From: a virus | Length of the DNA stretch: 64,000 nt | Direction: 5' to 3' (one strand) | Virus record (IMG/VR): IMGVR_UViG_3300048904_000222 | Span: 1 to 64,000 of that record | In this document: one piece after another, positions 1-64,000 of the stretch | How the letters are laid out: each line of letters begins with the position of its first letter | How positions within the stretch are numbered: position 1 is the first letter of the stretch | Program-made: the position numbers and the translations under genes | The notes under the pieces: model-generated | Database searches by the model: none | What the model saw: only the letters and a program-made list of their open reading frames with translations | Told to the model about the DNA's origin: nothing

Positions 1-1523
1 TGCGTAGCGGCAGGCTTCGGAGCTTCGATAGGCGGGAGGCCCCATGCGTCACGCAACTTCGGATCGCCTTTCAGCGCTGCCTGTTCTTCGTCCCACGACT
101 TCTTGGTAAGACCCTTGTCCACCAGCATACCGTGGATCGACTCGTAGCTGATCGGGAGGCCAGCATCCTTGCTGACGACGATCGCTTGAATTTCTTGACC
201 CGGAATGCTGAAGTCCGTGAACTCGAGGTTCGGGCTGACCTTGACATCTTCCGGGTTTTCGCCAAACCATTCCGCACCAATACGGAGAAGCTTTTGCAGC
301 CCAGCGGCCGCACTGAGCGCGATCGTGTTGAGCGTAGCCGTTTGGGCGGCAAGCCGCGTGCCAAGCGCTTGCCCGCTCTCCGCATTGCTCTTCATCTGGC
401 TAATGATCTGTCCGGACTTGGCGTTGGCAGCCTTTTCGTCGTTCTGCACCGCCTGCCGAAGCTCCGACAGCCCTTGGCTATTCACGCCAATGAACTTTGC
501 ATCGCCGCCGATAGGAACATAGATTGCTGCACCAGACCCGGTCCGAAGCGGCTTGTCTTCATTGAACTCGCCGCCAACAACCACGACTGTGTCTTGCCCC
601 TGCATGTACAGGTTCTGCCGGTAATCGGCTTCGGTTCGATACAGGGTGAGGCTGATATCGGCAAGGTCTTCAAGCGGCGGTTTTTCAACGTCCGACAGTG
701 TGTGCGTTGTGTTGATAATGACGAACGGGATCTTATTCAGATTCCTGCCGCTGATATTTGGAACAACCTGCGAACTCCACTTCGTGGGAACCGCTTGGTC
801 CTCGTACACCTGAACCGTGTAGTCGAACGTGTCTGCGTTGTCAACCGGTGCATCGCTATCGACGCTGCCAAGCGACAAGCAACGGTAACGGTATTTCAGT
901 TGCCAGTTGAACCCCTTGGTTCGCATGACAGACGATTCGTCAAGCAGAACCATACTCAGCTGGTTCACACCTTTGATCGCGTTGGTCTCTTCCCAGTTCG
1001 GAATCGCCTCGGCCTCGTAGGTTGCAATGAACGGAAATACGTTTGCTGGGTCTGTCGTATCGATGTCAAACAACAGACCGATACGGCCGGTCAGAAGTTG
1101 GGTCATCTTGATGCGACGGAACAGCGCATCAAGCGTTTCACCGTCTTTCGTTGCCTTTTCAAGCAACGATTGAAGCTTCGGGGTCAGCTGGAACGTGGAT
1201 GGTTTCTGCTCGAGCAGGCCGACGTTGGTCGAAACGCCTTGTTCCACGAACCCGTGAAATTTCGCACGCATGATGTATGCTGTGTAGGCTTTGCGCCCCA
1301 CATCGTTCGGCCCCATGCCATCCAGCACCATGCCAGCCGTCGGAGGCAGATATCGCTCACCTTGGCTTTTGACAGTGTCCTGCCCCGCATAGCAATGCCG
1401 CATTTTCTCCCATTTCGGAAGATACTCGGTGAACTGTGGGTTGCGGTACTGATCGTTGACGGTTCCCACACCCTGCGCCATTGCGGGCAGTACCGGGCCG
1501 ATGATGGTTGGAGGCGTGCTCAT
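1..1523 (-). CDS. Portal protein, partial (3' end lies beyond the left window edge)
   Basis: Not in the supplied track because it is open-ended. My reverse translation from ATG 1523 (2 nt after the terL stop) gives an uninterrupted frame to base 1 (MSTPPTIIGPVLPAMAQGVGTVNDQYRNPQFTEYLPKWEKMRHCYAGQDTVKSQGERYLPP...). Portal-like sequence in the canonical position after terminase. The 132..1583 + ORF is its antisense shadow. Confidence 0.75.
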   Translation of the reverse strand, partial: MSTPPTIIGPVLPAMAQGVGTVNDQYRNPQFTEYLPKWEKMRHCYAGQDTVKSQGERYLPPTAGMVLDGMGPNDVGRKAYTAYIMRAKFHGFVEQGVSTNVGLLEQKPSTFQLTPKLQSLLEKATKDGETLDALFRRIKMTQLLTGRIGLLFDIDTTDPANVFPFIATYEAEAIPNWEETNAIKGVNQLSMVLLDESSVMRTKGFNWQLKYRYRCLSLGSVDSDAPVDNADTFDYTVQVYEDQAVPTKWSSQVVPNISGRNLNKIPFVIINTTHTLSDVEKPPLEDLADISLTLYRTEADYRQNLYMQGQDTVVVVGGEFNEDKPLRTGSGAAIYVPIGGDAKFIGVNSQGLSELRQAVQNDEKAANAKSGQIISQMKSNAESGQALGTRLAAQTATLNTIALSAAAGLQKLLRIGAEWFGENPEDVKVSPNLEFTDFSIPGQEIQAIVVSKDAGLPISYESIHGMLVDKGLTKKSWDEEQAALKGDPKLRDAWGLPPIEAPKPAAT

Positions 1524-1525
1524 GT

Positions 1526-3061
1526 TTATGTCCCGTTTGTCGTACCGCTTCCGATAAGCGAACCTTCGTGGAGAACCCGATAGCGAGCTTCGTCGCCAAT
1601 GTGGTCTTCCGAATCCGTGTCAACGTCGTCCGGATCTGTTTCGTCGCGTGGCAGAACTGGTACGAGGTTCTTGAAGTACGTGCAATTCTTAAAAACGAAC
1701 ATGCCCGGCAAACGGCGCGGCAACGGGTTTCCTTGCTTGTCCACCGGATGCACATTGTTCAGCATCTGGCGCATAGCCGACCAACCCGCCTTTCGGCTTC
1801 CCGGGTTCTTGTTCGATCGTTGCCATTTTACACCAGGATACATCTGCCCATTAACTCTGACATTCTTCCCCATAAGCGCAGCCACGCTTTTGCCGTTGAG
1901 GCCGTCCCAGATACTGTTGTCGGCTGGCCCCGGAACCACACGCTTATAGATGCCCATATCAAGCTCGCGCTCGACAATGCCTTCGGCAATAACTTCTGGC
2001 GTAATACGGAGACCTTCATTCTCCTTGCCGCTTGTGCCATACCATTCAGCAATACGGAACAAGTCACCTTTGATAGTGCTCATCCACGTACCGTCAGGCA
2101 GCAGAACATCGCTGCCGTCACTGCGCGCCCACCAGCCCACACTGAACGGACGGCTTTCGCCGTGGTCGTAGCTACGATCGATCTTCCAGCTTGTGGGAAT
2201 CTTAAATGGTTCGACGTAGTTAAATTTCTCAATCCATACGTCGTCAAACATACCACCGGAAACTACATCCCAACTACCGCCAAGCCACGCCTTCTTTTTG
2301 TTCAGATCGGTCATCTTTTCCAGGTTTGCAACATAGATCGGGCTCAGGTATTTGTTCTCCTTATAAGACCCGAAAATGCGCGTCCTGGTAATGACAATGT
2401 CTTCCTTCTGTTGTGTCTGCGGGTTGAAAACGTCAGGCACAATTTCTCGATAAATCTTTCCCGGGATCTTGTTCGCAATGAACATGTTCTTGACCCAATT
2501 GTGGCCTGCGCCAAATGGGTTCGTCGTTGCAAACACTTCAAGCGGGATTGGCGGGAGCAGAACCTCGTTACCGGCTTCGTCTTCGATCGGATAATTCTCC
2601 GGCAAGAAAGACGAGCGATTACACGACATCATCTGCTCATACAGATGCGGAGTAGGGTACTTAGTAAGTTCGTTCCAACCAATGAAGGGGAACTCTTGAC
2701 CGTGATACCCCCAATAGTCGGAGTCCTTTTTGATGGCTCGGAACAGAAGTTCTTCGCCAGTGGGCCAGACCCAACGATAATCAGATTTCGACGCAAGGAA
2801 CTTTGCCCCGTCCTTGAATAGCGGAAACCACCGCATTGACTTGGCAACCAAGTCATCCAAGTTCTTGTATTCACGGTCAAAGATGATACCTCGCCAGAAA
2901 CCGCCGTACCCTCTTCCCACACGCATGCGGAACCGCATGAGCTGAGCATCGGTCTTTCCCGGGCCTCGGGAGCCGTCGTAGAGGATCTGTGTTGCCGGGC
3001 AAGACAGAGCGAGTGTCTGTGAGCCCGGCAACGGTTGCCATACAACACGAGGTCCAGCCAT
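1526..3061 (-). CDS. terL: Terminase large subunit
   Basis: 511-aa ORF with Walker-A-like DGSRGPGKTD near the N-terminus and the size and layout of phage TerL. The ATG overlaps the terS stop (TAATG) and the portal gene follows 2 nt downstream. Confidence 0.9.
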   Translation of the reverse strand: MAGPRVVWQPLPGSQTLALSCPATQILYDGSRGPGKTDAQLMRFRMRVGRGYGGFWRGIIFDREYKNLDDLVAKSMRWFPLFKDGAKFLASKSDYRWVWPTGEELLFRAIKKDSDYWGYHGQEFPFIGWNELTKYPTPHLYEQMMSCNRSSFLPENYPIEDEAGNEVLLPPIPLEVFATTNPFGAGHNWVKNMFIANKIPGKIYREIVPDVFNPQTQQKEDIVITRTRIFGSYKENKYLSPIYVANLEKMTDLNKKKAWLGGSWDVVSGGMFDDVWIEKFNYVEPFKIPTSWKIDRSYDHGESRPFSVGWWARSDGSDVLLPDGTWMSTIKGDLFRIAEWYGTSGKENEGLRITPEVIAEGIVERELDMGIYKRVVPGPADNSIWDGLNGKSVAALMGKNVRVNGQMYPGVKWQRSNKNPGSRKAGWSAMRQMLNNVHPVDKQGNPLPRRLPGMFVFKNCTYFKNLVPVLPRDETDPDDVDTDSEDHIGDEARYRVLHEGSLIGSGTTNGT

Positions 3062-3555
3062 TAGTCCGCCGCGTGTTTCGTGAGGGCTTCCTGGGATGCC
3101 ACAGCATCGGCCTCCCAGTTATCGAGCGAGACAATTCCTGGCACAACCATGACACCGCCGCGATTGGTAACGTCCACCTTCACAGGCTGATCCATCTTGC
3201 GCAGCGACGCCAGCTTGCCGAGCGCGGCAACACGGGCCGCGTGGCTGCTGCCGGGGCCGTAGTACGCGGCCTCCTTGCGCAAGGCAGCAATCAGTCGACG
3301 CTGCTCCTGATCAAGATTGCCGTTCACATCCTGTGCGTCTTCAAACTTCTGCACCTGCCGGTTGACATATGGGCAGTGTATGAACTTGACAGCGATGTCG
3401 CGAGCGAAATCCCCGGGATACCCGAGGCGACGCGTAGCAGCGACGGCATCGTAGTCGATGACGTACTGTTCCACAAATCGGTCTCGCAGCGTGATCTGTT
3501 CAGGCGGGAGGTTCAGTCCAACCAGATCGTCAGGGCTTTCAATCGTATCCGACAT
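3061..3555 (-). CDS. terS: Terminase small subunit (putative)
   Basis: Track ORF 3061..3600 trimmed to ATG 3555, just after the o-spanin stop at 3558; about 164 aa. N-terminal DNA-binding-like segment (RDRFVEQYVIDYDAVAATRRLGYP) resembles small terminases. Lies directly upstream of terL. Confidence 0.65.
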   Translation of the reverse strand: MSDTIESPDDLVGLNLPPEQITLRDRFVEQYVIDYDAVAATRRLGYPGDFARDIAVKFIHCPYVNRQVQKFEDAQDVNGNLDQEQRRLIAALRKEAAYYGPGSSHAARVAALGKLASLRKMDQPVKVDVTNRGGVMVVPGIVSLDNWEADAVASQEALTKHAAD

Positions 3556-3557
3556 AT

Positions 3558-3824
3558 TTATTTCGACTTTGTCGCTTTCGTTTTCGGTTTCCAACCGCAT
3601 CGGTCTGCACCGGTGCGGTTGTGCTTGTCAATCTGTCTGTACGTCTCCGGTGTGAGTTTGTCGTTGATCGGGTCGATGTAGATTGCTTCGTCCCAATCGC
3701 ATGCCGTGTCAACCTTCACCGTTTTCACGACAACCTCCGGCGGCACCGGAGGCGGTGGCGGCGGGCAAGTCTTGCAACCTGCCAAAACTGCCGCTACACT
3801 AACGAGACCAATTCGAGCCCACAT
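3558..3824 (-). CDS. o-spanin (outer-membrane lipoprotein, Rz1-like)
   Basis: 88 aa with a signal sequence and lipobox LAGC followed by a proline-rich stretch (CPPPPPPVPP). The start overlaps the 3' end of the i-spanin gene by 26 nt, as in an overlapped spanin pair. Confidence 0.8.
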   Translation of the reverse strand: MWARIGLVSVAAVLAGCKTCPPPPPPVPPEVVVKTVKVDTACDWDEAIYIDPINDKLTPETYRQIDKHNRTGADRCGWKPKTKATKSK

Positions 3825-4125
3825 CTTTCTTCACCTCTTCGTCAGTCATTTGGTCGACTTGCTGCTTGACATCGACCGCCTGTTGCTTGGCGTCCAGGTG
3901 CGCTTGTGCTTCTTCCTGCGCGGCCTGCGCAGTGGCCGCCGTGTTTTCTGCTTGGCGCTGCGCGGCCTGCGCTGCCTGTACCTTGCTTTCGGCCTGCCCG
4001 CTGGCCTGCGCTGCGCCTGCGCTCTTGCCCCGCTGCCAGCCTAGTACACCTACGGCAAGCGCGCCGAGAGCCCCTAGCAGCCATTTCCACAGGCCCGTCG
4101 CAAATAATGCTGCCAGAATACTCAT
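3799..4125 (-). CDS. i-spanin (Rz-like)
   Basis: 108 aa with an N-terminal TMD (ILAALFATGLWKWLLGALGALAVGVLGW) followed by an Ala/Gln/Glu-rich coiled-coil-like periplasmic part. Lies directly after the endolysin gene. Confidence 0.75.
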   Translation of the reverse strand: MSILAALFATGLWKWLLGALGALAVGVLGWQRGKSAGAAQASGQAESKVQAAQAAQRQAENTAATAQAAQEEAQAHLDAKQQAVDVKQQVDQMTDEEVKKDVGSNWSR

Positions 4126-4145
4126 ATCAAGCTCCTACATCGAAG

Positions 4146-4703
4146 TTACACACCGCCAAATGCGCGGTTCAGCTGCCAGCCGTATTCGAACGTCTCCTGT
4201 GAAGGCGTCTTTTCAGCCAGTTCAATATAAAACACCGATTGCAGGGATTGAACCATGCCGCGAATCACTTTGACACCGTCGGTTCCACGCTTTCCCACAA
4301 GCGAGCGCAACGCGCCGATTGTGGCTGGGCCTAGCGCACCGTCGACGGTTACGTCCGGGTAATCCTTGCCCTGCTGGTTCAGGACGTTCAACGCCCGTTG
4401 TAGAGCTTGGACGGGCCGACTTGGGCCGGAGTTCACGCCCCAATCGAACATGCGGTAGGCCAATACCGAATCGATTGCGTCGATCTGATCCCATTTCGGC
4501 TTGATCCAGAATTCCTTCATGTAGACGTTGTATGCTTCGTCATACATGCAGGTTTCGACGGACCGACCGGGATAGTACTTGGAGAACATCACCTGCGTGA
4601 CGCCCCATTTGGTCGGGCCGCCACGGTCGACAGGATTGTTCGTATATGCGGACCCTTCTTTCAGGATCGTGGATACGATAGCCTTCTCCGCTTGCGGATT
4701 CAC
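4146..4703 (-). CDS. Endolysin (GH108-type N-terminal domain plus peptidoglycan-binding C-terminal domain)
   Basis: Track ORF 4146..4916 trimmed to GTG 4703, which overlaps the holin stop (GTGA) and is preceded by GGAGAC. The product VNPQAEKAIVSTILKEGSAYTNNPVDRGGPTKWGVT... matches the EGG-x-DxGGxTxxG(I/V)T pattern of GH108 lysozymes. The discarded N-terminal extension is Arg/Ala-rich nonsense overlapping the holin gene. Confidence 0.85.
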   Translation of the reverse strand: MNPQAEKAIVSTILKEGSAYTNNPVDRGGPTKWGVTQVMFSKYYPGRSVETCMYDEAYNVYMKEFWIKPKWDQIDAIDSVLAYRMFDWGVNSGPSRPVQALQRALNVLNQQGKDYPDVTVDGALGPATIGALRSLVGKRGTDGVKVIRGMVQSLQSVFYIELAEKTPSQETFEYGWQLNRAFGGV

Positions 4704-4978
4704 TGTGGGTCTCCGGCCGGATCTTGCGGTTGGTCTTTCGGTTCCAGTTTGACGCGGATCAGTCGCGCGACGAGTGTGGTCACCAGCGCCAGCGCACCCA
4801 CCCAGCGCGTGGTCCCGCTCGGCAGCGCGTCTTTCAGGTCTTGGGGAATTTGGTGCCAGACATCGAGCAGCGTCGGCCCGAAAATGAAGAATGCGCTCCA
4901 CGCGCCAGCAAACCACACGGAGCTACTACGCTTGAGCCGCGAGACTTCAGCGGCGAGCTCGATTCGGATACGGTTCAT
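4700..4978 (-). CDS. Holin (two predicted TMDs)
   Basis: 92 aa with two hydrophobic segments (VWFAGAWSAFFIFGPTLL; WVGALALVTTLVARLI) and a charged C-terminus. Lies immediately upstream of, and is translationally coupled to, the endolysin gene. Confidence 0.7.
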   Translation of the reverse strand: MNRIRIELAAEVSRLKRSSSVWFAGAWSAFFIFGPTLLDVWHQIPQDLKDALPSGTTRWVGALALVTTLVARLIRVKLEPKDQPQDPAGDPQ

Positions 4979-5294
4979 TCTGTTGGCCCCTTACAAAGCC
5001 GCCGTTGACGGCCCCGTTGAACATGAGTTGGTCGATCTTGTTGTTGAGATCCCGCAACTGGCTGATAACTTCGGATCGCATTTCGGTTTGAGACGCTTCA
5101 ATCCGGCGGAAATGGTCTTCCTGGCTTGTGTTGACTTGCTCGATAAGCGATACACGGCTTTGCAGGTCTTTAATCTGCGTCACACCGTAATACGCAATAC
5201 TTGCAAGCGTGGTAACGACGGCGATAATCGTGGGGAGATTAACCGTCCCATCGAACCAATTTCTGCGGGTTGGATTTTGCGATGGTGTGCTCAA
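4947..5294 (-). CDS. Membrane-anchored coiled-coil protein (possible lysis regulator)
   Basis: 115 aa with a single TMD (LPTIIAVVTTLASIAYYGV) followed by a heptad-like segment. Overlaps the holin start by 32 nt. Confidence 0.5.
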   Translation of the reverse strand: MSTPSQNPTRRNWFDGTVNLPTIIAVVTTLASIAYYGVTQIKDLQSRVSLIEQVNTSQEDHFRRIEASQTEMRSEVISQLRDLNNKIDQLMFNGAVNGGFVRGQQNEPYPNRARR

Positions 5295-5351
5295 AATAAA
5301 ACCTCCGTAGCGATTGCCAGGAGGTTACGATATTTAACAGTTAAATTCGTA

Positions 5352-5846
5352 TCAATCAACGGCCGGGAGCGCCATGAGGCGTTCGAATTCACGGGCTTGC
5401 AACAACCGCCGCACGCGTTCCTGGTAATAATCGAGAAAATCGTCCCAGGATAATTCCACACGCACCTTTTTCCACATCGGATCGCAGTTCTCCACGCAGG
5501 GTGCCGGGTATTGCATCCAGGTGTACATGACCACACGCCGTGGCTGACGGCTCTGTCTGAAGATCAGCACCGGTTCTTGCTGGGCGCGTTGCGCGGAGAG
5601 CTCCGTTTGCTTCCACCACGTATTGACGGAAAGGGCTTCCTGGCGCTTGATTTCGATTGCCAGACCCCATGTGTTCGTCAGGTCGCATCCGCCAACAGCC
5701 GTCTGAATCTGATTGCGTTGCGCACCATCGTCCGCCCAGCTGAATGGCATATTGCACGCCTTAAATGCCAAAGACGCTCGATAATTCAGAGCGTCTGCAA
5801 CTTCTCGTTCTTCCCCTGCACCCTTAGCACGGATGTTGATTGCCAT
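5352..5846 (-). CDS. PD-(D/E)XK nuclease, Hjc-like Holliday-junction resolvase candidate
   Basis: 164 aa with KGAGEEREVADAL near the N-terminus and GGCDL...LAIEIKRQE (a D...ExK motif), resembling archaeal Hjc and phage resolvases. Confidence 0.55.
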   Translation of the reverse strand: MAINIRAKGAGEEREVADALNYRASLAFKACNMPFSWADDGAQRNQIQTAVGGCDLTNTWGLAIEIKRQEALSVNTWWKQTELSAQRAQQEPVLIFRQSRQPRRVVMYTWMQYPAPCVENCDPMWKKVRVELSWDDFLDYYQERVRRLLQAREFERLMALPAVD

Positions 5847-5982
5847 GTTTCTGGACCTCTTTTATGAATGCTGCAAAATTGACAATTGCGAACAGCACTC
5901 CCATCACGCCGAGTCCTGAAATTGGCAAACTTGCGCCAAGCAATGTTCCAGACAAAAACAGGTTCAAGTGATAGGAGTGCAT
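5824..5982 (-). CDS. Small membrane protein (52 aa)
   Basis: Hand-found ORF below the track's 60-aa cut-off. ATG 5982 is preceded by AAGGAG at 5-nt spacing. Product MHSYHLNLFLSGTLLGASLPISGLGVMGVLFAIVNFAAFIKEVQKHGNQHPC is hydrophobic. Its 3' end overlaps the nuclease start by 23 nt. Confidence 0.45.
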   Translation of the reverse strand: MHSYHLNLFLSGTLLGASLPISGLGVMGVLFAIVNFAAFIKEVQKHGNQHPC

Positions 5983-5991
5983 GACTGCTCC

Positions 5992-6501
5992 TTACTGGCC
6001 GGACACCTTGTAATTTTCCGGCTGGTCGTCGGTTCGAGAATGCATGGATTTCGGCTTTCGGTTGCAGGTGAAACCAGCGTCGCGCATGGCATTGTAAACC
6101 TCTTCGCTGATTTGGCACCGGACCCCGATAGCCGCCGTTTGCAGCGCGGCCGCATTCTTGGCATCGATCGTGGATTGCCGAGCCAATTCAGCGGCCGCAA
6201 CCTCCAGCACGCACGACGGGCTGTCCTTGCTTGCGCCGCCCGCGATGCTGAAACCTGCAACGGCGACGCCTGCCTGCGCAGTGCTTGCGCAGTTCATCTG
6301 TGAGAAACTCGACGCATACGCGCCGAGGATCGGTGCGCTGACGTTTCGAATCGTCTGCGACGTATGCTCCGGCGTCTGCGAAAACTGAATGCTGCCTTGT
6401 GCAACAGACTGCGAAGTTGCTTCCTGTTGCGCACTGGAACTTGCCGCTTGCGCGAATGCCAGTGACGGGAACAAGAGTGCCGTGAACAGAATCTTTTTCA
6501 T
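5992..6501 (-). CDS. Secreted protein of unknown function (Sec signal peptide, 4 Cys)
   Basis: 169 aa starting MKKILFTALLFPSLAFA-QA, a classical signal peptide. The mature part is Ala/Ser/Gln-rich with four cysteines. Confidence 0.7.
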   Translation of the reverse strand: MKKILFTALLFPSLAFAQAASSSAQQEATSQSVAQGSIQFSQTPEHTSQTIRNVSAPILGAYASSFSQMNCASTAQAGVAVAGFSIAGGASKDSPSCVLEVAAAELARQSTIDAKNAAALQTAAIGVRCQISEEVYNAMRDAGFTCNRKPKSMHSRTDDQPENYKVSGQ

Positions 6502-6528
6502 GGAATGCCTCAGGTCTTAGTTTGTGAA

Positions 6529-6625
6529 CAGGCGGCAGACGGCAGGGTACTTCTCTCGGGGCTACACACGTGCTGGCTAAATTATGGAACTTAATCCAAC
6601 CGAGAACCCTGCCGACTGCCGCCTG
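6529..6625. promoter_or_regulatory. Long imperfect inverted repeat (20-nt arms, 1 mismatch) between two exported-protein genes
   Basis: CAGGCGGCAGACGGCAGGGT (6529-6548) pairs with ACCCTGCCGACTGCCGCCTG (6606-6625). Inner TCTCGG/CCGAGA can extend the stem. Lies between the stop at 6658 and the start at 6501. Confidence 0.6.
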
Positions 6626-6657
6626 ATCTTTCTTCTAGCGGTCAGACCGCCGACGAC

Positions 6658-7140
6658 TTACTTCGCGTAGGAATACGTTCCGGCACTGTAGCCGTATGCC
6701 GTGTAATCCACGCCGACGCCACCCTTGCTGTCGCCGTAGCCGTTTCCGTCCGTCGACCCCGTGCTGTAGCTGTACGTGCCCGATTGGCCGAATGCACCGG
6801 ACATGCTGCCGCCAGCGCCGATGCCACCGGCGTCGCTGCCGTTGCCCGAGTTGCCGTAGTGGTTGCCGTTGCCATTGTTCGTGTTGCCGCTGCCGGTGCC
6901 CGCGTACCCGCCGAGCGAAGCCGTGCCACCGAACGCGACGCCGTAACCGCTGGAGGTGCTGAACTGCGTCGACGTGCCGTTGCCGTACTGACCGGATTCG
7001 GCCATCGAGCCGCCGGACAGCGACACGCTGGAGCCGTAGCCGCCTGCGTTGGTGAACGCATCGGTAGCGAATGCCGGGAATGCTGCGCCGAACATGAACG
7101 CCATTGCTGCGAATGTGAGTGCCTTGAACATCTTTTTCAT
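6658..7140 (-). CDS. Secreted Gly/Ser/Tyr/Asn/Thr-rich low-complexity protein
   Basis: 160 aa with signal peptide MKKMFKALTFAAMAFMFGAAFPAFA-TD. The mature ~135 aa are almost entirely G, S, Y, N, T and A (e.g. GGYGSSVSLSGG, GNTNNGNGNHYGNSGNGSDAGG, TAYGYSAGTYSYAK). Confidence 0.7.
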   Translation of the reverse strand: MKKMFKALTFAAMAFMFGAAFPAFATDAFTNAGGYGSSVSLSGGSMAESGQYGNGTSTQFSTSSGYGVAFGGTASLGGYAGTGSGNTNNGNGNHYGNSGNGSDAGGIGAGGSMSGAFGQSGTYSYSTGSTDGNGYGDSKGGVGVDYTAYGYSAGTYSYAK

Positions 7141-7238
7141 TTGTGGATCTCCTGGATTGTTTGTGCAGTAGCCGCTGCACCGGTGAACAAATAGTACCGC
7201 AACACAACTGAACTACTTTACATCTGAACCATCGATAT

Positions 7239-7736
7239 TCAGTGCTGCACAACAATTACGTGATTGTACGGATCGACCGGCGCAACGCACTTCGAAGGCG
7301 GAACTTGCATAGGTTCGCCAACAAGGCGCAGACGCAGTGTGGTCACCTTTGATGCACCTGACGGCACTCGGTCGAGCCAGCGCACGTGAACTTTCCCATC
7401 GCGCTGGGTATAGCACGCGTCATATTGACGACGCGGGGTCTTCGCGCCAGTCATGGAAACGGCCACGGCTGCGGATTCGCCTTCAGCACACGCAGGGGCG
7501 TCTGGCGCGGCATGTAACCACACCTGTGTACAGCCGACGTACAGGTTCTGGTCCGGGTCTACATGAAACTTCTCCGCGTCATACAGGCGCTGAGCCTGCG
7601 CGCGAAGCTGATCCTGCTCGGCTTGCTGCACGTACTGAAACGCCTGCGGGCTTGTTGCAAGCGGGTGCGTTGGATTGGGCGCGACACAACCGGTCAGGAC
7701 TGGCGCAGCCAACAGAGCGAAGATCAGGCGTTTCAT
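7239..7736 (-). CDS. Lipoprotein of unknown function
   Basis: 165 aa starting MKRLIFALLAAPVLTGC, a signal peptide plus lipobox. Confidence 0.7.
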   Translation of the reverse strand: MKRLIFALLAAPVLTGCVAPNPTHPLATSPQAFQYVQQAEQDQLRAQAQRLYDAEKFHVDPDQNLYVGCTQVWLHAAPDAPACAEGESAAVAVSMTGAKTPRRQYDACYTQRDGKVHVRWLDRVPSGASKVTTLRLRLVGEPMQVPPSKCVAPVDPYNHVIVVQH

Positions 7737-7737
7737 T

Positions 7738-7941
7738 TTAGTTCTCCTTCAAACTTTCAAGACAGGCCGACAGCGTCAGCTGCGGCGGCTTTTCGTATTC
7801 ACGTTCGTAGAGCATGTTGCGTTGGCGCAGGGCCGACAAGCGCAATTCGTTGCGCAGGCGAAGCGCCTTATGTTCTTCGTGCTGCCCGATCAATTTCATA
7901 TGGCGAACCGGGCCGCGCATCAGTTTGAACATGTCCAGCAT
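7738..7941 (-). CDS. Hypothetical protein (67 aa)
   Basis: Track ORF. Its stop lies 1 nt before the lipoprotein start. Charged and helical-looking. Confidence 0.45.
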   Translation of the reverse strand: MLDMFKLMRGPVRHMKLIGQHEEHKALRLRNELRLSALRQRNMLYEREYEKPPQLTLSACLESLKEN

Positions 7942-7981
7942 CTTTGCTCTCCTTAGTTGGTTGCTGTGACTAAACTATACA

Positions 7982-8374
7982 CTACGTCCGATAGCCTTGC
8001 AACTCCAACGCAGCCCACATGACTTGTTGTGTCAGCCACTGAATTGAATAAGCTTCGAATTCCCGCGAGGGATGGCTTTCACCAAGCCTTTCACAGATTT
8101 CCTGCCAGATATGTACGCATTCATGAACGACAAGCCCTGCGAATTCCACAACAGTCGTTTCGTCGCGCACGCGCATGCAGAATACTGTAACGTAATCGCG
8201 TTCGGGCTTACCTTCGAAATGATGAACTGTCGCGTCTTTACCGTCGGCGACCCATTTCGGGATATCCGTAATGTTCATCTGCTTCATGACCTTCATATAC
8301 TGCTTTTCGGTCATGCAGACGGCAACCTTTAAAGGGTTGCCAACGAGGTCAGGGGCTAACCACTTTGCTTTCAT
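7982..8374 (-). CDS. HExxH-motif protein (putative small metallopeptidase)
   Basis: Track ORF 7982..8488 trimmed to ATG 8374, which overlaps the stop of the upstream 54-aa ORF (ATGA). 130 aa with the zinc-protease-like motif VVHECVHIWQE. Confidence 0.5.
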   Translation of the reverse strand: MKAKWLAPDLVGNPLKVAVCMTEKQYMKVMKQMNITDIPKWVADGKDATVHHFEGKPERDYVTVFCMRVRDETTVVEFAGLVVHECVHIWQEICERLGESHPSREFEAYSIQWLTQQVMWAALELQGYRT

Positions 8375-8535
8375 TTGTCGAGTTTGTGCAAAATGTCGAA
8401 AAGTACATCCAGGATCGCCGTCAGCACGAGGATGATAGCAATGCCAATGTAGATCGGCGCGTGCACAAGGTCTTGTAGACCAAACCACACAAGCGCACCG
8501 AGCCCTACGGCAATGCAGATGTTAAGAAGTTTCAT
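8371..8535 (-). CDS. Small two-TMD membrane protein (54 aa)
   Basis: Hand-found ORF below the track cut-off: MKLLNICIAVGLGALVWFGLQDLVHAPIYIGIAIILVLTAILDVLFDILHKLDK. GAGG lies upstream of ATG 8535, and the stop overlaps the next start (ATGA). Confidence 0.5.
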   Translation of the reverse strand: MKLLNICIAVGLGALVWFGLQDLVHAPIYIGIAIILVLTAILDVLFDILHKLDK

Positions 8536-8635
8536 TAATTCCTCGTATCAGAATTACAGCGCAGTAATGGTATGCCCGCATACTAGCACGCGGCGCACCC
8601 CGCGCCTTTCTCCATCACTTCTCAAGGTTCATACC

Positions 8636-8935
8636 ATGAAAGCTCTCGTTACCGTCGTGACCAACCCGATCCCGCTGCCCGTCGGCCAAACGCCCGGCCA
8701 ATACCGCCTCACGCTGACGCGCGTGGACGGCACGGTGCCACCGGTGGTTCTCAAGATCGACACCGTCACCGATGCACAGACGTTCGACGGCCTGACGGCT
8801 GGCGATTACACGGTCGAAGCCGCGCGTCTGGCGGCAGACGAATCGGTGATCGGCACGCCTGTCACGACGTCGTTCAACGTGACCGAACAGGCAACGGTCG
8901 ACGTCCCGGCGTCGGTGACCGTCAGCCTGCAATAA
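8636..8935 (+). CDS. Hypothetical beta-rich protein (99 aa), opposite-strand moron
   Basis: Track ORF 8513..8935 trimmed to ATG 8636 (MKALVTVVTNPIPLPVGQTPGQYRLTLTRVDG...). It is the only plus-strand gene in the left arm and is followed by a strong bidirectional terminator. Confidence 0.5.
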   Translation: MKALVTVVTNPIPLPVGQTPGQYRLTLTRVDGTVPPVVLKIDTVTDAQTFDGLTAGDYTVEAARLAADESVIGTPVTTSFNVTEQATVDVPASVTVSLQ

Positions 8936-9088
8936 GTGCCGTGGCTGCGTCGCCTCATCTGGATTGTGTATATCGACCTTAGCGGGTTCGTTCGACACCG
9001 TCCACACTGGCATTGGCACTGCCGGGATGAGAAACACGACGTAAATGTGCCAACGGAAGTTCACGTTTCTGTGAGCTATTCGGAGTAA

Positions 9089-9116
9089 AACAAAGGGGCC
9101 GAAAGGCCCCTTTGTT
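9089..9116. terminator. Bidirectional intrinsic terminator
   Basis: AACAAAGGGGCC-GAAA-GGCCCCTTTGTT is a perfect 12-bp stem flanked by A-run and T-run. Lies between convergent genes ending at 8935 (+) and 9122 (-). Confidence 0.8.
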
Positions 9117-9121
9117 ACGAC

Positions 9122-9550
9122 TTACGGACGGTTAGTAACTCCCGTTCCGCTTTCTGTGATAAACACGTCTGCGCCGACGCGTTCGCTGACCTCGTTGAAC
9201 TTGCTGATCACCACACGTCCGGTGTCCTCGCCGAACTGCTTGGTGAAGATATCGAGATAGATAATGACATCGGCAACTTCCTTCAGGATCTTCGCTTTGA
9301 CGACAGGGTCCAGGTTCTTATAGTCCTGTTCCCGCATGCAGCGCTTGACTTCGTAGCCGTAGTCTCCGCGGCGAGCCTTCTTCAGCTCACTGCACAGTTC
9401 GCCAGCTTCGCCAAGCGCGGCCACGGCCCAATCAGCCGCCGTCCAGTCGCTGCCGTCGGGATAATCGTGCGCCCTGTTGCCTTGACGGTCCTTGAACTGC
9501 GGCAAGCGCAATTCATTGGCGTGGCGCAGTATCGAGAAATCAAGACTCAT
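9122..9550 (-). CDS. mazG: MazG-like nucleoside triphosphate pyrophosphohydrolase
   Basis: Track ORF trimmed to ATG 9550, which has AGGAG 8 nt upstream. 142 aa with LGEAGELCSELKK and KEVADVIIYLD, the EAGE and ExxD helices typical of MazG-family proteins. Confidence 0.7.
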   Translation of the reverse strand: MSLDFSILRHANELRLPQFKDRQGNRAHDYPDGSDWTAADWAVAALGEAGELCSELKKARRGDYGYEVKRCMREQDYKNLDPVVKAKILKEVADVIIYLDIFTKQFGEDTGRVVISKFNEVSERVGADVFITESGTGVTNRP

Positions 9551-9779
9551 TTGGAAACTCCTGAGCAGGAACGTAGGTGACGTCGACATCCTCACCGTCT
9601 TGCAGAACGATAACAGACGTTTCGCCTGCTGCGTTCTTGACGTCGGCATAATAGGACACCGTGTCGTTCGCGCCGAAAACCGGACCGATACGCTGAACTT
9701 CGAATTCGGTCAGTTGTTCGTCGCCGGGGTTGGCAAGGTGCATGAACTTCATGCCCTTGTACATTGCGGAGCCTTTCAT
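9540..9779 (-). CDS. Hypothetical protein (79 aa)
   Basis: Track ORF, tightly packed between neighbouring genes. Confidence 0.45.
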   Translation of the reverse strand: MKGSAMYKGMKFMHLANPGDEQLTEFEVQRIGPVFGANDTVSYYADVKNAAGETSVIVLQDGEDVDVTYVPAQEFPNES

Positions 9780-10126
9780 CAGTCTGCCTCGCCGGGGTTT
9801 GCGGGCTTCTGCGCAACCTTCGCCGCTTCAGCCGCCTGCTTCTGTTGTTCGGCCGCCTGCGCCAGAAGTTCCTGGAACTCCTTGGGGCCAGCGGGTTGCA
9901 TGTCGAATGTGGCATTGCCAGCAGACAGCAGCGAAGCGAAGTAGGCGATGCTGCCGCACACGACGATGTTCGTGATCTTCGACCCGATGGTCAATTCGAG
10001 TTCGACGAGCGGGAACGGTACAGCATTGTCCGTCACCTGCGTGACGTTGTGCACATCCGCCAGACGAATGATCGATTGCGTGAGTTCGCGCCCACGATGA
10101 TACTGCGTAACGACGACATTGGACAT
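9779..10126 (-). CDS. Hypothetical protein (115 aa)
   Basis: Track ORF with a 1-nt overlap with the downstream start. Confidence 0.45.
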   Translation of the reverse strand: MSNVVVTQYHRGRELTQSIIRLADVHNVTQVTDNAVPFPLVELELTIGSKITNIVVCGSIAYFASLLSAGNATFDMQPAGPKEFQELLAQAAEQQKQAAEAAKVAQKPANPGEAD

Positions 10127-10138
10127 ATCTTCTCCTGA

Positions 10139-10396
10139 TTAACGGTAACGGTAATTCGAACGTTCGTCTCGACGTTCAATATCGAACACTTCAACGAACT
10201 GCGCTTGAACCTGAGTCCCTTTCAGACTCGCGGTAATGGTGGCGAACGCATCGTCTCGCTCCGCCGCACTATCGAATTCCATCTGTTCGGATGTTACAGC
10301 AACGATGTGCTGACCAAACGCTTGATGCATTGCGTCTTGGGAGTATGAATGAACGTCATAATGCTGGAACAACACAATGTACCGGATCGGTTTCAT
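10139..10396 (-). CDS. Hypothetical protein (85 aa)
   Basis: Track ORF 10139..10576 trimmed to ATG 10396 (MKPIRYIVLFQHYD...), which overlaps the phosphatase stop (ATGA). Confidence 0.45.
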   Translation of the reverse strand: MKPIRYIVLFQHYDVHSYSQDAMHQAFGQHIVAVTSEQMEFDSAAERDDAFATITASLKGTQVQAQFVEVFDIERRDERSNYRYR

Positions 10397-11085
10397 GCCA
10401 GCTCCCATTTCGTGATGTTGAAGATTGTGAACCGGCCACCTTTCCCGGCACCGGTATCGATGTAAAGCACATTGCCGAGCGCCACGGGCTGCTTTACAGG
10501 CGTGTGGCCTACGAACACTGCGTAAATATTCGCAATCGGCGAGTTCTTCGTAAATTTGATTCTGTCGCGCTCCCAAAGCAGAGCATCCTCCACATGACGG
10601 AACGCTTTACTGGTCAGTTCACCTTTAGCCTTGGTGATAGCAACCCGGCGCAAATCATTCCAGTCGTCGAACGGACATTCGGCGTGCACGATTCCCACAA
10701 CGCCATGCGCCGTATCGAGCTCGATAACGTGCGGAAGGCTGCGAAACGCTTCTGCAACCATTGCGCTATATGCAGGACTGGCTTTAATATTCCAGATGCC
10801 ACCGTTCTTCGCGTAGTTCTCGACGTCCATGTTACCGCTCGGCCAGCGAATTGCCATGTCGTCATGATTACCTCGAACAGCATGGAACCAAGGCTTTTCA
10901 AGCCAATCCAGAACTTGTTCGCTTTCGGGACCGCGGTCAACCAGATCGCCAACACTGAACAAGCGGTCTGCGGCCGGGTTGAAATGAATCTCTGAGAGTT
11001 TCTCTTCCAGCATCGTGAAGCAACCGTGAATGTCCCCAACGACATAGTCGGTGCCAACGGTGTTCTGCTTGAACTCTTTAAACAT
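10393..11085 (-). CDS. Ser/Thr protein phosphatase (lambda PPase / metallophosphoesterase family)
   Basis: 230 aa with the signature motifs GDIHGC, GDLVDRGP and GNHD in canonical order. Confidence 0.85.
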   Translation of the reverse strand: MFKEFKQNTVGTDYVVGDIHGCFTMLEEKLSEIHFNPAADRLFSVGDLVDRGPESEQVLDWLEKPWFHAVRGNHDDMAIRWPSGNMDVENYAKNGGIWNIKASPAYSAMVAEAFRSLPHVIELDTAHGVVGIVHAECPFDDWNDLRRVAITKAKGELTSKAFRHVEDALLWERDRIKFTKNSPIANIYAVFVGHTPVKQPVALGNVLYIDTGAGKGGRFTIFNITKWELA

Positions 11086-11181
11086 CAGTTTCTCCTAAAA
11101 TGTCCGGTGTTTGTCCGACGCGCACCGGCACGCGCCCTTTTCTGGTATGTTGCGCAAGGTACGGATACGCACCAGACCGGA

Positions 11182-11385
11182 CTAATTCATTTTGCGCTCG
11201 CCGCGTTCGAACTCCTCGCGGCCGTCGTAACTCGAGTGAATCCACGTGCCATTGTCGTTCAACTGCGGTTGGCACGCACACGTATGACACTCCGTGTGCG
11301 GCTTCAAATCACCTTGCGGAATAACGTGACATGATCCACGCTCTTCGTCGTAAAAGACGGCCCACCCGGTTACGAGGTCAGCCAC
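11182..11385 (-). CDS. Hypothetical Cys/His-rich protein (67 aa)
   Basis: Track ORF with a GTG start; the start overlaps the upstream ORF by 8 nt. Confidence 0.4.
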   Translation of the reverse strand: MADLVTGWAVFYDEERGSCHVIPQGDLKPHTECHTCACQPQLNDNGTWIHSSYDGREEFERGERKMN

Positions 11386-11551
11386 GTTTCACCTGAGCCT
11401 CGACGAACTTCGTCTGCCACTTGCGATAGGCTTCTTCGAACGTTGCTCCAAGGGCGGAATGCGTTTTACATTCAACGACCCATTGTGCACCATTGAAAGG
11501 GAGGAATGCTTTATCATTCCTTGCACGTGGTTTTATTGATTGGATATTCAT
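11378..11551 (-). CDS. Hypothetical protein (57 aa)
   Basis: Hand-found ORF: MNIQSIKPRARNDKAFLPFNGAQWVVECKTHSALGATFEEAYRKWQTKFVEAQVKRG. ATG 11551 overlaps the upstream stop (ATGA) and the 3' end overlaps the next start, so it is coupled at both ends. Confidence 0.45.
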   Translation of the reverse strand: MNIQSIKPRARNDKAFLPFNGAQWVVECKTHSALGATFEEAYRKWQTKFVEAQVKRG

Positions 11552-11943
11552 GTGATCAATTGTCGGTAGATACCGAGCCCATTTTTAGTTTTCATTGAGC
11601 GTTTAACAGCGATAACGACCTTGTGCTTCTCGCGGTATCGCTTGTCATCGGCAAGACCGCTGGCCCGAGTCTTCTTAGGCATCTCTGCTTCTTTGCCCCA
11701 GCCGATGCGGTACACAATGGCCGCTTTGCCACGCGTCCCACGCTGTCTACGCCAGCGCACACGATAGCACAATTTCTTCTCTCGTAGCGCCTCGAGGGCA
11801 TTGCCAACGGTATTCTTGTGGAGCCCAAGGGCAAAGGCGAGCGGTCCGGCTTCCCAGTCTTTCACAGCCAGCATTTCGAGAACAAGCTCTCGTGTGGTGA
11901 CAAAACGCCCATCGTCGGTTTCGTGTACGTGTGTAGCTGGCAT
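11548..11943 (-). CDS. Winged-helix DNA-binding protein (putative regulator)
   Basis: 131 aa. The segment LAFALGLHKNTVGNALEALREKKLCYRVRW looks like HTH plus wing, and the C-terminus is basic. Confidence 0.45.
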   Translation of the reverse strand: MPATHVHETDDGRFVTTRELVLEMLAVKDWEAGPLAFALGLHKNTVGNALEALREKKLCYRVRWRRQRGTRGKAAIVYRIGWGKEAEMPKKTRASGLADDKRYREKHKVVIAVKRSMKTKNGLGIYRQLIT

Positions 11944-12206
11944 TATGCAAAATCCGAAGCCTTGACTTTTATGTAAGCGACAGGAATCTGTACAACACCT
12001 TCCGCGCCTTGACTTTTGAAATTGTCGATGAAACGACGAGCCAAGTTTTCGTTCCTATTTGCAATAGGACTACTTTTGCGGAAAATAAGAACATTGCGAT
12101 CTGCGTCGACAATCCACCAGAAGTCGACATAAACCATACACAGACCACAAATCGGTTTCTGGATTTCTGCCAGAGGAACCTTCTTCCAGCTGTTCTGGTC
12201 ACTCAT
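11943..12206 (-). CDS. Hypothetical protein (87 aa)
   Basis: Track ORF, tightly packed. Confidence 0.4.
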   Translation of the reverse strand: MSDQNSWKKVPLAEIQKPICGLCMVYVDFWWIVDADRNVLIFRKSSPIANRNENLARRFIDNFKSQGAEGVVQIPVAYIKVKASDFA

Positions 12207-12432
12207 TTCCGATCATCTCCTGAATAACGCACAGCGCGCCGAGGCCAACTGGCCCAAGCTCGTCGAACTGACCCATTGCTTCGCAGGCGATCTTCAGCGC
12301 TTCGATTTGCAGCGGGGTGAGCTGCTTGCACATCGGCGCAAAGAACGACGGCGAAAGTGCATCCTTGATATTCTGCGGCGTATCTGACAATTGCAGGACA
12401 TGCGAAATTGCGTCACGCATATTCAGGATCAT
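12199..12432 (-). CDS. Hypothetical protein (77 aa)
   Basis: Track ORF 12199..12648 trimmed to ATG 12432 (MILNMRDAISHV...), 1 nt after the upstream stop. Confidence 0.4.
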   Translation of the reverse strand: MILNMRDAISHVLQLSDTPQNIKDALSPSFFAPMCKQLTPLQIEALKIACEAMGQFDELGPVGLGALCVIQEMIGNE

Positions 12433-12433
12433 T

Positions 12434-13492
12434 TTAGTGCTCCGCCAATGCAGTGGTGATTTCGCGCAGCGCGGTAAGAATGCGAGCGTCCTTTTTGAGC
12501 GCATGAAGCGCCCATGCCGCCAGCCCGCACGGGTAAGCCGGGCGCACGTTGCCATAATGCTCGCGCAGATACCCTTGGAGCTCCGAGAATTCCTTGATAT
12601 CCGACTCGTGCGTTTCCGAACGTACCGGGTTTGGAAGATGGTGAGCATCTTGTTCCTTCTTTAGCGCGTCCATATGATAGTCCCAGACGGACTTCATCTT
12701 TTCTGCGAACTTCTTCGGCACCATGCGAGCGCTGTTGCCGTCTGGACAGCATTTATGATACTTTTTGTCGATTTCACCAATGCTGCCGCATTCAGGGCAG
12801 AAACGAATGAGTTCTTCTGGCGGCGGCTGTACAAACGTGCCTTGGGTGGGAATTTTTTCACCCTTCTGTGGCAGCGCTTTGTCGGCCGGCTTAAGCTCAC
12901 CAGTTCGAATGTAGCACAGTGCGTCCGACCAGCCACTGCGATAGGCGTTGACGGTATTAGTGGTCACCCGGTGCTCGCGCGGCGGCGCAGGAGGTTCGAC
13001 AACAAACCTGCCGGGGAGAAATTTCTCGGCATTCGGAGGTGCAAACCACTTAACGAACTGTTCGCTGTACGTATAGCCGTTCTCCTCGAGAAACGCAACC
13101 GCAAGCCAATCTTTCTCCCACATTCGCTGGGAATTGTCATCGGCAACCTTCCGAACCAGATCGTCCAGAATCTTGACAGCTTCGGCCCGTTCTTCCTCGA
13201 CCATTGGGCCGCACGAAGCGGCCATGTTGATTGCGCGCCGCAACGTGTCGTAATCGGAAACCGGTGTGAGCGGTTGCTGCGGAAGAATGTCGGCATCACG
13301 CACGTAAGCCTTGGCAACCACTGCATTGTTCTTCGTCAGCCAGTCCGAAAACGGCGTCTCCTTGCCGAACGTCAGGAGAACAATGGCCTCGACATCTTTG
13401 AGCGTTCTGCCAAAAGTCCCCGTCATCGGCCAGAGGCCATCTTCCTTCTTGATAACAACCACATAGCCGAACGAGATCATGAAATTCTCCAT
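12434..13492 (-). CDS. Hypothetical protein (352 aa) with zinc-ribbon-like CPECG...CCPDG
   Basis: Long track ORF with protein-like composition. The opposite-strand ORF 12674..13549 is Arg-rich shadow. Confidence 0.6.
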   Translation of the reverse strand: MENFMISFGYVVVIKKEDGLWPMTGTFGRTLKDVEAIVLLTFGKETPFSDWLTKNNAVVAKAYVRDADILPQQPLTPVSDYDTLRRAINMAASCGPMVEEERAEAVKILDDLVRKVADDNSQRMWEKDWLAVAFLEENGYTYSEQFVKWFAPPNAEKFLPGRFVVEPPAPPREHRVTTNTVNAYRSGWSDALCYIRTGELKPADKALPQKGEKIPTQGTFVQPPPEELIRFCPECGSIGEIDKKYHKCCPDGNSARMVPKKFAEKMKSVWDYHMDALKKEQDAHHLPNPVRSETHESDIKEFSELQGYLREHYGNVRPAYPCGLAAWALHALKKDARILTALREITTALAEH

Positions 13493-13734
13493 AATATGTG
13501 GGAAGTACGCGTCTTTTCGTCGTACCAGCCAAACCGATCATATTTCTGAATGCTGTAGAGTTCCGGCAAGCAATCCGCCGGTATGTTCATGCAGTATGCC
13601 GCAAACATGCGGGTAACGAGTTGTGTCCGAACTTTGCCAGAAACTTCCTCGTCTGGTAACTCCCTGTACGCAAACGTTACGCGTAACGGCGCAGTACGAA
13701 TCTGTACGTCCGAACTTTCTCGTTGCGCACCCAT
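13477..13734 (-). CDS. Hypothetical protein (up to 85 aa; start uncertain)
   Basis: Track ORF. It overlaps the upstream gene by 58 nt, so an internal start (MFAAYCM...) is possible. Confidence 0.35.
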   Translation of the reverse strand: MGAQRESSDVQIRTAPLRVTFAYRELPDEEVSGKVRTQLVTRMFAAYCMNIPADCLPELYSIQKYDRFGWYDEKTRTSHILWRIS

Positions 13735-13964
13735 ACCAGTTCGCCCTCCACGGCAAGTTTTCGTACTTCCGATTTCAATGCGGTCGGCATGCGCAGCGTC
13801 ATTTGCGCTGTGAACACGCTGAGATTCGTAATCAAATCCACTAGCTTTCCCACACGCTGGCGGCCGGTTTCAAGTTCGTAGATCTCGAGGTGAAATTTCG
13901 GGTCCTCGGTTGTTACAAGCCGCAATTTAGCGGCCTGCAACTGCTCCCAACCGCCCGTACTCAT
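13677..13964 (-). CDS. Hypothetical protein (95 aa)
   Basis: Track ORF; the start overlaps the upstream stop by 4 nt. Confidence 0.45.
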   Translation of the reverse strand: MSTGGWEQLQAAKLRLVTTEDPKFHLEIYELETGRQRVGKLVDLITNLSVFTAQMTLRMPTALKSEVRKLAVEGELVWVRNEKVRTYRFVLRRYA

Positions 13965-14797
13965 TCAATTCTCTCGAATACGATTTTGACTTCCGAGCAA
14001 AACACGGCCGCTTTCGCGCCAACCGGCATTGCCATGGCGTAGGCCACAAATTGCGGCCTAATCTTCAGCATGCGCTGAGCCATGGTGATGGGCATCCGAG
14101 AAATTTCGCCCAAACTGACGGCAGTCAAGGATTCTTCGAAGATAATTCGGAAATATCTGCGGACAATCGGCGGTTCTACGTCGATTTTGATGTTCGCGTC
14201 GCCAATTTTCTTTCCGCTATCGTCGAAATGCTCGAATGTAAGGTGCGATCCGGGCCGGTTTGGCAGAACGTGTTCGCCTTTGGTGAGCACGGCGGGGCCA
14301 CCACGGACAGCAGCGTCTTCGGCTTCCAACTTTTCGTTGTATTCGCGCGAATTGTAACGTTCGCTGCCATAGCCGCCAGCCAGCCACGCCTGCGCGTACC
14401 GCTTCGTACGAATCGCCCGACGAAGCATCAGGGTGCGCTCCGCATCGTCCACGGGAATCTGCACCACCGTACCCGCACCACCAGTCCGAGCGGACTCGAT
14501 AATGCCCGCTGCGATTGCGAGATCTTTCTCAGCTAGATTTGTGTCGATCAGATTTTCTGCAACGCGGTCCGCATCACAAAAGTCCGCGTCGCAGTAGTCC
14601 TTGAAAGTTTTGAATTGCGGATCGCTGATTTGCATCGACGGATTCTTGACCCGGTGCGATTCGTCAACAACGCGGTCGCGCTGTTCTTCGCGAATTCTCG
14701 CCCGCCAAGCCTCTGCCAACGAAATGCCCGGCCGGGCGATAGGTGTCCAGCCTTCGAACATCTTGGATAGAAACTTGGCAACGCTCTTCTTTTTCAT
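13961..14797 (-). CDS. Hypothetical protein (278 aa)
   Basis: Long track ORF with protein-like composition. Confidence 0.55.
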   Translation of the reverse strand: MKKKSVAKFLSKMFEGWTPIARPGISLAEAWRARIREEQRDRVVDESHRVKNPSMQISDPQFKTFKDYCDADFCDADRVAENLIDTNLAEKDLAIAAGIIESARTGGAGTVVQIPVDDAERTLMLRRAIRTKRYAQAWLAGGYGSERYNSREYNEKLEAEDAAVRGGPAVLTKGEHVLPNRPGSHLTFEHFDDSGKKIGDANIKIDVEPPIVRRYFRIIFEESLTAVSLGEISRMPITMAQRMLKIRPQFVAYAMAMPVGAKAAVFCSEVKIVFERIE

Positions 14798-14813
14798 TCT
14801 CGATCTCGTGTGG

Positions 14814-15023
14814 TTAGTACCGGCTTGGTTTGCGAAGGTCGATCGAAATAACGCCAGCCTTTACCCTGCGTTTATATGCGCGAAGGTTAATTCGCTCGAT
14901 TTTCTTTTCTGTCGACCACCATTCATGCAGGTACATCAGCGTCGGGATTGCAACGGCAAAGCATCCGGCAATTGCCATGGCGATGTACGCGATTAATGTC
15001 CAGTCGATATTAGTGCATTGCAT
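14814..15023 (-). CDS. Small membrane protein (69 aa, one TMD)
   Basis: TMD WTLIAYIAMAIAGCFAVAIPTLMYL followed by a basic tail. Confidence 0.45.
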   Translation of the reverse strand: MQCTNIDWTLIAYIAMAIAGCFAVAIPTLMYLHEWWSTEKKIERINLRAYKRRVKAGVISIDLRKPSRY

Positions 15024-15035
15024 AATGGCCTCCGG

Positions 15036-15263
15036 TTAGGACACTCGCATAACGTCGATTCCGACGGCAACGTCGCCCTGCGTGTACGAAAGGATCATGA
15101 GTCGTTTATTGCCCGGGAGCATATTGCGCAGGATACCTGTATCCTCGGACGACAGGCGAAACGTCAGAATGATATCGTAATACGACAACGCCATGAGGGA
15201 GGGTGCGGGCAGATTCGGCCGCACGATACGAACATCGTAGACGCGTTTAGCGAAATCGTTCAT
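15036..15263 (-). CDS. Hypothetical protein (75 aa)
   Basis: Track ORF; the ATG overlaps the upstream stop (ATGA). Confidence 0.4.
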   Translation of the reverse strand: MNDFAKRVYDVRIVRPNLPAPSLMALSYYDIILTFRLSSEDTGILRNMLPGNKRLMILSYTQGDVAVGIDVMRVS

Positions 15264-15409
15264 TTCGCACCACCCTTGTCAAGCGCGGCAGCGATCGCCT
15301 GCTGCAATTCCCGGCGAAGTGATTCCACATGCGTGTACGGACCGCCATACAGCCGGGCCATTTCGCGTCTAGCCTTGCGCTTGTAGAAGCGACGTTGACG
15401 TGCATTCAT
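15260..15409 (-). CDS. Hypothetical basic protein (49 aa)
   Basis: Hand-found ORF: MNARQRRFYKRKARREMARLYGGPYTHVESLRRELQQAIAAALDKGGAK. ATGA overlaps at both ends couple it to its neighbours. Confidence 0.4.
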   Translation of the reverse strand: MNARQRRFYKRKARREMARLYGGPYTHVESLRRELQQAIAAALDKGGAK

Positions 15410-15615
15410 GCCAACCTCTTAATCCAGAGCTGCATGCCCGTATCCAGCTTGAAAGCGATGCTTTCGCTGACCTGCAACGCACGTAGCACCGTCTGCATGT
15501 CGGACGAAATTCGAAACAGTGCGCGGATCTCCGAGTAGCTCAGGTAAGGCATCTCGAAATTTTCCTGCCCGTCGCGTTTGAGCTCAATTCCGTAGCGCGT
15601 AATATCGTTCATCAT
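15406..15615 (-). CDS. Hypothetical protein (69 aa)
   Basis: Track ORF 15406..15672 trimmed to ATG 15615, which overlaps the upstream stop (ATGA). Confidence 0.4.
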   Translation of the reverse strand: MMNDITRYGIELKRDGQENFEMPYLSYSEIRALFRISSDMQTVLRALQVSESIAFKLDTGMQLWIKRLA

Positions 15616-15932
15616 GAGATCCTCTGGTAGGTGACGGACAGGCGCAGCACATTGTTCGACCATCCACCGCATTCGTACACCTTCATGTTGTAAATGTCTT
15701 CTTGAACCATGCCATTAATGGCGAACAGTTCCCACAACACCCAGCCCGGCACGCCTCGCATGCGGTTGTCCGTGGTGTGCATGTAGGTTGTGCCAGCCAA
15801 GTTAGAAATCTGGACGTTATACCACGCGTTGTGCACGGCAAGCGGACACGGCGGGCGGCCGGTGCTGCTGTACTGGTTAGACGGCTTGGCGGAAGTGTCC
15901 GGCGTGGAAGGCGGGTTGTTCTGGCTCGACAT
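15612..15932 (-). CDS. Hypothetical protein (106 aa), first gene of the leftward operon
   Basis: Track ORF, followed upstream by a divergent intergenic region. Confidence 0.45.
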   Translation of the reverse strand: MSSQNNPPSTPDTSAKPSNQYSSTGRPPCPLAVHNAWYNVQISNLAGTTYMHTTDNRMRGVPGWVLWELFAINGMVQEDIYNMKVYECGGWSNNVLRLSVTYQRIS

Positions 15933-15998
15933 TTTGTCCTCAGATCAGATTTGGTAGGCAGACTTAGTATAACACAGCGCTTAGGAGGTAGGGCGGGT

Positions 15999-16178
15999 AT
16001 GACTGGAATAAGATGCAGAGTGTATCCAATAATGATGCGGAACATTGAACTGGTCCAAGGCTACGCGGAGGCAAGGAAATATCAGCTGGATTTGGGTCGA
16101 TGGCCCTGCCCTATTCTTTTCGTTCCAGAGATAGGTCGGGTCTATCGGGCGATAGTCTCAGGCTTTCGCACTGATTAA
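15999..16178 (+). CDS. Hypothetical protein (59 aa), first rightward gene
   Basis: C-terminal part of track ORF 15702..16178. The ATG at 15999 is preceded by AGGAGG. Product MTGIRCRVYPIMMRNIELVQGYAEARKYQLDLGRWPCPILF... Confidence 0.4.
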   Translation: MTGIRCRVYPIMMRNIELVQGYAEARKYQLDLGRWPCPILFVPEIGRVYRAIVSGFRTD

Positions 16179-16187
16179 TTGATAGAC

Positions 16188-16258
16188 TGGCACGCCTCTT
16201 GCTAGGTAATGGAGCTGGCACGCGTCTTGCTACGTGCCAGCATGGCATGCGTCTTGCT
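16188..16258 (+). promoter_or_regulatory. Three tandem sigma-54-like (-24 GG / -12 GC) motifs
   Basis: TGGCACGCCTCTTGCT (16188-16203), TGGCACGCGTCTTGCT (16216-16231) and TGGCATGCGTCTTGCT (16243-16258). Each fits TGGCAC-N5-TTGCW. Copies are spaced 28 and 27 bp apart. Confidence 0.5.
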
Positions 16259-16467
16259 TACACCACGCGGGCAAAGGAGCGCGTCGCGCTTCGCGTGATG
16301 TACACGGCACGGCGTTGGTGCTGCGGGTAGCACGCAGCCCAGCTCAGGGCTTCCTGGAAGCGCCATGCGTAGTGCACGCTGCCGCCGTGCGTACCGCCTG
16401 CCACGTACACACGGTAGGCAAACGGGCGTGCTACGCAGGCGGCCAGCTTGGTAAGGATGCGGAACAT
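16258..16467 (-). CDS. Hypothetical protein (69 aa)
   Basis: Track ORF 16258..16521 trimmed to ATG 16467 (MFRILTKLAACVARPF...), preceded by AGGAG. Confidence 0.5.
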   Translation of the reverse strand: MFRILTKLAACVARPFAYRVYVAGGTHGGSVHYAWRFQEALSWAACYPQHQRRAVYITRSATRSFARVV

Positions 16468-16665
16468 GGTGTTACTCCTAAAGTGTGGTTGCGGCACCAT
16501 TGCTGCAACCCATGTGTACATAATAGGGAACTATTTCCACGTCTGCCAATTGGCAATTCCAATCACCCTGATTAATAAGATCCATTGGTTATTCCGGATG
16601 CACGTGCTACTATACGTACATGGGCGCTGCACACCGCACGCGTCACACTTCCAAGGAGCAACACC
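16468..16665. promoter_or_regulatory. Divergent promoter cassette, copy A
   Basis: Homologous to 17493-17692. Contains TTGGTT-N17-TACTAT followed by the leader ACGTACATGG...CACACTT..AAGGAG and ATG 16666. Confidence 0.55.
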
Positions 16666-16926
16666 ATGTCAAACAGCAAAGCCAAGCAAGCCTACCGCAC
16701 CGCTCGCGCCATGGTGCGCGCTAACGGAAACTACGCGCTGCGCTGGCTTACTGGAAACGATTTGCGCGCCATGTACGCGCTGATGAAGCAGAAAGACGAT
16801 TTGCTGGACATGCGTGTGCAAGCCCGCCGTGCAGGAGAGCACCCGGACAACGCCATTATCTACACGGCACCGCAAGCGGTGTGGGAGCGCTGGCAGGACT
16901 GGAAACGCGCCAAGCAATTTTCCTAA
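16666..16926 (+). CDS. Hypothetical protein (86 aa)
   Basis: Track ORF 16585..16926 trimmed to ATG 16666 (MSNSKAKQAYRTARAMVRANG...), with AAGGAG upstream and a terminator downstream. Confidence 0.55.
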   Translation: MSNSKAKQAYRTARAMVRANGNYALRWLTGNDLRAMYALMKQKDDLLDMRVQARRAGEHPDNAIIYTAPQAVWERWQDWKRAKQFS

Positions 16927-16932
16927 GCCCGC

Positions 16933-16953
16933 GCCGCCGCAAGGCGGCTTTTT
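16933..16953 (+). terminator. Intrinsic terminator
   Basis: GCCGCC-GCAA-GGCGGC followed by TTTTT, 7 nt after the stop at 16926. Confidence 0.75.
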
Positions 16954-16972
16954 CGCGACCATCGCAAACGTC

Positions 16973-17001
16973 AAAAAAAAAGCCCGGCGCAAAGGCCGGG
17001 C
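16973..17001 (-). terminator. Intrinsic terminator for the leftward gene 17079..17492
   Basis: On the minus strand: GCCCGGCC-TTTGC-GCCGGGC followed by a T9 run (seen on the plus strand as AAAAAAAAAGCCCGGCGCAAAGGCCGGGC). Confidence 0.7.
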
Positions 17002-17078
17002 CAAAACCACACGCTACGGGGTTAGCGCGAAGCAAGGCATTGTAGCACAGGGCTTGCGCCCTGTGCGTCGGACCCTAC

Positions 17079-17492
17079 TTACGCGGCGTTGAACTTGCGC
17101 CATGCGTAGAATTCCTGCGTGGCGTTGCTGAGGTTGAGCTGGTTGGCCTCTGCAAACTGCCGCGCCGCCGCCACCGTGGCCTGCTCCAGCGTGTCAAAGT
17201 GCGCCCACAGGGTGGCGCACACGCCGGCCACCGGCTTGCGCGCACCGTTGCGCACCTCGCTAATACGCGGGCGGCCACGGCGTGCCGGGCGGCGCGGGCC
17301 GGCATTGTGCGCGGCACCGGTAGGCCACTGCCATGCGGCGGGCTGCGCCACCACACCCGGCAGCACGTCTGCCACCACGTCGGCAGCCAGTTCACGGAAC
17401 TCGAAGCCACCGTCCACGGTGACCACTTCGAAATTTTCCAGCCCTGCGGCCTTTGCTGCGCGGCGGGCGTTGCTACGGTTTGCGTATGCCAT
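17079..17492 (-). CDS. Member of the dispersed paralog family (RSNAxRAA N-terminus, ...YxWRKF C-terminus)
   Basis: 137 aa. The N-terminus MAYANRSNARRAAKAAGLENFEV... resembles that of 32193..32969. The C-terminal VCATLWAHFD...NLSNATQEFYAWRKFNAA resembles the C-terminal domains of 32193..32969 and 38393..39025. Confidence 0.6.
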   Translation of the reverse strand: MAYANRSNARRAAKAAGLENFEVVTVDGGFEFRELAADVVADVLPGVVAQPAAWQWPTGAAHNAGPRRPARRGRPRISEVRNGARKPVAGVCATLWAHFDTLEQATVAAARQFAEANQLNLSNATQEFYAWRKFNAA

Positions 17493-17692
17493 GATGTTTA
17501 GTCCTTAAGTGTGGCGGCGCGGTGTGCGCTACCCATGAACATAATATTAGCGGTAACGCGTCCGATGCGCTAATGGATCTTTTAAATCGATGGACGCATC
17601 CGATTAATATGATCAATTGGTATTTCCGGAAGTGCGGCACTACTATACGTACATGGCAACGCGCACCGCGTTGCACACTTAAGGAGTTAGAA
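17493..17692. promoter_or_regulatory. Divergent promoter cassette, copy B
   Basis: Homologous to 16468-16665. Contains TTGGTA-N18-TACTAT followed by ACGTACATGG, the hairpin GCAACGCG-CAC-CGCGTTGC, CACACTTAAGGAG and ATG 17693. Confidence 0.55.
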
Positions 17693-17896
17693 ATGTTTAG
17701 CATCGAAAATAACATGCGCGTCCGCGTGCAAACCGCACACAAAGACGATTTTATCGAAGCCTGCGAGGACGAGGGCTGCTGCGTGTATGTGTGCATTGGC
17801 GACGACAGCACCGTACTTCTTGACCTGCACACGGGTGGCTGCGATCCGGAAGGCGTTGCGGACCTGTTGCGCACGCTGGCAGAACGGTTCAACTAA
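17693..17896 (+). CDS. Hypothetical Cys-rich acidic protein (67 aa)
   Basis: Track ORF 17522..17896 trimmed to ATG 17693 (MFSIENNMRVRVQTAHKDDFIEACEDEGCC...), with AAGGAG upstream. Confidence 0.55.
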   Translation: MFSIENNMRVRVQTAHKDDFIEACEDEGCCVYVCIGDDSTVLLDLHTGGCDPEGVADLLRTLAERFN

Positions 17897-17908
17897 TCGG
17901 AGGCAACC

Positions 17909-18103
17909 ATGGCACACCCGCTCCTGCAACCGCGTTTCCTCCAACTCGCCAAGGACATCGAGGCCATGTTGGCAAAAGGTGGCCCTCTCACCCTCAGCTA
18001 TGCGCAAAAGTCGGACATGCGAGACTTTGTAGCGTTGGCTAAAAAGCACGGCGAACAGATCCCTCCCAACGTAGCCGCTGCGCTCAAGCGCGTCCTGGGC
18101 TAA
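17909..18103 (+). CDS. Hypothetical protein (64 aa)
   Basis: Track ORF with GGAGG 6 nt upstream of the ATG. Confidence 0.5.
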   Translation: MAHPLLQPRFLQLAKDIEAMLAKGGPLTLSYAQKSDMRDFVALAKKHGEQIPPNVAAALKRVLG

Positions 18104-18276
18104 CCAACGCAGGCGGCCTAAATCGGCCGCTAGCGCGATCGCTGTAGCAGTCCATAGGTTAATGCCTCCGCCTGTTGATAACCCCGCCACGCTTCCCACG
18201 CGCAGCCGCAAGCCCTCACCCGCAATAGTTACCCGTCGCTGAGTTGGATTTTTACAACACTGCCGACGCACGACTA

Positions 18277-18326
18277 ACTCTTATGTAAGAGTACTCATTG
18301 GTCTTATATAAGACCTGTCATATTAC
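18277..18326 (+). promoter_or_regulatory. Two adjacent palindromic operators overlapping a sigma-70-like promoter
   Basis: ACTCTTATGTAAGAGT (18277-18292) and GGTCTTATATAAGACC (18300-18315) share the core TCTTAT-N-TAAGA. The promoter TTGGTC (18298-18303)-N17-TATTAC (18321-18326) overlaps the second palindrome. Confidence 0.5.
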
Positions 18327-18629
18327 GACTAGTCAACTGGTCATAGCATCTCTATTGAGCTGGCAAACCGATAGGCAAAATCCGTCACCGCCGGTGCCTG
18401 TGGACAACCTGTTGTATTTTTCCAAATCACCGACCTGTAGATCTTACGGACCTATAGTTCTAACGCACCAAATCGACGCGTAGGCGGCTTTTCCACAACC
18501 CGATGGGTTAAACTACGGACCGATGTGGAGATCGCGCTGGCGGGCTGTATTCGAGCCCTACACGATCGCAGATTTCTGTACGCGCGTCTGGAACTCTGCT
18601 ACTATGTAGTTAATGCAACGGAGGGCGCT

Positions 18630-18848
18630 ATGCAACTCGAATTCCTGGTAAATGGCACCTTGTGCCGCGTCTGCACGGTAACGCGCAAGGTGCAGCACTC
18701 GCTCCAACGCGGTGGTGGCATTGTGTGGTGGGACGCGCAGCAAACCGCCGTCCTGGAAGCCGCTGAAGCCGAGCTGGCAAGTTTCCGCAACGCGCAGGCA
18801 AACCGCAAGCTGGCACAGAACTTGCGTCAATCCACGAAACTCTGGTGA
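18630..18848 (+). CDS. Hypothetical protein (72 aa)
   Basis: Track ORF 18525..18848 trimmed to ATG 18630, preceded by GGAGGG. Confidence 0.5.
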   Translation: MQLEFLVNGTLCRVCTVTRKVQHSLQRGGGIVWWDAQQTAVLEAAEAELASFRNAQANRKLAQNLRQSTKLW

Positions 18849-18861
18849 TAGGAGGGTTCTA

Positions 18862-19083
18862 ATGAACCTCGGTATCTCATTGCTCCGCAATCCAACGCCG
18901 GAGCTGATAGCTGTAATCATGGACGAAGCCCGGCCGTTGGCTGAGCGCTGGCACGCGTATTGCGTGGCGGATGAATTCGATCCCAAGGACTATCAAGCGC
19001 TTGCCGCGATGGACCCGGCCTATGTGCGCGGCGAGTTGGCGCGCATTTGCAAGGCGGTAAAGGAGGCCAAACCGACGCCATAA
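18862..19083 (+). CDS. Hypothetical protein (73 aa)
   Basis: Track ORF 18712..19083 trimmed to ATG 18862, preceded by AGGAGGG. Confidence 0.5.
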   Translation: MNLGISLLRNPTPELIAVIMDEARPLAERWHAYCVADEFDPKDYQALAAMDPAYVRGELARICKAVKEAKPTP

Positions 19084-19326
19084 TTCTGCCCTTGGCACGC
19101 GCAGGCAGCCCGCAGGCTCGGCTACACGGCCGGGCTCGCTGCGCTGGTACCCACAACCGGCCGCCGTGCCCGCCACGGGCCTGTACGCGCGTTCTATCGC
19201 GTTGTATTTTCGCAACACTGCTGTTGGATTTACGCGACTGTCGCATTTCTACGACGTGGCGTGCATCCAACAGTGGGATCTACGCAACACATGGAGCGAC
19301 TTGCTCCTCCGCTGGGTGTCACGATC

Positions 19327-19368
19327 GAAGCATGCTTCTGTCCGAGACTCGCTATCGAAGCATGCTTC
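19327..19368. promoter_or_regulatory. Pair of identical 12-bp palindromes (putative operators)
   Basis: ATCGAAGCATGCTTC occurs twice. The perfect palindrome GAAGCATGCTTC lies at 19327-19338 and 19357-19368, 30 bp centre to centre, about 40 bp upstream of ATG 19409. Confidence 0.5.
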
Positions 19369-19408
19369 GCTCATTCCTGAAATTTGATCGAAATATGAGG
19401 GTCCTATC

Positions 19409-19594
19409 ATGAAGCAAGTGACTAAGTTTGAAGCAGAAGATGGTCAGTTGTTCGACACAGAAGACGAATGCGAGCGATACGACAGGAAGAAGCGCGTTGT
19501 GGAGCTGTTCCGCAAAGACATTGACTTGCGAGACACGTCGTACGATAAGATTGTCAACTGGTTCATGCTCAACAGCCATCTCCTTAAGCCGTAA
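19409..19594 (+). CDS. Hypothetical protein (61 aa)
   Basis: Track ORF with GAGGG upstream of the ATG. Acidic and helical-looking. Confidence 0.45.
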   Translation: MKQVTKFEAEDGQLFDTEDECERYDRKKRVVELFRKDIDLRDTSYDKIVNWFMLNSHLLKP

Positions 19595-19763
19595 GCACCA
19601 ACCCTCCGCCGCTCCACCACACCCTGTCGCTGTCTGGTTCCCACATTCGGGCGGCGCGCTCACGTCCCTACACAGCTCACCAAAACTCGCTCATACCCGA
19701 AATGCCATCGAATTCGGATCAGTATCGAGCTTACGACCTGCCAACAGCACGCGGCGTCCAAGA

Positions 19764-20331
19764 GCCAAATTATTTGGCATAATTTCTACCGACCCGCTGG
19801 CACTGCCCGGCAAATTCTGCCAATCCACTCTTTAGCGAAAATTTTTCGAAAACCAATCCCAATCTCGTATAGGAGACCGGGGAGGGTATGCCAAATTGTG
19901 CCAAATTTTTAGGGTGGCAATTTGCACGGAATATGTACATATTCTATTTGGCAAAAAATTTGGCATAATTTGAGCGGCGGCGCGCTAAAATGTTTTGTAA
20001 ATAAACGTTTAAGAACTCGTATGTAGAAAACGCATATTCTTTAGTGTTATATTTAGCATAATTTTTTTATAGTAAGTACCTGTATTTAAAGGGTTTTTCA
20101 GTAATTCCACATTCTTTTATTTACCAGTTTCAACCCCTCTCCGGTGTGTGTGTTAAAAGGGGCTGCCAAATAAAATCGGGCGTTTTCGGGGGTTTTGCCT
20201 TTAAAATCAAGCACTTAGGTGTGCAAAATCGGTGCTAAATCGCGCTAAATGTTTCCTTCGACCTATGTTTTGCCAAAATCCCGTATGTCCACCGCACACT
20301 TCCAAAATTATGCCAAATTTAATGCCAAATT
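19764..20331. repeat. Iteron field with AT-rich core (candidate replication origin or regulatory array)
   Basis: Eight exact TGCCAAAT/ATTTGGCA copies start at 19772, 19889, 19899, 19946, 19958, 20164, 20311 and 20324. Near-copies start at 19763, 19817 and 20271. The palindrome GCCAAATTATTTGGC spans 19764-19778. Three tandem ~11-mers G(T/C)GC(A/T)AAATCG lie at 20221-20250. The tract at roughly 19985-20130 is very AT-rich. No credible ORF is present. Confidence 0.55.
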
Positions 20332-20637
20332 TTCAGTAGTCCACCGCCGCCCATCCACTCCCACTATTCCATCGCACATCGCTTCACTCCTCACCAACAC
20401 AACCCACCGCCATTCCATAATCATTCCACATCTACTCTGCCAACCACGCTTACAATTTGTTCCAACCCTGCTAAAAACTAAATCGTATCAGAAAAGCTTT
20501 ACGATGCAGCTCGGCCTAAGTTCGTAATACAATTTAGCCCTGCACTTCGCTAACACCAAAACACGTGTCCACCTTACAGGCGCACCACAAGCGCATGGGT
20601 GTGGTTACGTGAGGCACTCACTCTTCGGGCGAGAATA

Positions 20638-20925
20638 ATGACGGACCCAGCACGCCGTTCCCGCACTGCGCCACGCGTAGCCGCAACCCACCAATCCCAA
20701 TTCGAATCGTCGTTCGTTACTGCGCTGGAGATCGCCACACGCACGGGCTATCACCGCGTATCCATCAATCAGCAAGTTGGGCGATTTCTTCCAGCACCCT
20801 TCGCAATCGTCAATGGCGGTTACGTGTGGCGGCGCGAGGATATCGAGCCCTTTATTCGCGCGCTGGTGCTGCGTGCGGAAGGTGAGCGCGCCGTGGCTGC
20901 CGCTCAGCTCGCTGTGGAGGCATAA
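20638..20925 (+). CDS. AlpA/excisionase-like (MerR-type HTH) DNA-binding protein
   Basis: Track ORF trimmed to ATG 20638. The segment FVTALEIATRTGYHRVSINQQVGRFLPAPFAIVNGGYVWRREDIEPFI fits the small phage HTH_17/AlpA pattern. The stop overlaps the primase start. Confidence 0.55.
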   Translation: MTDPARRSRTAPRVAATHQSQFESSFVTALEIATRTGYHRVSINQQVGRFLPAPFAIVNGGYVWRREDIEPFIRALVLRAEGERAVAAAQLAVEA

Positions 20926-23456
20926 TGGCTGCTGTCATGGACAATATCGAACAGCACGGGCAAGATGCGGATTGGGCCGGAGTTGTTCCAACATGGCACG
21001 CAATCCCAGACGAGCTCAAGGTTATCCAGCAATGGTTCGTTTCGGCACCTACCGACGATATCCAACCTAAGCGCCCGCTGCACGTTGACCGCTTTGGCAT
21101 CCGCAATGCGAGTATCCACAAGCGTGACACGTACATGTCGTTCGACGACGCCTGCATGCGCGCCGGGCTGCTGCGGGCCAGCACGGGCAAAGACTACGGG
21201 GTCGGCTTCGTCCTCACGGCGCAAGACCCTTACTGCGTGATCGATTTGGACGACAAGGTGCACAAGCCTGCGTCGCCGCAAGACCACGCGCTGTTCAAGC
21301 AGATTATCGAAACGTACGATTCGTACACCGAGATAAGTTCCAGCGGCCGTGGCGCGCATATTGTGCTTAAGGCACAGGGTGTAGACCTCAACTTCCAGCG
21401 CGGCCACGTTGAACTGTACACGCGCACCCGTTTCATTATCCTCACCGGCAACGTGGCACGGAACATGCCCGTGCGTGATGTGGGAAACGACATCACCGCT
21501 ATGGCGGACAAGATGTCAGTGATTACCGATCGTAGTGATTGGGAGATTACAGATGAAGGCGAAGAAAGGAATAAAGACGAAGATGTCTTCCACGCTGCCC
21601 GGGATGCTGCGAACGGCGAGAAATTTATGGAACTGTGGAACGGCGGCCTCGCCGGGCTGCACTCCGGTTCAGAAGCAGACATGGCGCTTCTGCAATTCCT
21701 TTGGTTCCATTCGCGTAACCGGGCACAATGCATCCGCATGTTCATGTGGAGCAAGCAGGCCGAGCGCGATCCGGCACGCATGGCGCGAGCTGACTACCTG
21801 CCGCGCACGCTGGCCGCTACGGTTGCCAAGCTGCGTGAAGACGAGCTCGCCGCTGCCTCGGTAACTTTCGAAGAATCGTTCATGGGGTTGCCGCCGATCC
21901 AGATGCCGGGCGGGGCGGAGATCGTGCTCGCCACAAGTGAAGGGCAACCGACGGCGGACTTCAGCAAGATGCTTCAGAATTACGAAGCGCAGCAGGTTGC
22001 ATTGAAATCGGATGGCACGCCCGACAGACGTTTCATGAAATTGGAGACGCCGCTATCGCAGAAGAAAGTCCCGTTGCCTGAGCCGTTCGGGCGACTCCGA
22101 GCTCTGACAGACTATATCCAAAGAGCCAGCTTGTTTCCGGTTCAGGAAATCGCTGTAGCCGGGGCGCTGGGTCTGCTGGCAGGTATTGCCGGGTGCGCGT
22201 ACCAGACGCGAACGCACGAAGGCCAGCGGCCGAGTGCGCTGAACCAGTATTTTATCCTGGTGGCGCGAAGCGGCACAGGCAAGGAAACCATGCGCTCCAG
22301 CATCCAGCACATCATGCGCGAGCTGGAGCGTGAACAGGTTCCAATTGGGCGGCATGTAGATTTCAACGAATACGGTTCGCCTGAAGCCTTGCACACAGAC
22401 TGTATTCTCCTGGACATCACGAACTATAGCAAAGTGCACATCACCCCGGAATGGGGCCAGCTGATGAAAATCATGAAGGACAATAGCAATCAGAAGAATT
22501 CTGCTATGTACCGTCGGATTCAGCTGGACATGTTCAACGCGGGCGATTCCGGTAAAACTGTTGCCGGGCGCGTGCTGCGTGATAAGGAGAAACGGGCGGA
22601 GTCGCGCAGCGCGTTCGCCTACAGTATTCTGTCGGAAACCAACCCGGCGACGTTCGATGAAGCCTTCGATGGCGACAGCGGTGAAGACGGTTTCATGTCT
22701 CGTATCTTTGTTATCGAATACGAAGGCGTGCGACCAGATCGACAGCGGGCAGTTTCACACAAAGTTCCAAAAGAAGTTCTGGAAGACCTCAAGCGGCTGG
22801 TCATGCAGGTGCAAACCATCGAGCAGACCATCCCGGAAGGTTCGTCCATTATCGACAAGACACGGGCGCTGGCTTACACGCCTGTTAATTGGTCGTCCGA
22901 CGCGGCGACAATCCTTGACCACTATCTGCTTTTTGTGGACGAGGAAATTCGACGCTATCAGATGATGGATGGGGACGATTCCCGTCAACACATTTGGATG
23001 CGTGCGGACTTGAAGATGATTCGTCTAGCGTCGCTTATCGCTGCATACGAAAACCCCTTCGAGCCTGTTGTAACGCCTGAGATTGCGCAATGGGCGATCG
23101 ACATGGTGGCGCACAGTGCACATACATTTATGCACCGGTATGCGGAAGGCAAGCTGGGTCAGAAGGGTCAACGTTCATATACCGTTGTCATCAGTACGTT
23201 GCGTAAGATGGCAAACATGGAAATCAAATTGTCGGATGACGAAAAGATATTCATGGCACAAGGTATTGTTCTACATAGCCCAATTTTTGCGCGCGTCGCT
23301 AGCCGTATCGCTCGCTCTGGTGGGGATGCTTCGCGTGAATTACAGGCAGTTATGCAGACGCTGATCGCAGAAGGCCGTATTGTAAAAGTTCCTCAAACCG
23401 AACTTCAAAAGCTCGGAAAACGCGGTGACGCCTACCGCTTACTCAACCTCTCCTAA
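20925..23456 (+). CDS. Bifunctional primase-polymerase / helicase-like replication protein
   Basis: 843 aa. The N-terminal prim-pol-like region has VGFVLTAQDPYCVIDLDDK...GRGAHIVLK...ELYTRTRFIILTG. The central region resembles a primase C-terminal helical domain. The C-terminal P-loop region has ARSGTGKE. GGAGG lies upstream of the ATG. Confidence 0.75.
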   Translation: MAAVMDNIEQHGQDADWAGVVPTWHAIPDELKVIQQWFVSAPTDDIQPKRPLHVDRFGIRNASIHKRDTYMSFDDACMRAGLLRASTGKDYGVGFVLTAQDPYCVIDLDDKVHKPASPQDHALFKQIIETYDSYTEISSSGRGAHIVLKAQGVDLNFQRGHVELYTRTRFIILTGNVARNMPVRDVGNDITAMADKMSVITDRSDWEITDEGEERNKDEDVFHAARDAANGEKFMELWNGGLAGLHSGSEADMALLQFLWFHSRNRAQCIRMFMWSKQAERDPARMARADYLPRTLAATVAKLREDELAAASVTFEESFMGLPPIQMPGGAEIVLATSEGQPTADFSKMLQNYEAQQVALKSDGTPDRRFMKLETPLSQKKVPLPEPFGRLRALTDYIQRASLFPVQEIAVAGALGLLAGIAGCAYQTRTHEGQRPSALNQYFILVARSGTGKETMRSSIQHIMRELEREQVPIGRHVDFNEYGSPEALHTDCILLDITNYSKVHITPEWGQLMKIMKDNSNQKNSAMYRRIQLDMFNAGDSGKTVAGRVLRDKEKRAESRSAFAYSILSETNPATFDEAFDGDSGEDGFMSRIFVIEYEGVRPDRQRAVSHKVPKEVLEDLKRLVMQVQTIEQTIPEGSSIIDKTRALAYTPVNWSSDAATILDHYLLFVDEEIRRYQMMDGDDSRQHIWMRADLKMIRLASLIAAYENPFEPVVTPEIAQWAIDMVAHSAHTFMHRYAEGKLGQKGQRSYTVVISTLRKMANMEIKLSDDEKIFMAQGIVLHSPIFARVASRIARSGGDASRELQAVMQTLIAEGRIVKVPQTELQKLGKRGDAYRLLNLS

Positions 23457-23465
23457 GGAGACCAT

Positions 23466-23651
23466 ATGTTTCTCAAAGTTATCGAACGTGACGGGCGAGC
23501 TGAAGCCCGCGTCAATGTTCTGCATATCACGTCGATGCAAGACGTTGGCGGCGGGCAAGTTCGGCTCACGTTTTGGGGTGGCACGGTGATGTACATCACC
23601 AACACCATCCAGGATCTCGAAGGTCAGCTGGAACGCACCTTCGCGCAGTAA
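23466..23651 (+). CDS. Hypothetical protein (61 aa)
   Basis: Track ORF with AAGGAG upstream. Confidence 0.5.
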   Translation: MFLKVIERDGRAEARVNVLHITSMQDVGGGQVRLTFWGGTVMYITNTIQDLEGQLERTFAQ

Positions 23652-23679
23652 CACCAACCACAAGAGCAAAGGAGTAGTC

Positions 23680-24381
23680 ATGAAATACCCGCAACACATC
23701 TTGGCTTCCCACACCGCAACTCTCAAGGCATCGCTGGCAATGCGCCACGTTGTGCCGGACGTCGCCCACATCTCCGGTATCGTTGGTTCGGCGCGCGAAA
23801 CGATGTTGGACGTGCTGGGTGACAACGTGTATCTGGCGCGTCGCCAAGAGCTAGAAGGCGACGAGAAGTTCCGCCAGTGGCTGCCCTATTATGTATTCCT
23901 GCGCCAAGGCGAAAACGGACCGGAAGTGTTCATGTACCAGCGCAGCAAGCAACAAGGCGAAACCCGGCTACTCGGAAAGTGCAGCATCGGGCTGGGCGGG
24001 CACATGGATCTCGTTGACGTTCGCCATCAGGACAGCGTGATCGACGTCGCAATGACGCTGGCAGTTAGCGGGCGGCGCGAGCTGGACGAAGAAATCATGG
24101 TGTCCGCCAACGGCAGCCAGTTCTACGGCTGGTCGGCCTACGTGACCGGAAACCGCGCCATGGCGAACTTCACGGCGTTCATTCTGGACGACAGCGACGC
24201 TGTTGGCCGCGTGCACGTGGGGCTGGTGCACGTGATCGAAGTCCCGGCAAACCTGGAACTCGAGTGCAAGGACGACGGCAACGTCGGCAAGGGCTTCATA
24301 CCTGTCGCACGGTTGCTCGAACACGACCTGGAAAACTGGTCGCGTCTGCTGGCGATGGATCCGCATTACCTGCTCGCCTAA
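23680..24381 (+). CDS. Nudix-family hydrolase (putative)
   Basis: 233 aa. GLGGHMD...SGRRELDEEI contains the REUxEE core of the Nudix box. AAGGAG lies upstream. Confidence 0.55.
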   Translation: MKYPQHILASHTATLKASLAMRHVVPDVAHISGIVGSARETMLDVLGDNVYLARRQELEGDEKFRQWLPYYVFLRQGENGPEVFMYQRSKQQGETRLLGKCSIGLGGHMDLVDVRHQDSVIDVAMTLAVSGRRELDEEIMVSANGSQFYGWSAYVTGNRAMANFTAFILDDSDAVGRVHVGLVHVIEVPANLELECKDDGNVGKGFIPVARLLEHDLENWSRLLAMDPHYLLA

Positions 24382-24450
24382 TACATCTGCGCCGACGATA
24401 GAAAAGTCCAATTGGTGTGACTGGAACTAGTTCGGCACAATGTTGTTCAT

Positions 24451-24475
24451 GCAGGGCAGTAACCCGCTGCCCTGC
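24451..24475 (+). terminator. Stem-loop after the Nudix gene (weak terminator or processing site)
   Basis: GCAGGGCAG-TAACCCG-CTGCCCTGC forms a 9-bp perfect stem with no T-run after it. Confidence 0.35.
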
Positions 24476-24500
24476 AAACACAACACTTTAGGAGCAAAAG

Positions 24501-25238
24501 ATGAATGACGCAGAAATGTTGGCTGCGATGCAAGCAGGCTACCAGACCGTGGAAGTGCGGTTCCTCGCGGATGGTTGGCAGCACCAGTCGGCGCAACCGA
24601 CTTTCCAGGACAAGACGTACAACTACAAGGTCCCGACGGCGTGGGGCGTGCGCGAAGGCGACTGGCTGATCGTGCTGCCGGGCAGTGCGTTCAAAACCGT
24701 TCGCGTGTTCTCCGTGTCCGACATGCCGGAGCTGCTGTCCCACAACGGCCGCCCGCTCAAATGGGCGGTGCAGAAGGTCGATCCGACGTTCTACTTCAAC
24801 GTCGACACCGTGGAACGGCAGATGCTGGCACACGTTCGTGCGGCACAGGTCCGGAAAGAGCGCGAAGCGCTGTTGGCCGAGATGCGCAACACCGTCGGCT
24901 CGGCGGTGGACGAAAGCATGCGTGCGTTCGCCCAACTGCTCGGCGGTCAACCGCTCCAGCTGAACCTGCCGACGGGTGCAGGCGAAGCGGCAGCACAGGC
25001 GGCCCCGGCCACCACGCTCAACTTCGACGCCAGCAAGGTTGCACCGGCAGGTGAACAGGGAAACGTCGGCGCGCAGGCACCCGCAGCCAGCTTCGCGGCT
25101 ACACCGACGGCTGCTGGTACTGACGCACAACTGCGCGCCGCGCAAGAAGGGCTCAACGCAGCCCGTGCGGCGGAGGGTGCGGCGGCACCGGTGGTGGAAG
25201 GCATGCCGCAAGGCACGAAGCCGTCGTGGGCGCAGTAA
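24501..25238 (+). CDS. Hypothetical protein with Ala/Pro-rich tail ending ...KPSWAQ
   Basis: 245 aa with AGGAG upstream. Globular N-terminal half, low-complexity C-terminal half, and a terminal PSWAQ shared with 28179..29135. Confidence 0.6.
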   Translation: MNDAEMLAAMQAGYQTVEVRFLADGWQHQSAQPTFQDKTYNYKVPTAWGVREGDWLIVLPGSAFKTVRVFSVSDMPELLSHNGRPLKWAVQKVDPTFYFNVDTVERQMLAHVRAAQVRKEREALLAEMRNTVGSAVDESMRAFAQLLGGQPLQLNLPTGAGEAAAQAAPATTLNFDASKVAPAGEQGNVGAQAPAASFAATPTAAGTDAQLRAAQEGLNAARAAEGAAAPVVEGMPQGTKPSWAQ

Positions 25239-25423
25239 CACCGGAGCTGATACTCGAGACGCTTGCGCGTTGTGGTGACGGCGCGCAAGTAATCGATATC
25301 ATGCGGGAGCTCCGCCTCGCTGGTTATTCCGGTCTCGGACTGGTCAGTGAGTTTTGCTGTACAATACGTCACATGGGCTTCACGGTGCAACAAGACCGCG
25401 AAGTATTTAAAGTCTCAATCTAA
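25226..25423 (+). CDS. Hypothetical protein (65 aa; start uncertain)
   Basis: Track ORF with a GTG start overlapping the previous gene, and no clear RBS. Confidence 0.35.
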   Translation: MGAVTPELILETLARCGDGAQVIDIMRELRLAGYSGLGLVSEFCCTIRHMGFTVQQDREVFKVSI

Positions 25424-25432
25424 GAGGTAATC

Positions 25433-25927
25433 ATGGTACAAATCCCGGAGCAACCCTTCAGCCTTGCAGACATCAGCGAGTGGTTCAAGCTCAAGCAGGA
25501 GCTGGCGGCACTCAAGACCAAGGAAATGCTTGCACGTGTCAATGTGTTCAAGCATACGTTCGGCCTGAACCCGGACACGAAGCTGGAAGGCACCAACAAC
25601 TACGAACTGCCGGACCACTACGTCCTCAAGGCAGTCACGTCGCTCAACCGCGATCTGGAAATCGAAGTTCTGCGGGCAATCGCAGAAGAGCTGCACACGA
25701 AATTCAACATCGTGGCCGACGACCTTGTGCGCTGGAAACCGGAGCTCAACCTGCCCGCTTACCGCGAGCTGTGCAAGGAGCACCCGGAAGCCGCAAAGTT
25801 CTTCGATCAGTGCATCACGGCGAAGCCCGGCACCCCGCAGCTCGACATCACGCTGCCGAAGAAGTTCCAGGGCAAAGGCGACCTGACTCCGCCGTCGGTC
25901 AGCGAACAGATCAAGACGCCGTTCTAA
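25433..25927 (+). CDS. Hypothetical protein (164 aa)
   Basis: Track ORF with AAGAGG upstream and protein-like composition. Confidence 0.55.
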   Translation: MVQIPEQPFSLADISEWFKLKQELAALKTKEMLARVNVFKHTFGLNPDTKLEGTNNYELPDHYVLKAVTSLNRDLEIEVLRAIAEELHTKFNIVADDLVRWKPELNLPAYRELCKEHPEAAKFFDQCITAKPGTPQLDITLPKKFQGKGDLTPPSVSEQIKTPF

Positions 25928-25976
25928 TACACCACACTTGCCGTCGCACAGGCGGCAAGTCTTTCGGAGAATAAGA

Positions 25977-26480
25977 ATGCTTGTCACAGTCATTGCTGAC
26001 GCAAGCTTTGCAGTTCGAAGCAAATATCAATCTTCTGGCTGGGCCGCTTACGTGGTCCGCGACAATGTACGTCGGTACTATGGCGGTTCGTTTCACATGC
26101 AAATGGTCAGCAATATTACCGCAGAATGCGGGGCCATTGTGAACGGCGTCTGGTCCGCGCTTGAAGCAAATCATATCTGTGAAGGTGACAGGCTTATCAT
26201 CCAAACAGACTGTATGGCGGCCATCGAGCTGCTTCCGAAAGGGTACGGAAGTATTAGCGGTTCCCACAAGAAGCGGCCGCATATGAAGCAGATCAACGAA
26301 ATGCATTTCGAGTTTGCTCGGCTTATGCTCGTCAACGGCTTGAAGTACGAATTCAGGCACGTTCGCGGGCATACTAACGACACTGCGAGCCGCAGCTTTG
26401 TGCAAGGCCAGTGCGACCGACTTGCACGCCGGCACATGGCAATTCAAGACAACGAAAGGAGAAAGGCAGATGGCGGGTGA
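25977..26480 (+). CDS. rnh: Ribonuclease H (RNase HI-like)
   Basis: Track ORF trimmed to ATG 25977. The DEDD(H) pattern is present: VIADAS, AECGAI, IQTDC, VRGH, QCDRLA. Confidence 0.7.
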   Translation: MLVTVIADASFAVRSKYQSSGWAAYVVRDNVRRYYGGSFHMQMVSNITAECGAIVNGVWSALEANHICEGDRLIIQTDCMAAIELLPKGYGSISGSHKKRPHMKQINEMHFEFARLMLVNGLKYEFRHVRGHTNDTASRSFVQGQCDRLARRHMAIQDNERRKADGG

Positions 26481-27426
26481 AGGCATCGTAAAGGGGCCAA
26501 TGCTGGCGGTTGAAGTTGACCTGGAAAAGCTGACGTTTCCATGCTACGGAAGTCCGAAGCTCGATGGCGTGCGGGCTACGTGCCACCACGAAACCGGCGC
26601 AGCCATGTCCCGCAACAACATCGCCATTCCGTGCGATTACGTGCAGGAACAGTTCGGCATGGATTGGGCCGGGCTGGACGGCGAGCTGATTGTCGGGCCG
26701 TGGAACGCCAAGGACGTCTTCAACCGCACCACGCGCAACGGGGTGATGACGGAAGACGCCAAGCCTGACTTCCAGTTCGTTGTGTTCGACTATTACAACG
26801 ATCCGAATCCCAACCGTCCGTATGAAGAGCGATACGAGCGTCTGCGCTGGGCCTTCGACAATATGCCGAAGTCGGTTTCGCGCGGGCGGCTTGTGCTGCT
26901 CCAGCAAGTGCTGATCACTTCGCTTGACCATTTGACCGAATACGCTGAAAGCAATATCGAAGCCGGATACGAAGGCACTATGGTTCGCCGTCGGGACGGC
27001 ATCTACAAGTTCGGCCGCAGCACCGCCAAGCAAGGTTACCTCCTGAAAGTGAAAAAGTTCCAGGACGACGAAGCTATTATCGTCGGTGCCGAGGAGCTTA
27101 TGTCGAACCAGAACGAGGCGGAAATCGGCGAGGTTGGTCAGACCAAGCGCAGCACCAAGAAGGAAGGCTTGGTTCCGATGAACATGCTGGGCGCGCTGGT
27201 TGTCAAAGACGTCAAGACCGGGGTGTTCTTCAATATCGGAAGCGGCTTCGACATGGAAATGCGCGCATACTTGTGGGAACAGCACAAGAGCGGCGAGCTG
27301 TACGGCAAGATCGTGACGTATAAACATTTCCCTATCGGTGCGAAAGATAAGCCTCGTTTTCCAATTTTTAAAGGCATTCGCCACCCTGCGGATACGCCCG
27401 CCCTTAAAGGCGTCGCGGTAAAATAG
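26470..27426 (+). CDS. lig: ATP-dependent DNA ligase
   Basis: Track ORF trimmed to ATG 26470, preceded by AAAGGAG. Adenylation motif I is SPKLDGVR; also EGTMVRR and LLKVKKF. The size is typical of small phage ligases. Confidence 0.85.
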   Translation: MAGEGIVKGPMLAVEVDLEKLTFPCYGSPKLDGVRATCHHETGAAMSRNNIAIPCDYVQEQFGMDWAGLDGELIVGPWNAKDVFNRTTRNGVMTEDAKPDFQFVVFDYYNDPNPNRPYEERYERLRWAFDNMPKSVSRGRLVLLQQVLITSLDHLTEYAESNIEAGYEGTMVRRRDGIYKFGRSTAKQGYLLKVKKFQDDEAIIVGAEELMSNQNEAEIGEVGQTKRSTKKEGLVPMNMLGALVVKDVKTGVFFNIGSGFDMEMRAYLWEQHKSGELYGKIVTYKHFPIGAKDKPRFPIFKGIRHPADTPALKGVAVK

Positions 27427-27448
27427 CCGTACTAATTAAGGAGCCTTG

Positions 27449-28129
27449 ATGGCACTCAAATTCACCACAACCGACCAAGCATCGCTGTCGCAGGGCGTCA
27501 AATGCCTTGTGTATGGCGATGCGGGTATGGGTAAGACGACGCTGTGCGCCACGCTACCCACCCCGGTCATCCTGTCGGCGGAATCCGGCCTTCTGTCGCT
27601 GCGCAAACACAGTTTGCCGGTGATCCAGATCGACAATGTCACCGACCTGCAAGAAGCATACGCATGGGTCGCGGGCAGTGCAGAAGCTCGCCAATTCCAG
27701 TCTGTCGCACTGGACTCCCTCACGGAAATCGCTGAGCAGGTGCTCAACAACGCCAAGCGGCAGGTCAAAGACCCGCGCCAAGCTTACGGCGAGTTGATCG
27801 AAAAGATGGAATCGGTTATCCGTCTTTTCCGCGATCTCCCGGGAAAGAACGTGTATATGTCGGCAAAGATGGAGCCGATGAAAGACGAGTTGACGGGTAT
27901 CGTCACCTATGGCCCGAGCATGCCGGGTGCCAAGCTGGGACCGAAACTTCCGTACTTCTTCGACTTCGTTTTCCGCCTTGGCGTCAATCAGACACAGGAC
28001 GGGCAGAAGTATCGCTTTCTGCAAACGCAACCCGAGCTCAAGTACATCGCAAAAGATCGTAGCGGTGCACTCGACGCAATCGAGCCGCCGGACCTGAACC
28101 ATGTGATTGCCAAGGTTCGCACGAATTAA
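27449..28129 (+). CDS. RecA-like ATPase (AAA_24 / Sak4-like recombination protein)
   Basis: 226 aa with Walker A VYGDAGMGKTT, AAGGAG upstream, and the typical partnering with a DUF669-type gene downstream. Confidence 0.7.
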   Translation: MALKFTTTDQASLSQGVKCLVYGDAGMGKTTLCATLPTPVILSAESGLLSLRKHSLPVIQIDNVTDLQEAYAWVAGSAEARQFQSVALDSLTEIAEQVLNNAKRQVKDPRQAYGELIEKMESVIRLFRDLPGKNVYMSAKMEPMKDELTGIVTYGPSMPGAKLGPKLPYFFDFVFRLGVNQTQDGQKYRFLQTQPELKYIAKDRSGALDAIEPPDLNHVIAKVRTN

Positions 28130-28178
28130 AAAGTTTCTCAACGGCCCCGATATAAGGCCAATCAAAAGGAGCAGTAAA

Positions 28179-29135
28179 ATGGCTGGTTTGAATTTTGACG
28201 CAACCAACGTCGCCCCGGATGCAGGTCGTGAGGTTGTGCCGGAAGACTGGTACGATCTGCAGGTCACCGGTTCGGAAATCAAGCCGACGAACGGCGAAAA
28301 AGGCCCCGGCGCGCAACTGGTGGCGGAGATCACCGTCATCTCCGGCAAGTATGCCAACCGCAAGATGTGGTCGCGTTTCAACGTGCAGAACCCGAACCCG
28401 GAAGCCGTGCGCATCGGCTACGCACAACTGTCCGCCCTCTGCCACGCCGTCGGCGTCCTGCAAGTCGCAGACAGTCAACAGCTCCACGGCATTCCGTTCA
28501 AGGGCAAGGTGAAGATCCGAAAGGGCGGCGTGCGGCCTGAAGGCGGCAATTACGACGACCAGAACGAAGTGTCCGTTTACAAGCACGCCAGCGATCCGCA
28601 GCCGACCAACACCGTCGCCAACGCCCCGTCGCTGCCCGGCGCAGCCACGGCCGGCGGAACCCCGAGCTGGGCCGCGCAGCCGGCCGCAGCCGCCCCCGTG
28701 GCCGCCGCCCCGGCCGCTGGTGCCGCACCGTCGTGGGCGGCCCCGGCAGCACCCGCCCCGGCAGCCGCAGCACCGGTCGCAGCCGCGCCGGTAGCAGCGC
28801 AGCAAGCGGCCCCGGCTGGTGCGCCGGGCTGGGCCAACGGGCAGCCGACGCAACCGGCCGCAGCCCCGGCAGCGCAGGCAGCCGCCCCGGCACAACCGGA
28901 CCACCCGGCAGTCGCCGCAGCGCAGGCAGCGCAGCCCCCTTTCGTGATGGCACAGGCGGCTGCGCCGGTGGCGGCTGCTGCGACCCCGACTGCACCCGTG
29001 CAGGCTCCGACGGTTGCATCCACACCGGCACCTGGATTTGCGCCCGCGCAAGCGGCTGCTCCGGCGGCTGAAGCGGCTCCGAGCTGGGCGCAGCAGGCAG
29101 CACCGGCAGGGCAGACGCCGAGCTGGGCGCAGTAA
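28179..29135 (+). CDS. DUF669-type SSB-like protein with long Ala/Pro-rich tail ending ...PSWAQ
   Basis: Track ORF trimmed to ATG 28179, preceded by AAAGGAG. The N-terminal ~150 aa (MAGLNFDATNVAPDAGREVVPEDWYDLQVTGSEIKPT...) fit the DUF669 pattern. The C-terminal ~170 aa are A/P low complexity with 4 copies of PSWA plus 1 variant PGWA. Confidence 0.65.
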   Translation: MAGLNFDATNVAPDAGREVVPEDWYDLQVTGSEIKPTNGEKGPGAQLVAEITVISGKYANRKMWSRFNVQNPNPEAVRIGYAQLSALCHAVGVLQVADSQQLHGIPFKGKVKIRKGGVRPEGGNYDDQNEVSVYKHASDPQPTNTVANAPSLPGAATAGGTPSWAAQPAAAAPVAAAPAAGAAPSWAAPAAPAPAAAAPVAAAPVAAQQAAPAGAPGWANGQPTQPAAAPAAQAAAPAQPDHPAVAAAQAAQPPFVMAQAAAPVAAAATPTAPVQAPTVASTPAPGFAPAQAAAPAAEAAPSWAQQAAPAGQTPSWAQ

Positions 29136-29151
29136 GTATTCCTCGCTCCAT

Positions 29152-29172
29152 CCGCTGTAAAAAGCGGGTTTT
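29152..29172 (+). terminator. Intrinsic terminator (first of a tandem pair)
   Basis: CCGCT-GTAAAA-AGCGG followed by GTTTT. Confidence 0.5.
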
Positions 29173-29173
29173 G

Positions 29174-29201
29174 ACGGCCGCCTAGTGCGGCCGTATTTTT
29201 C
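29174..29201 (+). terminator. Intrinsic terminator (second of a tandem pair)
   Basis: ACGGCCGC-CTAGT-GCGGCCGT followed by ATTTTT. Confidence 0.8.
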
Positions 29202-29212
29202 TGGAGTAGAAT

Positions 29213-30127
29213 ATGTATCTCGCCGTTAAAACGAAAGAACAAATCGATGCGGCCATTGAGGCGGATCAAGGCGCATCGTTCCGCAAACTGCTCGGGCAAG
29301 CAATTGTCGAATCGAGCGACGCCTTCCGCAGTGACAACGAACCGTTCCGCGGCCACCTTGGCGCGTCTATTATCGGACAGGATTGCGGTCGCAAAGTCTA
29401 TTACGACTGGCATTGGGCGACACGCGAAAAGATTTCAGCTCGCGTTTTGCGCCTATTCAATCGAGGCCATCTGGAGGAAGCACGTTTCATTGCCATGCTC
29501 CGTATGATCGGCGTGGAGGTGTACCAGCACGACAGCAATGGCAAGCAATTCCGAATCATGGACTGCGCCGGGCATTACAGCGGCAGCGGCGATGGCATTG
29601 CCGTGGGAATCCCCGACATTCAGCCGGGCATGCCGTGCCTTCTGGAATTCAAAACGCACAATGACAAGTCGTTTATAAAACTTGTCAAAGAAGGCGTGAA
29701 GATGGCGAAACCAGAGCATTACGTCCAGATGAACCAGTACATGGGTAAGTTTGGTTTCGGAATTGCATTGTATGGGGCGGTGAATAAGAACAACGACGAC
29801 ATCCACTGGGAGTTGGTGCCGTTCGACCGTGAGAATTATGAAGCGTACATGGAACGCGCCCACAAGATTGTTTGGGCGGACAGGATTCCCACACGCATCA
29901 ATAACAGCCCGTCGTGGTTCCAATGTAGCTGGTGTTCGCACAAGAAAATATGTCACGGTCTTGGTGCAGTCCCGGATAAGAACTGTCGAACGTGCGCATA
30001 TTCGCAACCTATCGACGACCGGAATGAAGGCGGTTCTTGGGTCTGCAAGCTGTACAATAATGCTGTAATTCCTAAGGAAGTGCAGTTCAACGGCTGCCCG
30101 TCATACGTCGTTAATAAGGAGCTGTAA
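29213..30127 (+). CDS. PD-(D/E)XK exonuclease with C-terminal Cys cluster (Cas4/RecB-like)
   Basis: 304 aa with GSGDG...LLEFK...QMNQY nuclease motifs and a C-terminal CSWCSHKKIC...CRTC...C cluster. Confidence 0.65.
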   Translation: MYLAVKTKEQIDAAIEADQGASFRKLLGQAIVESSDAFRSDNEPFRGHLGASIIGQDCGRKVYYDWHWATREKISARVLRLFNRGHLEEARFIAMLRMIGVEVYQHDSNGKQFRIMDCAGHYSGSGDGIAVGIPDIQPGMPCLLEFKTHNDKSFIKLVKEGVKMAKPEHYVQMNQYMGKFGFGIALYGAVNKNNDDIHWELVPFDRENYEAYMERAHKIVWADRIPTRINNSPSWFQCSWCSHKKICHGLGAVPDKNCRTCAYSQPIDDRNEGGSWVCKLYNNAVIPKEVQFNGCPSYVVNKEL

Positions 30128-30128
30128 G

Positions 30129-32063
30129 GTGCCAATCGCAATTGACCCCCGAGATTATCAGATCTGGTGTCATAATGCGCTCCACAAGTGGTTTGCCAAT
30201 AACAGGACTGGCAACCCATTGGTTGTGGAGCCTACCGGGACAGGCAAGTCGGTTCAGATTGCTATGTGGCTCTACGATATTTTTCGTAATTGGCCTTCCC
30301 AACGAGTCCTTGTAATTACTCATGTTAAAGAGCTGATCGCACAGAACTACGAAAAGCTCAAGCTGCTATGGCCGGAAGCCCCGGCTGGCATCTATAGCGC
30401 AGGTATTGGTCGTAAGGATACATTCTTTCCGATCACATTTTGCGGTGTTGCGTCGATTGCAAAGAACGCAAGCTCTTTGTTCGGGCATGTCGATTTGATT
30501 CTGATTGACGAAGCGCATCTGGTTTCGCCAGACGAACTTACGATGTACCGAAAGATCATTGACATGTTGATGGTCATTAACCCTAAGCTGAGGGTTATCG
30601 GCTACACAGCAACCCCGTGGCGCTTGGGCGGCGGCCATCTTACTGAGTGCGGACTGTTCACCGACGTTGCATTCGACATGGGTAAGATGGAGCCGTTCAA
30701 CTGGCTCTTAGACCAAGGTTATCTGCTGCCGATCGTTTCGCCGAAGACTGACACCATCCTTGACACTGAAGGCTTGCATAAGCGGGGTGGCGACTTTATC
30801 GAAAAGGAAATGCAGGTTGCTTTCGATAAATCGGAACTGACCGAAAGCATTGTCCGCGAATCAATTCGTATGGGCGCAAAACGGCATAGCTGGCTGGCAT
30901 TCTGCAGCGGTATTGAACATGCCGAGAATATGGCAGAATGCTTCAATATGTACGGTATCGAAACCGCTGCTGTGCATTCGAAGATGAAAGGGGATCGAGA
31001 TAAGATCATTCGGGCTTTCCAGCACGGCGATATTAAATGCGTTACGAACAATGGGGTGCTAACGACAGGGTTCGACCATCCCGCGCTCGACATGATTATC
31101 ATGGCGCGTGCAACTGATTCTGCGACCTTGTGGGTGCAGATGTGTGGGCGCGGCACCCGCCCTGTGTACGTGGAAGGATTCGATCTTAAATCGCAAGAAG
31201 GGCGGCTGGCAAGTATTGCAAACAGCCAGAAACAGAACACGCTGCTGCTCGACTTTGCACGTAATACGAAACGTAACGGGCCGATTAATGATCCTCTTAT
31301 TCCACGGAAGAAAGGTTCAGGAAAAGGTGACGCGCCGGTCAAAGAGTGCCCTGAATGCGGGTGCACCGTGCATGCGTCGCTGCGCGTATGCAACGGCCTG
31401 CGCCCATTCGGTACGCTGGCCCAGCAGGCTAAGGAAGCCATTGTTGCGGAGACAATGAAGAACTACGAAGCCGACGACATGGTCAAGTGCGGCTTCGTAT
31501 TCCCGATCGCAAGCAAGCTGAACCTTGTAGCTGCGTCGGACGATATTATCAAGAGCGATCTGCCAATCTTTGAGGTCTTCAAAGTATCACACATCAGTTA
31601 CGCGATTCAGAAAAGTAAGTCCGGTGGCATTCCAATGCTCAAGGTGACGTACTATTACGGGCACCAGTCTGTAACAGAATTCGTGTGCCCGGAACACCCG
31701 CCAAAGCCAAACGGCGGAAAGTCATTCCCGAGGTTGAAGGCCGAGCAATGGTGGGCGCTGCGTTGTGGGAAAGGCGATAAGGTGCCAGACACGGCGGCGG
31801 AGATGCTTGAGATTGTGAACATGTTGCCGCAACCGAAACATGTAAATGTCTGGACTAACAAGCAATATCCAGAACTGATGCGTGTCGATTTTAGCGGAAC
31901 GGCATTCGGTACTGAGGCTAAGTCGGAGGATTCGCCACAAGTCGAAGTAGTTGAAGCGCAGATGCGGGGTGTGAGCTTCAACCTTGGCGCTGGCGCAGCA
32001 GCTTCAGCGTCGCCGCGCGCCCCGGCAGGAGTTGACGAATATGATGACGACATACCTTTTTAG
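30129..32063 (+). CDS. SF2 DEAD/DEAH-box DNA helicase with Zn-ribbon and SSB-like acidic C-terminal tip
   Basis: 644 aa with a GTG start after AAGGAG. Walker A PTGTGKS and DEAH box LILIDEAHLV. Also CPECGC...C, and the extreme C-terminus is ...GVDEYDDDIPF. Confidence 0.85.
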   Translation: MPIAIDPRDYQIWCHNALHKWFANNRTGNPLVVEPTGTGKSVQIAMWLYDIFRNWPSQRVLVITHVKELIAQNYEKLKLLWPEAPAGIYSAGIGRKDTFFPITFCGVASIAKNASSLFGHVDLILIDEAHLVSPDELTMYRKIIDMLMVINPKLRVIGYTATPWRLGGGHLTECGLFTDVAFDMGKMEPFNWLLDQGYLLPIVSPKTDTILDTEGLHKRGGDFIEKEMQVAFDKSELTESIVRESIRMGAKRHSWLAFCSGIEHAENMAECFNMYGIETAAVHSKMKGDRDKIIRAFQHGDIKCVTNNGVLTTGFDHPALDMIIMARATDSATLWVQMCGRGTRPVYVEGFDLKSQEGRLASIANSQKQNTLLLDFARNTKRNGPINDPLIPRKKGSGKGDAPVKECPECGCTVHASLRVCNGLRPFGTLAQQAKEAIVAETMKNYEADDMVKCGFVFPIASKLNLVAASDDIIKSDLPIFEVFKVSHISYAIQKSKSGGIPMLKVTYYYGHQSVTEFVCPEHPPKPNGGKSFPRLKAEQWWALRCGKGDKVPDTAAEMLEIVNMLPQPKHVNVWTNKQYPELMRVDFSGTAFGTEAKSEDSPQVEVVEAQMRGVSFNLGAGAAASASPRAPAGVDEYDDDIPF

Positions 32064-32192
32064 GATCCGACTATCGACTTATCGGCCGATTAATCGTATG
32101 ATCGGTCGTGATAGAAAAGATTGCTTTGCGTATTAGATCTGTATGCCCCACAATTGCATCACGCCGTTAAACATAAGAGCAAGGAGTGGCAA

Positions 32193-32969
32193 ATGGAAGG
32201 CAAAGCGTACACCAGCCGGAGCAACGCAAAGCGTGCCGCGCTGAAGGAATACCCGGAAGGCAACTACGAAATCTACGCGCAGGGCGAAGGATTCGCCTTC
32301 CGCGGGCTGGAGATCGAGATCGCCGAAGACGGTGAGAAGTTTGTCGACCCGGCTGTGATTGACGGGTTGGCGGACTACCAACGTCCTGCCGCACAGGCTA
32401 TGGTGCAGGAAGCCCTGTACGCCGAGCCGCCTATGCCGCCTAGCGCTTTCGCCAACATGTTCGGCGGCCTTGTGCAAGGCGCAGACAGTGAGGTTGCGGC
32501 CCGTGTGCTGGCTGCTTCCCACACCGGCAGCAAGCGCAGCCACAAGCTGGACGACAACGAAGGCGGATGCCCGCTGTGCGGCGCGGTGGCAAGCTCCGTC
32601 ACGCTGGTGGATTCGAATCAGGCGGGAGACGATGACCGCCGCGACTGCCACGAATGCGGGCGTCGTTTCAACGCACGGACCGGGATCGAGATCAAGTACG
32701 GCTACACGAAGACGGACGTCGCTCGCGGCCACAAGATCGAGAAGAACCGCGAAACGCAGAACGGCATCACGCGGCCCAGCGCAGGCACCCTGTGCCGGGC
32801 AGTATGGGATGCGTGCGACGAAGCTCAAGCGGCCGCAGGCGGCACCATGCCGTCGGCAAAGGATATGCGAAAGGTGAACGACGATAAGGGTTGGAACATG
32901 AACAACACCCTTATCGAATATTACCAGTGGCGCAAGTTCATGGGCTACAGCAAGAAGCGAGGTGCATGA
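32193..32969 (+). CDS. Paralog-family protein (RSNAxRAA N-terminus, Zn-ribbon, ...YQWRKF C-terminus)
   Basis: Track ORF trimmed to ATG 32193, preceded by AAGGAG. Sequence runs MEGKAYTSRSNAKRAALKEY..., CPLCG...CHECG, ...QNGITRPSAGTLCRAVWDACD...NMNNTLIEYYQWRKFMG. Confidence 0.6.
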   Translation: MEGKAYTSRSNAKRAALKEYPEGNYEIYAQGEGFAFRGLEIEIAEDGEKFVDPAVIDGLADYQRPAAQAMVQEALYAEPPMPPSAFANMFGGLVQGADSEVAARVLAASHTGSKRSHKLDDNEGGCPLCGAVASSVTLVDSNQAGDDDRRDCHECGRRFNARTGIEIKYGYTKTDVARGHKIEKNRETQNGITRPSAGTLCRAVWDACDEAQAAAGGTMPSAKDMRKVNDDKGWNMNNTLIEYYQWRKFMGYSKKRGA

Positions 32970-33244
32970 TGAGCTCGATTCTCGAACGGTTGCGCTTCGC
33001 CGCCAAGTATTACATAGCATGTGTTGCGGAGGAGCGAAAGGAAAAGAACTCTTTCGACAAGATCCAAACCTGTGCGCGAAATTCACCAAGGGATGGAGAT
33101 CTGCGGGCGTTGGAAACGCAAGCTGTAAAGGCGTTGAACCGCGCAACTGACGAACGTAGAGCAGCCGAGCACAATCTCGCCGTTGCAATACAGGAAGCAG
33201 AATCGCAGACGTTAAAAACGTCTATCCGCGACACCTGCAGATAG
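32966..33244 (+). CDS. Hypothetical protein (92 aa)
   Basis: Track ORF trimmed to ATG 32966, which overlaps the previous stop (ATGA). Confidence 0.45.
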   Translation: MMSSILERLRFAAKYYIACVAEERKEKNSFDKIQTCARNSPRDGDLRALETQAVKALNRATDERRAAEHNLAVAIQEAESQTLKTSIRDTCR

Positions 33245-33328
33245 AATAATTCCATCCCGGCGCAGGAACTATTCTGTACAATAGGTTCATGTGCAGCACA
33301 TTTCGGGCTGCAACACTTGGAGTTAAAA

Positions 33329-33640
33329 ATGAAATTCCTCGAAGAAAAGAAGAGCGAGTATTCTGACGGTACGACAAAACATTACCATGCTACCCGCGAC
33401 GAAGCCTTGAAGCTGATTCGCAATGCCCCGGCCCGTGTGCGTTTCTACGCACACGTCGATGTCGCAGTCGGCATCGATGCGGATCTCGATCATTTTTATC
33501 GACACCACACCTCGGTCCCGCTCACGCGTCCGGCGGCAAAGGGCCTCATCGAGGATGTGATGCGCAACGCGAAACCTGAAGAGCGCGTCATCGTCAAAGA
33601 CTACGTCGACGGTGACTACCGCGCAATCTATTTCGGGTGA
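33329..33640 (+). CDS. Hypothetical protein (103 aa)
   Basis: Track ORF trimmed to ATG 33329, preceded by GGAG. Confidence 0.5.
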   Translation: MKFLEEKKSEYSDGTTKHYHATRDEALKLIRNAPARVRFYAHVDVAVGIDADLDHFYRHHTSVPLTRPAAKGLIEDVMRNAKPEERVIVKDYVDGDYRAIYFG

Positions 33641-33644
33641 TACC

Positions 33645-33941
33645 ATGCGAGTTCAGAAAGACGATACCTTGACAAAAGCAGAAGTCCTCTGGCTTCTTGC
33701 CATGGATTCGCAACGCGACGAATCCAATTTTGCACTTCTGGATATCTCCAAGGGTGCAGAACACCAGCGCAGCGCTGTGATTGTTGTCACGCAGTTCGTG
33801 GATGGTAGCGCGGCACAACTCGGTATTGAGTTTGTGGATGAAGTTGCCAAGCTGGGCCAATACAAGCGCGCGCTGGAGAAAATCCTCGAAAGTGATAATC
33901 TGATCAATGCGCGCGTAATAGCTAAGGGGGCATTGGAATGA
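33645..33941 (+). CDS. Hypothetical protein (98 aa)
   Basis: Track ORF trimmed to ATG 33645. Confidence 0.45.
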   Translation: MRVQKDDTLTKAEVLWLLAMDSQRDESNFALLDISKGAEHQRSAVIVVTQFVDGSAAQLGIEFVDEVAKLGQYKRALEKILESDNLINARVIAKGALE

Positions 33942-34117
33942 ACTTTCTTATTGGTCAGCGGGTGATTTACGGCCAGCGCGAAATCGTTAAAGTGATCGAT
34001 CCTCCGCGCGGTCAAAGACTTCCCGGATTCAACCAACAATGGGTTATGCGCGCTTCGGGCTATGAACAGTGCGTTTCTCTCGACAATCTCAAACCGCTTC
34101 CGGGAGGCCAACTGTGA
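33938..34117 (+). CDS. Hypothetical protein (59 aa)
   Basis: Hand-found ORF: MNFLIGQRVIYGQREIVKVIDPPRGQRLPGFNQQWVMRASGYEQCVSLDNLKPLPGGQL. It has an ATGA overlap with the upstream stop and a GTGA overlap with the downstream start. Confidence 0.45.
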   Translation: MNFLIGQRVIYGQREIVKVIDPPRGQRLPGFNQQWVMRASGYEQCVSLDNLKPLPGGQL

Positions 34118-34797
34118 GCGACCGCAAACGAATTCTGGACAAGATTGGCAAGCTGCTGAATCTCGGCAAAGATGCACGTGGGAACGCCAACGAGTGTGCC
34201 GCTGCCCTGCGCCAAGCACAGAAGTTGATGGATAAACACGGCGTGACGCAAGCCGAACTCGGGCTCGTGGGTTACAGCAAGGAAACCGTTGAATGCCCGA
34301 TTCAGGTTAGCAAGAAAACCATTCCGCTGCGCCTCAGTCTTCTTGTGCATATCATCGCGGACGCGTTCGGGGTTAAACCGATCATCGGTTCAACCAAACG
34401 TCAGTCGGACTATAGTTATGTGGTCCACTACATAGGGCCGAGCGGGCGCGTTATGCTGGCTGTGTATTCCCACACGGTGGTGCAACGGGCGCTCGACGCT
34501 GCGTGGCGCAAATACCTCGCATTGCACCCTGAAATTCGTGGCATGCGTGGTGTGCGTGCAGGCTTCGAATCCGGTTGGTTAGAAGAAGTCCGAAACTCCG
34601 TCCAGGAGCTTGGATTTACGGAAGAAGAGCGGGCAGCCACCAACGCACTGATTGAAAAAGAGTTCACGTCCCTCGTTAAACACAAGACAAACGTGACAAG
34701 TGTGGACGCACTTGCTAACGCCGACGGCGCAGCGGCCGGAGCGGAATTCAGATTGAGCCGCCCTGTCTCAAAAGAAAACCTGAAAATTGGCGGTTAA
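34114..34797 (+). CDS. DUF2786-like protein
   Basis: Track ORF trimmed to GTG 34114. The N-terminus RKRILDKIGKLLNLGKDARGNANECAAALRQAQKLMDKHGV fits the DUF2786 pattern. Confidence 0.5.
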   Translation: MSDRKRILDKIGKLLNLGKDARGNANECAAALRQAQKLMDKHGVTQAELGLVGYSKETVECPIQVSKKTIPLRLSLLVHIIADAFGVKPIIGSTKRQSDYSYVVHYIGPSGRVMLAVYSHTVVQRALDAAWRKYLALHPEIRGMRGVRAGFESGWLEEVRNSVQELGFTEEERAATNALIEKEFTSLVKHKTNVTSVDALANADGAAAGAEFRLSRPVSKENLKIGG

Positions 34798-34798
34798 A

Positions 34799-34987
34799 AT
34801 GGATACCGAAATTCTCGCCGCAAAGATTAAGCATTTGCAGACCAGTATTATCGCATTGTGCGTCTGCTGTGCTTTCATCCTTATCGTTGTGGTTGCGCTA
34901 TTCGCACGTATCGAGGTTATGAACGGCGAGCTGCAATCCCTGCGCCACCCAGCAGCTCCCGAACAAACGCGAGGCTATGATGCTTGA
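34799..34987 (+). CDS. Small membrane protein (62 aa)
   Basis: Trimmed to ATG 34799. The TMD is IIALCVCCAFILIVVVALFA. Confidence 0.4.
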   Translation: MDTEILAAKIKHLQTSIIALCVCCAFILIVVVALFARIEVMNGELQSLRHPAAPEQTRGYDA

Positions 34988-35249
34988 TAGTTACGACAAG
35001 GAATTCTTTACCGTCATAGCAATCACTCTCGGTTGTGTTGTGCTGGCGATGGCGGCAATTATGGGGCCGGTACTGTATTTTCAGCACAAGAGAGAAGTTC
35101 AACACAAGCTGTATCTGGAAAAGCATGGGTGCCAAGTAAAATGGAAGCTTGGTACTGGAGGTTACGTCATGTGCGGAAAGTATTGCACTCGGCCTGAAAT
35201 CGCAACAATCTATGAGTGTGCGGATGGGTTGCGTGTGGAGGTTGATTAA
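34977..35249 (+). CDS. Small membrane protein (90 aa)
   Basis: The TMD is FFTVIAITLGCVVLAMAAIMGPVLYF. The C-terminal part is Cys-containing. Confidence 0.45.
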   Translation: MMLDSYDKEFFTVIAITLGCVVLAMAAIMGPVLYFQHKREVQHKLYLEKHGCQVKWKLGTGGYVMCGKYCTRPEIATIYECADGLRVEVD

Positions 35250-35340
35250 TGCGATGTTCCGTACCGATTAAAAAGTCCAATCCATAGGCACGGAACTACT
35301 GCTATACTTTGGTCATGCGTAACCAACAAGGAGCAACGCA

Positions 35341-36294
35341 ATGAACCAGAACAAAACTTCTTTCGACGACATGGAAGACGATTTCCCGTCGTCGGAAGAC
35401 TTCAATGCAAAACCGCGCGACTACCTGGAAGCCGCCCACGAGTACATCAAAAACCGTGGTGGCACGCAGCGCATCTATGAAGAGCGCAAGGCTGTGCATC
35501 GCCCGACGGACCGTGCCGAGAAGCTGTATTCCGAAAACTGCCCGGCGTGCAAGGGCAGCGGCAAGTTCACGTCCTACACGGGGCGTGTGGTTGGCAACTG
35601 CTTCAAGTGCGAAGGCAAAGGCGTCCTGACGTTCAAGACGAGTCCCGAATCGCGCGCCAGCGGCCGCCAGTCGGCAGAGCGTACACGCATGCGCAAGGCG
35701 CAGGAGCTCTCGGAAAACATCGCGGCATTCAAGGAACAGAACGCCGACGTGTACGGTTGGATCGAAAGCAATCTCAACCGCAACTTCGACTTCGCAGACA
35801 GCTTGCACGAGCAGCTCCACCGTAAGGGCGAGCTGTCCGAAGGGCAGATTGCGGCTGTGTTGCGGTGCATGGAGCGCGAGAAAGCTCGCACGGCAGAGCG
35901 CGTCGCCAACGCCCCGGCAGCAGATGCCGAAAAGCTGGAGAATGCCTTCAAGCACGCGCAGTCCAGCGGCCTCAAGTTCCCGTCGCTGTATTTCAGCGGC
36001 TTCCGCTTCAGCCCGGCCAGTGCCAACAGCGCCAATGCCGGTGCAATCTATGCAAAGGCCCATGACGGCACGTATCTCGGCAAGGTAGCAGGCGGCAAGT
36101 TCTTCAAGTCGCGCGATTGCAGCGCCGAGGATGAACAAGACGTGTTGCGTGTGGTCAACGACCCGTTTGCAGCGGCCGTCGAGTTTGGCAAAATGACGGG
36201 GCATTGCTGCGTGTGCAACCGGCTTCTGACGGATCCGGAAAGTGTCAATCGCGGTATCGGTCCGATCTGTGCCGAAAGGTTTGGGTGGCTGTGA
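35341..36294 (+). CDS. Zinc-finger protein (DnaJ-type CxxCxGxG and DUF6011-like C-terminus)
   Basis: 317 aa with AAGGAG upstream. Contains CPACKGSGKF...CFKCEGKG, and the C-terminus is GHCCVCNRLLTDPESVNRGIGPICAERFG. Confidence 0.6.
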   Translation: MNQNKTSFDDMEDDFPSSEDFNAKPRDYLEAAHEYIKNRGGTQRIYEERKAVHRPTDRAEKLYSENCPACKGSGKFTSYTGRVVGNCFKCEGKGVLTFKTSPESRASGRQSAERTRMRKAQELSENIAAFKEQNADVYGWIESNLNRNFDFADSLHEQLHRKGELSEGQIAAVLRCMEREKARTAERVANAPAADAEKLENAFKHAQSSGLKFPSLYFSGFRFSPASANSANAGAIYAKAHDGTYLGKVAGGKFFKSRDCSAEDEQDVLRVVNDPFAAAVEFGKMTGHCCVCNRLLTDPESVNRGIGPICAERFGWL

Positions 36295-36482
36295 TGGACA
36301 ACCTGCGCCGGGAAACGGCTGAAGCGGCAGACGTCATTGACGCTGCCGTTTTCATAGGTGACGAGTTCTTGCAACCGGCTGCCCGTGCGGCCCTCCGGGA
36401 GCTTATGGGGCGTTGGGAGCGCGGCCTTCGCGAATACGACAATATGGAGATTGGCGATGGCTCGGCTTCCCACAATTCATAA
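36294..36482 (+). CDS. Hypothetical protein (62 aa)
   Basis: Trimmed to ATG 36294, which overlaps the previous stop (TGATG). Confidence 0.4.
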   Translation: MDNLRRETAEAADVIDAAVFIGDEFLQPAARAALRELMGRWERGLREYDNMEIGDGSASHNS

Positions 36483-36729
36483 GGCCAACCAGCCGATCGC
36501 GCACACGCGCGGTATGCGGGTGACTTTTGGAAAATACAAAGGTCTTCTTGTTGAAGAGATTCTTGACGAAAATGCGGGCTGGCTTGTATGGGCGCACGAA
36601 AATGTTGAACATTTCCGGCTGGATGAAGACATTTATCAAGAAGCTATGGCTCGCGATGTTCAACGAAGAGCCCGGAACGAAATCAAGCGCTACGCCGAAT
36701 ACAACTTCTGGGGCGACTTCGATGACTAA
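36457..36729 (+). CDS. DUF3820-like protein
   Basis: Trimmed to ATG 36457, preceded by GGAG. Contains FGKYKGLLVEEILDENAGWLVWAHEN, a typical DUF3820 pattern. Confidence 0.45.
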   Translation: MARLPTIHKANQPIAHTRGMRVTFGKYKGLLVEEILDENAGWLVWAHENVEHFRLDEDIYQEAMARDVQRRARNEIKRYAEYNFWGDFDD

Positions 36730-36964
36730 TCAGCTTCAGTACTGGCGTGAAGGCTGTTACGTCAGCGACAGCGGCGCGGCGCACCCACTTGCCTATATCA
36801 TTGGCGAAGCCAGCACGGATCAGATAAAGGCTGTCGGGCTGACAACTGCTTACCTCAACCAGATGCTGCGTCTTGGGAAGCAGTACTACCCGCAATTCAG
36901 CCAGTCAGGCATGACGGTTCAGCAGTATGGGGACTATCTTTTTAAAATCGGACGGAGGTTCTGA
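36722..36964 (+). CDS. Hypothetical protein (80 aa)
   Basis: Trimmed to ATG 36722, overlapping the previous gene's end. Confidence 0.4.
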   Translation: MTNQLQYWREGCYVSDSGAAHPLAYIIGEASTDQIKAVGLTTAYLNQMLRLGKQYYPQFSQSGMTVQQYGDYLFKIGRRF

Positions 36965-37215
36965 TGCCCGAAATTATCAACGGCGTTACGTGTTACACGT
37001 GGCGTGAATCTTTCGACATGTGTCAACATCGCGTGTGCAAATATCATGCGATTGACCTCGAAGATGCGTACTGTACGCACCCTGAATCGTTTCGGGTGTC
37101 CCCGGTTTTCGGTTGCAGTACGAACCGCATGATCAGGGAAGGGCTTTGTACGGGTTGCAACGACAAACCGGAGAAGAACCTGCGTCAGCTTTTCGCGCCG
37201 GCGGAGAAGAAATAA
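36964..37215 (+). CDS. Hypothetical Cys-rich protein (83 aa)
   Basis: Track ORF; the start overlaps the previous stop. Confidence 0.45.
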   Translation: MPEIINGVTCYTWRESFDMCQHRVCKYHAIDLEDAYCTHPESFRVSPVFGCSTNRMIREGLCTGCNDKPEKNLRQLFAPAEKK

Positions 37216-37475
37216 TGAGACAGTTCATTGCAGTTACAGCAGTCGAGGTCGCCGATAAGGATGACCAGAACGACGCGCCGAATGTGTACGCGCGCCCGGC
37301 AATCATTCCCGTCGATACAATCGAATACGTATCGGAATTACAAGAGGATGACATACGAGGCGAACACGAATACGGCGGCGGGGCGCGAACGCGTATCGAT
37401 CTTAGAGCTGACACTGTTTTCGTTAAAGAGACGATGTCGGTTCTTTTCAGGATGCTTGTTACAAATCAGTCGTAG
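37215..37475 (+). CDS. Hypothetical protein (86 aa)
   Basis: Trimmed to ATG 37215, which overlaps the previous stop (TAATG). Confidence 0.4.
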   Translation: MRQFIAVTAVEVADKDDQNDAPNVYARPAIIPVDTIEYVSELQEDDIRGEHEYGGGARTRIDLRADTVFVKETMSVLFRMLVTNQS

Positions 37476-37538
37476 ACGGCTGCCTTGGTTACGCATACAC
37501 TTTATTCAGCTGCGTAACTAAGACTTTTAGAGGGTGCT

Positions 37539-38318
37539 ATGGGTTATCTCGTTATCGATCGTCAAAATATGACGCTGGTGCACAAATGCACCACGCACGC
37601 TATTGCGTCGGCTATCGCCACAATCGAATGCGCACGGGTGCCGGTGTCCATCCTGCCGCACGATCGCGCAGTGCTGTTGGCGCGATTCAGCGATTATGAA
37701 TTGAAGCGCCTTTACCTCGGTATTACCGGCGCGGATATGGGCGCGATATATTTCACGGACGCGATCATCGCCGCCGTGGATCAAGTCATCGACGCCGTTC
37801 CAGTATCGGAATTCAATTCGATACTGGTTGCAGCGCAAGCGGATTACGCAAAAGCCAATAGCGAGAACGATGACGAGGATCTCATCGACTACCGCTACAA
37901 GCCGGCAAGCACAACACCCGAGGCCCTGATACAGTTCAAGTGGCCGGACCCAAAGCAGGCGAACCCACTGGCGTGGGAAACGCTGGCTGGCCTGCCGAAA
38001 ACCAACACGCTGCGCGTGCAGCCGCCCGCGCCTGCCGAGCCCGTGGCCGCGCCCGCACCTAACCACACGCCAGCGCAGCGGGAGCCCAGCGGGCCGCGTG
38101 GCGGGGCTGGCAGCCGGGGTGCCGCAAGCACGGTTTTCGGTGTTGCGGACGAAATGTGGGAGAAGGCGGGGAAACCCATGACAATCGAAGGTATGCTTCA
38201 GCTTCGGAAAGAAATCATGACTCACATGGAAGCGGAGTATGGGGTGAAGCGCACTACCAGCAGTAGCGCTCTTTGCAATTGGCAAAAAATGAAGCTGGAG
38301 CAGTCAGATGTGAAGTAG
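37539..38318 (+). CDS. Hypothetical protein (259 aa), distant member of the paralog family
   Basis: GAGGG lies upstream. The Pro/Ala-rich linker is followed by the C-terminal TVFGVADEMWEKAG...EAEYGVKRTTSSSALCNWQKMK, loosely matching the ...W...D...EYxxW(R/K)K domain. Confidence 0.55.
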   Translation: MGYLVIDRQNMTLVHKCTTHAIASAIATIECARVPVSILPHDRAVLLARFSDYELKRLYLGITGADMGAIYFTDAIIAAVDQVIDAVPVSEFNSILVAAQADYAKANSENDDEDLIDYRYKPASTTPEALIQFKWPDPKQANPLAWETLAGLPKTNTLRVQPPAPAEPVAAPAPNHTPAQREPSGPRGGAGSRGAASTVFGVADEMWEKAGKPMTIEGMLQLRKEIMTHMEAEYGVKRTTSSSALCNWQKMKLEQSDVK

Positions 38319-38392
38319 CGTGAATGCGTCATGTTAAAGTGCATTCACGTTTGCAAAAACACACCCGACCCGATTACATTTCACTGGAGAGC

Positions 38393-39025
38393 ATGATGAG
38401 CGACAAGACCCCCGAGCAACTGGCGGCAGAACAGGCAGCGGCGGCCGCTGCACAAGCGAAGGCAGCAGAAGCGGCTGCCGCGAAGGAAGCGAAGGCCCAG
38501 GAAGCGGCGCGCAAGAAGGAAGAGCGCGAAGCTGCCAAGGCGGCCAAGCTGGCAGAAGCCGAAGCGAAGAAGGCCGAACTCGAAGCGGCCAAGGCTGCCA
38601 AGGTCGCGGAAAAGGAAGCCGCGAAGAAGGCGAAGGAAGACGAGAAGGCCCGCAAGGCGGCCGAGAAGGAAGCGGCGAAGGCGGCGAAGCAGAAACCGAA
38701 GATGCCCGAGCAGAACGGCGTCCGCCGCCCCGGTCCGGACGGCGAGTGCGGCAAGGCGTGGGCGGTGTTCGACAGCATCTCGCAGTCGCAGAATGCACCG
38801 TGCGCGATCTCGCAAGCCATCACCGTCGCCAAGGCGATGGAGCCGCCGCTCAACGAAGGCAACCTCCGCACCGAATACGCGCGCTGGAAGAAGTTCAACG
38901 GCCTGACCGGCAAGATCGACGCGCCGAAGACGCCGGAGCAGATCGAAGCCGAAAAGGCAGCGGCAGCGAAGGCGGCGGAGCTGGCCGCGCAGCAGCAAGC
39001 GGCAGCGCAGCACCCGCAAGCGTAA
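38393..39025 (+). CDS. Ala/Glu/Lys-rich (histone-H1-like) protein with paralog-family C-terminal domain
   Basis: Trimmed to ATG 38393, preceded by GGAGAG. About 100 aa of AAKEAKAQEAARKKEE-type low complexity are followed by QNGVRRPGPDGECGKAWAVFD...NEGNLRTEYARWKKFNG. Confidence 0.6.
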   Translation: MMSDKTPEQLAAEQAAAAAAQAKAAEAAAAKEAKAQEAARKKEEREAAKAAKLAEAEAKKAELEAAKAAKVAEKEAAKKAKEDEKARKAAEKEAAKAAKQKPKMPEQNGVRRPGPDGECGKAWAVFDSISQSQNAPCAISQAITVAKAMEPPLNEGNLRTEYARWKKFNGLTGKIDAPKTPEQIEAEKAAAAKAAELAAQQQAAAQHPQA

Positions 39026-39246
39026 TGCGACGGCCCGCGCTGACCGTTTGATGGGCGACTGCGCGGCCGTAGTATCAGGGGATGCGCTTTTGCGGCGTAT
39101 CTTAAACGAAGGCTTCTTAAACCCTCGCCCTGACTTTGGTGTAAAGTGTATTGCCGTGAAGGTGCTGTATGTGAGAGTCCAGCATCTACACCCTCTGGAT
39201 ACGTGGAGGTTTCCACGTTATAAAGGACTTGTTCCATCCAGATTTT

Positions 39247-39323
39247 CCGAGTGTAGCGCAGCCCGGTAGCGCATCTGATTTGGGATCAGAGGGTCACAGG
39301 TTCGAATCCTGTTACTCGGACCA
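39247..39323 (+). tRNA. tRNA-Pro (anticodon UGG), CCA encoded
   Basis: Manual cloverleaf. Acceptor CCGAGTG/TACTCGG (one G-U pair), U8-A9, D-stem GCGC/GCGC, anticodon stem TCTGA/TCAGA. The anticodon loop is TT-TGG-GA and the variable loop is GGGTC. T-stem ACAGG/CCTGT with loop TTCGAAT, discriminator A, then CCA. 77 nt. Confidence 0.9.
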
Positions 39324-40079
39324 GTTTCGGGTCATCTGTTTGGTTTCTTTTTGTGTCCGCGCGCAAACAGCAGATGGGTGACCCGAGCCGTGGTGGTGGC
39401 AGTTCGGCCATAAACAGCCGGGCCAAAGCCAAACGCGCCGTGACGGTCACGGAACCGTGGCCCCGGGTAGAAACGGGGCGCTTACCTTGAAGCACCCGAG
39501 CTGACCGGACATCAGTAGTGGCGCGTGAGGCTTGTCCCCTTGCCCGCAGAAGCTCAACCAGACGGCCTCAGAAACCAGAGGGTAGTCGGGTGTTTCAAAG
39601 TGGGCGTACCAGGAAGCGCCTTTCGTCCTCCTTCGCATACCAATTTGGTCGTTGGTGCGGTCGTCACAGCGGAGGGCGCTTCCTGGTGCCGTGCACCTGT
39701 GCGCTAAACCTGTGCCGCGGATACGTCTGCACCACGGGAGAGATGCTGGAAGTCCGATAAGATGCGCTGGCGTCTTGCGCACATGCGGGGAAGCACTGGT
39801 GAACCCGCGCCGTAGTCCATTTCGCTTAAGACTTTAAACTGTAGCGGGTGCGGTATCGTGGTGGCGGCTTGTTCCGCAGACTTACGGCCGTACACTTCGC
39901 GGTCACCACAAGTGGTCGCACGACACCAATCGCGCTTACGTGATAAAACTGTGCGCGGTCGGGCGATTGCGCCGGGTCGACATATCACACTTCGGTGGAG
40001 ATGAACGTCGCCCGGCGCAAGTTCGGCTACAATTAATCCAGTCAACCTGCCCTAGCTGGGCCACCTCACTGGAGCTATA
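39324..40079 (+). ncRNA. Candidate large structured noncoding RNA (or long structured leader) downstream of tRNA-Pro
   Basis: About 750 nt with only short, mutually overlapping ORFs in all six frames, all of Arg/Cys-rich nonsense composition. Multiple strong stems are present. ACCAGGAAGCGCC (39608-39620) pairs with GGCGCTTCCTGGT (39675-39687), extendable to about 20 bp. CCGTGAC-G-GTCACGG lies at 39438-39452 and CCCCG-GGTAGAAA-CGGGG at 39461-39478. An imperfect stem joins 39328-39342 and 39365-39386. Strand is assumed from the flanking genes. Confidence 0.4.
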
Positions 40080-40859
40080 ATGCCCGTCATCAATATCCAG
40101 CCGCGCGAGAAGCTGGATCATTTCTCCCAAGATTTCCTCGAAGTACATTCCATTTTCGACACGATCCAAGGTGAAGGCCCGTTCGCCGGCCGCGCTGCCG
40201 TGTTCGTGCGGCTGGCTGGGTGTAACCTGCAATGCCCCGGTTGCGACACCGACTATACGGGCAATCGGGCAAAGATGGCGACGCCCGAGATTGTCATGGA
40301 AGTCAACAGCATGGTGAGCCAGCGGCGTGAAACCAACGTGACACCGCCACTTGTGGTTATCACGGGTGGGGAACCGCTTCGCCAGAACATCACGCTTCTG
40401 TGTGAGATGTTAGTCACTGCGGGTTGCCAAGTCCAACTCGAAACGAACGGGGTGTTGCCGCCTCCGCCGGGACTTCTGGATATTTGCACTGCAGAGGAAT
40501 ACCTCTGTTTTCCTGCGAATGTGCCGAGAATTCTGCATCGTGAATCTGGATTGTTCATCGTTGTGTCGCCGAAAACGCATCGCATCAACAGCCAGATTGC
40601 CAGCTACGCAAGCGCGTACAAATACGTCGTGAATGAAGAGCAAGGAACCGACGGCCTGCCGAACGTCGCGCTTGAAAACCGAACGAACGGCCCGCTGGCC
40701 CGGCCGCCGGAATGGTGGCGCGGCCCCGTGTACGTGCAGCCGCAAGACGAGCAAGACGAGGCTCGCAACCGTCGAAATCTCGACACCGCAATGGCGCTGT
40801 GCCGCAAGCACGGTTACATACTTCAAGTACAGCTCCACAAAATCATCGGGGTGGAATAA
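40080..40859 (+). CDS. queE: 7-carboxy-7-deazaguanine synthase (radical SAM)
   Basis: 259 aa. IQGEGPFAGRAAVFVRLAGCNLQCPGCDTDYT carries the CX3CX2C radical-SAM cluster in the QueE context. GGAG lies upstream. Confidence 0.85.
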   Translation: MPVINIQPREKLDHFSQDFLEVHSIFDTIQGEGPFAGRAAVFVRLAGCNLQCPGCDTDYTGNRAKMATPEIVMEVNSMVSQRRETNVTPPLVVITGGEPLRQNITLLCEMLVTAGCQVQLETNGVLPPPPGLLDICTAEEYLCFPANVPRILHRESGLFIVVSPKTHRINSQIASYASAYKYVVNEEQGTDGLPNVALENRTNGPLARPPEWWRGPVYVQPQDEQDEARNRRNLDTAMALCRKHGYILQVQLHKIIGVE

Positions 40860-41119
40860 TGAAAGAAGCTCTGGAAAATATGGAGTGCGAAGTCAGCGAT
40901 ACGAACGCGGGGTTTAAGTTTCGTCTCGTGAACAAGCGCACCGGGCAGAAGACGTTGTGGTGCGGTTACACGATGCACTGTTACCTCGACGGTTGGGTGG
41001 CAGCATCACAGTACTATCTTCCGGAATCCAAAGAATGTCGTCCGATCGACCCGGACGAGTTTTGCCGCCTGACTGCGTCGGGTATTCTCGAATACGAACC
41101 GAAGGAAATCACCAAATGA
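40859..41119 (+). CDS. Hypothetical protein (86 aa) inside the que cluster
   Basis: Trimmed to ATG 40859, which overlaps the queE stop (TAATG). The stop overlaps the queC-like start (ATGA). Confidence 0.5.
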   Translation: MKEALENMECEVSDTNAGFKFRLVNKRTGQKTLWCGYTMHCYLDGWVAASQYYLPESKECRPIDPDEFCRLTASGILEYEPKEITK

Positions 41120-41952
41120 GAAAGCAAAGCGCTCTCGTCGTCCTCAGCGGCGGCCAAGACTCCACCACGTGCCTGTATTGGGCGATCGAAAAATACGGCA
41201 AGGAGAACGTGCATGCGGTCACGTTCGACTACGGCCAGCGGCACAGTATCGAAATCGAAGCGGCTGAATTCATCGCCGACATGGCGGGGATTGCGGGCCA
41301 TGAAACGATCGACGTGCGCGGCATTTTGCAGAGCACGAGCCCGCTGACCAGCACCAACCAGCTCGACAAGTACGAGAATTTCCAACAGATGGAAGCGGCC
41401 GTCGGCAACAACATCGAGAAGACGTTCGTGCCGATGCGCAACACGCTGTTCCTCACCATCGCAATGAACCGTGCGATCGCCATCGGCGCGCAGGTTGTGG
41501 TGACCGGGATCTGCCAGGAAGACAACGCGAATTACCCGGACTGTACGGAGAATTTTCGCAGGAAGCTTGAAGCCGCATTCGACGAAAGCCTTCGCGGCGA
41601 CCGCGCAGAGCTTCCGCGTTTCGAAATCGAAACCCCGCTGATGTATCTGTCGAAGGCGGCCACCGTGTACTTGGCAAACGAGCTGCCGGGGTGCATGGAC
41701 GCGCTGGCTCGTTCCCACACCAGCTACGACGGCAAGTTTCCGCCGACCGACAACAACCATTCGAACCTGCTGCGGGCGCACGGCTTCTGCGAAGCGCACG
41801 TGCCTGACCCGCTTGTGCTGCGTGCGTGGGCCGAAGGTTTGATGGATCTTCCGCCGACGATCAACTATCGGGACGAAGCTCTGCAGGAATTCTTCGCAAA
41901 GCATCGCTCTGACTTCTTCAAGAACATCGAGTACAAACTGTACGGCGAGTGA
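41116..41952 (+). CDS. queC: QueC-like 7-cyano-7-deazaguanine synthase homolog lacking the Zn-binding cysteines
   Basis: Trimmed to ATG 41116. Has the PP-loop VVLSGGQDSTTC and VPMRNTLF, GICQEDNANYPDC. Where QueC normally has TxSCY...CGxCxxCxxR, this protein reads SHTSYDGKFPPTDNNHSNLLRAHGF. It also has a ~45-aa C-terminal extension. Confidence 0.75.
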   Translation: MRKQSALVVLSGGQDSTTCLYWAIEKYGKENVHAVTFDYGQRHSIEIEAAEFIADMAGIAGHETIDVRGILQSTSPLTSTNQLDKYENFQQMEAAVGNNIEKTFVPMRNTLFLTIAMNRAIAIGAQVVVTGICQEDNANYPDCTENFRRKLEAAFDESLRGDRAELPRFEIETPLMYLSKAATVYLANELPGCMDALARSHTSYDGKFPPTDNNHSNLLRAHGFCEAHVPDPLVLRAWAEGLMDLPPTINYRDEALQEFFAKHRSDFFKNIEYKLYGE

Positions 41953-42383
41953 TGGACATCGTCACGCACGCGGTAGTCGGTGCTGCAACGGGTGCGGCCT
42001 TTGGCCGCCCGTTTGCGGGTATGGCATTCGCCGTGCTGCCCGACTTATTCCTGTTTAGCGTCAAGCGGCGCGATACCCCTACGGCTGCGTATAACGCCAG
42101 CCACAGCTTCGCCGGGCTGGTGCTCGTTACCATACTGGCCGGGCTGTACGCGCCGAGCCTAGGTGGCGTGGCCTTCTTTGCGTATGCGTCCCACATTGTG
42201 CTTGACGTGCCAACGCACGGCGAGCGCTGGGCTCCCCCGCTCATGTGGCCGAGCAAGCGTAGATACAGCATGGGGGACGAATGGGAATGGTTTAATTATT
42301 CCTGGTTCCACGGTGCATTTCTTGCCATTCTATGGATCATTGTATGCCTTCCACTGTCACTATCTCACATTGGTTCCCGGTAA
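41952..42383 (+). CDS. DUF457/YdjM-like membrane-bound metal-dependent hydrolase
   Basis: 143 aa. MDIVTHAVVGAATGAAFG...LPDLF...SHSFAG...SHIVLDVPTH shows the His/Asp pattern of the family. 3-4 hydrophobic segments. Confidence 0.55.
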   Translation: MDIVTHAVVGAATGAAFGRPFAGMAFAVLPDLFLFSVKRRDTPTAAYNASHSFAGLVLVTILAGLYAPSLGGVAFFAYASHIVLDVPTHGERWAPPLMWPSKRRYSMGDEWEWFNYSWFHGAFLAILWIIVCLPLSLSHIGSR

Positions 42384-42730
42384 TCACCTTCTGTCCGGTG
42401 AACGGCCTCCCCGATGTTATCTATCTGTACGTGACGTTTCCTGCCGACGAATTTGTCGAACTGTACGGTGTGCGCAAGGACATCAAGCGCAACTGGCGTT
42501 TCAGAAAGATGTTCATGGAGGATGTCGCCAAGGAAGCGCTCGAGTACTTCAAAAAGGCGTTGTCGGTTGAAGTGCGGTTGGCAACCGGGCGGCACACTGT
42601 ATTGCTGGTGCGGCAGAAGGCGCTGATTGTCGACGAACCGCACCAAGACATCACGATCAAACTTGACACCCGTGATGTGCAGGAATACATTGCCTGTAAA
42701 CTGGACAAAATCAAAATAGGTGACCTGTGA
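42344..42730 (+). CDS. QueF-like T-fold protein (no recognisable NADPH motif)
   Basis: Track ORF 42332..42730; the start is uncertain (ATG 42332 or 42344). VITFCPVNGLPDVIYLYVTFPADEFVELYGVRKDIKRNWRFRKMFMEDV aligns by eye with QueF [48 protein letters not shown]. Cys and Asp are kept; the ESKSLKLY motif and the His are not. Confidence 0.5.
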   Translation: MPSTVTISHWFPVITFCPVNGLPDVIYLYVTFPADEFVELYGVRKDIKRNWRFRKMFMEDVAKEALEYFKKALSVEVRLATGRHTVLLVRQKALIVDEPHQDITIKLDTRDVQEYIACKLDKIKIGDL

Positions 42731-43182
42731 GCTATCGCGTAACCAAGACCTACGACCACTCGCTCGGCTTGAGCGCCTGCTTCCGCCAGTGGCGGGCAGC
42801 CAGCCATTGCCGCCATCTGCACGGCTACGCGCTCGCTTTCGAGTTTGTATTCGAGGCTGAGGAACTCGACGACCGCAATTGGGTTGTCGACTTTGGCGGT
42901 CTCAAGCAACTCAAGCACCTGCTCGAGCAGACGTTTGACCACAAGCTTGTGGTGGCAGGCGACGATCCGTATCTGGACGAAATCTGCCAGCTCGCCGGTA
43001 TCGACGTCGCCAGCGTTACCATGTTTCCGGATGGGGTTGGCTGCGAGAAATTCGCAGAATACGCATTCGGACTGGCGAAGGAAGTCCTGTGTCAGCTGCG
43101 GGTTCAGGACCGTGTTAAAGTTGTGTCCTGCGAATGCCGCGAACATGGTGGCAATAGCGCAACGTATCAACCTTCCAAGTAA
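42727..43182 (+). CDS. queD: 6-carboxy-5,6,7,8-tetrahydropterin synthase
   Basis: 151 aa with a GTG start overlapping the previous stop. CRHLHGYALAFEFVFEAEELDDRNWVVDFGGLK fits the PTPS/QueD pattern (CxxxHGH-like with DFG). Confidence 0.8.
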   Translation: MSYRVTKTYDHSLGLSACFRQWRAASHCRHLHGYALAFEFVFEAEELDDRNWVVDFGGLKQLKHLLEQTFDHKLVVAGDDPYLDEICQLAGIDVASVTMFPDGVGCEKFAEYAFGLAKEVLCQLRVQDRVKVVSCECREHGGNSATYQPSK

Positions 43183-43192
43183 AGAGACTTTA

Positions 43193-43870
43193 ATGAACGC
43201 TCCCGAAAAAGACGAATATCTCGAAGGTATCATTGGCCCGGTCGACGATCGGCCGTTTCAGGCAACATCGTTGACCGTGAACGGCGCGCAGTTTTACCCG
43301 CCGCTTGGCGCAGAACAAACGGAGCAAGAGAACCTGATTCGCGGGCTGCTCGATGACATCATTGGGGAAGACGTAGACCGCGAAGGTTTGCTGGAAACCC
43401 CGGCGCGCGTTGTCAAGGCGTGGAAACACTGGTGTGGAGGTTACAAGATCAATGTTCAAGAACTCATCAAGTCGTTTGCTGACGGGGCCGAAGGGGCAGA
43501 CGAAATGGTCGTTCGCAAAGGCATTCGCATCTACAGCCATTGCGAACATCATTTGGCACCCATTATCGGCGAGTGCACGATCGCTTATATTCCTAATGGA
43601 AGCGTGGTCGGCCTGTCGAAGCTGGATCGTATCGCGGATGCGTTCGCGCGCCGGCTGCAAGTGCAAGAACGGCTGACGTCGCAGATTGCGGACGCGTTGT
43701 GGGAAGGCTTGCGCCCGCTTGGCGTCGGCGTCCATATCAAGGCGCGGCACATGTGCATCGAGTCGCGCGGCGTGATGCAGCACAACAGCGATACGATGAC
43801 CACAGCCCTGCGCGGCGTGATTAAATCCGAATCCGACGCTCGAGCTGAATTCATGGCGCTGGTGCGGTAA
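43193..43870 (+). CDS. folE: GTP cyclohydrolase I
   Basis: Trimmed to ATG 43193; 225 aa. Contains LLETPARVVKAW, YSHCEHHLAPIIG, GLSKLDRI, RRLQVQERLT and HMCIESRGV, the classical FolE motifs. Confidence 0.9.
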   Translation: MNAPEKDEYLEGIIGPVDDRPFQATSLTVNGAQFYPPLGAEQTEQENLIRGLLDDIIGEDVDREGLLETPARVVKAWKHWCGGYKINVQELIKSFADGAEGADEMVVRKGIRIYSHCEHHLAPIIGECTIAYIPNGSVVGLSKLDRIADAFARRLQVQERLTSQIADALWEGLRPLGVGVHIKARHMCIESRGVMQHNSDTMTTALRGVIKSESDARAEFMALVR

Positions 43871-44248
43871 AATGGTTCTGTAGTGCCTATGCCATGCCCG
43901 AATCCCTGTACGGTTAAGACATGGTGTAGATGGTCCGTGAGGCAACCTAAAATGCGCAAGCGACGGGAGGTTATGGCCCCGTAGAGCGTGGAGGCGCTCA
44001 GTATCCTTCCAAACCGGCAGGCGGGTGGAAAGCCCGCACACTTTAGGATCAGAAATGCGGAAATGCAAACGTGTCTGGCGTAAGCGGTGGCCTGTTCACT
44101 ATAACGTGAAAACTCCTCGGCTTAAGGAGCCTGAGCGCCGACGCGAGATTAATCATAACTCGCGCAAAGTCGTATTTAAATTGCGACGCACGGTACGCGT
44201 ACCGCTTTATCGACACATCTTTTGGGAACGCATGGGCGTTTACTGGAA

Positions 44249-44482
44249 ATGAATTTTCTCAACATGAATCGGCTTCAGGCTGCAGTCGACGAGATCAATG
44301 CTGTGTGCAAGAAGCATGGCATTGTACTGGTCGGCGTGAGCAATGGCGAACAGGTGTACGGAGAAATCCTCGTGCATGAAGTTGGTACGCACAGTCAATG
44401 GTCGAAACCTGAAACGCTGCCGACGAAGCTCGAGTTTCTTGATCACGAGTTCTATACAACCGCAATTGGAACCAAGGAATAA
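44249..44482 (+). CDS. Hypothetical protein (77 aa)
   Basis: Trimmed to ATG 44249, with a weak RBS. An alternative start lies at 44264. Confidence 0.4.
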   Translation: MNFLNMNRLQAAVDEINAVCKKHGIVLVGVSNGEQVYGEILVHEVGTHSQWSKPETLPTKLEFLDHEFYTTAIGTKE

Positions 44483-44483
44483 C

Positions 44484-44918
44484 ATGAAGCCCGTACTGCA
44501 TCCCAGCAACACGCGCACGCTCGACGCTCCGAAGCACAATGCCACAAGCGGAAAAATTGTTCCGATCGGCATTACGGACGTGCTGGACGGCGGTATCCCG
44601 TATGTGGTCAGCTTCTGGCAGCCGTCTGCGGGCGAGCTCGAGTGTTTGCAGCACGGCGGCAGCGTTAGCCTGTGGTTGCTGGGCCAAACGATGCCGGTCA
44701 CGGCGATTTCGGTCGACGGCAAAAAGACAATCGACAGTATGCCGCACATCGGCGGTTTCGACGGTATGGACGCAGACCGTCGGCCTGCGGGTTGGACTGT
44801 CGAAGAATGGAATCTCGGTTCGTGGTTGGCTGCTGCACTCGACGACCCGAAAGCCTGCGCTGAGTTCAAGCGCGACATTCAAGCATGGTTCGACATGCTG
44901 GAGTCGCGTAAGAAATGA
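44484..44918 (+). CDS. Hypothetical protein (144 aa) immediately upstream of dpdA
   Basis: Trimmed to ATG 44484, preceded by AAGGAA. The stop overlaps the dpdA start. Confidence 0.5.
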   Translation: MKPVLHPSNTRTLDAPKHNATSGKIVPIGITDVLDGGIPYVVSFWQPSAGELECLQHGGSVSLWLLGQTMPVTAISVDGKKTIDSMPHIGGFDGMDADRRPAGWTVEEWNLGSWLAAALDDPKACAEFKRDIQAWFDMLESRKK

Positions 44919-45862
44919 TCGGGTTTCAGTACAACCTGTATCTGGCCGCCGTGTACACGAACAACTACATGCGCGGCCAACGTCTTTACGAAGACTTCAA
45001 CGATCGCGAAAAGCTGGTTGCGGATACGGCGTTACCACACATCCTCGAATCCTGGCACTATGTTGGCGCGCAGCGATACGTGGACGCCATGCGGGCAAAC
45101 GGCGCACAAATCTTCTTGGACAGTGGTGCATTCTCCGCATACACGCTTGGCGTGAAATTGCGCGTGGAGGACTACGTCGGATATATTCAGAAGAACGTTG
45201 ACATCCTTCGTAAGGAAGACAATGTCGTCATGGCATCGGTGCTTGACGGTATTGGAGACCCCCTCGAAACTTGGCGCAACCAGACAGCAATGGAGGCGAT
45301 GGGTGTGCGGCCGCTGCCGTGCTTCCACGCGGGTGAAGATGAACGATATCTTGAACACTACGTTTCAAAGTACGAATATATCACCCTTGGCGGGATGGTT
45401 GGAGTTAGCACAAAGCAACTCTGTACGTGGCTCGATCGAGTGTGGGGCAGATACCTTGTGGATGGCAGCGGTCGAGCTCGAATCAAAGTCCATGGATTCG
45501 GCATCACGGCTCGATCTATTATGGAACGCTATCCTTGGCACTCAGTTGACTCTTCTTCCTGGATTCAATCCGCTTCCTTCGGTTCCATTGAAACCCCTGA
45601 GCATGGGCCTATCAGCGTTTCCGAGAAAAGCCCAGCACGTCACGATGCTGGACAGCATCTGACAACCCTCACTCCGCTTGAGCAGGACTATCTGTATCGG
45701 AAACTTGAAGAGGCGGGGTTCACATACGAACGTCTATCGACTGTTTATCAGTCACGCGCAGCGTATAATCTATGGGCCTATGGCGTAATCAACGCCAGCA
45801 TCAACGCTATGAAGGCGAAACGCGATGGCACTTTCGGGGCCGAAGTTATGGAACTCTTCTAG
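44915..45862 (+). CDS. dpdA: DpdA-family DNA 7-deazaguanine transglycosylase (TGT-like)
   Basis: 315 aa. FLDSGAFS, ITLGGMVG, VHGFGIT and HSVDSSSW fit the phage DpdA / queuine tRNA-ribosyltransferase-like TIM-barrel pattern. It is co-located with preQ0 pathway genes. Confidence 0.75.
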   Translation: MIGFQYNLYLAAVYTNNYMRGQRLYEDFNDREKLVADTALPHILESWHYVGAQRYVDAMRANGAQIFLDSGAFSAYTLGVKLRVEDYVGYIQKNVDILRKEDNVVMASVLDGIGDPLETWRNQTAMEAMGVRPLPCFHAGEDERYLEHYVSKYEYITLGGMVGVSTKQLCTWLDRVWGRYLVDGSGRARIKVHGFGITARSIMERYPWHSVDSSSWIQSASFGSIETPEHGPISVSEKSPARHDAGQHLTTLTPLEQDYLYRKLEEAGFTYERLSTVYQSRAAYNLWAYGVINASINAMKAKRDGTFGAEVMELF

Positions 45863-45870
45863 GAGGTTGT

Positions 45871-45948
45871 ATGTGGAATGATGTCGCCGCAGCTCTCTTC
45901 GTGTTCTGCGCTGTGGCGCTGGCCTACATGGCAATCAAGAACAAGTGA
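45871..45948 (+). CDS. Possible 25-aa hydrophobic peptide
   Basis: Hand-found ORF: strong AGGAGG 4 nt before ATG 45871. Product MWNDVAAALFVFCAVALAYMAIKNK. Very short, so speculative. Confidence 0.3.
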   Translation: MWNDVAAALFVFCAVALAYMAIKNK

Positions 45949-46072
45949 TAACCGGATATTTTAAAAGCACGACGCATTGCTATCTAGTTTATCTGGAGTA
46001 CAAAGCGTTCTGCGTTGCGAACGGCTGGGATTTCATTTCCTATAAGCGATGGCTCAAACGGAGTAAAATAAA

Positions 46073-46357
46073 GTGAAATACATCGTTTTCTCGAAGGACA
46101 TTGGTGACGGGATCCGCAAGGAATATCCCGTTATCATTCCGAACGACCTGACACACGCGGACGTCGCTAACGGGATGATGGAATATTGCCCGGAACTCAA
46201 GGGGGCAACCGTGGTTGGAGCGGGCGAACTGTCTTGTATGGACATTCAACCCGAATGCCACGGCTCATCACCAACGCTCGGTGTCCCCAGCCGCGGAACG
46301 AGCGACGATCGTGCGTTCATTATGCGCGACTACCATCATGGGGTAATCGATGCTTGA
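46073..46357 (+). CDS. Hypothetical protein (94 aa)
   Basis: Track ORF with a GTG start and GGAG upstream. Overlaps the clamp gene start by 8 nt. Confidence 0.45.
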   Translation: MKYIVFSKDIGDGIRKEYPVIIPNDLTHADVANGMMEYCPELKGATVVGAGELSCMDIQPECHGSSPTLGVPSRGTSDDRAFIMRDYHHGVIDA

Positions 46358-47327
46358 CGCAATTCGTTTCGTTCAAGGCAGCGTTGCAAAGAAAGAATTC
46401 CTGCCTTCTCTGACACACTTTGTTATCGAGAACAACACAATTCGCGGGTACGACGGCGTCATTGCATTGTGCGCCCCAATTGCGCTCGATCTCGAGTGTA
46501 AGCCGAAAGCAGAGCCCTTCTTTAAGGCCGTGCAGGCGTGTGGTGACGAAGGGCTTGCGCTCGCCATGACACCCAACGGACGTCTGTCTGTCAAGTCCGG
46601 CAAGAAGCGGTTTCTGGTGGACTGCTATCCTGAAGACAACACACCGCACGCCAAACCGGATGGCGATCATGTACATCATCTTTCGGATGGCAAAGCTTTC
46701 TATGATGCGCTCGAAACGATCGCTCCATTTATCGGCAACGACGCAAGTCGGCCGTGGAGTAATGGGGTGCTGATCGACGGGCCGCAGATGTACGCGACAA
46801 ACAACATCGTTCTGACCAATATCTGGCATGGCGGCAACTTCCCACACAAGGTCTGCGTTCCCGCCAAATGCGTCAAGGAGATTCTACGTGTCAAACAACC
46901 ACCAATCAAGCTGCAACTCGGGACGTCGGCTATCACGTTTCACTTCGAAGATGGGCGTTGGATTCGTACGCAGCTTATTTCTACTGACGGATGGCCTGAT
47001 ATTGGTCGTGTCCTCGATCGACACTGTACGGAGAACCCTACGGCGGTTGACCCCGCGCTGTTTGACGCGCTCCGCACGATCAAGCCGTTCGTGAATGCGA
47101 TGTCGACCGTCTACATGCAAGACGGGGTTGTAACCACAACGCTCGCCGACGAAAGCGGGGCGACGGTTGAAGTTGCTTCCGTGAAGCACAAGGGTGTTTT
47201 CGGGCTGGAGATGCTTCTCTTGCTTGAGGGAGTGGCCCAAAATATTGATTGGGCCGCGTACCCTGCTCCCTGTCTCTGGTTCGGCAAGAAGCTGCGCGGA
47301 GCTATTGTCGGTCAACGTGGAGGATAA
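46350..47327 (+). CDS. DNA polymerase sliding clamp, DnaN (beta)-like
   Basis: 325 aa. The N-terminus FVQGSVAKKEFLPSLTHFVIENNTIRGYDGVIAL and the internal RPWSNGVLIDGPQMYATNNIVL resemble the beta-clamp pattern (...P.L..v.ie....l..ATD...). The size fits a three-domain clamp, and a polymerase gene is adjacent. Confidence 0.55.
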   Translation: MLDAIRFVQGSVAKKEFLPSLTHFVIENNTIRGYDGVIALCAPIALDLECKPKAEPFFKAVQACGDEGLALAMTPNGRLSVKSGKKRFLVDCYPEDNTPHAKPDGDHVHHLSDGKAFYDALETIAPFIGNDASRPWSNGVLIDGPQMYATNNIVLTNIWHGGNFPHKVCVPAKCVKEILRVKQPPIKLQLGTSAITFHFEDGRWIRTQLISTDGWPDIGRVLDRHCTENPTAVDPALFDALRTIKPFVNAMSTVYMQDGVVTTTLADESGATVEVASVKHKGVFGLEMLLLLEGVAQNIDWAAYPAPCLWFGKKLRGAIVGQRGG

Positions 47328-47328
47328 A

Positions 47329-47472
47329 ATGTTTGGTCCTGTTCAACAAGTGTCCCTGCCGCCCGCAATGAATACGCGGCCGTCAGGGATGCCAACGCCG
47401 CAAGGCACCGCAGTGATCCATGGCGTGCTGCGCCCGGTGCAGATCCCGCACGCAACGGATCCGAAGCAGTAA
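47329..47472 (+). CDS. Hypothetical Pro-rich peptide (47 aa)
   Basis: GGAGGA lies 4 nt before ATG 47329. It is followed directly by a terminator. Confidence 0.4.
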   Translation: MFGPVQQVSLPPAMNTRPSGMPTPQGTAVIHGVLRPVQIPHATDPKQ

Positions 47473-47480
47473 GCAGTACC

Positions 47481-47502
47481 GCCCGGCTTCGGCCGGGCTT
47501 TT
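47481..47502 (+). terminator. Intrinsic terminator
   Basis: GCCCGGC-TTCG-GCCGGGC followed by TTTT. Confidence 0.8.
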
Positions 47503-47551
47503 GCGCTATTGGCCCGCAATAAATGGCCTAACACTTTCAGTAGAATACAAA

Positions 47552-49642
47552 ATGCGTAGAGATGCTATCGGCCTCTTCTGGGAAGATCTTCCTCCCGAAA
47601 AGAAAGCGAAGAAAGAAAAGGTCAAGCGGCAACCGCCGCCCCGCGTGTGGGAAAGCCCGGACTACCTGCCGGGGCTCGAAGAAGCCCGCGCGTTCAACGT
47701 GCCTCTATTTACGGACCAAGAGTTGCTCGACGCAGCTTGGACCGAAGGCAAGAAAGAACCACTCGTATTCGACATCGAGTGTTACCCGAATTACTGGCAG
47801 TGTGCGTTCATGGGGTTGCGTAGCCGGAAGGTGATCAACTTCGAATATTCGCCCGGTGCAACGGTTGACTACGCACGGCTATCGTGGATCGTCAGTAATT
47901 GCCTGCTTGTCAGCTTCAACGGTATGAACTATGACCAATACATCTTATCGATGGCGGTCAACGGTTGCACCACCGAGCAGATGTATGAAGCGACGAAGCG
48001 CATCATTGAAGAAGAGATCAAGGGTTGGCAAGTAATTCGCAGCTACAGGACTAAGTCGCTGAAGCTCAACCACATCGATTTGATGGAGGTTGCGCCGCTT
48101 TTTGCCAGCCTGAAAGTTTATAACGGGCGCATGCACGGAAAGCGAATGCAAGACTTGCCGGTAAAGCCCGGCACCGTGCTTACGCAGGACCAAGCTACAA
48201 TTGTTCGATATTACTGTATCAACGACTTGACGGTTACGGCAAATCTGTATCTTGAAATTGAAGAACAGATTGATTTGCGCACGGACATGAGCAAGTCGTA
48301 CCAGATTGAACTCCGAAGCAAATCCGATGCGCAGATTGCAGAAAAGATCATTGCAGCGAAGTACGAGAAGCTAACGGGTCGCGAGCCTCACGTTCCCACA
48401 ATCACGCCGGGTACGGCCTACCGGTACGAGGTTCCGCACTTCATTAAGTTCCAGACTCCGCTTATGCAACGGGCGCTGGACATTGTCAAGAATTGCTGGT
48501 TCGTAGTGTCGGAAAAGGGTTCGATCATTAACCCGGCAGCGCTTGACGGCCTAACGATCCCGATGGGCCATTCCACCTACACAATGGGGATTGGTGGCCT
48601 ACACAGCACCGAGAAAAAGCAGGTTCTGGAGGCCCGTAATGGGTGGATTCTGCGTGACCGTGATGTCACTTCCTATTATCCAATCATCATTATTATGCTC
48701 GGGCTGTTCCCAGAACACTTGGGACGGGAATTCCTGGATATCTATAGTGATATCTACGGCGAACGAGTTACAGCCAAGGGCCTCATTAAGAAGTGGAAAG
48801 AAGCTGGCAATGCAGAACGGGAGCTGCACGCCAAGATTCTGTCCGCAACGCTGAAGATTGTTCTGAATGGCTCGTACGGAAAGTTCGGTAGCATGTATTC
48901 GATCATCTACAGCCCGCGACTTATTATCCAGACTACGCTGACCGGGCAATTGTCCATTCTGATGTTGATTGAAACACTTGAGCTGGCGGGCATTAGCGTG
49001 GTCAGCGCCAACACAGACGGCTTCGTTACCTACAGCCACGAAAGTGTTCAGGCGAAGGTTGACGAAATCGTAAATGACTGGATGAAACGTACTGGCTTCA
49101 CACTTGAAGACACCGATTACACGGGGCTCTACAGCCGGGACGTGAATAATTATATCGCGCTGAAAGCCGATGGTAAGTTCAAGGGCAAAGGTGTGTTTGC
49201 TGACCCGTGGGGTGCGCGGGCTGAAGGCGAACAGGTCAACCCGGAAGAGTACTTCAAGAAAAACCCGTCCTGTCAGATTTGCACGGAAGCTGTTGTCAAG
49301 CTACTGCGTGACAAACAACCGATCGAAAAGACCATCCGTGAATGTCGCGATATCCGCCGCTTTGTGCACGTCACAACTGTTGGATATGATAAAGAAGCCG
49401 GGGTTGGCGGTGGCGTAAAAATTTGGGAAGATGGTCGGATCCAATACCTTGGCAAAGCCGTTCGCTGGTACTATAGCAATCAAGTGACCGGAGAAATAAT
49501 CCGGGCGGCTAACGGTAACAAGGTTGGTCAGAGTGACGGTGCAAGACCTTGCATGGATTTGCCTGAAGAATTCCCGGACGATATCGACTATGAGTACTAT
49601 ATCGAACGGGCCAATAAATACCTCGGATGGTTAGGATACTGA
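47552..49642 (+). CDS. Family-B DNA polymerase with 3'-5' exonuclease domain
   Basis: Track ORF trimmed to the first ATG after the terminator (47552); 696 aa. Exo motifs are FDIECYP, NGMNYDQYIL and YCINDL. Pol motifs are DVTSYYPII (A), KIVLNGSYGKFG (B) and SANTDGFV (C). Confidence 0.85.
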   Translation: MRRDAIGLFWEDLPPEKKAKKEKVKRQPPPRVWESPDYLPGLEEARAFNVPLFTDQELLDAAWTEGKKEPLVFDIECYPNYWQCAFMGLRSRKVINFEYSPGATVDYARLSWIVSNCLLVSFNGMNYDQYILSMAVNGCTTEQMYEATKRIIEEEIKGWQVIRSYRTKSLKLNHIDLMEVAPLFASLKVYNGRMHGKRMQDLPVKPGTVLTQDQATIVRYYCINDLTVTANLYLEIEEQIDLRTDMSKSYQIELRSKSDAQIAEKIIAAKYEKLTGREPHVPTITPGTAYRYEVPHFIKFQTPLMQRALDIVKNCWFVVSEKGSIINPAALDGLTIPMGHSTYTMGIGGLHSTEKKQVLEARNGWILRDRDVTSYYPIIIIMLGLFPEHLGREFLDIYSDIYGERVTAKGLIKKWKEAGNAERELHAKILSATLKIVLNGSYGKFGSMYSIIYSPRLIIQTTLTGQLSILMLIETLELAGISVVSANTDGFVTYSHESVQAKVDEIVNDWMKRTGFTLEDTDYTGLYSRDVNNYIALKADGKFKGKGVFADPWGARAEGEQVNPEEYFKKNPSCQICTEAVVKLLRDKQPIEKTIRECRDIRRFVHVTTVGYDKEAGVGGGVKIWEDGRIQYLGKAVRWYYSNQVTGEIIRAANGNKVGQSDGARPCMDLPEEFPDDIDYEYYIERANKYLGWLGY

Positions 49643-49643
49643 A

Positions 49644-50429
49644 ATGGACACTGAAAACGACAATAGCCGCGCTGATGCGCTGACCGATGCACAACGCAGA
49701 ACGCTCCAATCTGCTTTGGACCTGTTCGTTTCTATGGGGCACGCCCCCGGAAGCGATCATGTGCGCACGCTGGCCGGGATGCTCGCTACCTGCCCTGTCG
49801 AGCAGCACGAAGCAGCGCCGGCCGCGTGGGATAAATTGCGCCATTCGCTGGCGGTCGCGATGTGCGGGTTCGTTTGTCGTCCCGATGGTCGTCGTAATCT
49901 GGATGCGGCCGTGAACGTGCTTGACGCCCTCACCGAACCTGGATCGCCACTCGCATGGTTGCGCACGATCGCACCGACAGCAGAGAATGAGCGGCCGGCG
50001 TTCTCGAAAGACGTAATTCGCGAAGTGTTCATGGCGCACGGATTCACGATCAAGGAAGGGCAAACAGACCTGAAGCAGTACGTGTTCGACGCAGCCTATG
50101 CGTTGCTCGCCCGCGCCTCGTCGCCCAATGCGGCGCGACGGTGCTGTGGACAATCGCCGTGCGCGCATCCCGGCAAAGGCCCGTGCGACATGCCGGCCCT
50201 GCCGCGAGTTTCGCCGCCCAATGCGACGGACGAAATATTCCCGGATCTTTTTCACGCCGGACTCGAAGAAGGAAATTACTGGTTCAAGCTCGTTCAAGGC
50301 GGCGAATGGGAACTTGCCGAAATTCGGTTCGACGGTGTGTATTTCGTCGGAGAGGATTATATGTATAACGTCGAACACCCGTCACTTGTTGGCGCAAAGG
50401 TTCGGAAGATCGAACCGCCGAAGGATTGA
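49644..50429 (+). CDS. Hypothetical protein (261 aa)
   Basis: Track ORF that starts 1 nt after the polymerase stop. Confidence 0.5.
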   Translation: MDTENDNSRADALTDAQRRTLQSALDLFVSMGHAPGSDHVRTLAGMLATCPVEQHEAAPAAWDKLRHSLAVAMCGFVCRPDGRRNLDAAVNVLDALTEPGSPLAWLRTIAPTAENERPAFSKDVIREVFMAHGFTIKEGQTDLKQYVFDAAYALLARASSPNAARRCCGQSPCAHPGKGPCDMPALPRVSPPNATDEIFPDLFHAGLEEGNYWFKLVQGGEWELAEIRFDGVYFVGEDYMYNVEHPSLVGAKVRKIEPPKD

Positions 50430-50671
50430 CTGTGAAACGCTATCTTGTATTCGCGTTCGATAGCTACTATCCGGCTGGTGGCTGGGACGACTTTCGCGGG
50501 ATGTTCGACGAAGAAGCAGGAGCTCGTGCGCGTGCCTATGAATGTGTCATGGGTGTGAACGGTGAAATCCTGCGGGATTTTGCGCAGGTAGTTGACACGC
50601 AAGAAAATCGCATAAGCACCTACAAATTAGGTCAAGCCGCGCCAGCGATTGGCACATGGGATGTACGCTGA
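50426..50671 (+). CDS. Hypothetical protein (81 aa), last rightward gene
   Basis: Track ORF with a TTG or GTG start overlapping the previous stop. Confidence 0.4.
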   Translation: MTVKRYLVFAFDSYYPAGGWDDFRGMFDEEAGARARAYECVMGVNGEILRDFAQVVDTQENRISTYKLGQAAPAIGTWDVR

Positions 50672-50731
50672 ATAGCGGCCCGTAGCGGGCTCGGCGCGGC
50701 CGCGTGTGGGTACGTGCCACCCAAACGAAAC

Positions 50732-50769
50732 GGCCCCTGCAAGCGTAGTTCTTTTACGCAGCAGGGGCC
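50732..50769. terminator. Long stem-loop between convergent operons
   Basis: GGCCCCTGC-AA-GCGTA-GTTCTTT-TACGC-A-GCAGGGGCC forms 9+5 bp. A T-rich tail (GTTTCGTTTGG) follows on the minus-strand side. Lies between the ends at 50671 (+) and 50790 (-). Confidence 0.55.
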
Positions 50770-50789
50770 GAATCGCTTGCACGGCGAGC

Positions 50790-50954
50790 TTACACGGTCA
50801 CGCCTTGCGTTGCCATCCACGTTTTGATTTCCGAGCTGAACGTGACGCCACTTCCCACAGCCAGCTCCTTCAACGCCTTCGCAACCATCTGCACAGGCGT
50901 TGGCGGGGCCGGCGGAGGTGTTACAACGACCGGAGTTGGAGCGGTGATTTTCAT
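50790..50954 (-). CDS. Hypothetical protein (54 aa), last gene of the tail operon
   Basis: Hand-found ORF: MKITAPTPVVVTPPPAPPTPVQMVAKALKELAVGSGVTFSSEIKTWMATQGVTV. The ATG lies 2 nt after the upstream stop. Confidence 0.35.
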   Translation of the reverse strand: MKITAPTPVVVTPPPAPPTPVQMVAKALKELAVGSGVTFSSEIKTWMATQGVTV

Positions 50955-50956
50955 TT

Positions 50957-51358
50957 CTACACCTTGGTGATCAGGAAAGACTTGTCCATGTACGGCCAGA
51001 CCCGCACAACAACCGTGTACGTGCCGGGTTTCGGGTAATCCAGTTCACATTCGGGGTCCGGGCAATCGTACCAGACCCCTTCCACCAGAATCTGGGATGG
51101 AACGGGAATGCCGGAGATCACGTAGCCGCTGAGCGTCGCCGGGTTCTCCGGGCGCGCGGTAACATGGCCGCCAACCACGTAGTCGGTGCTCGGATCCGAG
51201 GCTTCGAGAATCATTGCGCAGCCGCTCGGGACTGTTTGCAAACCGACGTCGTTCTCCGGAACGTTCCCGGACATATAGATCTTTCCCGTATCCATATAAT
51301 AGATCGTGAAAGAAACGTTTGCCGAATTTTCTTGAACTTCATCCATTTTCTTGTCCAC
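50957..51358 (-). CDS. Hypothetical protein (133 aa), tail-associated by position
   Basis: Track ORF downstream of the J-like gene. Confidence 0.45.
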   Translation of the reverse strand: MDKKMDEVQENSANVSFTIYYMDTGKIYMSGNVPENDVGLQTVPSGCAMILEASDPSTDYVVGGHVTARPENPATLSGYVISGIPVPSQILVEGVWYDCPDPECELDYPKPGTYTVVVRVWPYMDKSFLITKV

Positions 51359-51527
51359 TCTTTACGGTTAGCGTTTTCGGGTCAAACTTCTCACCCACCT
51401 CTGCCGGGATACCGTACACGAAATCGTATCCAGGTTCCTCTGGTTGATCAGCGATGGAAAACGGCTCGCCCATCACAGTCAAAACAATTTCACCGTCTGA
51501 AATACGGTACTTGAAAAATCTAATCAT
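51339..51527 (-). CDS. Hypothetical protein (62 aa)
   Basis: Trimmed to ATG 51527, which overlaps the J-like stop (ATGA). Confidence 0.4.
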   Translation of the reverse strand: MIRFFKYRISDGEIVLTVMGEPFSIADQPEEPGYDFVYGIPAEVGEKFDPKTLTVKSGQENG

Positions 51528-54500
51528 CGCTGGAACTCTAGAGTAGTGATTCGGCACGCACCGCCGCCGTTGAGTGTTAAATTGTGCGTACCGGCACTTA
51601 ACGGCCCGGACCAGATACCATAGCCGGGTGAGAATAAGCCTGTTTCGAATATTGCTTGTGGCCCACCATCGATATTCAATGTATATCGGGTAGACGGGGC
51701 GTTGCCGCCGAAAACGATAGTAACAATTCCGCCTGTCGTATTAAAATTTACGTTGACGGTATTGGTGCCGCTGAACGAATTGCCGATCGTAACCGCACCG
51801 GCCGCAATGCGCAACGTATCGATTTGAGCGAAACCAATCTTTGCCGTATTGATTTGAGCATCACCAATCTTTGCGGTAGTGATAGCCCCGTCTTGGATTT
51901 TAGCACTATTGATTTGTGCGTCAGCAATCAAGGCGTTCGTAATCTGCGCATTGCCAATCTTGGCGGTCGAAATTGATGCATCTGCAATCTTGGCATTCGT
52001 AATCTGTGCGTCACCAATCTTCGCCGTATTGATCGTGCCGTCACGGATCATTGCGGTGTCCATGTACACCACACCGCCGACAACGATGAACGGGTACTTT
52101 CGAGTTGCGTTGTTCGAAGGATCCGAAATCGAAACACGGTTTGCCATCAGGATGATGTCTGACGCACCAGACTCCACACCGATACCGATGCCAGCAAGAA
52201 CAGGCGTTCCGTCCGGGGCAACGCCCTGCGCCTTCAGCAAGATCATCGCGTTGATCTTATCGTTGATCTGTGTGATTTCCGTAGCAGCGCCGCCGCCGCT
52301 ATCGATCTTTTCCTGTAGGGATTGCGCAAGCTGGGTTTCGTCAATCTGACCCGCAAGATAGTCAAGCAACTTGCCAGCGTCCGAGCTGCTTTCGCCAACG
52401 ATGCCGATGCCGTTATTGAACCACGGTCCCGGTCGCCCAGCCTTGTCAATCACTCGCGCCCAATAATAGTGACGCTCACCAGGACCCATATCCATCTGGC
52501 TATAGGTCAGAATGGTTTCGGGCACAGTAATCAGCAACACGGCGTTGCCAAGCTGGTTGCTCAGGCCATGCCACAATTCTACGTTGTCCGGCATGCCGCC
52601 GTTATTCGCCTGAATATTCCAGTCAATACGGATGCCATACAACAAAGAGGTTGTGGTCAGTGCGCCAATGCTCGACAGAGGAAGCGTGGTGGCCTGCACG
52701 TCAACCGAAATGGTCGTCCACGGTCCGGCCAGCGTTCCCACACCGCGCGCGCGAATAAGCCAATGCTGTGGCGTCAGCGATACGTCGAGCTGCGGATTCG
52801 TGTTGTTTCCGACCTTTATCCAGGTTGAGCCGTTGTCGGGTGAAACTTGGAACTCGTAATACGATGCACCATTTGCGGCCGTGCATACAATCGTCTGACG
52901 ACCAACCGAATAGGTGTATTCGAGCGACACCTTATCGATGATTGGAAGTTGTGGTGGCCTTGGCAAGTTTGACGGCGGAACTGGTTCTGGGATAATGCCA
53001 CCAGTCTCAGCCGCAAAAACGTTCGCGTCGTAATTGACGAAGGTGAGCGTAACGGTGCCATCGCCCTGCGGCTGGGCGCTGTACATAACCGCCAGCAAGC
53101 CATCCCGGCCAACCGGGCCGAACTGGTATTGCGTAGGCTCGTCGTGCGAGCTATCGGAAATGTAGATCTGCGCCATGCGGGACGAAGTAACCCCGGTCAG
53201 GATAACTTCGTTCGGATCACCGTTCGGATTCGCAACGCATGTGAACGGGCCGTCTGCCGAACCGTCCTTCTTACGGAAGGAGATAACGTGCGTTTCGCCA
53301 GGATTGAACGTAACGTTCTCGGACAGCGTAACAAGACCCGTATTGCTGTTGAGCCCGTACACACGGCCGCTAAATCCCCATTCAACAACGTCGTGGGAGA
53401 TTTTACACAGGTCATTATATTGCGGTAACATACCTTCCAGTTCGGTTGTGAACTGGATAGTCCGACGCTGCAACTTGTTCATTGCAGCCATAGTCATGCC
53501 TTCGCGCCATGCGTGCGCGCGGTCCGTACACCCCGGCAACTGAATTTCAGACGGCTTGGTTGCGGTTGCTCCCGGCAGGATACAGTCGACGGAATCATCC
53601 GACCATGTCTGTTCGTTTCGGAACTGAATTCGAACAAAGTCCGGGGTATCGACTTCTGCGAATTGATACGTCGTACTGAACGAGCCAGACATCATGTTAT
53701 CCGGCTGATACATCTGACGTGGGATAGACTGCGGTTCGTTTCGAATAAACGAAATCAACCCGGCGTAGTACACGGGCACGGTTCTTCCCACACGCAGGCA
53801 GAGTTGCAGGGCGGACCAGAGCTGGATCTTCGTGTCGTAGTAATAGTTGAACGTATCCCCGCGAGAATCGAACGTCTGAGCGAGCTGGTACAGCTTCAAC
53901 AGGTCGTATTTGCTGTCGACCATGCCTCGGCCATAATCGCTGTTACGAAGAATGTCCGCTGCGGCATGGGCCGGGTTCTGCGTAGGGCTGGTGGTCAGCG
54001 ACCAGCCATTTACAGGGTCCCACGTCTGGAGCCTCCGCGTACCGATCACGTTAATATTGTGCGTGGAGGAAGTCGAAAGCTGGTTCGTGGCTTTCATGAT
54101 GATTGCCAGCATCGTACAGTTACCGTAATTCGTCGGTGCCGTCAAATACGCTTTCAAACCATCCCAGTACAACGTGTCCGAAGTTCGTCCGTCTGTGGAT
54201 CCGATATTTGTACGAACGCCACGCACTTGGTAGCGCCCGGGTGGCAATTGAACTTTGTGAGTAATTCGAATTGCGTCCCGTGAAGCAGAAGTCATCGAAT
54301 TCGCTACCAACGTGTTCCAAACCGGAGTTGTCGGATTGCCGCTATCGTCAATCGGTCTGTAATCGAAACGGTACGAACACGTCGCGTTGACGTTCTTACC
54401 GCTGTCGTCAATCCTAAAAAGTCCTTGCGGGATGGAAATATCAACAGCAATATAGTTCGAGATTGTGCCGGCTGCGGATGCAACGAACGGGCCAAGACGG

Positions 54501-55294
54501 TCGGCAGTCTCGTCGTTTGTACCCTTCAAAATCTGGCTTGCAACTTCGGTTGACGTAACGACGTTCGTGGGAAACAAAGTCACAGGCTGGTAAGGGCCAA
54601 TAACCTCGGTTTGGATACCATCGTACGTCGAAATATCAGTGTCGCCAATCAGAATCTGATTGATGTCCATCTCTCCCTGCGTCAACATGAAAAGTTGATA
54701 CAGGTACTGATTGTCGCCTTGCATCTCCGTGTACGGTTGCGCAGCAAAGTCCGGCGTGATTTTTTCACGCCCATAAAGGACAGGAATAGATTGTAGAATC
54801 CGTGCGGTGTTCCCGCTGGGCGACAGGCTGTATGTTGGGCTTGCTGACCCCGAACTCGATGAACTCGCAAGCCCTAACTGGTTGGACTGTGGAAACATGA
54901 TGCTCAAAAGCATCGCCCCGCCAATTGATACGGCAGCGGCCGCAGCGGCACCAGCAGCGGCCCCGTATGCGGCACCAGCGGCACCGCCCGTGTACACGGA
55001 GGCGACGACGATCGCGATCATCAAAATGATCTGCAGAGGGTTCGAACCCCGACCGCCTTTCGGGAGATGCTGTACAGTTACAACGTCGCCGTCACGTACC
55101 CGCAACCCCCACTGCTTCTCGAGCAGCACCTTACCATTGTGCGTGACCACAAACGGTGCAACCCGCTTCCCGTTGACAATGAACTTTCGGCGTGTGAGGT
55201 TCTTTCGAATACTATGGCCTGGAAACGCGAGATGCGTTTTCCGTTGAATGCTCGGACGGAACGGGTTTGTCAGTTCGATCAGATGCGCCGTCAT
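51524..55294 (-). CDS. Central tail-tip / host-specificity protein (lambda J-like)
   Basis: 1256 aa. It follows the NlpC/P60 (K-like) and L-like genes as in lambdoid tails. Fibronectin-like middle region. The C-terminal part carries 8 decapeptide repeats of the form I(G/A)DAQIxxAK. Confidence 0.75.
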   Translation of the reverse strand: MTAHLIELTNPFRPSIQRKTHLAFPGHSIRKNLTRRKFIVNGKRVAPFVVTHNGKVLLEKQWGLRVRDGDVVTVQHLPKGGRGSNPLQIILMIAIVVASVYTGGAAGAAYGAAAGAAAAAAVSIGGAMLLSIMFPQSNQLGLASSSSSGSASPTYSLSPSGNTARILQSIPVLYGREKITPDFAAQPYTEMQGDNQYLYQLFMLTQGEMDINQILIGDTDISTYDGIQTEVIGPYQPVTLFPTNVVTSTEVASQILKGTNDETADRLGPFVASAAGTISNYIAVDISIPQGLFRIDDSGKNVNATCSYRFDYRPIDDSGNPTTPVWNTLVANSMTSASRDAIRITHKVQLPPGRYQVRGVRTNIGSTDGRTSDTLYWDGLKAYLTAPTNYGNCTMLAIIMKATNQLSTSSTHNINVIGTRRLQTWDPVNGWSLTTSPTQNPAHAAADILRNSDYGRGMVDSKYDLLKLYQLAQTFDSRGDTFNYYYDTKIQLWSALQLCLRVGRTVPVYYAGLISFIRNEPQSIPRQMYQPDNMMSGSFSTTYQFAEVDTPDFVRIQFRNEQTWSDDSVDCILPGATATKPSEIQLPGCTDRAHAWREGMTMAAMNKLQRRTIQFTTELEGMLPQYNDLCKISHDVVEWGFSGRVYGLNSNTGLVTLSENVTFNPGETHVISFRKKDGSADGPFTCVANPNGDPNEVILTGVTSSRMAQIYISDSSHDEPTQYQFGPVGRDGLLAVMYSAQPQGDGTVTLTFVNYDANVFAAETGGIIPEPVPPSNLPRPPQLPIIDKVSLEYTYSVGRQTIVCTAANGASYYEFQVSPDNGSTWIKVGNNTNPQLDVSLTPQHWLIRARGVGTLAGPWTTISVDVQATTLPLSSIGALTTTSLLYGIRIDWNIQANNGGMPDNVELWHGLSNQLGNAVLLITVPETILTYSQMDMGPGERHYYWARVIDKAGRPGPWFNNGIGIVGESSSDAGKLLDYLAGQIDETQLAQSLQEKIDSGGGAATEITQINDKINAMILLKAQGVAPDGTPVLAGIGIGVESGASDIILMANRVSISDPSNNATRKYPFIVVGGVVYMDTAMIRDGTINTAKIGDAQITNAKIADASISTAKIGNAQITNALIADAQINSAKIQDGAITTAKIGDAQINTAKIGFAQIDTLRIAAGAVTIGNSFSGTNTVNVNFNTTGGIVTIVFGGNAPSTRYTLNIDGGPQAIFETGLFSPGYGIWSGPLSAGTHNLTLNGGGACRITTLEFQR
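51788..52048 (-). repeat. 30-bp tandem coding repeat (8 units) in the J-like gene
   Basis: It encodes IRDGTINTAK IGDAQITNAK IADASISTAK IGNAQITNAL IADAQINSAK IQDGAITTAK IGDAQINTAK IGFAQIDTLR. The periodicity is visible in the DNA as repeated CAATCTT(T/G)GC. Confidence 0.75.
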
Positions 55295-55692
55295 TATTTC
55301 ACCCTGTAATACGAAGCTCGGCCATACCCATAGCGGAGAAGCTCACTGCGTCGCGTCCAGATAACGCCAACCCCCTCCATGCAATGCAAGACACCGCCAT
55401 GATCGTTTTCGAGCCACACACCAACGTGCGGCCGGGTGCCGTCGCGCAGCAGGGCACAGTCACCGTCAATCGGGTCGGTATGAATCATCGTGTACAAACC
55501 CTGATCCATACATTCGATATGAAGTTTCAGAAGATCTTGCGAACCATCGAGCGCTGCGACGGGAAGCCTGCGGTTATAATATCGGGCCTGCACGTAACGC
55601 AGGAACTCCCAACAATTGAACCCTTCTTCTGGCATCTTTCCCGTGTAGGAATATGGAATGCCAACAAGCTCTCCAATTTCGTAGTCTTTCAT
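55294..55692 (-). CDS. NlpC/P60-family tail protein (lambda K-like)
   Basis: Trimmed to ATG 55692, which overlaps the upstream stop (ATGA); 132 aa. The catalytic-Cys context is EGFNCWEFLRYV and a downstream His sits in PHVGVW. Confidence 0.65.
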   Translation of the reverse strand: MKDYEIGELVGIPYSYTGKMPEEGFNCWEFLRYVQARYYNRRLPVAALDGSQDLLKLHIECMDQGLYTMIHTDPIDGDCALLRDGTRPHVGVWLENDHGGVLHCMEGVGVIWTRRSELLRYGYGRASYYRVK

Positions 55693-56222
55693 CGCACGAG
55701 CCCCGGGAAGTCTTGCGGCGTGTAAAGTCGGTTTGGGAAGCCCCAATTTGTAACATCCGACGTTGTTGCCGTTCCATTGATTGTAAAAATATCGACCGTG
55801 ACTTTGGACAGAACAAAGTTGAAAGGAGGATCCATCTGCGGGGTGCTAGGATCGCTTTCGAGATACGGCCGATATGTGATTTCAATCGGCACGATAGACG
55901 GCGCAGCAAGTTCGATATAACGACTCATGCGTCGGTCAACGTTGTCAATAGAAATCTTTAACTCAGGCGTGGAGCTATCGCTCTGATCCGGAAGTTGAAA
56001 ATTGAACGGGCACCCAACAAACGTAACGGTCTGGCCGGGGTTCATTGGAGCATTCGGCTCGAGCGTGAGATTGTAATTCTGATACGCGCGCACAATACGA
56101 AGTGCCGTGGGATTGCCGCTATCGTCTACAAAATACGGATGGCGAATCTCCAACGTGTCCAAAGGCACTTCATTTATGTCCGCAGATGCATAAGCTTCTG
56201 CAATTGCGTCTTTATAACTCAT
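55689..56222 (-). CDS. Minor tail protein (lambda L-like / DUF1833-like)
   Basis: 177 aa. Called from position between the fibre and K-like genes, and from a sequence resembling DUF1833 tail proteins (LDTLEIRHP...). Confidence 0.5.
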   Translation of the reverse strand: MSYKDAIAEAYASADINEVPLDTLEIRHPYFVDDSGNPTALRIVRAYQNYNLTLEPNAPMNPGQTVTFVGCPFNFQLPDQSDSSTPELKISIDNVDRRMSRYIELAAPSIVPIEITYRPYLESDPSTPQMDPPFNFVLSKVTVDIFTINGTATTSDVTNWGFPNRLYTPQDFPGLVR

Positions 56223-58409
56223 TTAATACCCGAACCAAGAAAGATTCATAGTGCGCGGATAAATCGGGCCGACAGGTTGATTTTTCATACATTCAATACG
56301 AATCTGATAAAGACGCCCCGTCACCAGCCCGCCTGTAGCAAGCCAAGGTGTCACGTTTCCAGCGGAACCCGTCGTATTTCCACCATTAACCCACGGACCC
56401 AAAGTAACTACCGTTTGAAATCCGGTTGCGACGACGCTTGCCGAAACAGTATCATAAACACTAATCCGCGCCAATACGTCAACACCACTAGGAGCGGAAC
56501 CAATTTCGATATGTAAATTTGCAAACACCATAACTATACCGTTTGCACCTGCGGTATAGTTCGCAACCAATCTAGACTGAAACACGTTGACCGCTAAGTC
56601 ACTTTCATCGCCACCGCCAGCGGCACCTATGAAAGGATTTAAATTCCCATTGTCCCACGGGGAATATATACCAAACACAGGACGTTTAGAAAGTGTCGCA
56701 ACACCGGTGGATCGATTAATGATAAACGGATTGTCAACACCCGAACCAGCATCTGAATATCTGGTGATTGCAAAATTCGATCCAGCATTCGAACCACCTT
56801 CGGCCGAATTATCGGATGCAACAGACCATCGCGAAAGCCCATTCGTCTGCAAATACAGAACCTTGTTCTTTGCAGCCGCACCATTAAGCGAGATTGTCGA
56901 ATCAACCGCCGCCGTATTGGTGTCCACAACGAAAGGACGATACACGGTTCCGCTGCCGCTCGCACGGTTGAAACTCAGTACGTTTTCAATGAACGCACCG
57001 GCATCGGAATACCGAGCAAAGTTCAGGTTCGACCCTGCGTTCGAACCACCTTCTGCTACGTTGCCTACGGAAATCTGCCAACGCGCAGAGCCAGCAGTTT
57101 GGAAGTTAAGACCACGTATCTGGCCTGCATTTGCACTGATGGAGACAAAACGGTCGGCCGTCGTGCCGTTGACCTGAATGTTGTTGCCTGCCGTAACGGT
57201 GCCAGTGAATGAGGCAGCAGCCGTCGCGCGGTTAATGATGAATGGGGAATCGATAAAAGCGCCAGCGTCTGAATACCGTGCAACGAAGAAATCGGATCCA
57301 GCATTCGAACCGCCTTCTGCGCCAGACGTTGCGCCGAATTGCCAACGCCCCGAACCGTTCGTATTGATGTTGATCGAGCGCTGCTGCCCGGCCGCCGCAC
57401 TATTAAGCGTAAGGGCCGGCGAAGCATACGAAAGCGAAACGGCACCGGTGAACGTTGCGCTGGCAAGTGCGGCATACAGTGTCGGATTGAAGTTGCCAGC
57501 GTCCCATGCGGTGTTGCCGTTGAACGTCGGGCGAACGGTTGTGGCGATCGCGTTGACAGTGGCCCCGGACCGCGTAACCGTCAGCCAGTTACTCGTCGTG
57601 CTCCAAGCATCGTTGATTGCTCGAAACGTGAGCTGCGTATCCGATTGTTGGGCGTCCCACAGCTTCTGGTCGGCAGGCGCATCAACCTTCTTCCACAAAA
57701 GGTCTGGCAGTGTGCCATTTCGGCCCGGCGAAACACCCGAAACCGTGCCCGCCGCAACAGAGTTATTCACCCCGCCGTTGAACACATGCCTGTTCGACCA
57801 GGACCAATCTTGTCCGGTCAGCGGGTACAGCGAACCGTCGGTATTGAACGCGGTATTGAAGGTTTCGGTCAAGGAGACTTTAACGCGTCTCCAGCGAATG
57901 AAGCTCCACGTCGCATTCGTTGCAACAAGGCGAATCTGCGCTTGTGTCGCATTGGCGGGAACGGTTTCAGTGAATGCCGCCGTCACATACGTACTGCCGT
58001 TGATCCCGACGAAATCGTGGTTTGCCCCGTCTTGAATCAACGTGCCATTGTTGTCGTAATACTGAACGTCGACATAAAGCGGTGTGCCAGCGTAAGAACC
58101 GACAAGTGCGTCGATTGCAGCCGTGAACGGGCCACCCGCCGTAACAGGGATGTTCCCGCTCGTAAAGGTGACTGTGGCAGCAGAAGCGCGCGCCGCAACG
58201 TTGAAGTAAAGACCGACGCCGCCATTATTGACAGAAAACGAATCGGTTGAAGTCCAGAAATATGTTCCAAGCTCGCCGGAGCTATTCGGCATCTTGTTTT
58301 GTGACGTCGTATTCAATTGATACATATTCGTATCAATTTCAGCCGACGTCAACGGACGGCCCAAGCCGGTCCCCCACGCGCCATTTCCACGATAATTAAG
58401 ATTTGCCAT
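56223..58409 (-). CDS. Tail fibre / receptor-binding protein candidate with internal ~80-aa repeats
   Basis: 728 aa. The N-terminus is MANLNYRGNGAWGTG. There are three repeats, each containing EGGSNAGSxFxxxRYSDAGxxxxxPFxxNR. Confidence 0.6.
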   Translation of the reverse strand: MANLNYRGNGAWGTGLGRPLTSAEIDTNMYQLNTTSQNKMPNSSGELGTYFWTSTDSFSVNNGGVGLYFNVAARASAATVTFTSGNIPVTAGGPFTAAIDALVGSYAGTPLYVDVQYYDNNGTLIQDGANHDFVGINGSTYVTAAFTETVPANATQAQIRLVATNATWSFIRWRRVKVSLTETFNTAFNTDGSLYPLTGQDWSWSNRHVFNGGVNNSVAAGTVSGVSPGRNGTLPDLLWKKVDAPADQKLWDAQQSDTQLTFRAINDAWSTTSNWLTVTRSGATVNAIATTVRPTFNGNTAWDAGNFNPTLYAALASATFTGAVSLSYASPALTLNSAAAGQQRSININTNGSGRWQFGATSGAEGGSNAGSDFFVARYSDAGAFIDSPFIINRATAAASFTGTVTAGNNIQVNGTTADRFVSISANAGQIRGLNFQTAGSARWQISVGNVAEGGSNAGSNLNFARYSDAGAFIENVLSFNRASGSGTVYRPFVVDTNTAAVDSTISLNGAAAKNKVLYLQTNGLSRWSVASDNSAEGGSNAGSNFAITRYSDAGSGVDNPFIINRSTGVATLSKRPVFGIYSPWDNGNLNPFIGAAGGGDESDLAVNVFQSRLVANYTAGANGIVMVFANLHIEIGSAPSGVDVLARISVYDTVSASVVATGFQTVVTLGPWVNGGNTTGSAGNVTPWLATGGLVTGRLYQIRIECMKNQPVGPIYPRTMNLSWFGY
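56685..57422 (-). repeat. Three imperfect tandem coding repeats (~240 bp each) in the fibre gene
   Basis: The protein segments at about aa 330-405, 410-490 and 500-575 share RWQ(F/I)..., EGGSNAGS, (A/T)RYSDAG and (I/F)NR(A/S)(T/S). Confidence 0.65.
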
Positions 58410-58844
58410 TTAGTTCACCGTGATGAGCCACGTGATGGAGAGGGTGTCACTTGCTGCTTTCGGGATCGAATTGAAAGTCGTTCTTGAGAATAACTGGCCG
58501 CCGGACACGGCATTGAACAAGCCGCATTCTGTCCAGTTGCCATTTCCCACACCCGGCACGAATGTGGTCTTGCAAGTCTCAACGTTGCCTGCGCGGGTTG
58601 GAAATCCAGCGTCGAAGGCCACACAGACGATTTGGTTGCCAAGGCTCGTGTCGCCGGGGGCAGGTGTTACTGAGCCAGCGCCAACGCCGATTGCGCTCAG
58701 CCCCGGGAATTCACTATTCGAAAACAGACGCGAAACTGCAACTTGCTTACCAAGTGTGACAACCAGATTCGGCTTGTCAAGAACTAAAACCCCATTCTTA
58801 TGAATGAGAATGCGTCCTTCAAATTCCAGGTCTGCTTTAAACAT
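58410..58844 (-). CDS. Tail-tip associated protein (144 aa), unknown function
   Basis: Track ORF abutting its neighbours. Beta-rich composition. Confidence 0.5.
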   Translation of the reverse strand: MFKADLEFEGRILIHKNGVLVLDKPNLVVTLGKQVAVSRLFSNSEFPGLSAIGVGAGSVTPAPGDTSLGNQIVCVAFDAGFPTRAGNVETCKTTFVPGVGNGNWTECGLFNAVSGGQLFSRTTFNSIPKAASDTLSITWLITVN

Positions 58845-58845
58845 G

Positions 58846-59736
58846 CTAGAATATTACTACCGGTTCGTTTGTGTAATCGAACTCAGCATATGTGCCATCG
58901 TGGTACAGCGCCTTATTGATGGAACCGCTTTCACTGAGCGTTACCGAATCCGCCATGTTCATATTGTTGCCAATATAATCGGACATGGACATGACCGGGA
59001 TGTTTCGAATTTGCGCGGTGGCCGTGACCTTGTAGATTGCGTCCTGCGCGGACTCAACTGGCGATTCGGTGAACTGGAAAACCTGTTGGTTGGTTGTGCC
59101 TCTGCCATTCCAAAACCAACCCTTGAAAGGTGCAATACCGCCAAGCAGCTGATTATGAAGAAAATCACTCCAGATATTATACTCGGCAACGGTAAACAGC
59201 CACGTTAGAGTAACAACTCCGATACTGTCATCAAACCGGCTACGTTGCGACGGCATGCCCGCGCCAACATTTGAGCGAGTGAGTGCGTCAGGTCGGGAAA
59301 TGGTGTATCCGCTTTTCTCTGGTGGCGGCAGCGTTGTGGGAAACGACCGCATGAAACTGATAGGACCACCAGTCGGTGCGGATCGAATATATTCAACTGC
59401 ACATGACACGATAAAACCGACGTTCGGATCTGTTTTGATCTCCGGGTACTTGGTCATGCGCATCGTAACAGGCGATACGTCAGGGTTCAGTGCCAACGTA
59501 AAGAACCCAGCAGCCTCTGCGCAGTCGTACTTCACCCACGCCTCGAACCAGTCGAGCTGGCTCTCTGTCATGTTGAATGTGATGGTTTGCGCTACAGCCT
59601 GCGGCGAGAATTGCCGACGCAGGCGGGAACGCCCCGTATCCATTTTGGCCGCACGAAACTTATCACCATACTGCGAGGTGAATCCGTCTCGTACTGGATA
59701 CGGGCAGTGCGTGAGCGGGTATGCGGGGACTGTCAT
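58846..59736 (-). CDS. Distal tail protein candidate (296 aa)
   Basis: First gene after the tape measure; the ATG overlaps the TMP stop. The N- and C-terminal halves look like a duplicated domain. Confidence 0.5.
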   Translation of the reverse strand: MTVPAYPLTHCPYPVRDGFTSQYGDKFRAAKMDTGRSRLRRQFSPQAVAQTITFNMTESQLDWFEAWVKYDCAEAAGFFTLALNPDVSPVTMRMTKYPEIKTDPNVGFIVSCAVEYIRSAPTGGPISFMRSFPTTLPPPEKSGYTISRPDALTRSNVGAGMPSQRSRFDDSIGVVTLTWLFTVAEYNIWSDFLHNQLLGGIAPFKGWFWNGRGTTNQQVFQFTESPVESAQDAIYKVTATAQIRNIPVMSMSDYIGNNMNMADSVTLSESGSINKALYHDGTYAEFDYTNEPVVIF

Positions 59737-62639
59737 TAGCCCCTCCCAGGAATAGATTTAACGCCGAACTTGGCTTGGATCGAATCGTGGATGTCTCCGC
59801 GACCCTTGCTGATGTCGCTGGCAATATCGCGCTTGATCGCTTGAACCATTACTTGAATCTGTGGATTACCGCTATCATCGCTTCGAACGCTTGCCGTTGC
59901 CTGTACTTGATCGGATGCCGTGTTGTTGATCACAATCCCAATCTTTGGCCCACCGATTGCAACGGTTTGGCCGCCACCGCCGCTTGACGGGGCAGAGCCA
60001 GCGTTCCATGCGTCAAGGTTTCCCACACCGATCCTGCGGGTGGCGTCTGAGTTCAGCACGTACTCTTGCCCGTGCACAACACCGGCCACGTCGTTGACCC
60101 CGTAGTTGCCCGTATAACCGCCAGCCGCGAAACCGGATGGCATCGTAAAGCCGTAGCTGTTGTTACCGACACCCCAATTGTTCGCCGCGCTTGCCCCACC
60201 AGCACCGCCACCGAATCCAAACGCTCCAGCAAAGCCAACACCGCTGCCAAACAGCGATTTAAGAATGTTCGATTCAAGGATCTGAAGCTCAATCTTAATC
60301 AGGTCCTGAAGAATGCTCGTCATCAGGTCGCCGAAGTTGAGCTTACCCGTGGTCACAAAATTCGCCAGCGCATTATTCGCACCGTCGAACATATCCGTCA
60401 GAGCGGTTTTAACGTTCGCAGCGTCGTTCGTAACATTGTCGAACCATTCAATCAGCCCAGCTTGCGCGCCTGCCTGGAACGTGCGTTGTGAATTCAAGAA
60501 CGTGAGCGTGATTTCGTCCAACTGTTGGTTGAACTGATCCGCGGAAATCGTACCCTGCGAGTAAAGCTGGTTCAGCGCCGAGATGGACTGATTGTAGTCC
60601 TTCTGTGGCTGCGTGGTGCGCTGGATAATGTTGGCGCGCTGCGCTGCAATCTGCGTAGCTTCGAGGTTCACCCGAATGAGTTCCGTCATCGTGTCGATTT
60701 CGGACTGATTCAGAACGATACTCTTCTTACGCAAGGCTTGTTCTTGTTCCCACACCTTGGTTGCAATAATGCGGGCATCGCCATCCTGTTCGAGCAGCGT
60801 TGTTTCTGCGGCCAGCTTTGCGAGATACGCTTCTTGCGGATGCACAATATCGGTATAGTGCATCTTCAATGCCTGCAGATAGCGCTGGTATTGGTCTTGC
60901 GAAATCAGATGCGCCTTCAGCGCCTTATCCAGAATATCCGTATCGTGCGCCATCTGCAGAATAGCCCCGGCTGCCGGATCGATCGTGTTCAGCAGCGTAC
61001 GAAGCTGGTTCTGCAATTTCTCCAGAGCTTTGTTGGCCTTGTCTGGCATCTTGTATGCCGTGCCGGTTTGGTCAAGACCCGGATCGCCAAGAACTTTCTT
61101 GCGCGCCGCTGCGGCCGCCTGCGCCCCGGCCGTCAGCCGTTGCATAAAGCCGCCGATATAATCAGTATTGAATGCGTCTTGGAAATCCTTGCCGATATTC
61201 AGCGACGTGGCTTTCGCCTTGTTTTCAAGAGGCGTGAAGTCGATATTGTCAAGGTGCGCGCCAACCTTGTCGCCAACAACGTTATACGAATCAATCATCT
61301 TATTGATGAAATTCGTGGTCGACTGTTGCGCACCGTTGAGTGCGTCGATAAAGATTCCGACGAAGTACTCGGGGAAGTTGTTCCAGATGTCCTTCACGGC
61401 GTTATACAGGCCGACGTAAAGTCCGATCCAGTTATTAACCATCCTCTTAATAACGTCCAGCACAGCGTCCGCAAACGTTCCGGTGCTGCTTGTGATCGAC
61501 TGCCATACGGTGTTGACTACGCCAGAAATGGACGACCATACGTCGGTCACAACCGCCCACATCGCTTTCGCGCCATCGGAGATCATTTTCCATGCAGAAA
61601 CCAGATAATCGCCAAGCGTAAGTCCTTCCTTGGCGTTCAACGTGATTTCGTTACGGAATGCCACTAGGGCCGTAGCAGCGGCCACCACAGCCGTCGCTAC
61701 AAAAGCAAAGGGGTTGGCAGCGAGGGCGGCCGTCAAGCCGCGCACGGCCCCGGCTGTCGCGCCCACAATGGCAGCAAACCCGCCAGTAGCCAATCGCCAC
61801 GCGCCATAGGCGGCAGCCGCAACGAAAAGGCTCTTGGCAACCGTATCGATGTTCTCGCCAAGGAACTTGAGAGCCTTCCCGAATACGGTTGCGCCGTTGA
61901 CTGCCTCAACCGTTTGCCCCACCCACTGCACTACAGAGTTCTTAAGAACCGTGAAGCCTTGCGCGATGGTATATGCGGATTTACCGAACTGTTCGTTGAG
62001 AACTTTTTCAGCGTCGATTGTGGCCTTCGCCAGCATCTGCGAAGTAAGTGCACCAGACGAAATCATCGCCTTGACGGCAGCCACCGGTTTTCCGAGTTGT
62101 TCAGCAATTGCCTTGGCAAGAACCGGCAGACCCGTCAGTACAGAGTTCCATTCTTGTGCACGCACCTTGCCCGTGCCGAGCGCTTGGCTGTATTGCAGCA
62201 GCGCCCCGGACGCTTGTGCCACCGTCGTATGCTGCACAACAAGCGCTTCGCCGAGCGCTTGCGTAATCTTGAGAACTTGGTTCTGCGACAGGCCAAGCGC
62301 ATCGGACTGAATCGCGATGCGCTGGTATGTGTTGCCGACGTCCTGCAATGGCTGACGTGTCTTCTGTGCAATAGCGAACAGACGTTCCTGCACCGCTGCC
62401 GCTTGGTCGGCACTCTTTGTGGCGACGTTGATATTACCTTCGAACGATGCCCACAAGTCAATATACTGTTTCAGCGTGTTCAGTGCCGCCGCACCGATCA
62501 GTGTATTCAGCGCCCGCTGCATGAAGTCAACCGCATTGGCGCTACGGGTTGCCGCTGCGCCAATATTGTTCAGCTGGACTGTGACTTGTTGAGTACCAGT
62601 CGAGGTGACCTGTACGTTGATACCGACTGGTGTGCTCAT
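59736..62639 (-). CDS. Tail tape measure protein
   Basis: 967 aa, Ala/Gln/Leu-rich and helical. The N-terminal region resembles the TMP core (LGLSQNQVLKITQALGEALVVQHTT...GKVRAQEWNSVLTGLP). There is a central hydrophobic Ala/Gly block. It lies downstream of the chaperone genes. Confidence 0.85.
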   Translation of the reverse strand: MSTPVGINVQVTSTGTQQVTVQLNNIGAAATRSANAVDFMQRALNTLIGAAALNTLKQYIDLWASFEGNINVATKSADQAAAVQERLFAIAQKTRQPLQDVGNTYQRIAIQSDALGLSQNQVLKITQALGEALVVQHTTVAQASGALLQYSQALGTGKVRAQEWNSVLTGLPVLAKAIAEQLGKPVAAVKAMISSGALTSQMLAKATIDAEKVLNEQFGKSAYTIAQGFTVLKNSVVQWVGQTVEAVNGATVFGKALKFLGENIDTVAKSLFVAAAAYGAWRLATGGFAAIVGATAGAVRGLTAALAANPFAFVATAVVAAATALVAFRNEITLNAKEGLTLGDYLVSAWKMISDGAKAMWAVVTDVWSSISGVVNTVWQSITSSTGTFADAVLDVIKRMVNNWIGLYVGLYNAVKDIWNNFPEYFVGIFIDALNGAQQSTTNFINKMIDSYNVVGDKVGAHLDNIDFTPLENKAKATSLNIGKDFQDAFNTDYIGGFMQRLTAGAQAAAAARKKVLGDPGLDQTGTAYKMPDKANKALEKLQNQLRTLLNTIDPAAGAILQMAHDTDILDKALKAHLISQDQYQRYLQALKMHYTDIVHPQEAYLAKLAAETTLLEQDGDARIIATKVWEQEQALRKKSIVLNQSEIDTMTELIRVNLEATQIAAQRANIIQRTTQPQKDYNQSISALNQLYSQGTISADQFNQQLDEITLTFLNSQRTFQAGAQAGLIEWFDNVTNDAANVKTALTDMFDGANNALANFVTTGKLNFGDLMTSILQDLIKIELQILESNILKSLFGSGVGFAGAFGFGGGAGGASAANNWGVGNNSYGFTMPSGFAAGGYTGNYGVNDVAGVVHGQEYVLNSDATRRIGVGNLDAWNAGSAPSSGGGGQTVAIGGPKIGIVINNTASDQVQATASVRSDDSGNPQIQVMVQAIKRDIASDISKGRGDIHDSIQAKFGVKSIPGRG

Positions 62640-63082
62640 GGAATAATCCTGGTGCCTGCGACGGAGCGAATACCGCGAACAATGGCGTTCTCAACAAAAC
62701 CCTGAGGGGCTTGGAGACTCCAGCCATCGTTCAGCTTGTTGATGTAGGGAAGCGAGTTTGTGATATAAATTCTGTCGGACGGGCTATTTAACGTACCAAT
62801 AACCTGCTGCCCAGCGGAGATAGTGTAAGAATTGACAGCGTTGAATGTCGAGCCGAATGTTCCTGGCGCTCGGGATGGAATGACACCGGTTGGCGGTTGG
62901 TTGATCCCGACCTGCCAATTAGACTTCGCCATCCCGGTGTCAATTGGGGTTCTGACCACAAGTTCCGTCAACACGTTATTCGCAATGGTGCGCATGGTGT
63001 TGACAATGCCTTGTTCGAATTGACGACCCAGCTGAGTAATGTCGATCGTGCACGTTACCGTATTACTGAGCCGGGTTGCCAT
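62636..63082 (-). CDS. HK97 gp10-like tail-component protein
   Basis: 148 aa. VVRTPIDTGMAKSNWQV resembles the DTGxLxxS motif of the HK97 gp10 family. The stop overlaps the TMP start (ATGA). Confidence 0.45.
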   Translation of the reverse strand: MATRLSNTVTCTIDITQLGRQFEQGIVNTMRTIANNVLTELVVRTPIDTGMAKSNWQVGINQPPTGVIPSRAPGTFGSTFNAVNSYTISAGQQVIGTLNSPSDRIYITNSLPYINKLNDGWSLQAPQGFVENAIVRGIRSVAGTRIIP

Positions 63083-63083
63083 C

Positions 63084-63431
63084 CTAACCTCCGTTGTTTT
63101 GTTGCTCGCGCTTCTTTTTCATCACTTCGAAATACTTTATGTCCATCTGGCGGATTAGGTAGATTAGATCGTCCTTTTGTTCCTCGTCCAGGTCATATAC
63201 AATGGCATATTCCAATACCGCCAAATATGAAATAGGACCGTCGCCCATGCCACTCCGACACGAACTCAGGTCCTGGTATGCCTGAAAGTACAGACCGTTT
63301 CCGAAATCCACCTCCGGTTTATCGGCAAGCCAAGCAGGTAAGTCTGCACCAGTCTGCTCGGCCTGCCTTCGAACGATTTTCTCATTCTCCCCGTGGATAA
63401 GATGGAACTCCAGGACGTCAATCAGTTTTTT
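63084..63431 (-). CDS. Tail assembly chaperone, -1 frameshift extension (T part of G-T fusion)
   Basis: The slippery heptamer A_AAA_AAC occupies 63431-63425 on the minus strand, immediately before the G-ORF stop (63424-63422). The -1 frame continues KKLIDVLEFHLIHGENEK... to the stop at 63084. The N-terminal 59 aa of track ORF 63084..63602 look like out-of-frame nonsense. Confidence 0.65.
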   Translation of the reverse strand, partial: KKLIDVLEFHLIHGENEKIVRRQAEQTGADLPAWLADKPEVDFGNGLYFQAYQDLSSCRSGMGDGPISYLAVLEYAIVYDLDEEQKDDLIYLIRQMDIKYFEVMKKKREQQNNGG

Positions 63432-63841
63432 GCTTGCGCCTCCAGAAGCACTTCGCGGAAATACGTGATGTCCTGGGAAATGCCAACGATGTCCGAAAAC
63501 AGGTCGTCCAGATCGCGGAACAGCTTCAGGCAAGTTTCCTTGCTGAACGTCAGCGGGCTGCCGTTGGCGTCCTTCACGTTCTCCCAGCCGATAACGATAC
63601 ACTCGGCGTATGCCTGCTTCAGAATGTCGCGGCTGAGTTCCGCATTGTCGATCTTGATCACGCCGTTGCGCTGGTGCGGTCGCGTCAGGCGGTTGATCAC
63701 CTTCGCGAAACGCACGTTGGCCCCGCCTGCCCGTGTAACTTGGAAAGCGATCTCGCCATCCTCGTCGATGCCTACAACAGCTCGAACCCCTTCGAGTTCG
63801 AGTTTCGGGCTGGTTTTGTATTGACTGTAAAGACCGCTCAT
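63422..63841 (-). CDS. Tail assembly chaperone (lambda gpG-like)
   Basis: 139 aa and acidic. It sits between the tube gene and the tape measure and ends with a slippery site. Confidence 0.65.
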   Translation of the reverse strand: MSGLYSQYKTSPKLELEGVRAVVGIDEDGEIAFQVTRAGGANVRFAKVINRLTRPHQRNGVIKIDNAELSRDILKQAYAECIVIGWENVKDANGSPLTFSKETCLKLFRDLDDLFSDIVGISQDITYFREVLLEAQAKN

Positions 63842-63853
63842 TTGCTTTGTCCG

Positions 63854-64000
63854 TTAGAGATTGGTGTCGGCGGCGGTCGGCAGGTACGGGAACACTTGGA
63901 AAGTGATCGTATTGCCGAACGGGCTCTGCGCACCGTTCGTATCCAGCGGCATCGTAACCGGGTTGTCTTTCTGCACTTGCAACCGGCCGTTGCCGAGGGA
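63854..64000 (-). CDS. Major tail (tube) protein candidate, partial (5' end beyond the right window edge)
   Basis: Hand-translated open frame from base 64000 to the TAA at 63856-63854 (...SLGNGRLQVQKDNPVTMPLDTNGAQSPFGNTITFQVFPYLPTAADTNL). Lies upstream of the chaperone genes. Function is inferred from gene order only. Confidence 0.4.
   Translation of the reverse strand, partial: SLGNGRLQVQKDNPVTMPLDTNGAQSPFGNTITFQVFPYLPTAADTNL

Follow-up and report, generated by a model that had tools for sequence, protein, structure and literature searches.

A conserved, predicted structured RNA region around a tRNA-Pro gene upstream of queE in Queuovirinae-like phages

Background

To our knowledge, only a few bacterial or phage RNA classes longer than ~500 nt with conserved structure are known, and each has proved unusual. 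Here we ask whether the long gene-free gap between a tRNA gene and queE in a phage genome holds such an RNA. The window (the whole 64,000-nt stretch of viral DNA analysed, from IMG/VR record IMGVR_UViG_3300048904_000222) comes from a Queuovirinae-like phage, and the gap sits inside its replication module. The elements of the locus are as follows.

39026-39246, plus strand: 5' structured segment, conserved and non-coding, between the stop codon of an Ala/Lys-rich gene (the upstream neighbour) and the tRNA
39247-39323, plus strand: tRNA-Pro(UGG), with an encoded CCA end
39324-40079: gap of 756 nt without a credible gene
40037-40079 (last ~45 nt), plus strand: queE leader motif, a separate element
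40080-40859, plus strand: queE (7-carboxy-7-deazaguanine synthase), first gene of a preQ0/7-deazaguanine cluster, with its ATG at 40080
44915-45862: DpdA, in the same 7-deazaguanine context

The genes after queE are, in order, queC, a YdjM-like gene, queD (PTPS) and folE. ARAGORN and the Rfam tRNA model (66.6 bits against a 29-bit threshold) both identify tRNA-Pro, with a cloverleaf fitting the covariance model and an anticodon, and the gene is embedded within the structured region. As originally predicted, the tRNA and queE are separated by no credible ORF: those in 39324-40079 reach at most 113 aa, overlap in several frames and have no match in Pfam or PHROG.

Results

Strand-specific folding is conserved in three lineages

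A homologous region was found in only two other distinct contigs, L005 and L006-L008, at the same position. The QueE proteins of L005 and L006 are 66-68% identical to that of the window, and tRNA-Pro is kept at the same place in both (83-90% identity), with an acceptor stem that is fully compensated between relatives in the alignment. Aligned non-coding bases are 65-71% identical and the DNA of queE and queC is 63-76% identical, so that the region is as conserved as its neighbouring genes. Between relatives, indels occur only at helix tips and in a single variable segment.

The plus strand has a minimum free energy of −346.7 kcal/mol (z = −6.5 relative to dinucleotide shuffles), versus z = −1.6 for the minus strand. 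The consensus fold of the three sequences reaches −175.8 kcal/mol, compared with −113.4 ± 5.7 in 60 column shuffles, and the minus strand (−118.4) is without a comparable signal. Covarying pairs number 47 versus 19 ± 4 in shuffled alignments, a count to be read with the provisos that RNAalifold selects for covariation and that three independent sequences are too few for R-scape-type statistics. When the 3' partners were slid, the share of paired cells fell from 93.7% to ~40% and the number of double-sided changes from 47 to 3-9. The structure conservation index is moderate (0.58), and G·U pairs make up 99 of 536 paired cells (~18%).

The original prediction of a large structured RNA beside a phage tRNA, possibly of a new class, thus gains conserved folding confined to one strand and compensatory changes across three lineages. 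The predicted boundaries need redrawing at both ends, as structure also covers 39026-39246 and the last ~45 nt form a separate queE leader motif. From these comparisons we regard 39026-40079 as a region of non-coding RNA, conserved and structured on the plus strand, that represents a hitherto undescribed family, and it is very probable that what has been selected is RNA structure.

The same hairpins might instead form in DNA, as parts of a replication origin or a packaging or recombination site, and the region is indeed non-coding, rich in inverted repeats, inside the replication module and adjacent to a tRNA gene. Such a DNA-level element is nevertheless highly improbable given the strand specificity of the structure signal (−175.8 versus −118.4 kcal/mol), the 18% of paired cells that are G·U and the UNCG tetraloops at helix tips. 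There are also no iterons or significant direct-repeat families, and the turning points of GC skew lie near 20 kb and 50 kb, away from the region.

The predicted RNA reads as a chain of local helices and domains

The predicted architecture is chain-like, with ten or more local helices or small domains that are conserved independently of one another. In the ~700 nt downstream of the tRNA these are:

39327-39386, plus strand: H1/H2 trailer hairpin directly 3' of the tRNA, outer stem of ~16 bp
39387-39488, plus strand: variable, lineage-specific segment
39489-39596, plus strand: Domain A, closed by H7 (39489-39508 with 39575-39596)
39608-39687, plus strand: H11-H13 long hairpin
39684-39809, plus strand: Domain B (H14-H18), with two hairpins, H17 and H18
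39822-39893, plus strand: H19 and H20
39899-39956, plus strand: H21-H23 small hairpins
39957-40028, plus strand: H24/H25, a ~32-bp hairpin with a C(UUCG)G cap

Upstream of the tRNA, the 5' segment contains a hairpin at ~39030-39071, a hairpin GAUGCGC..GCGGCGUAUC followed by CUUAAACGA, a small hairpin ACUUUG-GUG-UAAAGU and, at ~39158-39192, a covarying hairpin whose loop GUAUGUGAGAGUCC is invariant. Double-sided changes occur in 21 of its 58 predicted pairs (alignments A4/A5), and its consensus energy is −37.3 versus a null of −19.7 ± 3.7 (z ~−4.7; minus strand −21.5). Because these ~220 nt are structured as well, an RNA of ~1.05 kb would surround the tRNA.

The stem predicted right after the tRNA proved real (39327-39342 with 39371-39386). 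It carries three double-sided, compensatory changes in L006 and is mostly deleted in L005, which retains only H2, whose inner stem is UUUGUG/CGCAAA with the invariant CGCGCGCAAAC. Two further predicted hairpins, CCGTGACGGTCACGG (39438-39452) and CCCCG-GGTAGAAA-CGGGG (39461-39478), are both present and fall in the sole segment that cannot be aligned between relatives (alignments A1/A2).

In Domain A, H7 encloses H8/H9 (39514-39554, loop CUUGUC) and a small hairpin. The domain has double-sided changes in 12 of 36 pairs and long invariant unpaired blocks (CAGUAGUGGGCG, GCUCAACC and AGGGUAGUCGGG), and covariance model R1 matches it in the window, L005 and L006 only. The 13-nt perfect inverted repeat noted earlier (39608-39620 with 39675-39687) extends to 18-nt arms with 89% complementarity. 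It belongs to the H11-H13 hairpin, which has a conserved tip (UGGUCGUU), is longer in the window and shows double-sided changes at four pairs of H11. Eight pairs of H16-H18 also have double-sided changes, and the tip of H17, UACG in both the window and L006, is UUUG in L005.

H19 (UCGCUUAAG..CUGUAGCGG) is nearly invariant, and H20 (39848-39867 with 39875-39893) varies in tip length and has four double-sided changes; pair 576:634 in its region is GC, UG or UA across lineages. The H19/H20 stretch also holds the invariant blocks AAACUGUAGCGGGU and CGUACACUU. H23 (39932-39956) resembles H19 through a 20-nt direct repeat, D1, that is 75% identical.

H24/H25 is the most conserved part of the region, this block being 81-84% identical to its relatives versus 65-68% for queE. 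Its cells are 98-100% paired. Pair 753:810 occurs as UA, GC or AU, and pair 755:808 alternates between CG and UA. L005 and L006 have three extra base pairs and a UGCG loop, so that H25 ends in a UNCG tetraloop in all three lineages. We infer that H24/H25 may be a 3' boundary or a processing site, possibly for RNase III. A small protein encoded on the minus strand across H24/H25 was considered and rejected: the ORFs do not have the same extent and are completely divergent beyond the block, and their translations look alike within it because the DNA there is nearly invariant. The substitutions in H24/H25 are non-synonymous in these minus-strand ORFs yet compensate base pairs.

No long-range closure, multi-stem junction or pseudoknot is conserved among the three sequences; the candidate long-range pairings, including I4 and I6, were either not conserved or within chance. 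When the rest of the window was searched for sequences with which the invariant blocks could pair, only chance matches of 9-10 nt appeared.

The region matches neither a known RNA family nor a gene remnant

Rfam cmscan was applied to the whole window at gathering thresholds and to 38900-40300 at E ≤ 10; apart from noise, the tRNA was the only hit. The suggestion that the region might belong to GOLLD or ROOL is therefore not upheld, as neither matches even at E ≤ 10. Nor did group I or group II introns, RNase P, tmRNA, other ribozymes or riboswitches match in 38900-40300 at that threshold. A decayed tRNA array was also rejected, since the Rfam tRNA model finds only one tRNA even at E ≤ 10.

These results bear on the possibility that the region is a neutrally decaying remnant of a protein gene, a tRNA array or a mobile element such as an intron or MITE. 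Inserted genes do occupy the same position in relatives, and positions 39401 and 40020 carry the two copies of an imperfect 13-nt direct repeat (AGTTCGGCCATAA / AGTTCGGCTACAA). Nevertheless, no reading frame is conserved, the proteins inserted in neighbouring phages find no match in the region (tblastn E > 2), Pfam and PHROG detect no protein remnant and Rfam detects neither an intron nor a second tRNA. The decayed gene offered as an alternative in the original prediction is thus rejected. Neutral decay more broadly is disfavoured because conservation equals that of the coding neighbours and is accompanied by compensatory changes, which decay would not be expected to produce; we give a remnant the smallest chance of all the explanations considered.

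The RNA is sparsely distributed at an insertion hot spot

In the sister lineages L072, L080 and L126, the tRNA is followed directly by the leader motif and queE, without the 700-nt RNA. In other lineages the spot is occupied by other inserts, namely an HNH endonuclease (L025), a DUF4214 gene (L026) and an HNH-like ORF read by eye (L127). The absence of the RNA from sister lineages and the different inserts in its place suggest that it is accessory.

Searches for further members added none. DNA patterns from the invariant blocks, exact and gapped, gave only chance 17-18-mers in viral contigs, only the window's own contig among metagenome contigs and no match among genome contigs. Blastn against 50,697 GenBank phage records gave no match in the RNA region, nhmmer and model R1 found no RNA beyond L005 and L006 in 80 QueE-anchored IMG/VR loci, and a search with an N-terminal QueE fragment yielded three new contigs, none of the three with the RNA. 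Using the upstream protein as a query gave no useful information, probably because its low-complexity part is where gene callers favour an opposite-strand ORF.

Neither a promoter nor a terminator for the region was identified by promoter scan and comparison with the two relatives. The predicted sigma-70-like motif TGGATA-N17-TATAAA does exist, at 39196-39224, but it does not pass the promoter scan and neither relative conserves it. A promoter in the invariant blocks or at TAnAAT (40028-40033) was also rejected: no −35 element is present, the spacing differs by 6 nt among the sequences and a terminator or tRNA abuts the leader in relatives.

A separate leader motif precedes queE

In the last ~45 nt of the region, P1 pairs UCCAGU (40037-40042) with ACUGGA (40068-40073) and thereby covers the GGA of the Shine-Dalgarno sequence GGAG (40071-40074). 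Within it lie J1/2 (CAACCU), P2 (GCCC-UAGCU-GGGC, 40049-40061) and J2/1 (CACCUC). We define the motif as a P1 that includes the Shine-Dalgarno sequence, J1/2 of (A/C)AACCU, a P2 hairpin starting GC..GC, J2/1 of YACCUC(C) and a start codon 5-9 nt downstream. Of 90 related loci, ~50 have this architecture immediately 5' of queE. All 18 exact matches to the consensus in IMG/VR are likewise directly 5' of queE (17 confirmed by tblastn, one at a contig end). P2 covaries at eight of nine pairs, and when ~27 distinct sequences were folded independently, GGAG overlapped with the 3' strand of P1.

By inspection and minimum-free-energy folding, every motif element is present in the window, L005 and L006. 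With model R2, built on the majority type, L006 reaches 16.4 bits and L005 14.7 bits (E 0.1-0.3), and the window stays short of E = 1, which suggests that the window has a divergent variant of the motif with a 6-bp P1. Rfam matched no family, including preQ1 riboswitch classes I-III, to the leader in the window, in 20 motif loci or in L075 2880-3020 (E ≤ 10), a stretch that includes a leader of the majority type at 2939-3005. The motif is not a general phage promoter, occurring once in 64 kb. Lying before a preQ0/queuosine biosynthesis gene and sequestering the Shine-Dalgarno sequence, as preQ1-type riboswitches do, the leader is a candidate riboswitch or translational operator, and binding of a protein is equally possible as sensing of a ligand.

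The main rival, already named as an alternative in the original prediction, is that the whole region is one long cis-acting 5' leader of the que operon without a function in trans, its hairpins acting on the queE mRNA through read-through, processing or stability. Region and queE are contiguous in every case and no intrinsic terminator was found between the two, observations that a cis-acting leader fits equally well. Moreover, the part nearest queE (H24/H25 with the leader motif) is the most conserved, at 81-84%, and the leader motif masks the Shine-Dalgarno sequence. However, the 700 nt are missing from relatives that have the same operon and leader motif, the distance of invariant unpaired blocks from the start codon reaches 590 nt and unrelated cargo is inserted at this site, an insertion hot spot. 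We consider this reading less likely than the one favoured below but a serious competitor, and taken by itself the question of a stand-alone RNA as opposed to a cis-acting leader is evenly balanced.

Discussion

Overall, the explanation that we favour (probability roughly 0.55) is an accessory RNA that is freed by tRNA processing and acts in trans, with separate control of queE. The region would be transcribed rightward together with the surrounding replication and nucleotide-metabolism genes, and tRNA processing (RNase P at the 5' end; RNase E or exonucleases at the 3' end) would free the RNA downstream. The long, near-perfect hairpins H1, H11 and H24/H25 might stabilise the RNA ends or, alternatively, might be RNase III-type cleavage sites that separate the RNA from the queE mRNA. 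The freed product would be a stable accessory non-coding RNA, acquired at the insertion hot spot, that acts on a partner in the manner proposed for GOLLD and ROOL, and the small leader motif would control queE translation separately.

A bolder and unlikely proposal is that the locus combines two undescribed classes. The first would be a third large phage RNA class, of 0.7-1 kb with an embedded tRNA, that by analogy with GOLLD and ROOL works with tRNAs and might, for example, assemble into a higher-order particle or bind a host factor. The second would be a new riboswitch class at queE, in which the leader (P1, AAACCU, P2, YACCUCC, Shine-Dalgarno) senses a 7-deazapurine intermediate (preQ0, CDG or preQ1) and so gives the phage feedback control of its DNA-hypermodification pathway.

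GOLLD and ROOL form RNA-only nanocages. If the favoured explanation is true, another tRNA-linked large RNA exists in unrelated, proteobacterial-type (Queuovirinae-like) phages, the association between a tRNA and a large structured RNA arose more than once and the present region offers a new, compact test case. The leader motif is a testable candidate for the first regulatory RNA controlling phage 7-deazaguanine DNA modification, an anti-restriction pathway; the papers on phage 7-deazaguanine that we found make no mention of a riboswitch.

Comparison with known systems

The Rfam model of ROOL has six multistem junctions along with three pseudoknots, and that of GOLLD has a conserved 3' domain. 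Unlike these ornate RNAs, the present region has no detected multistem junctions or pseudoknots, lacks an Rfam match (E ≤ 10), is unrelated in sequence and helices and comes from only three lineages of Queuovirinae-like phages. The likeness lies in setting and size. Both GOLLD and ROOL are large RNAs of phages, frequently located close to tRNAs, which sometimes lie inside the GOLLD linker (PMC5737381, PMC12286853). The present RNA is similarly phage-borne, heavily structured and beside a tRNA gene with which it is probably co-transcribed. It is comparable in size to those RNAs (0.6-0.8 kb), its 700-1050 nt agreeing with the expectation of more than ~600-800 nt for a GOLLD RNA; tRNA-Pro lies within it, as tRNAs do within the GOLLD linker.

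The leader, considered for the last ~45 nt only, resembles preQ1 riboswitches in being a small structured element directly before a preQ0-pathway gene, with one helix that occludes the Shine-Dalgarno sequence and an internal loop that holds conserved unpaired nucleotides. It differs in its architecture, which consists of P1, a 6x6-7 internal loop (AAACCU / YACCUCC) and a P2 hairpin, with no A-rich tail pseudoknot.

The small stable RNAs of the T4 tRNA region (species 1 and 2, rnaC/rnaD) are ~120-140 nt long, co-transcribed with tRNAs and released by the tRNA-processing machinery. They share with the present RNA a non-coding nature and linkage to phage tRNAs, whereas the latter is 700-1050 nt long and has many domains. 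Finally, RNase III processing hairpins lie between the early mRNAs of T7, where they part the functional RNA units of a polycistronic transcript. Those are single long hairpins with small bulges, in contrast to the 700-nt array with invariant single-stranded blocks described here, in which the long hairpins H1, H11 and H24/H25 (20-32 bp) are the elements most like the T7 sites and would be the places of any such cleavage.

Genomic setting and extent of the structured region

The window genome is siphophage-like and a relative of the Queuovirinae, with a DNA polymerase ~49% identical to Nonagvirus/Seuratvirus-type phage polymerases. From ~20 kb to 50 kb every gene runs rightward (primase, ligase, SSB, Cas4-like exonuclease, helicase, queE, queC, YdjM, queD, folE, DpdA and DNA polymerase), and the tRNA-Pro and the gap between it and queE lie inside this plus-strand block. 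The product of this gene set is 7-deazaguanine DNA modification (PMC6884629). The main features are as follows.

38324-39025, plus strand: upstream gene for a low-complexity protein rich in Ala, Lys and Glu, whose C-terminal domain is conserved (MPEQNGVRRPGPDGECGKAW..., phrog_18634)
38374-39237, minus strand: longer spurious ORF overlapping the upstream gene
39247-39323, plus strand: tRNA-Pro(UGG), the sole tRNA of the 64-kb window by both ARAGORN and Rfam
39327-39386: H1/H2 trailer hairpin
39387-39488: non-alignable segment
39489-39596: domain A, with long invariant unpaired blocks (12/36 pairs covary)
39608-39687: H11-13
39684-39809: domain B
39822-39893: H19 and H20
39899-39956: H21-23
39957-40028: H24/25
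40037-40079: queE leader motif

Gene callers may annotate the spurious minus-strand ORF instead of the upstream gene; a protein search with the product of the latter did not return the window's own protein among its matches.

The original prediction held that no credible ORF lies between the tRNA and queE, and indeed the interval between 39324 and queE, which starts at 40080, holds nothing but overlapping ORFs no longer than 113 aa. The inverted repeats it listed were all found in place. The plus strand of the gap folds with an MFE of −346.7 kcal/mol (z = −6.5 relative to shuffled sequence; minus strand z = −1.6). The proposed sigma-70-like promoter fared less well: TGGATA-N17-TATAAA exists at 39196-39224, but it fails a consensus scan and is not conserved.

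Conservation and plus-strand structure extend over the 220 nt from the stop codon of the upstream gene to the tRNA as well, with 21/58 pairs covarying and a consensus energy of −37.3 (versus a null of −19.7 ± 3.7; minus strand −21.5). The tRNA is thus embedded in ~1.05 kb of structured RNA. A hairpin in this 5' segment, GAUnnCnG..CnGnnUAUC followed by U(U/G)AAACGA, was also seen by eye in the more distant relative L023.

Conservation of the fold in three lineages

Four other assemblies (L001-L004) contain the window's own sequence at 100% identity. In one of these, L004, the RNA region (1230-2063) is identical, yet the QueE call has 277 aa and matches 78% of the query at 97% identity; the likely cause is an assembly error or a frameshift close to the queE 3' end. 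The homologous gap was found in only two other distinct contigs, reached via QueE homologues of 66-68% identity: L005 (tRNA-Pro 5225-5301, queE from 6001) and L006, which is represented by L006-L008 (tRNA-Pro 176-252, queE from 1039). No further homologue of the RNA was obtained by DNA patterns in IMG/VR, JGI metagenomes and GTDB genomes, by blastn against GenBank phages, by nhmmer and a covariance model on 80 QueE-anchored IMG/VR loci, or by two additional protein searches.

In the three-way alignment, invariant blocks alternate with variable, indel-bearing stretches. Aligned gap bases are 65-71% identical, the same level as the DNA of queE (65-71%) and queC (63-76%), rising to 81-84% in the 150-200 nt nearest queE; neutral sequence at such divergence would not align. 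The RNAalifold consensus comprises 199 pairs in 27 helices, with double-sided changes in 46-47 pairs, a count drawn from three sequences by a program that favours covarying pairs. On the plus strand 93.7% of cells hold standard pairs, compared with ~40% after a shift of the 3' partners by 1-3 columns. The 47 pairs with double-sided changes compare with 3-9 in slid controls and 19.1 ± 4.1 in 60 column shuffles that preserve gap and conservation patterns, and the consensus energy of −175.8 kcal/mol with −113.4 ± 5.7 after shuffling (z about −11) and −118.4 on the minus strand. The structure conservation index is moderate (0.58).

G·U pairs occupy 99 of 536 paired cells. Helix caps vary among lineages (H25, UUCG in the window and UGCG in its relatives; H17, UACG in the window and L006 and UUUG in L005), indels fall at helix tips, and H20, H21 and H25 differ in length with stems intact. 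Together with the compensatory changes, these features are marks of selection on plus-strand RNA rather than on DNA or protein. A DNA-level element fits poorly with the plus-strand-specific signal, the G·U pairs and the capped tips, and no iterons were found in the region. Nor is the region likely to encode a protein: no reading frame is conserved, and translations are similar only in the invariant H24/25 block, where substitutions compensate base pairs, and diverge outside it. The decayed gene offered as an alternative by the original prediction is also hard to reconcile with the lack of a conserved frame, of tblastn similarity between the gap and the neighbours' inserted proteins, and of any Pfam or PHROG match to the gap ORFs.

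The overall architecture is predicted to be a string of local domains; we found no conserved long-range helix or pseudoknot, and the 5-bp closing helix proposed by RNAalifold is weak. H19 (39823-39842) and H23 (39933-39952) form a 20-nt direct repeat (75% identical) with loops ending AAACUGU, and the H9 and H20 loops share CUUGU(C/U), hinting at internal module duplication.

A separate leader motif precedes queE

Comparison of the 95 nt 5' of queE across all relatives revealed a motif in ~50/90 loci, always directly 5' of queE. Its order is P1, J1/2 (A/C)AACCU, a P2 hairpin, J2/1 YACCUC(C), CGGAG and the start codon. P2 varies in sequence and length, usually starting GC..GC, and covaries at 8/9 modelled pairs; P1 occurs as CCG/CGG, GGG/CCC, CCGG/CCGG and UCCAGU/ACUGGA. 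Independent MFE folds of ~27 distinct sequences gave one architecture, in which the P1 3' strand overlaps the Shine-Dalgarno sequence. In 2.9 million IMG/VR contigs the exact consensus occurs 18 times, each time immediately 5' of queE (17 tblastn-confirmed, one at a contig end). Other copies lie at 4949-5001 in L023, 4274-4328 in L025, 2384-2441 in L026 and around 2940-3005 in many of L028-L107. The L025 copy stands ahead of a duplicated queE 5' end, confirming that the motif belongs to queE.

The window copy (40037-40079) contains every element, with a longer P1. Under a majority-type model it falls below E=1, and the L005 and L006 copies score 14.7-16.4 bits; it appears to be a divergent variant. 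Its single occurrence in the window rules out a general promoter. We found no Rfam match, preQ1 riboswitches included, and no literature report tying a riboswitch to phage 7-deazaguanine genes. The last 45 nt are an element separate from the 700-nt RNA, and their fold masks the Shine-Dalgarno sequence. The motif is widespread and apparently undescribed, and is a candidate for a riboswitch or a translational operator acting on the 7-deazaguanine pathway. It is better sampled than the 700-nt RNA and open to direct test.

Several relatives have a canonical intrinsic terminator, made of a GC-rich hairpin and a T-run, whose end lies only 5-12 nt 5' of the motif (L032, L034, L043, L058 and L076, about 2920-2960; L023, about 4925-4945). 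This leaves no room for a sigma-70 promoter, and queE expression there would depend on read-through or on a terminator-overlapping promoter.

An insertion hot spot 5' of queE

The cargo that separates the Ala/Lys-rich upstream gene from the queE leader differs from lineage to lineage.

Window, L005, L006: tRNA-Pro and the 700-nt RNA
L023, 4714-4845: tRNA-Thr(GGU) positioned as the window's tRNA-Pro, with a 56-nt intron-like insert in the anticodon loop (called by ARAGORN only with the intron option)
L025, 4325-5008: duplicated queE 5' end and a 201-aa HNH endonuclease gene (phrog_953, E=8e-60)
L127: HNH-like ORF placed as in L025 (read by eye, not scanned)
L026: DUF4214 gene
L072, 2873-2948: tRNA-Thr abutting the queE leader
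L080, 2717-2877: tRNA-Asp and tRNA-Met abutting the leader
L126, 6-81: tRNA-Thr abutting the leader

A tRNA 5' of queE is a recurrent arrangement in queE phages. In L025 the first ~25 queE codons (MHINIQPIEKLD...) are duplicated, followed by the HNH gene and a complete queE at 5001, a layout that suggests insertion of a homing endonuclease at the 5' end of queE. Because the cargo differs by lineage, the 700-nt RNA looks acquired, and elsewhere the que operon and leader function without it.

Function and relation to known RNAs

The alignments show plus-strand RNA structure that is under selection and surrounds a functional tRNA, in line with the original prediction of a large structured RNA, possibly of a new class. 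The 700-nt RNA may be co-transcribed with neighbouring genes and released through tRNA processing, its long hairpins perhaps protecting its ends or serving as RNase III-type processing sites. The chief competing reading, a long cis-acting leader, fits the conservation peak next to queE and the lack of a terminator before that gene. We favour a stand-alone accessory RNA because sister lineages can dispense with it, its invariant single-stranded blocks are remote from queE, and its setting parallels that of GOLLD and ROOL; no targets complementary to these blocks beyond chance were found elsewhere in the window.

Membership in GOLLD or ROOL, also suggested originally, did not hold: the window RNA failed the membership tests, and the Rfam search returned no family at E<=10. 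From the sequences of three lineages, it is best described as a probable new RNA family, of a general kind already known, the large structured tRNA-adjacent phage RNAs.

Follow-up and report, generated by a model that had tools for sequence, protein, structure and literature searches.

A paired DUF457 membrane protein and mini QueF-L-like protein in a phage 7-deazaguanine DNA-modification island, and a probable route to archaeosine

Several described systems come close to the one treated here. In phage 9g, DpdA inserts preQ0 into DNA and, together with Gat-QueC, gives dG+ (PMC6884629), and the DNA of Vid5, for which a GAT domain has been reported (PMC7472734), also contains dG+ (PMC8306585). 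In the virion DNA of Pseudomonas phage Iggy (Iggyvirus), dPreQ0 is the sole deazaguanine (PMC10484667). For phage MMDA13 (vB_StuS_MMDA13), formation of dG+ via QueF-L was predicted bioinformatically (Marmo et al. 2020; PMC7472734). Archaeal QueF-L works on preQ0 that is already in the polymer and uses free NH4+ only, and its authors left open the possibility of an ammonia-generating partner protein (PMC5485725). With these systems we compared a locus of a metagenomic phage, in a window of 64,000 nucleotides (IMG/VR record IMGVR_UViG_3300048904_000222, positions 1 to 64,000). Its features are as follows.

39247-39323, +, tRNA-Pro, anticodon UGG (ARAGORN; Rfam tRNA at 66.6 bits)
39324-40079, +, ORF-poor structured region of 756 nt from the tRNA to queE (minimum free energy, MFE, against shuffled controls)
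40080-40859, +, queE (PHROG 2076 at 1.4e-53; TIGR04508 at 1.4e-24, under the cut-off)
40859-41119, +, orf86, small Cys-containing protein between queE and queC (no family match)
41116-41952, +, queC, preQ0 synthase, no Gat domain (Pfam QueC at 8e-48)
41952-42383, +, DUF457/YdjM-like small helical membrane protein (PF04307 at 1e-9)
42344-42730, +, mini QueF-L-like T-fold protein, predicted dPreQ0-to-dG+ amidinotransferase (structure, profile matches)
42727-43182, +, queD, 6-carboxytetrahydropterin synthase (PF01242 at 3.9e-17; PHROG 2389 at 1.5e-42)
43193-43870, +, folE, GTP cyclohydrolase I (PF01227 at 1.4e-64)
44249-44482, +, orf77 (no family match)
44484-44918, +, orf144 (weak matches only, to PHROGs of unknown function)
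44915-45862, +, dpdA, phage DpdA1-type DNA guanine transglycosylase (PHROG 887 at 4.3e-85)
45871-45948, 45945-46076 and 46073-46357, +, three small ORFs between dpdA and the clamp gene (ORF list, start-codon contexts)
46350-47327, +, sliding-clamp-like processivity factor (PHROG 947 at 5.8e-71)
47420-49642, +, DNA polymerase (PHROG 1252 at 6.1e-207)

The plus-strand stretch at 40080-45862 encodes QueE, QueC, QueD, FolE and a phage DpdA, plus extra members. Profile matches to the pathway families confirm, at the level of predicted function, that it is a true phage gene cluster for swapping DNA guanine for a 7-deazaguanine base, as a sequence-only reading of this DNA had proposed from its FolE-QueD-QueE-QueC set and DpdA. 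The genes named there (QueE, QueC-like, QueF-like, QueD, FolE and DpdA) all lie on the plus strand where that reading had put them, and their translations contain the motifs it had picked out, namely the radical-SAM CNLQCPGC of QueE, the PP-loop SGGQDS of QueC, and FLDSGAFS, HGFG and DSSSW of DpdA. QueC scores 161.3 bits against TIGR00364 (cut-off 150.3) and FolE 206.6 bits against TIGR00063 (cut-off 181.6), and by tblastn the DpdA is 74% identical to that of MiCath and 66.6% to that of 9g. Most gene junctions overlap (ATGA/GTGA), which is consistent with one operon. The island adjoins the clamp and DNA polymerase genes in a phage context of terminase, tape measure, tail fibre, primase and polymerase genes, and the phage is a siphovirus related to Queuovirinae. 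The Gat-QueC phages of that group (9g, Vid5, MiCath) share the backbone and the operon order with the window, and their DpdA proteins are 67-74% identical to its own. Where they carry a class-II glutaminase domain on a Cys-containing QueC, however, the window has a DUF457 gene and a QueF-L-like gene instead; in MiCath, for example, a Gat-QueC that has kept its cysteines lies between queE and queD, and both extra genes are absent. For the most part, the island is ordinary, and its rare add-on is the DUF457 membrane protein with the mini QueF-L-like gene.

Ahead of the island, the tRNA followed by roughly 750 nt of structured non-coding DNA that had been proposed there is borne out by the tRNA-Pro and by a folding energy of -346.7 kcal/mol for the 756-nt region, compared with -300.3 +/- 7.1 for shuffled controls (z = -6.5). 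This region has no match in Rfam at E <= 1, and in a locus of a related metagenomic phage (L002) it is about 78% conserved, with indels. The same relative has ORFs at the positions of the small interleaved ORFs that start at 40859, 44249 and 44484, which are conserved there at 77% (orf86), 52% (orf77) and 70% identity (orf144); the Iggy ORF at the position of orf86 is 32% identical.

The sequence-only reading had also described a QueC that lacks all four Zn-binding cysteines. Alignment shows that this loss is real: the window protein reads SHTSYDG..PPTDNNHSNLLRA where the QueCs of MiCath and of two other loci (L007 and L018) show C..CG.C..C. The variant is not peculiar to this island, however, for Pseudomonas phage Iggy, Rhizobium phage RHEph06 and Sphingomonas phage MMDA13 carry it too, and by alignment the window QueC is a member of a widespread phage clade without these cysteines. 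Iggy, the host of which is able to make preQ0 on its own, resembles the window in this QueC (61% identical), in having a small ORF that separates queE from queC and in its operon order; it differs in a C-terminal QueC extension of 100 aa and in having neither DUF457 nor QueF-L. Both extra genes are likewise absent from RHEph06. Since Iggy combines a Cys-less QueC with dPreQ0 only, and does so without the pair, the pair is the likely source of any chemistry past preQ0.

A different reading of the same comparison is that the end product is dPreQ0, as in Iggy and CAjan, and that the pair is inactive or otherwise employed, for example in YhhQ-like precursor transport or salvage, in regulation or in superinfection exclusion. 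Iggy's QueC is the closest to the window's and its DNA holds dPreQ0 alone, CAjan has the membrane protein YhhQ in the same position, right after queC (PMC10484667), and a His that is invariant in QueF and QueF-L is absent from the phage protein. We nevertheless consider this outcome unlikely. About 60 diverged sequences retain the thioimide-forming Cys together with the Asp and the Glu (C17 in 58/60, D24 in 55/60, E59 in 57/60), which argues for selection for catalysis on preQ0; the pair is confined to dpdA/que clusters or their immediate vicinity; and DUF457 is unrelated to YhhQ.

The two genes are linked. They lie side by side in 10 lineages that are independent of one another (the window, L002, L005, L008, L010, L013, L014, L015, L016 and L018), and in nine of these the called reading frames overlap; in the window the overlap is 40-52 nt, depending on an alternative ATG at 42332 for the QueF-L-like gene. 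L018 has a gap of 23 nt between the called genes, but the QueF-L frame runs upstream past the DUF457 stop, and the two probably overlap there too. The L018 pair lies 5 kb from a queC cluster with canonical cysteines, so DUF457 and the QueF-L-like gene travel as a module. On one contig (L032) they are fused in a single polypeptide, encoded between folE and dpdA, and one short contig (L007) has a QueF-L-like gene without an adjoining DUF457. In all contexts examined the pair occurs only in or beside dpdA/que clusters. Gene neighbourhood and fusion indicate that the QueF-L-like protein has DUF457 as its obligate partner, the two forming one conserved two-gene unit. No DUF457 gene was found within 4 kb of archaeal queF-L at 10 loci, and so the partner does not appear to be a general need of QueF-L chemistry. 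The pairing is apparently new, with no description in the literature.

Profile and model comparisons place the QueF-L-like protein in a small phage family of about 80 clusters, the sole solved relative of which is the archaeal archaeosine synthase QueF-L. The AF2 model of the window protein has pLDDT >90 over residues 1-90, and in Foldseek its first seven matches are all QueF-L chains (best 5k0p/5jyx, E 1e-4, TM 0.62). With a profile of 60 family sequences, QueF-L (5jyx) comes first in the PDB (E 0.0018), the other matches being weak ones to engineered proteins, and QueF is not among the PDB matches at E <= 10. Alignment with archaeal QueF-L by hhalign gives 78.5% probability (E 1.7e-5). The sequence similarity to QueF-L is remote, at 22% identity, and its signal was lost with one intermediate profile. 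Like Pyrobaculum calidifontis QueF-L (5JYX/5K0P), the phage protein is a minimal T-fold of about 100 residues without an NADPH site, and the two share the CP..(S/N)...D motif, which supplies the thioimide Cys and the general-base Asp, as well as a Glu within an (H/M)E(E/D).A helix. Unlike archaeal QueF-L, the phage family has conserved residues of its own (H9-W10, R44 and H84), and its predicted substrate is DNA instead of tRNA. The His of the LHEE motif, invariant in aligned archaeal QueF-L and conserved in QueF too, is Met in 51 of the 60 phage proteins, so the chemistry may differ from that of QueF-L.

If the protein were instead a nitrile reductase, the DNA would contain dPreQ1, as in Dp-1, HVTV-1 and phiSM. 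Each phage QueF homologue examined in a 2023 study matched bacterial QueF in alignment, not QueF-L (PMC10516641), the window protein has a weak match to NCBIfam QueF-II (9e-4), and R44 with K45 might imitate part of the NADPH motif. We hold this reading to be highly improbable: the motif, the absence of which had been remarked on from the sequence, occurs in 0/60 family members; the proteins, at about 90-100 residues, do not have the additional segments seen in unimodular QueF; QueF-L outranks QueF both in PDB profile searches and in Foldseek; and there is no match to Pfam QueF beyond 3/60 members at E >= 0.025.

The presence of a DUF457-like membrane protein inside the operon is upheld by 38.6 bits against PF04307 (cut-off 29); the gene has an alternative GTG start at 41949. 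As in the DUF457/YdjM family at large (PF04307; COG1988, "membrane-bound metal-dependent hydrolase"), the protein is helical, lies in the membrane and has conserved His and Asp residues. The phage proteins have 123-157 residues, and E. coli YdjM is longer; they form a phage-specific subfamily that, in every context examined, occurs only beside a QueF-L-like gene. The AF2 model (pLDDT 93.3) has six helices and no fold match in the PDB, where no solved DUF457 structure was found. D2, H6, D31, H51, H81, D85, H89 and an EWEW motif are invariant, and the positive-inside rule places the predicted His/Asp cluster on the cytoplasmic side.

Two further products were considered. Water might resolve the thioimide, with the hydrolase-like DUF457 assisting, so that the pair would convert dPreQ0 to dADG as an analogue of DpdC. 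Amides are possible from Cys-thioimidate chemistry, bacterial DpdC converts preQ0-DNA to ADG-DNA (PMC10164549), and neither the His-to-Met change nor a metal-hydrolase-like partner is explained by simple QueF-L chemistry. None of our searches, however, tied the pair to DpdC or nitrile hydratases by sequence or structure, the closest characterised relative yields an amidine, and the genomic position is that of the amidotransferase domain in relatives; we regard dADG as distinctly unlikely. The obligate membrane partner and the active-site His-to-Met change, both without precedent in QueF or QueF-L, could also point to an undescribed 7-deazaguanine derivative, such as an N-substituted amidine whose nucleophile comes from the membrane protein, for which ArcS, as outlined in PMC11298593, offers a precedent in attaching lysine first as nitrogen donor. 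The cluster has no further tailoring enzyme, though, and simpler products explain all the data, which makes a new derivative very unlikely.

The view that the island may be an undescribed pathway variant does not hold, since a layout of QueC without Gat, a hypothetical gene and QueF-L was reported for MMDA13 (PMC7472734). Its gp36-gp30 run, as in the window, from queE through a Gat-less queC, gp34, gp33, queD and folE to dpdA, followed by clamp and polymerase genes. The 137-aa hypothetical protein gp34, left unannotated by its authors (PMC7472734), is a DUF457 homologue 51.5% identical to the window's, and the QueF-L-like gp33 is 47.8% identical to its counterpart. The MMDA13 QueC is Cys-less like the window's, although it was called canonical (PMC7472734). 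The hosts differ, no nucleotide similarity was found between MMDA13 and the window, and MMDA13 lacks the tRNA, the 756-nt region, orf86, orf77 and orf144.

Nor is the final base wholly unpredictable, as had been supposed: with QueF-L as the nearest relative, and with dG+-making Gat-QueC at the same position in related phages, dG+ is the best prediction, and the pair probably turns the inserted base into archaeosine. We infer the following order of steps, and to the whole, from preQ0 synthesis through DpdA insertion to dG+ by the QueF-L-like enzyme working with DUF457, we assign a probability of about 0.5. The phage would swap part of its own DNA's guanines for a 7-deazaguanine base. FolE, QueD, QueE and the Cys-less QueC would convert GTP to preQ0, which DpdA would exchange for guanine in double-stranded DNA. 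The conserved Cys of the mini QueF-L-like enzyme would then attack the nitrile of DNA-bound preQ0 to form a thioimide, and ammonia would convert this to the amidine, 2'-deoxyarchaeosine (dG+). In this last stage the enzyme would cooperate with, and probably bind, the DUF457 protein encoded directly upstream. DUF457 may anchor the enzyme at the inner membrane, or it may supply or activate the nitrogen nucleophile; a role as ammonia supplier is conjecture. If DUF457 does supply or activate the nucleophile, it would stand in for the glutaminase domain of Gat-QueC in related phages.

The window holds a siphovirus genome that encodes a terminase, tape measure, tail fibre J, primase, helicase, clamp-like processivity factor and DNA polymerase, and the phage belongs to a Queuovirinae-like group. 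A near-identity search of 50,697 phage records returned no nucleotide relative of its 7-deazaguanine DNA-modification island, which suggests that the phage is new at roughly the genus level; relatives of the island are detectable at the protein level only. The island is a run of plus-strand genes at 40080-45862 in which stops and starts mostly overlap:

Genes of the island (coordinates, strand, gene)
40080-40859, +, queE
40859-41119, +, orf86
41116-41952, +, queC
41952-42383, +, DUF457/YdjM-like membrane protein gene
42344-42730, +, short QueF-like gene
42727-43182, +, queD
43193-43870, +, folE
44249-44482, +, orf77
44484-44918, +, orf144
44915-45862, +, dpdA

Every motif that the sequence-only reading had quoted for these genes is found in the translations, and each assignment that it named is backed by Pfam, PHROG and NCBIfam scans. 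As a whole, the island falls within a known system and is ordinary for it. It encodes a DpdA-family transglycosylase, with FolE, QueD, QueE and QueC alongside it, as in the phage DpdA/preQ0 clusters of Hutinet et al. 2019, and FolE and QueC exceed their NCBIfam equivalog cut-offs. DpdA matches PHROG 887 at 4.3e-85 and shares 74% identity with its counterpart in Pseudomonas phage MiCath and 66.6% with the experimentally characterised DpdA of phage 9g, for which insertion of preQ0 into DNA has been demonstrated (PMC6884629). Bacterial DpdA (NCBIfam NF041059) was ruled out at 16.5 bits against a curated cut-off of 200, and the window protein is a phage DpdA1-type enzyme rather than a bacterial DpdA. 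The QueD signature reads CRHLHGY in the window and CNLLHGY in MiCath, where the motif quoted for QueD of bacteria is CxxxHGH; Tyr in place of the second Zn-ligand His appears typical of this phage QueD group.

The QueC protein retains the PP-loop SGGQDS (SGGxDS) and scores 161.3 bits with TIGR00364, for which the cut-off is 150.3, and 8e-48 with Pfam QueC. It had been flagged as unusual in lacking all four Zn-binding cysteines, and although the loss of this C-terminal site is confirmed (alignment A2), it is neither specific to this island nor tied to the unusual members. The Zn-cysteine positions were defined by the QueC sequences of MiCath and of two related loci, the 6.4-kb contig L007 and the PolA-type phage L018; the window segment SHTSYDGKFPPTDNNHSNLLRA aligns to their C..CG.C..C and has S, P, H and N at the four Cys positions. 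The same loss is seen in QueC of Pseudomonas phage Iggy, which is the best match to the window QueC (61% identity), of Rhizobium phage RHEph06, of Sphingomonas phage MMDA13 and of several metagenomic phages, and the Cys-less form is a common and widespread phage variant:

Cys-less QueC genes (phage or locus, coordinates)
Window, 41116-41952
Iggy (L011), 4992-6053
RHEph06 (L012), 3977-4813
MMDA13 (L010), 5812-6597

Members of this clade, in which all four Zn-ligand cysteines are gone, have also gained a conserved VPDPLVLRA..LM.LP.T.NY tail. The sequence type is known, its peculiarity has drawn no comment, and the literature examined treats it as conventional QueC. By analogy with Iggy, the Cys-less QueC may convert CDG to preQ0: Iggy carries this variant, and dPreQ0, at 16.9% of G, is the sole deazaguanine in its DNA, but the Iggy host also has queC (PMC10484667). 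A tie between the cysteine loss and the DUF457 and QueF-L-like genes was rejected, given that Iggy and RHEph06 have a Cys-less QueC without either gene and that L018 has both genes with a canonical-Cys QueC; these mismatches indicate that the loss is unlinked to the unusual members of the island. A Gat-QueC, that is, QueC fused to an N-terminal class-II glutamine-amidotransferase domain, was likewise ruled out, as the window protein has 278 aa and starts at the PP-loop, compared with 467 aa for the MiCath Gat-QueC. The window QueC covers positions 145-374 of the 418-position PHROG 1550 profile.

Between queE and queC lies orf86, a small Cys-containing ORF with counterparts in the closest metagenomic relative (L002 1815-2051, 77% identical) and, weakly similar at 32%, in Iggy (L011 4760-4981). 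All three of these phages have a Cys-less QueC, and we offer it only as a thought that orf86 might be linked to the lost Zn site. Of the interleaved small ORFs that had been noted in the island, orf86, orf77 and orf144 are 77, 52 and 70% identical, respectively, in L002. Apart from the weak likeness of orf86 in Iggy, they are conserved in that relative only, and Pfam, PHROG and NCBIfam scans gave no informative family match for any of them.

The tRNA and the structured region of about 750 nt that had been described in front of the island also hold: a tRNA-Pro at 39247-39323 (+) is followed by a 756-nt ORF-poor stretch at 39324-40079. This stretch folds at -346.7 kcal/mol, compared with -300.3 +/- 7.1 kcal/mol for shuffled controls (z = -6.5), and its counterpart at the corresponding place in L002 is about 78% conserved, with non-triplet indels. 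It is absent from MiCath, Iggy, MMDA13 and the related loci L013-L016, has no match to an Rfam family at E <= 1, and gave nothing or chance matches only in two conserved-block scans of viral contigs; a metagenome scan recovered the same phage at 99.8% identity. One possibility is that the region encodes a large non-coding RNA of the phage beside the tRNA. Just upstream of the tRNA, 38324-39025 encodes an Ala/Lys/Glu-rich low-complexity protein, and MiCath encodes a corresponding protein in the equivalent place (L001 4928-5530).

Archaeosine synthase QueF-L is a homodecamer that acts as an amidinotransferase on polymer-bound preQ0 using NH4+. Several lines of evidence argue that the short QueF-like protein of the island is probably a phage relative of this enzyme. 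First, its AF2 model is a T-fold (beta-beta-alpha-alpha-beta-beta, pLDDT above 90 over residues 1-90), and by AF2 and Foldseek it has the unimodular T-fold of ~100 residues that characterizes QueF-L. Second, Foldseek against the PDB places the QueF-L chains 5K0P/5JYX first (E ~1e-4, TM 0.62, 22% identity), with GTP cyclohydrolase I, QueF and QueD below them. Third, with a 60-sequence profile 5JYX is recovered from the PDB at E 0.0018 and QueF is not among the matches at E <= 10, and hhalign against nine Thermoproteales QueF-L sequences gives a probability of 78.5% (E 1.7e-5). The match became significant with the 60-sequence profile only: smaller profiles reached no better than E 1.3 with 8 sequences and did not recover QueF-L with 12, and a single-sequence PDB search gave only TPR-repeat matches, which are spurious. 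The family is larger than a word-indexed search, with only 8 relatives, would indicate: when 1.84 billion representatives were searched exhaustively with HMMER, 80 relatives came up at E <= 0.001 and 63 at E <= 1e-10, nearly all of 60-130 residues. Residues 94-128 of the window protein (42623-42730) form a 35-residue C-terminal extension of low confidence in the AF2 model, partly common to L002 and absent from all other family members.

With active-site assignments taken from PMC5485725 and alignments, C17 and D24 align to C21 (the thioimide Cys) and D28 (the general acid/base Asp) of P. calidifontis QueF-L, and E59 aligns to the Glu of the LHEE helix. In the 60-member family these residues are conserved in 58 (C17), 55 (D24) and 57 (E59) sequences. 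The His of the LHEE helix is invariant in the nine Thermoproteales sequences, whereas 51 of the 60 phage sequences have Met. This His is conserved in QueF as well, and because of its change to Met we refer to the protein as QueF-L-like and not as a QueF-L orthologue. The phage family differs further in conserved residues of its own (H9-W10, R44 and H84). As had been noted from the sequence, the NADPH motif E(S/L)K(S/A)hK(L/Y)(Y/F/W) is lacking, with 0 of 60 family members matching it. The QueF nitrile reductase family (PF14489/TIGR03139) was rejected, there being no Pfam QueF match for the window protein and a TIGR03139 score of 19.1 against 86.9 bits; dPreQ1 is the least likely of the products considered here.

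The gene directly upstream encodes the DUF457-like membrane protein that had been recognized within the operon. It is helical and matches PF04307 at 38.6 bits (gathering threshold 29), and its AF2 model has six helices (pLDDT 93), its membrane character being seen in the hydropathy profile as well. Among 25 homologues, D2, H6, D31, H51, S80-H81, D85, T88-H89 and W93 are invariant and an EWEW motif is nearly so, and Lys/Arg counts place the invariant residues on the cytoplasmic side. From the conserved His/Asp pattern, the protein is predicted to be a metal-dependent hydrolase, the name that it carries in COG and at JGI. Sequence and fold searches gave no meaningful match in the PDB, and neither a solved structure nor an assay for DUF457/YdjM was found in literature and PDB searches; a 'DUF457' in a Cap1 preprint is really DUF4579, and a 'YdjM' in an enzyme-prediction preprint is a misprint for YjdM. 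Members of the DUF457/YdjM family in E. coli include uncharacterized SOS-regulated proteins.

Together, the DUF457 and QueF-L-like proteins form a single unit. The QueF-L-like gene lies directly downstream of the DUF457 gene in 10 lineages (the window, MMDA13 as gp34/gp33, and the related loci L002, L005, L008, L013, L014, L015, L016 and L018; L008 is counted although the gene is not called there), which include phages with differing terminases and DNA polymerases. The called frames overlap in nine of these ten contexts; in L018 they are 23 nt apart, and the QueF-L frame extends upstream across the DUF457 stop. As the L018 pair is located 5 kb from the que/dpdA cluster, the pair moves as a module. 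Between this pair and the polymerase gene, L018 encodes three paralogous proteins (8145-9927; PHROGs 18634, 11298 and 21588, function not assigned). On an AT-rich 902-bp contig (L032 162-797, JGI 3300001213), flanked by a folE 3' end and a dpdA 5' end, the two parts form a single 211-aa fusion protein, the DUF457 N-terminal part of which has neither the last helix nor the EWEWFN motif; the loss of this segment speaks against an origin by simple frameshift from the overlapping pair seen elsewhere. The QueF-L part of the fusion has FIEV in place of FMED and its Asp displaced by one position. The sole exception is L007, which has a QueF-L-like gene beside a canonical QueC and no DUF457 gene. Among GenBank phages, the pair is found in MMDA13 only. 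None of 10 Thermoproteales queF-L loci showed a DUF457 gene inside +/-4 kb, and a role for DUF457 as a general QueF-L partner is thus rejected for archaea, making the partnership phage-specific.

In MiCath, queE and queD flank a Gat-QueC fusion; in the window they flank a plain QueC and the pair. The fusion has been described for 9g, Vid5 and NP1 (PMC7472734), and the DNA of 9g and Vid5 contains dG+ (PMC6884629, PMC8306585). Iggy and CAjan combine a plain QueC with dPreQ0, whereas the window phage has a plain QueC plus the pair. For the window phage we regard virion DNA with dPreQ0 only as improbable, and dADG, formed by hydration, as somewhat more so. Archaeal QueF-L turns tRNA-installed preQ0 into archaeosine via a Cys thioimide and uses only free NH4+, and its authors left room for an in vivo ammonia-generating partner (PMC5485725). 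We infer the following order of steps as the most economical reading, with a probability of roughly one half: FolE, QueD, QueE and QueC would make preQ0, DpdA would put it into DNA, and the QueF-L-like enzyme, held at the membrane or fed by DUF457, would turn the DNA preQ0 into dG+. Of the elements of this reading, gene identities, fold, catalytic residues and linkage are observed; the product, the sequence of reactions and the part played by DUF457 are inferred. More tentatively, the DUF457 and mini QueF-L-like proteins might constitute a membrane-bound two-component enzyme, in which a metal-binding subunit generates or delivers the nucleophile and a T-fold subunit activates the DNA-bound preQ0 nitrile. 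The product of such an enzyme could be dG+ by a new route or an uncatalogued 7-deazaguanine derivative. We hold a derivative not yet known to be unlikely, more so than dADG.

The suggestion that the island is an undescribed pathway variant does not hold for its layout, which, including the hypothetical gene that separates queC from the QueF-L-like gene, is already in print for MMDA13 together with the same dG+ prediction (PMC7472734). The QueF-L-like gene is a component predicted before. In that paper QueC is termed canonical and gp34 is unannotated (PMC7472734). As far as its treatment of phage QueF homologues goes, a 2023 survey states that none of those collected aligned with QueF-L (PMC10516641). 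Full-text literature searches gave no paper that links DUF457 or a membrane protein to deazaguanine pathways, and the DUF457/QueF-L-like module, including its fusion form, is new. We know of no phage QueF-L that has been validated. Since MMDA13 is cultured and carries the same module, experiments are feasible now.

Restriction enzymes and Cas9 are both blocked by 7-deazaguanine modifications of phage DNA, and the list of preQ0-diversifying enzymes is still being drawn up. The window and about 10 related lineages define a QueF-L-like family of phages that stands apart, has ~80 clusters at 50% identity and travels with a DUF457 membrane protein, and they offer, next to Gat-QueC and ArcS, a third way to dG+ in DNA that can be put to the test. 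DUF457 is a candidate for the nitrogen-supplying partner that was raised for QueF-L in vivo, and the module provides the first functional context for DUF457/YdjM; if the two-component enzyme proved true, it would be the first function for this widespread family.
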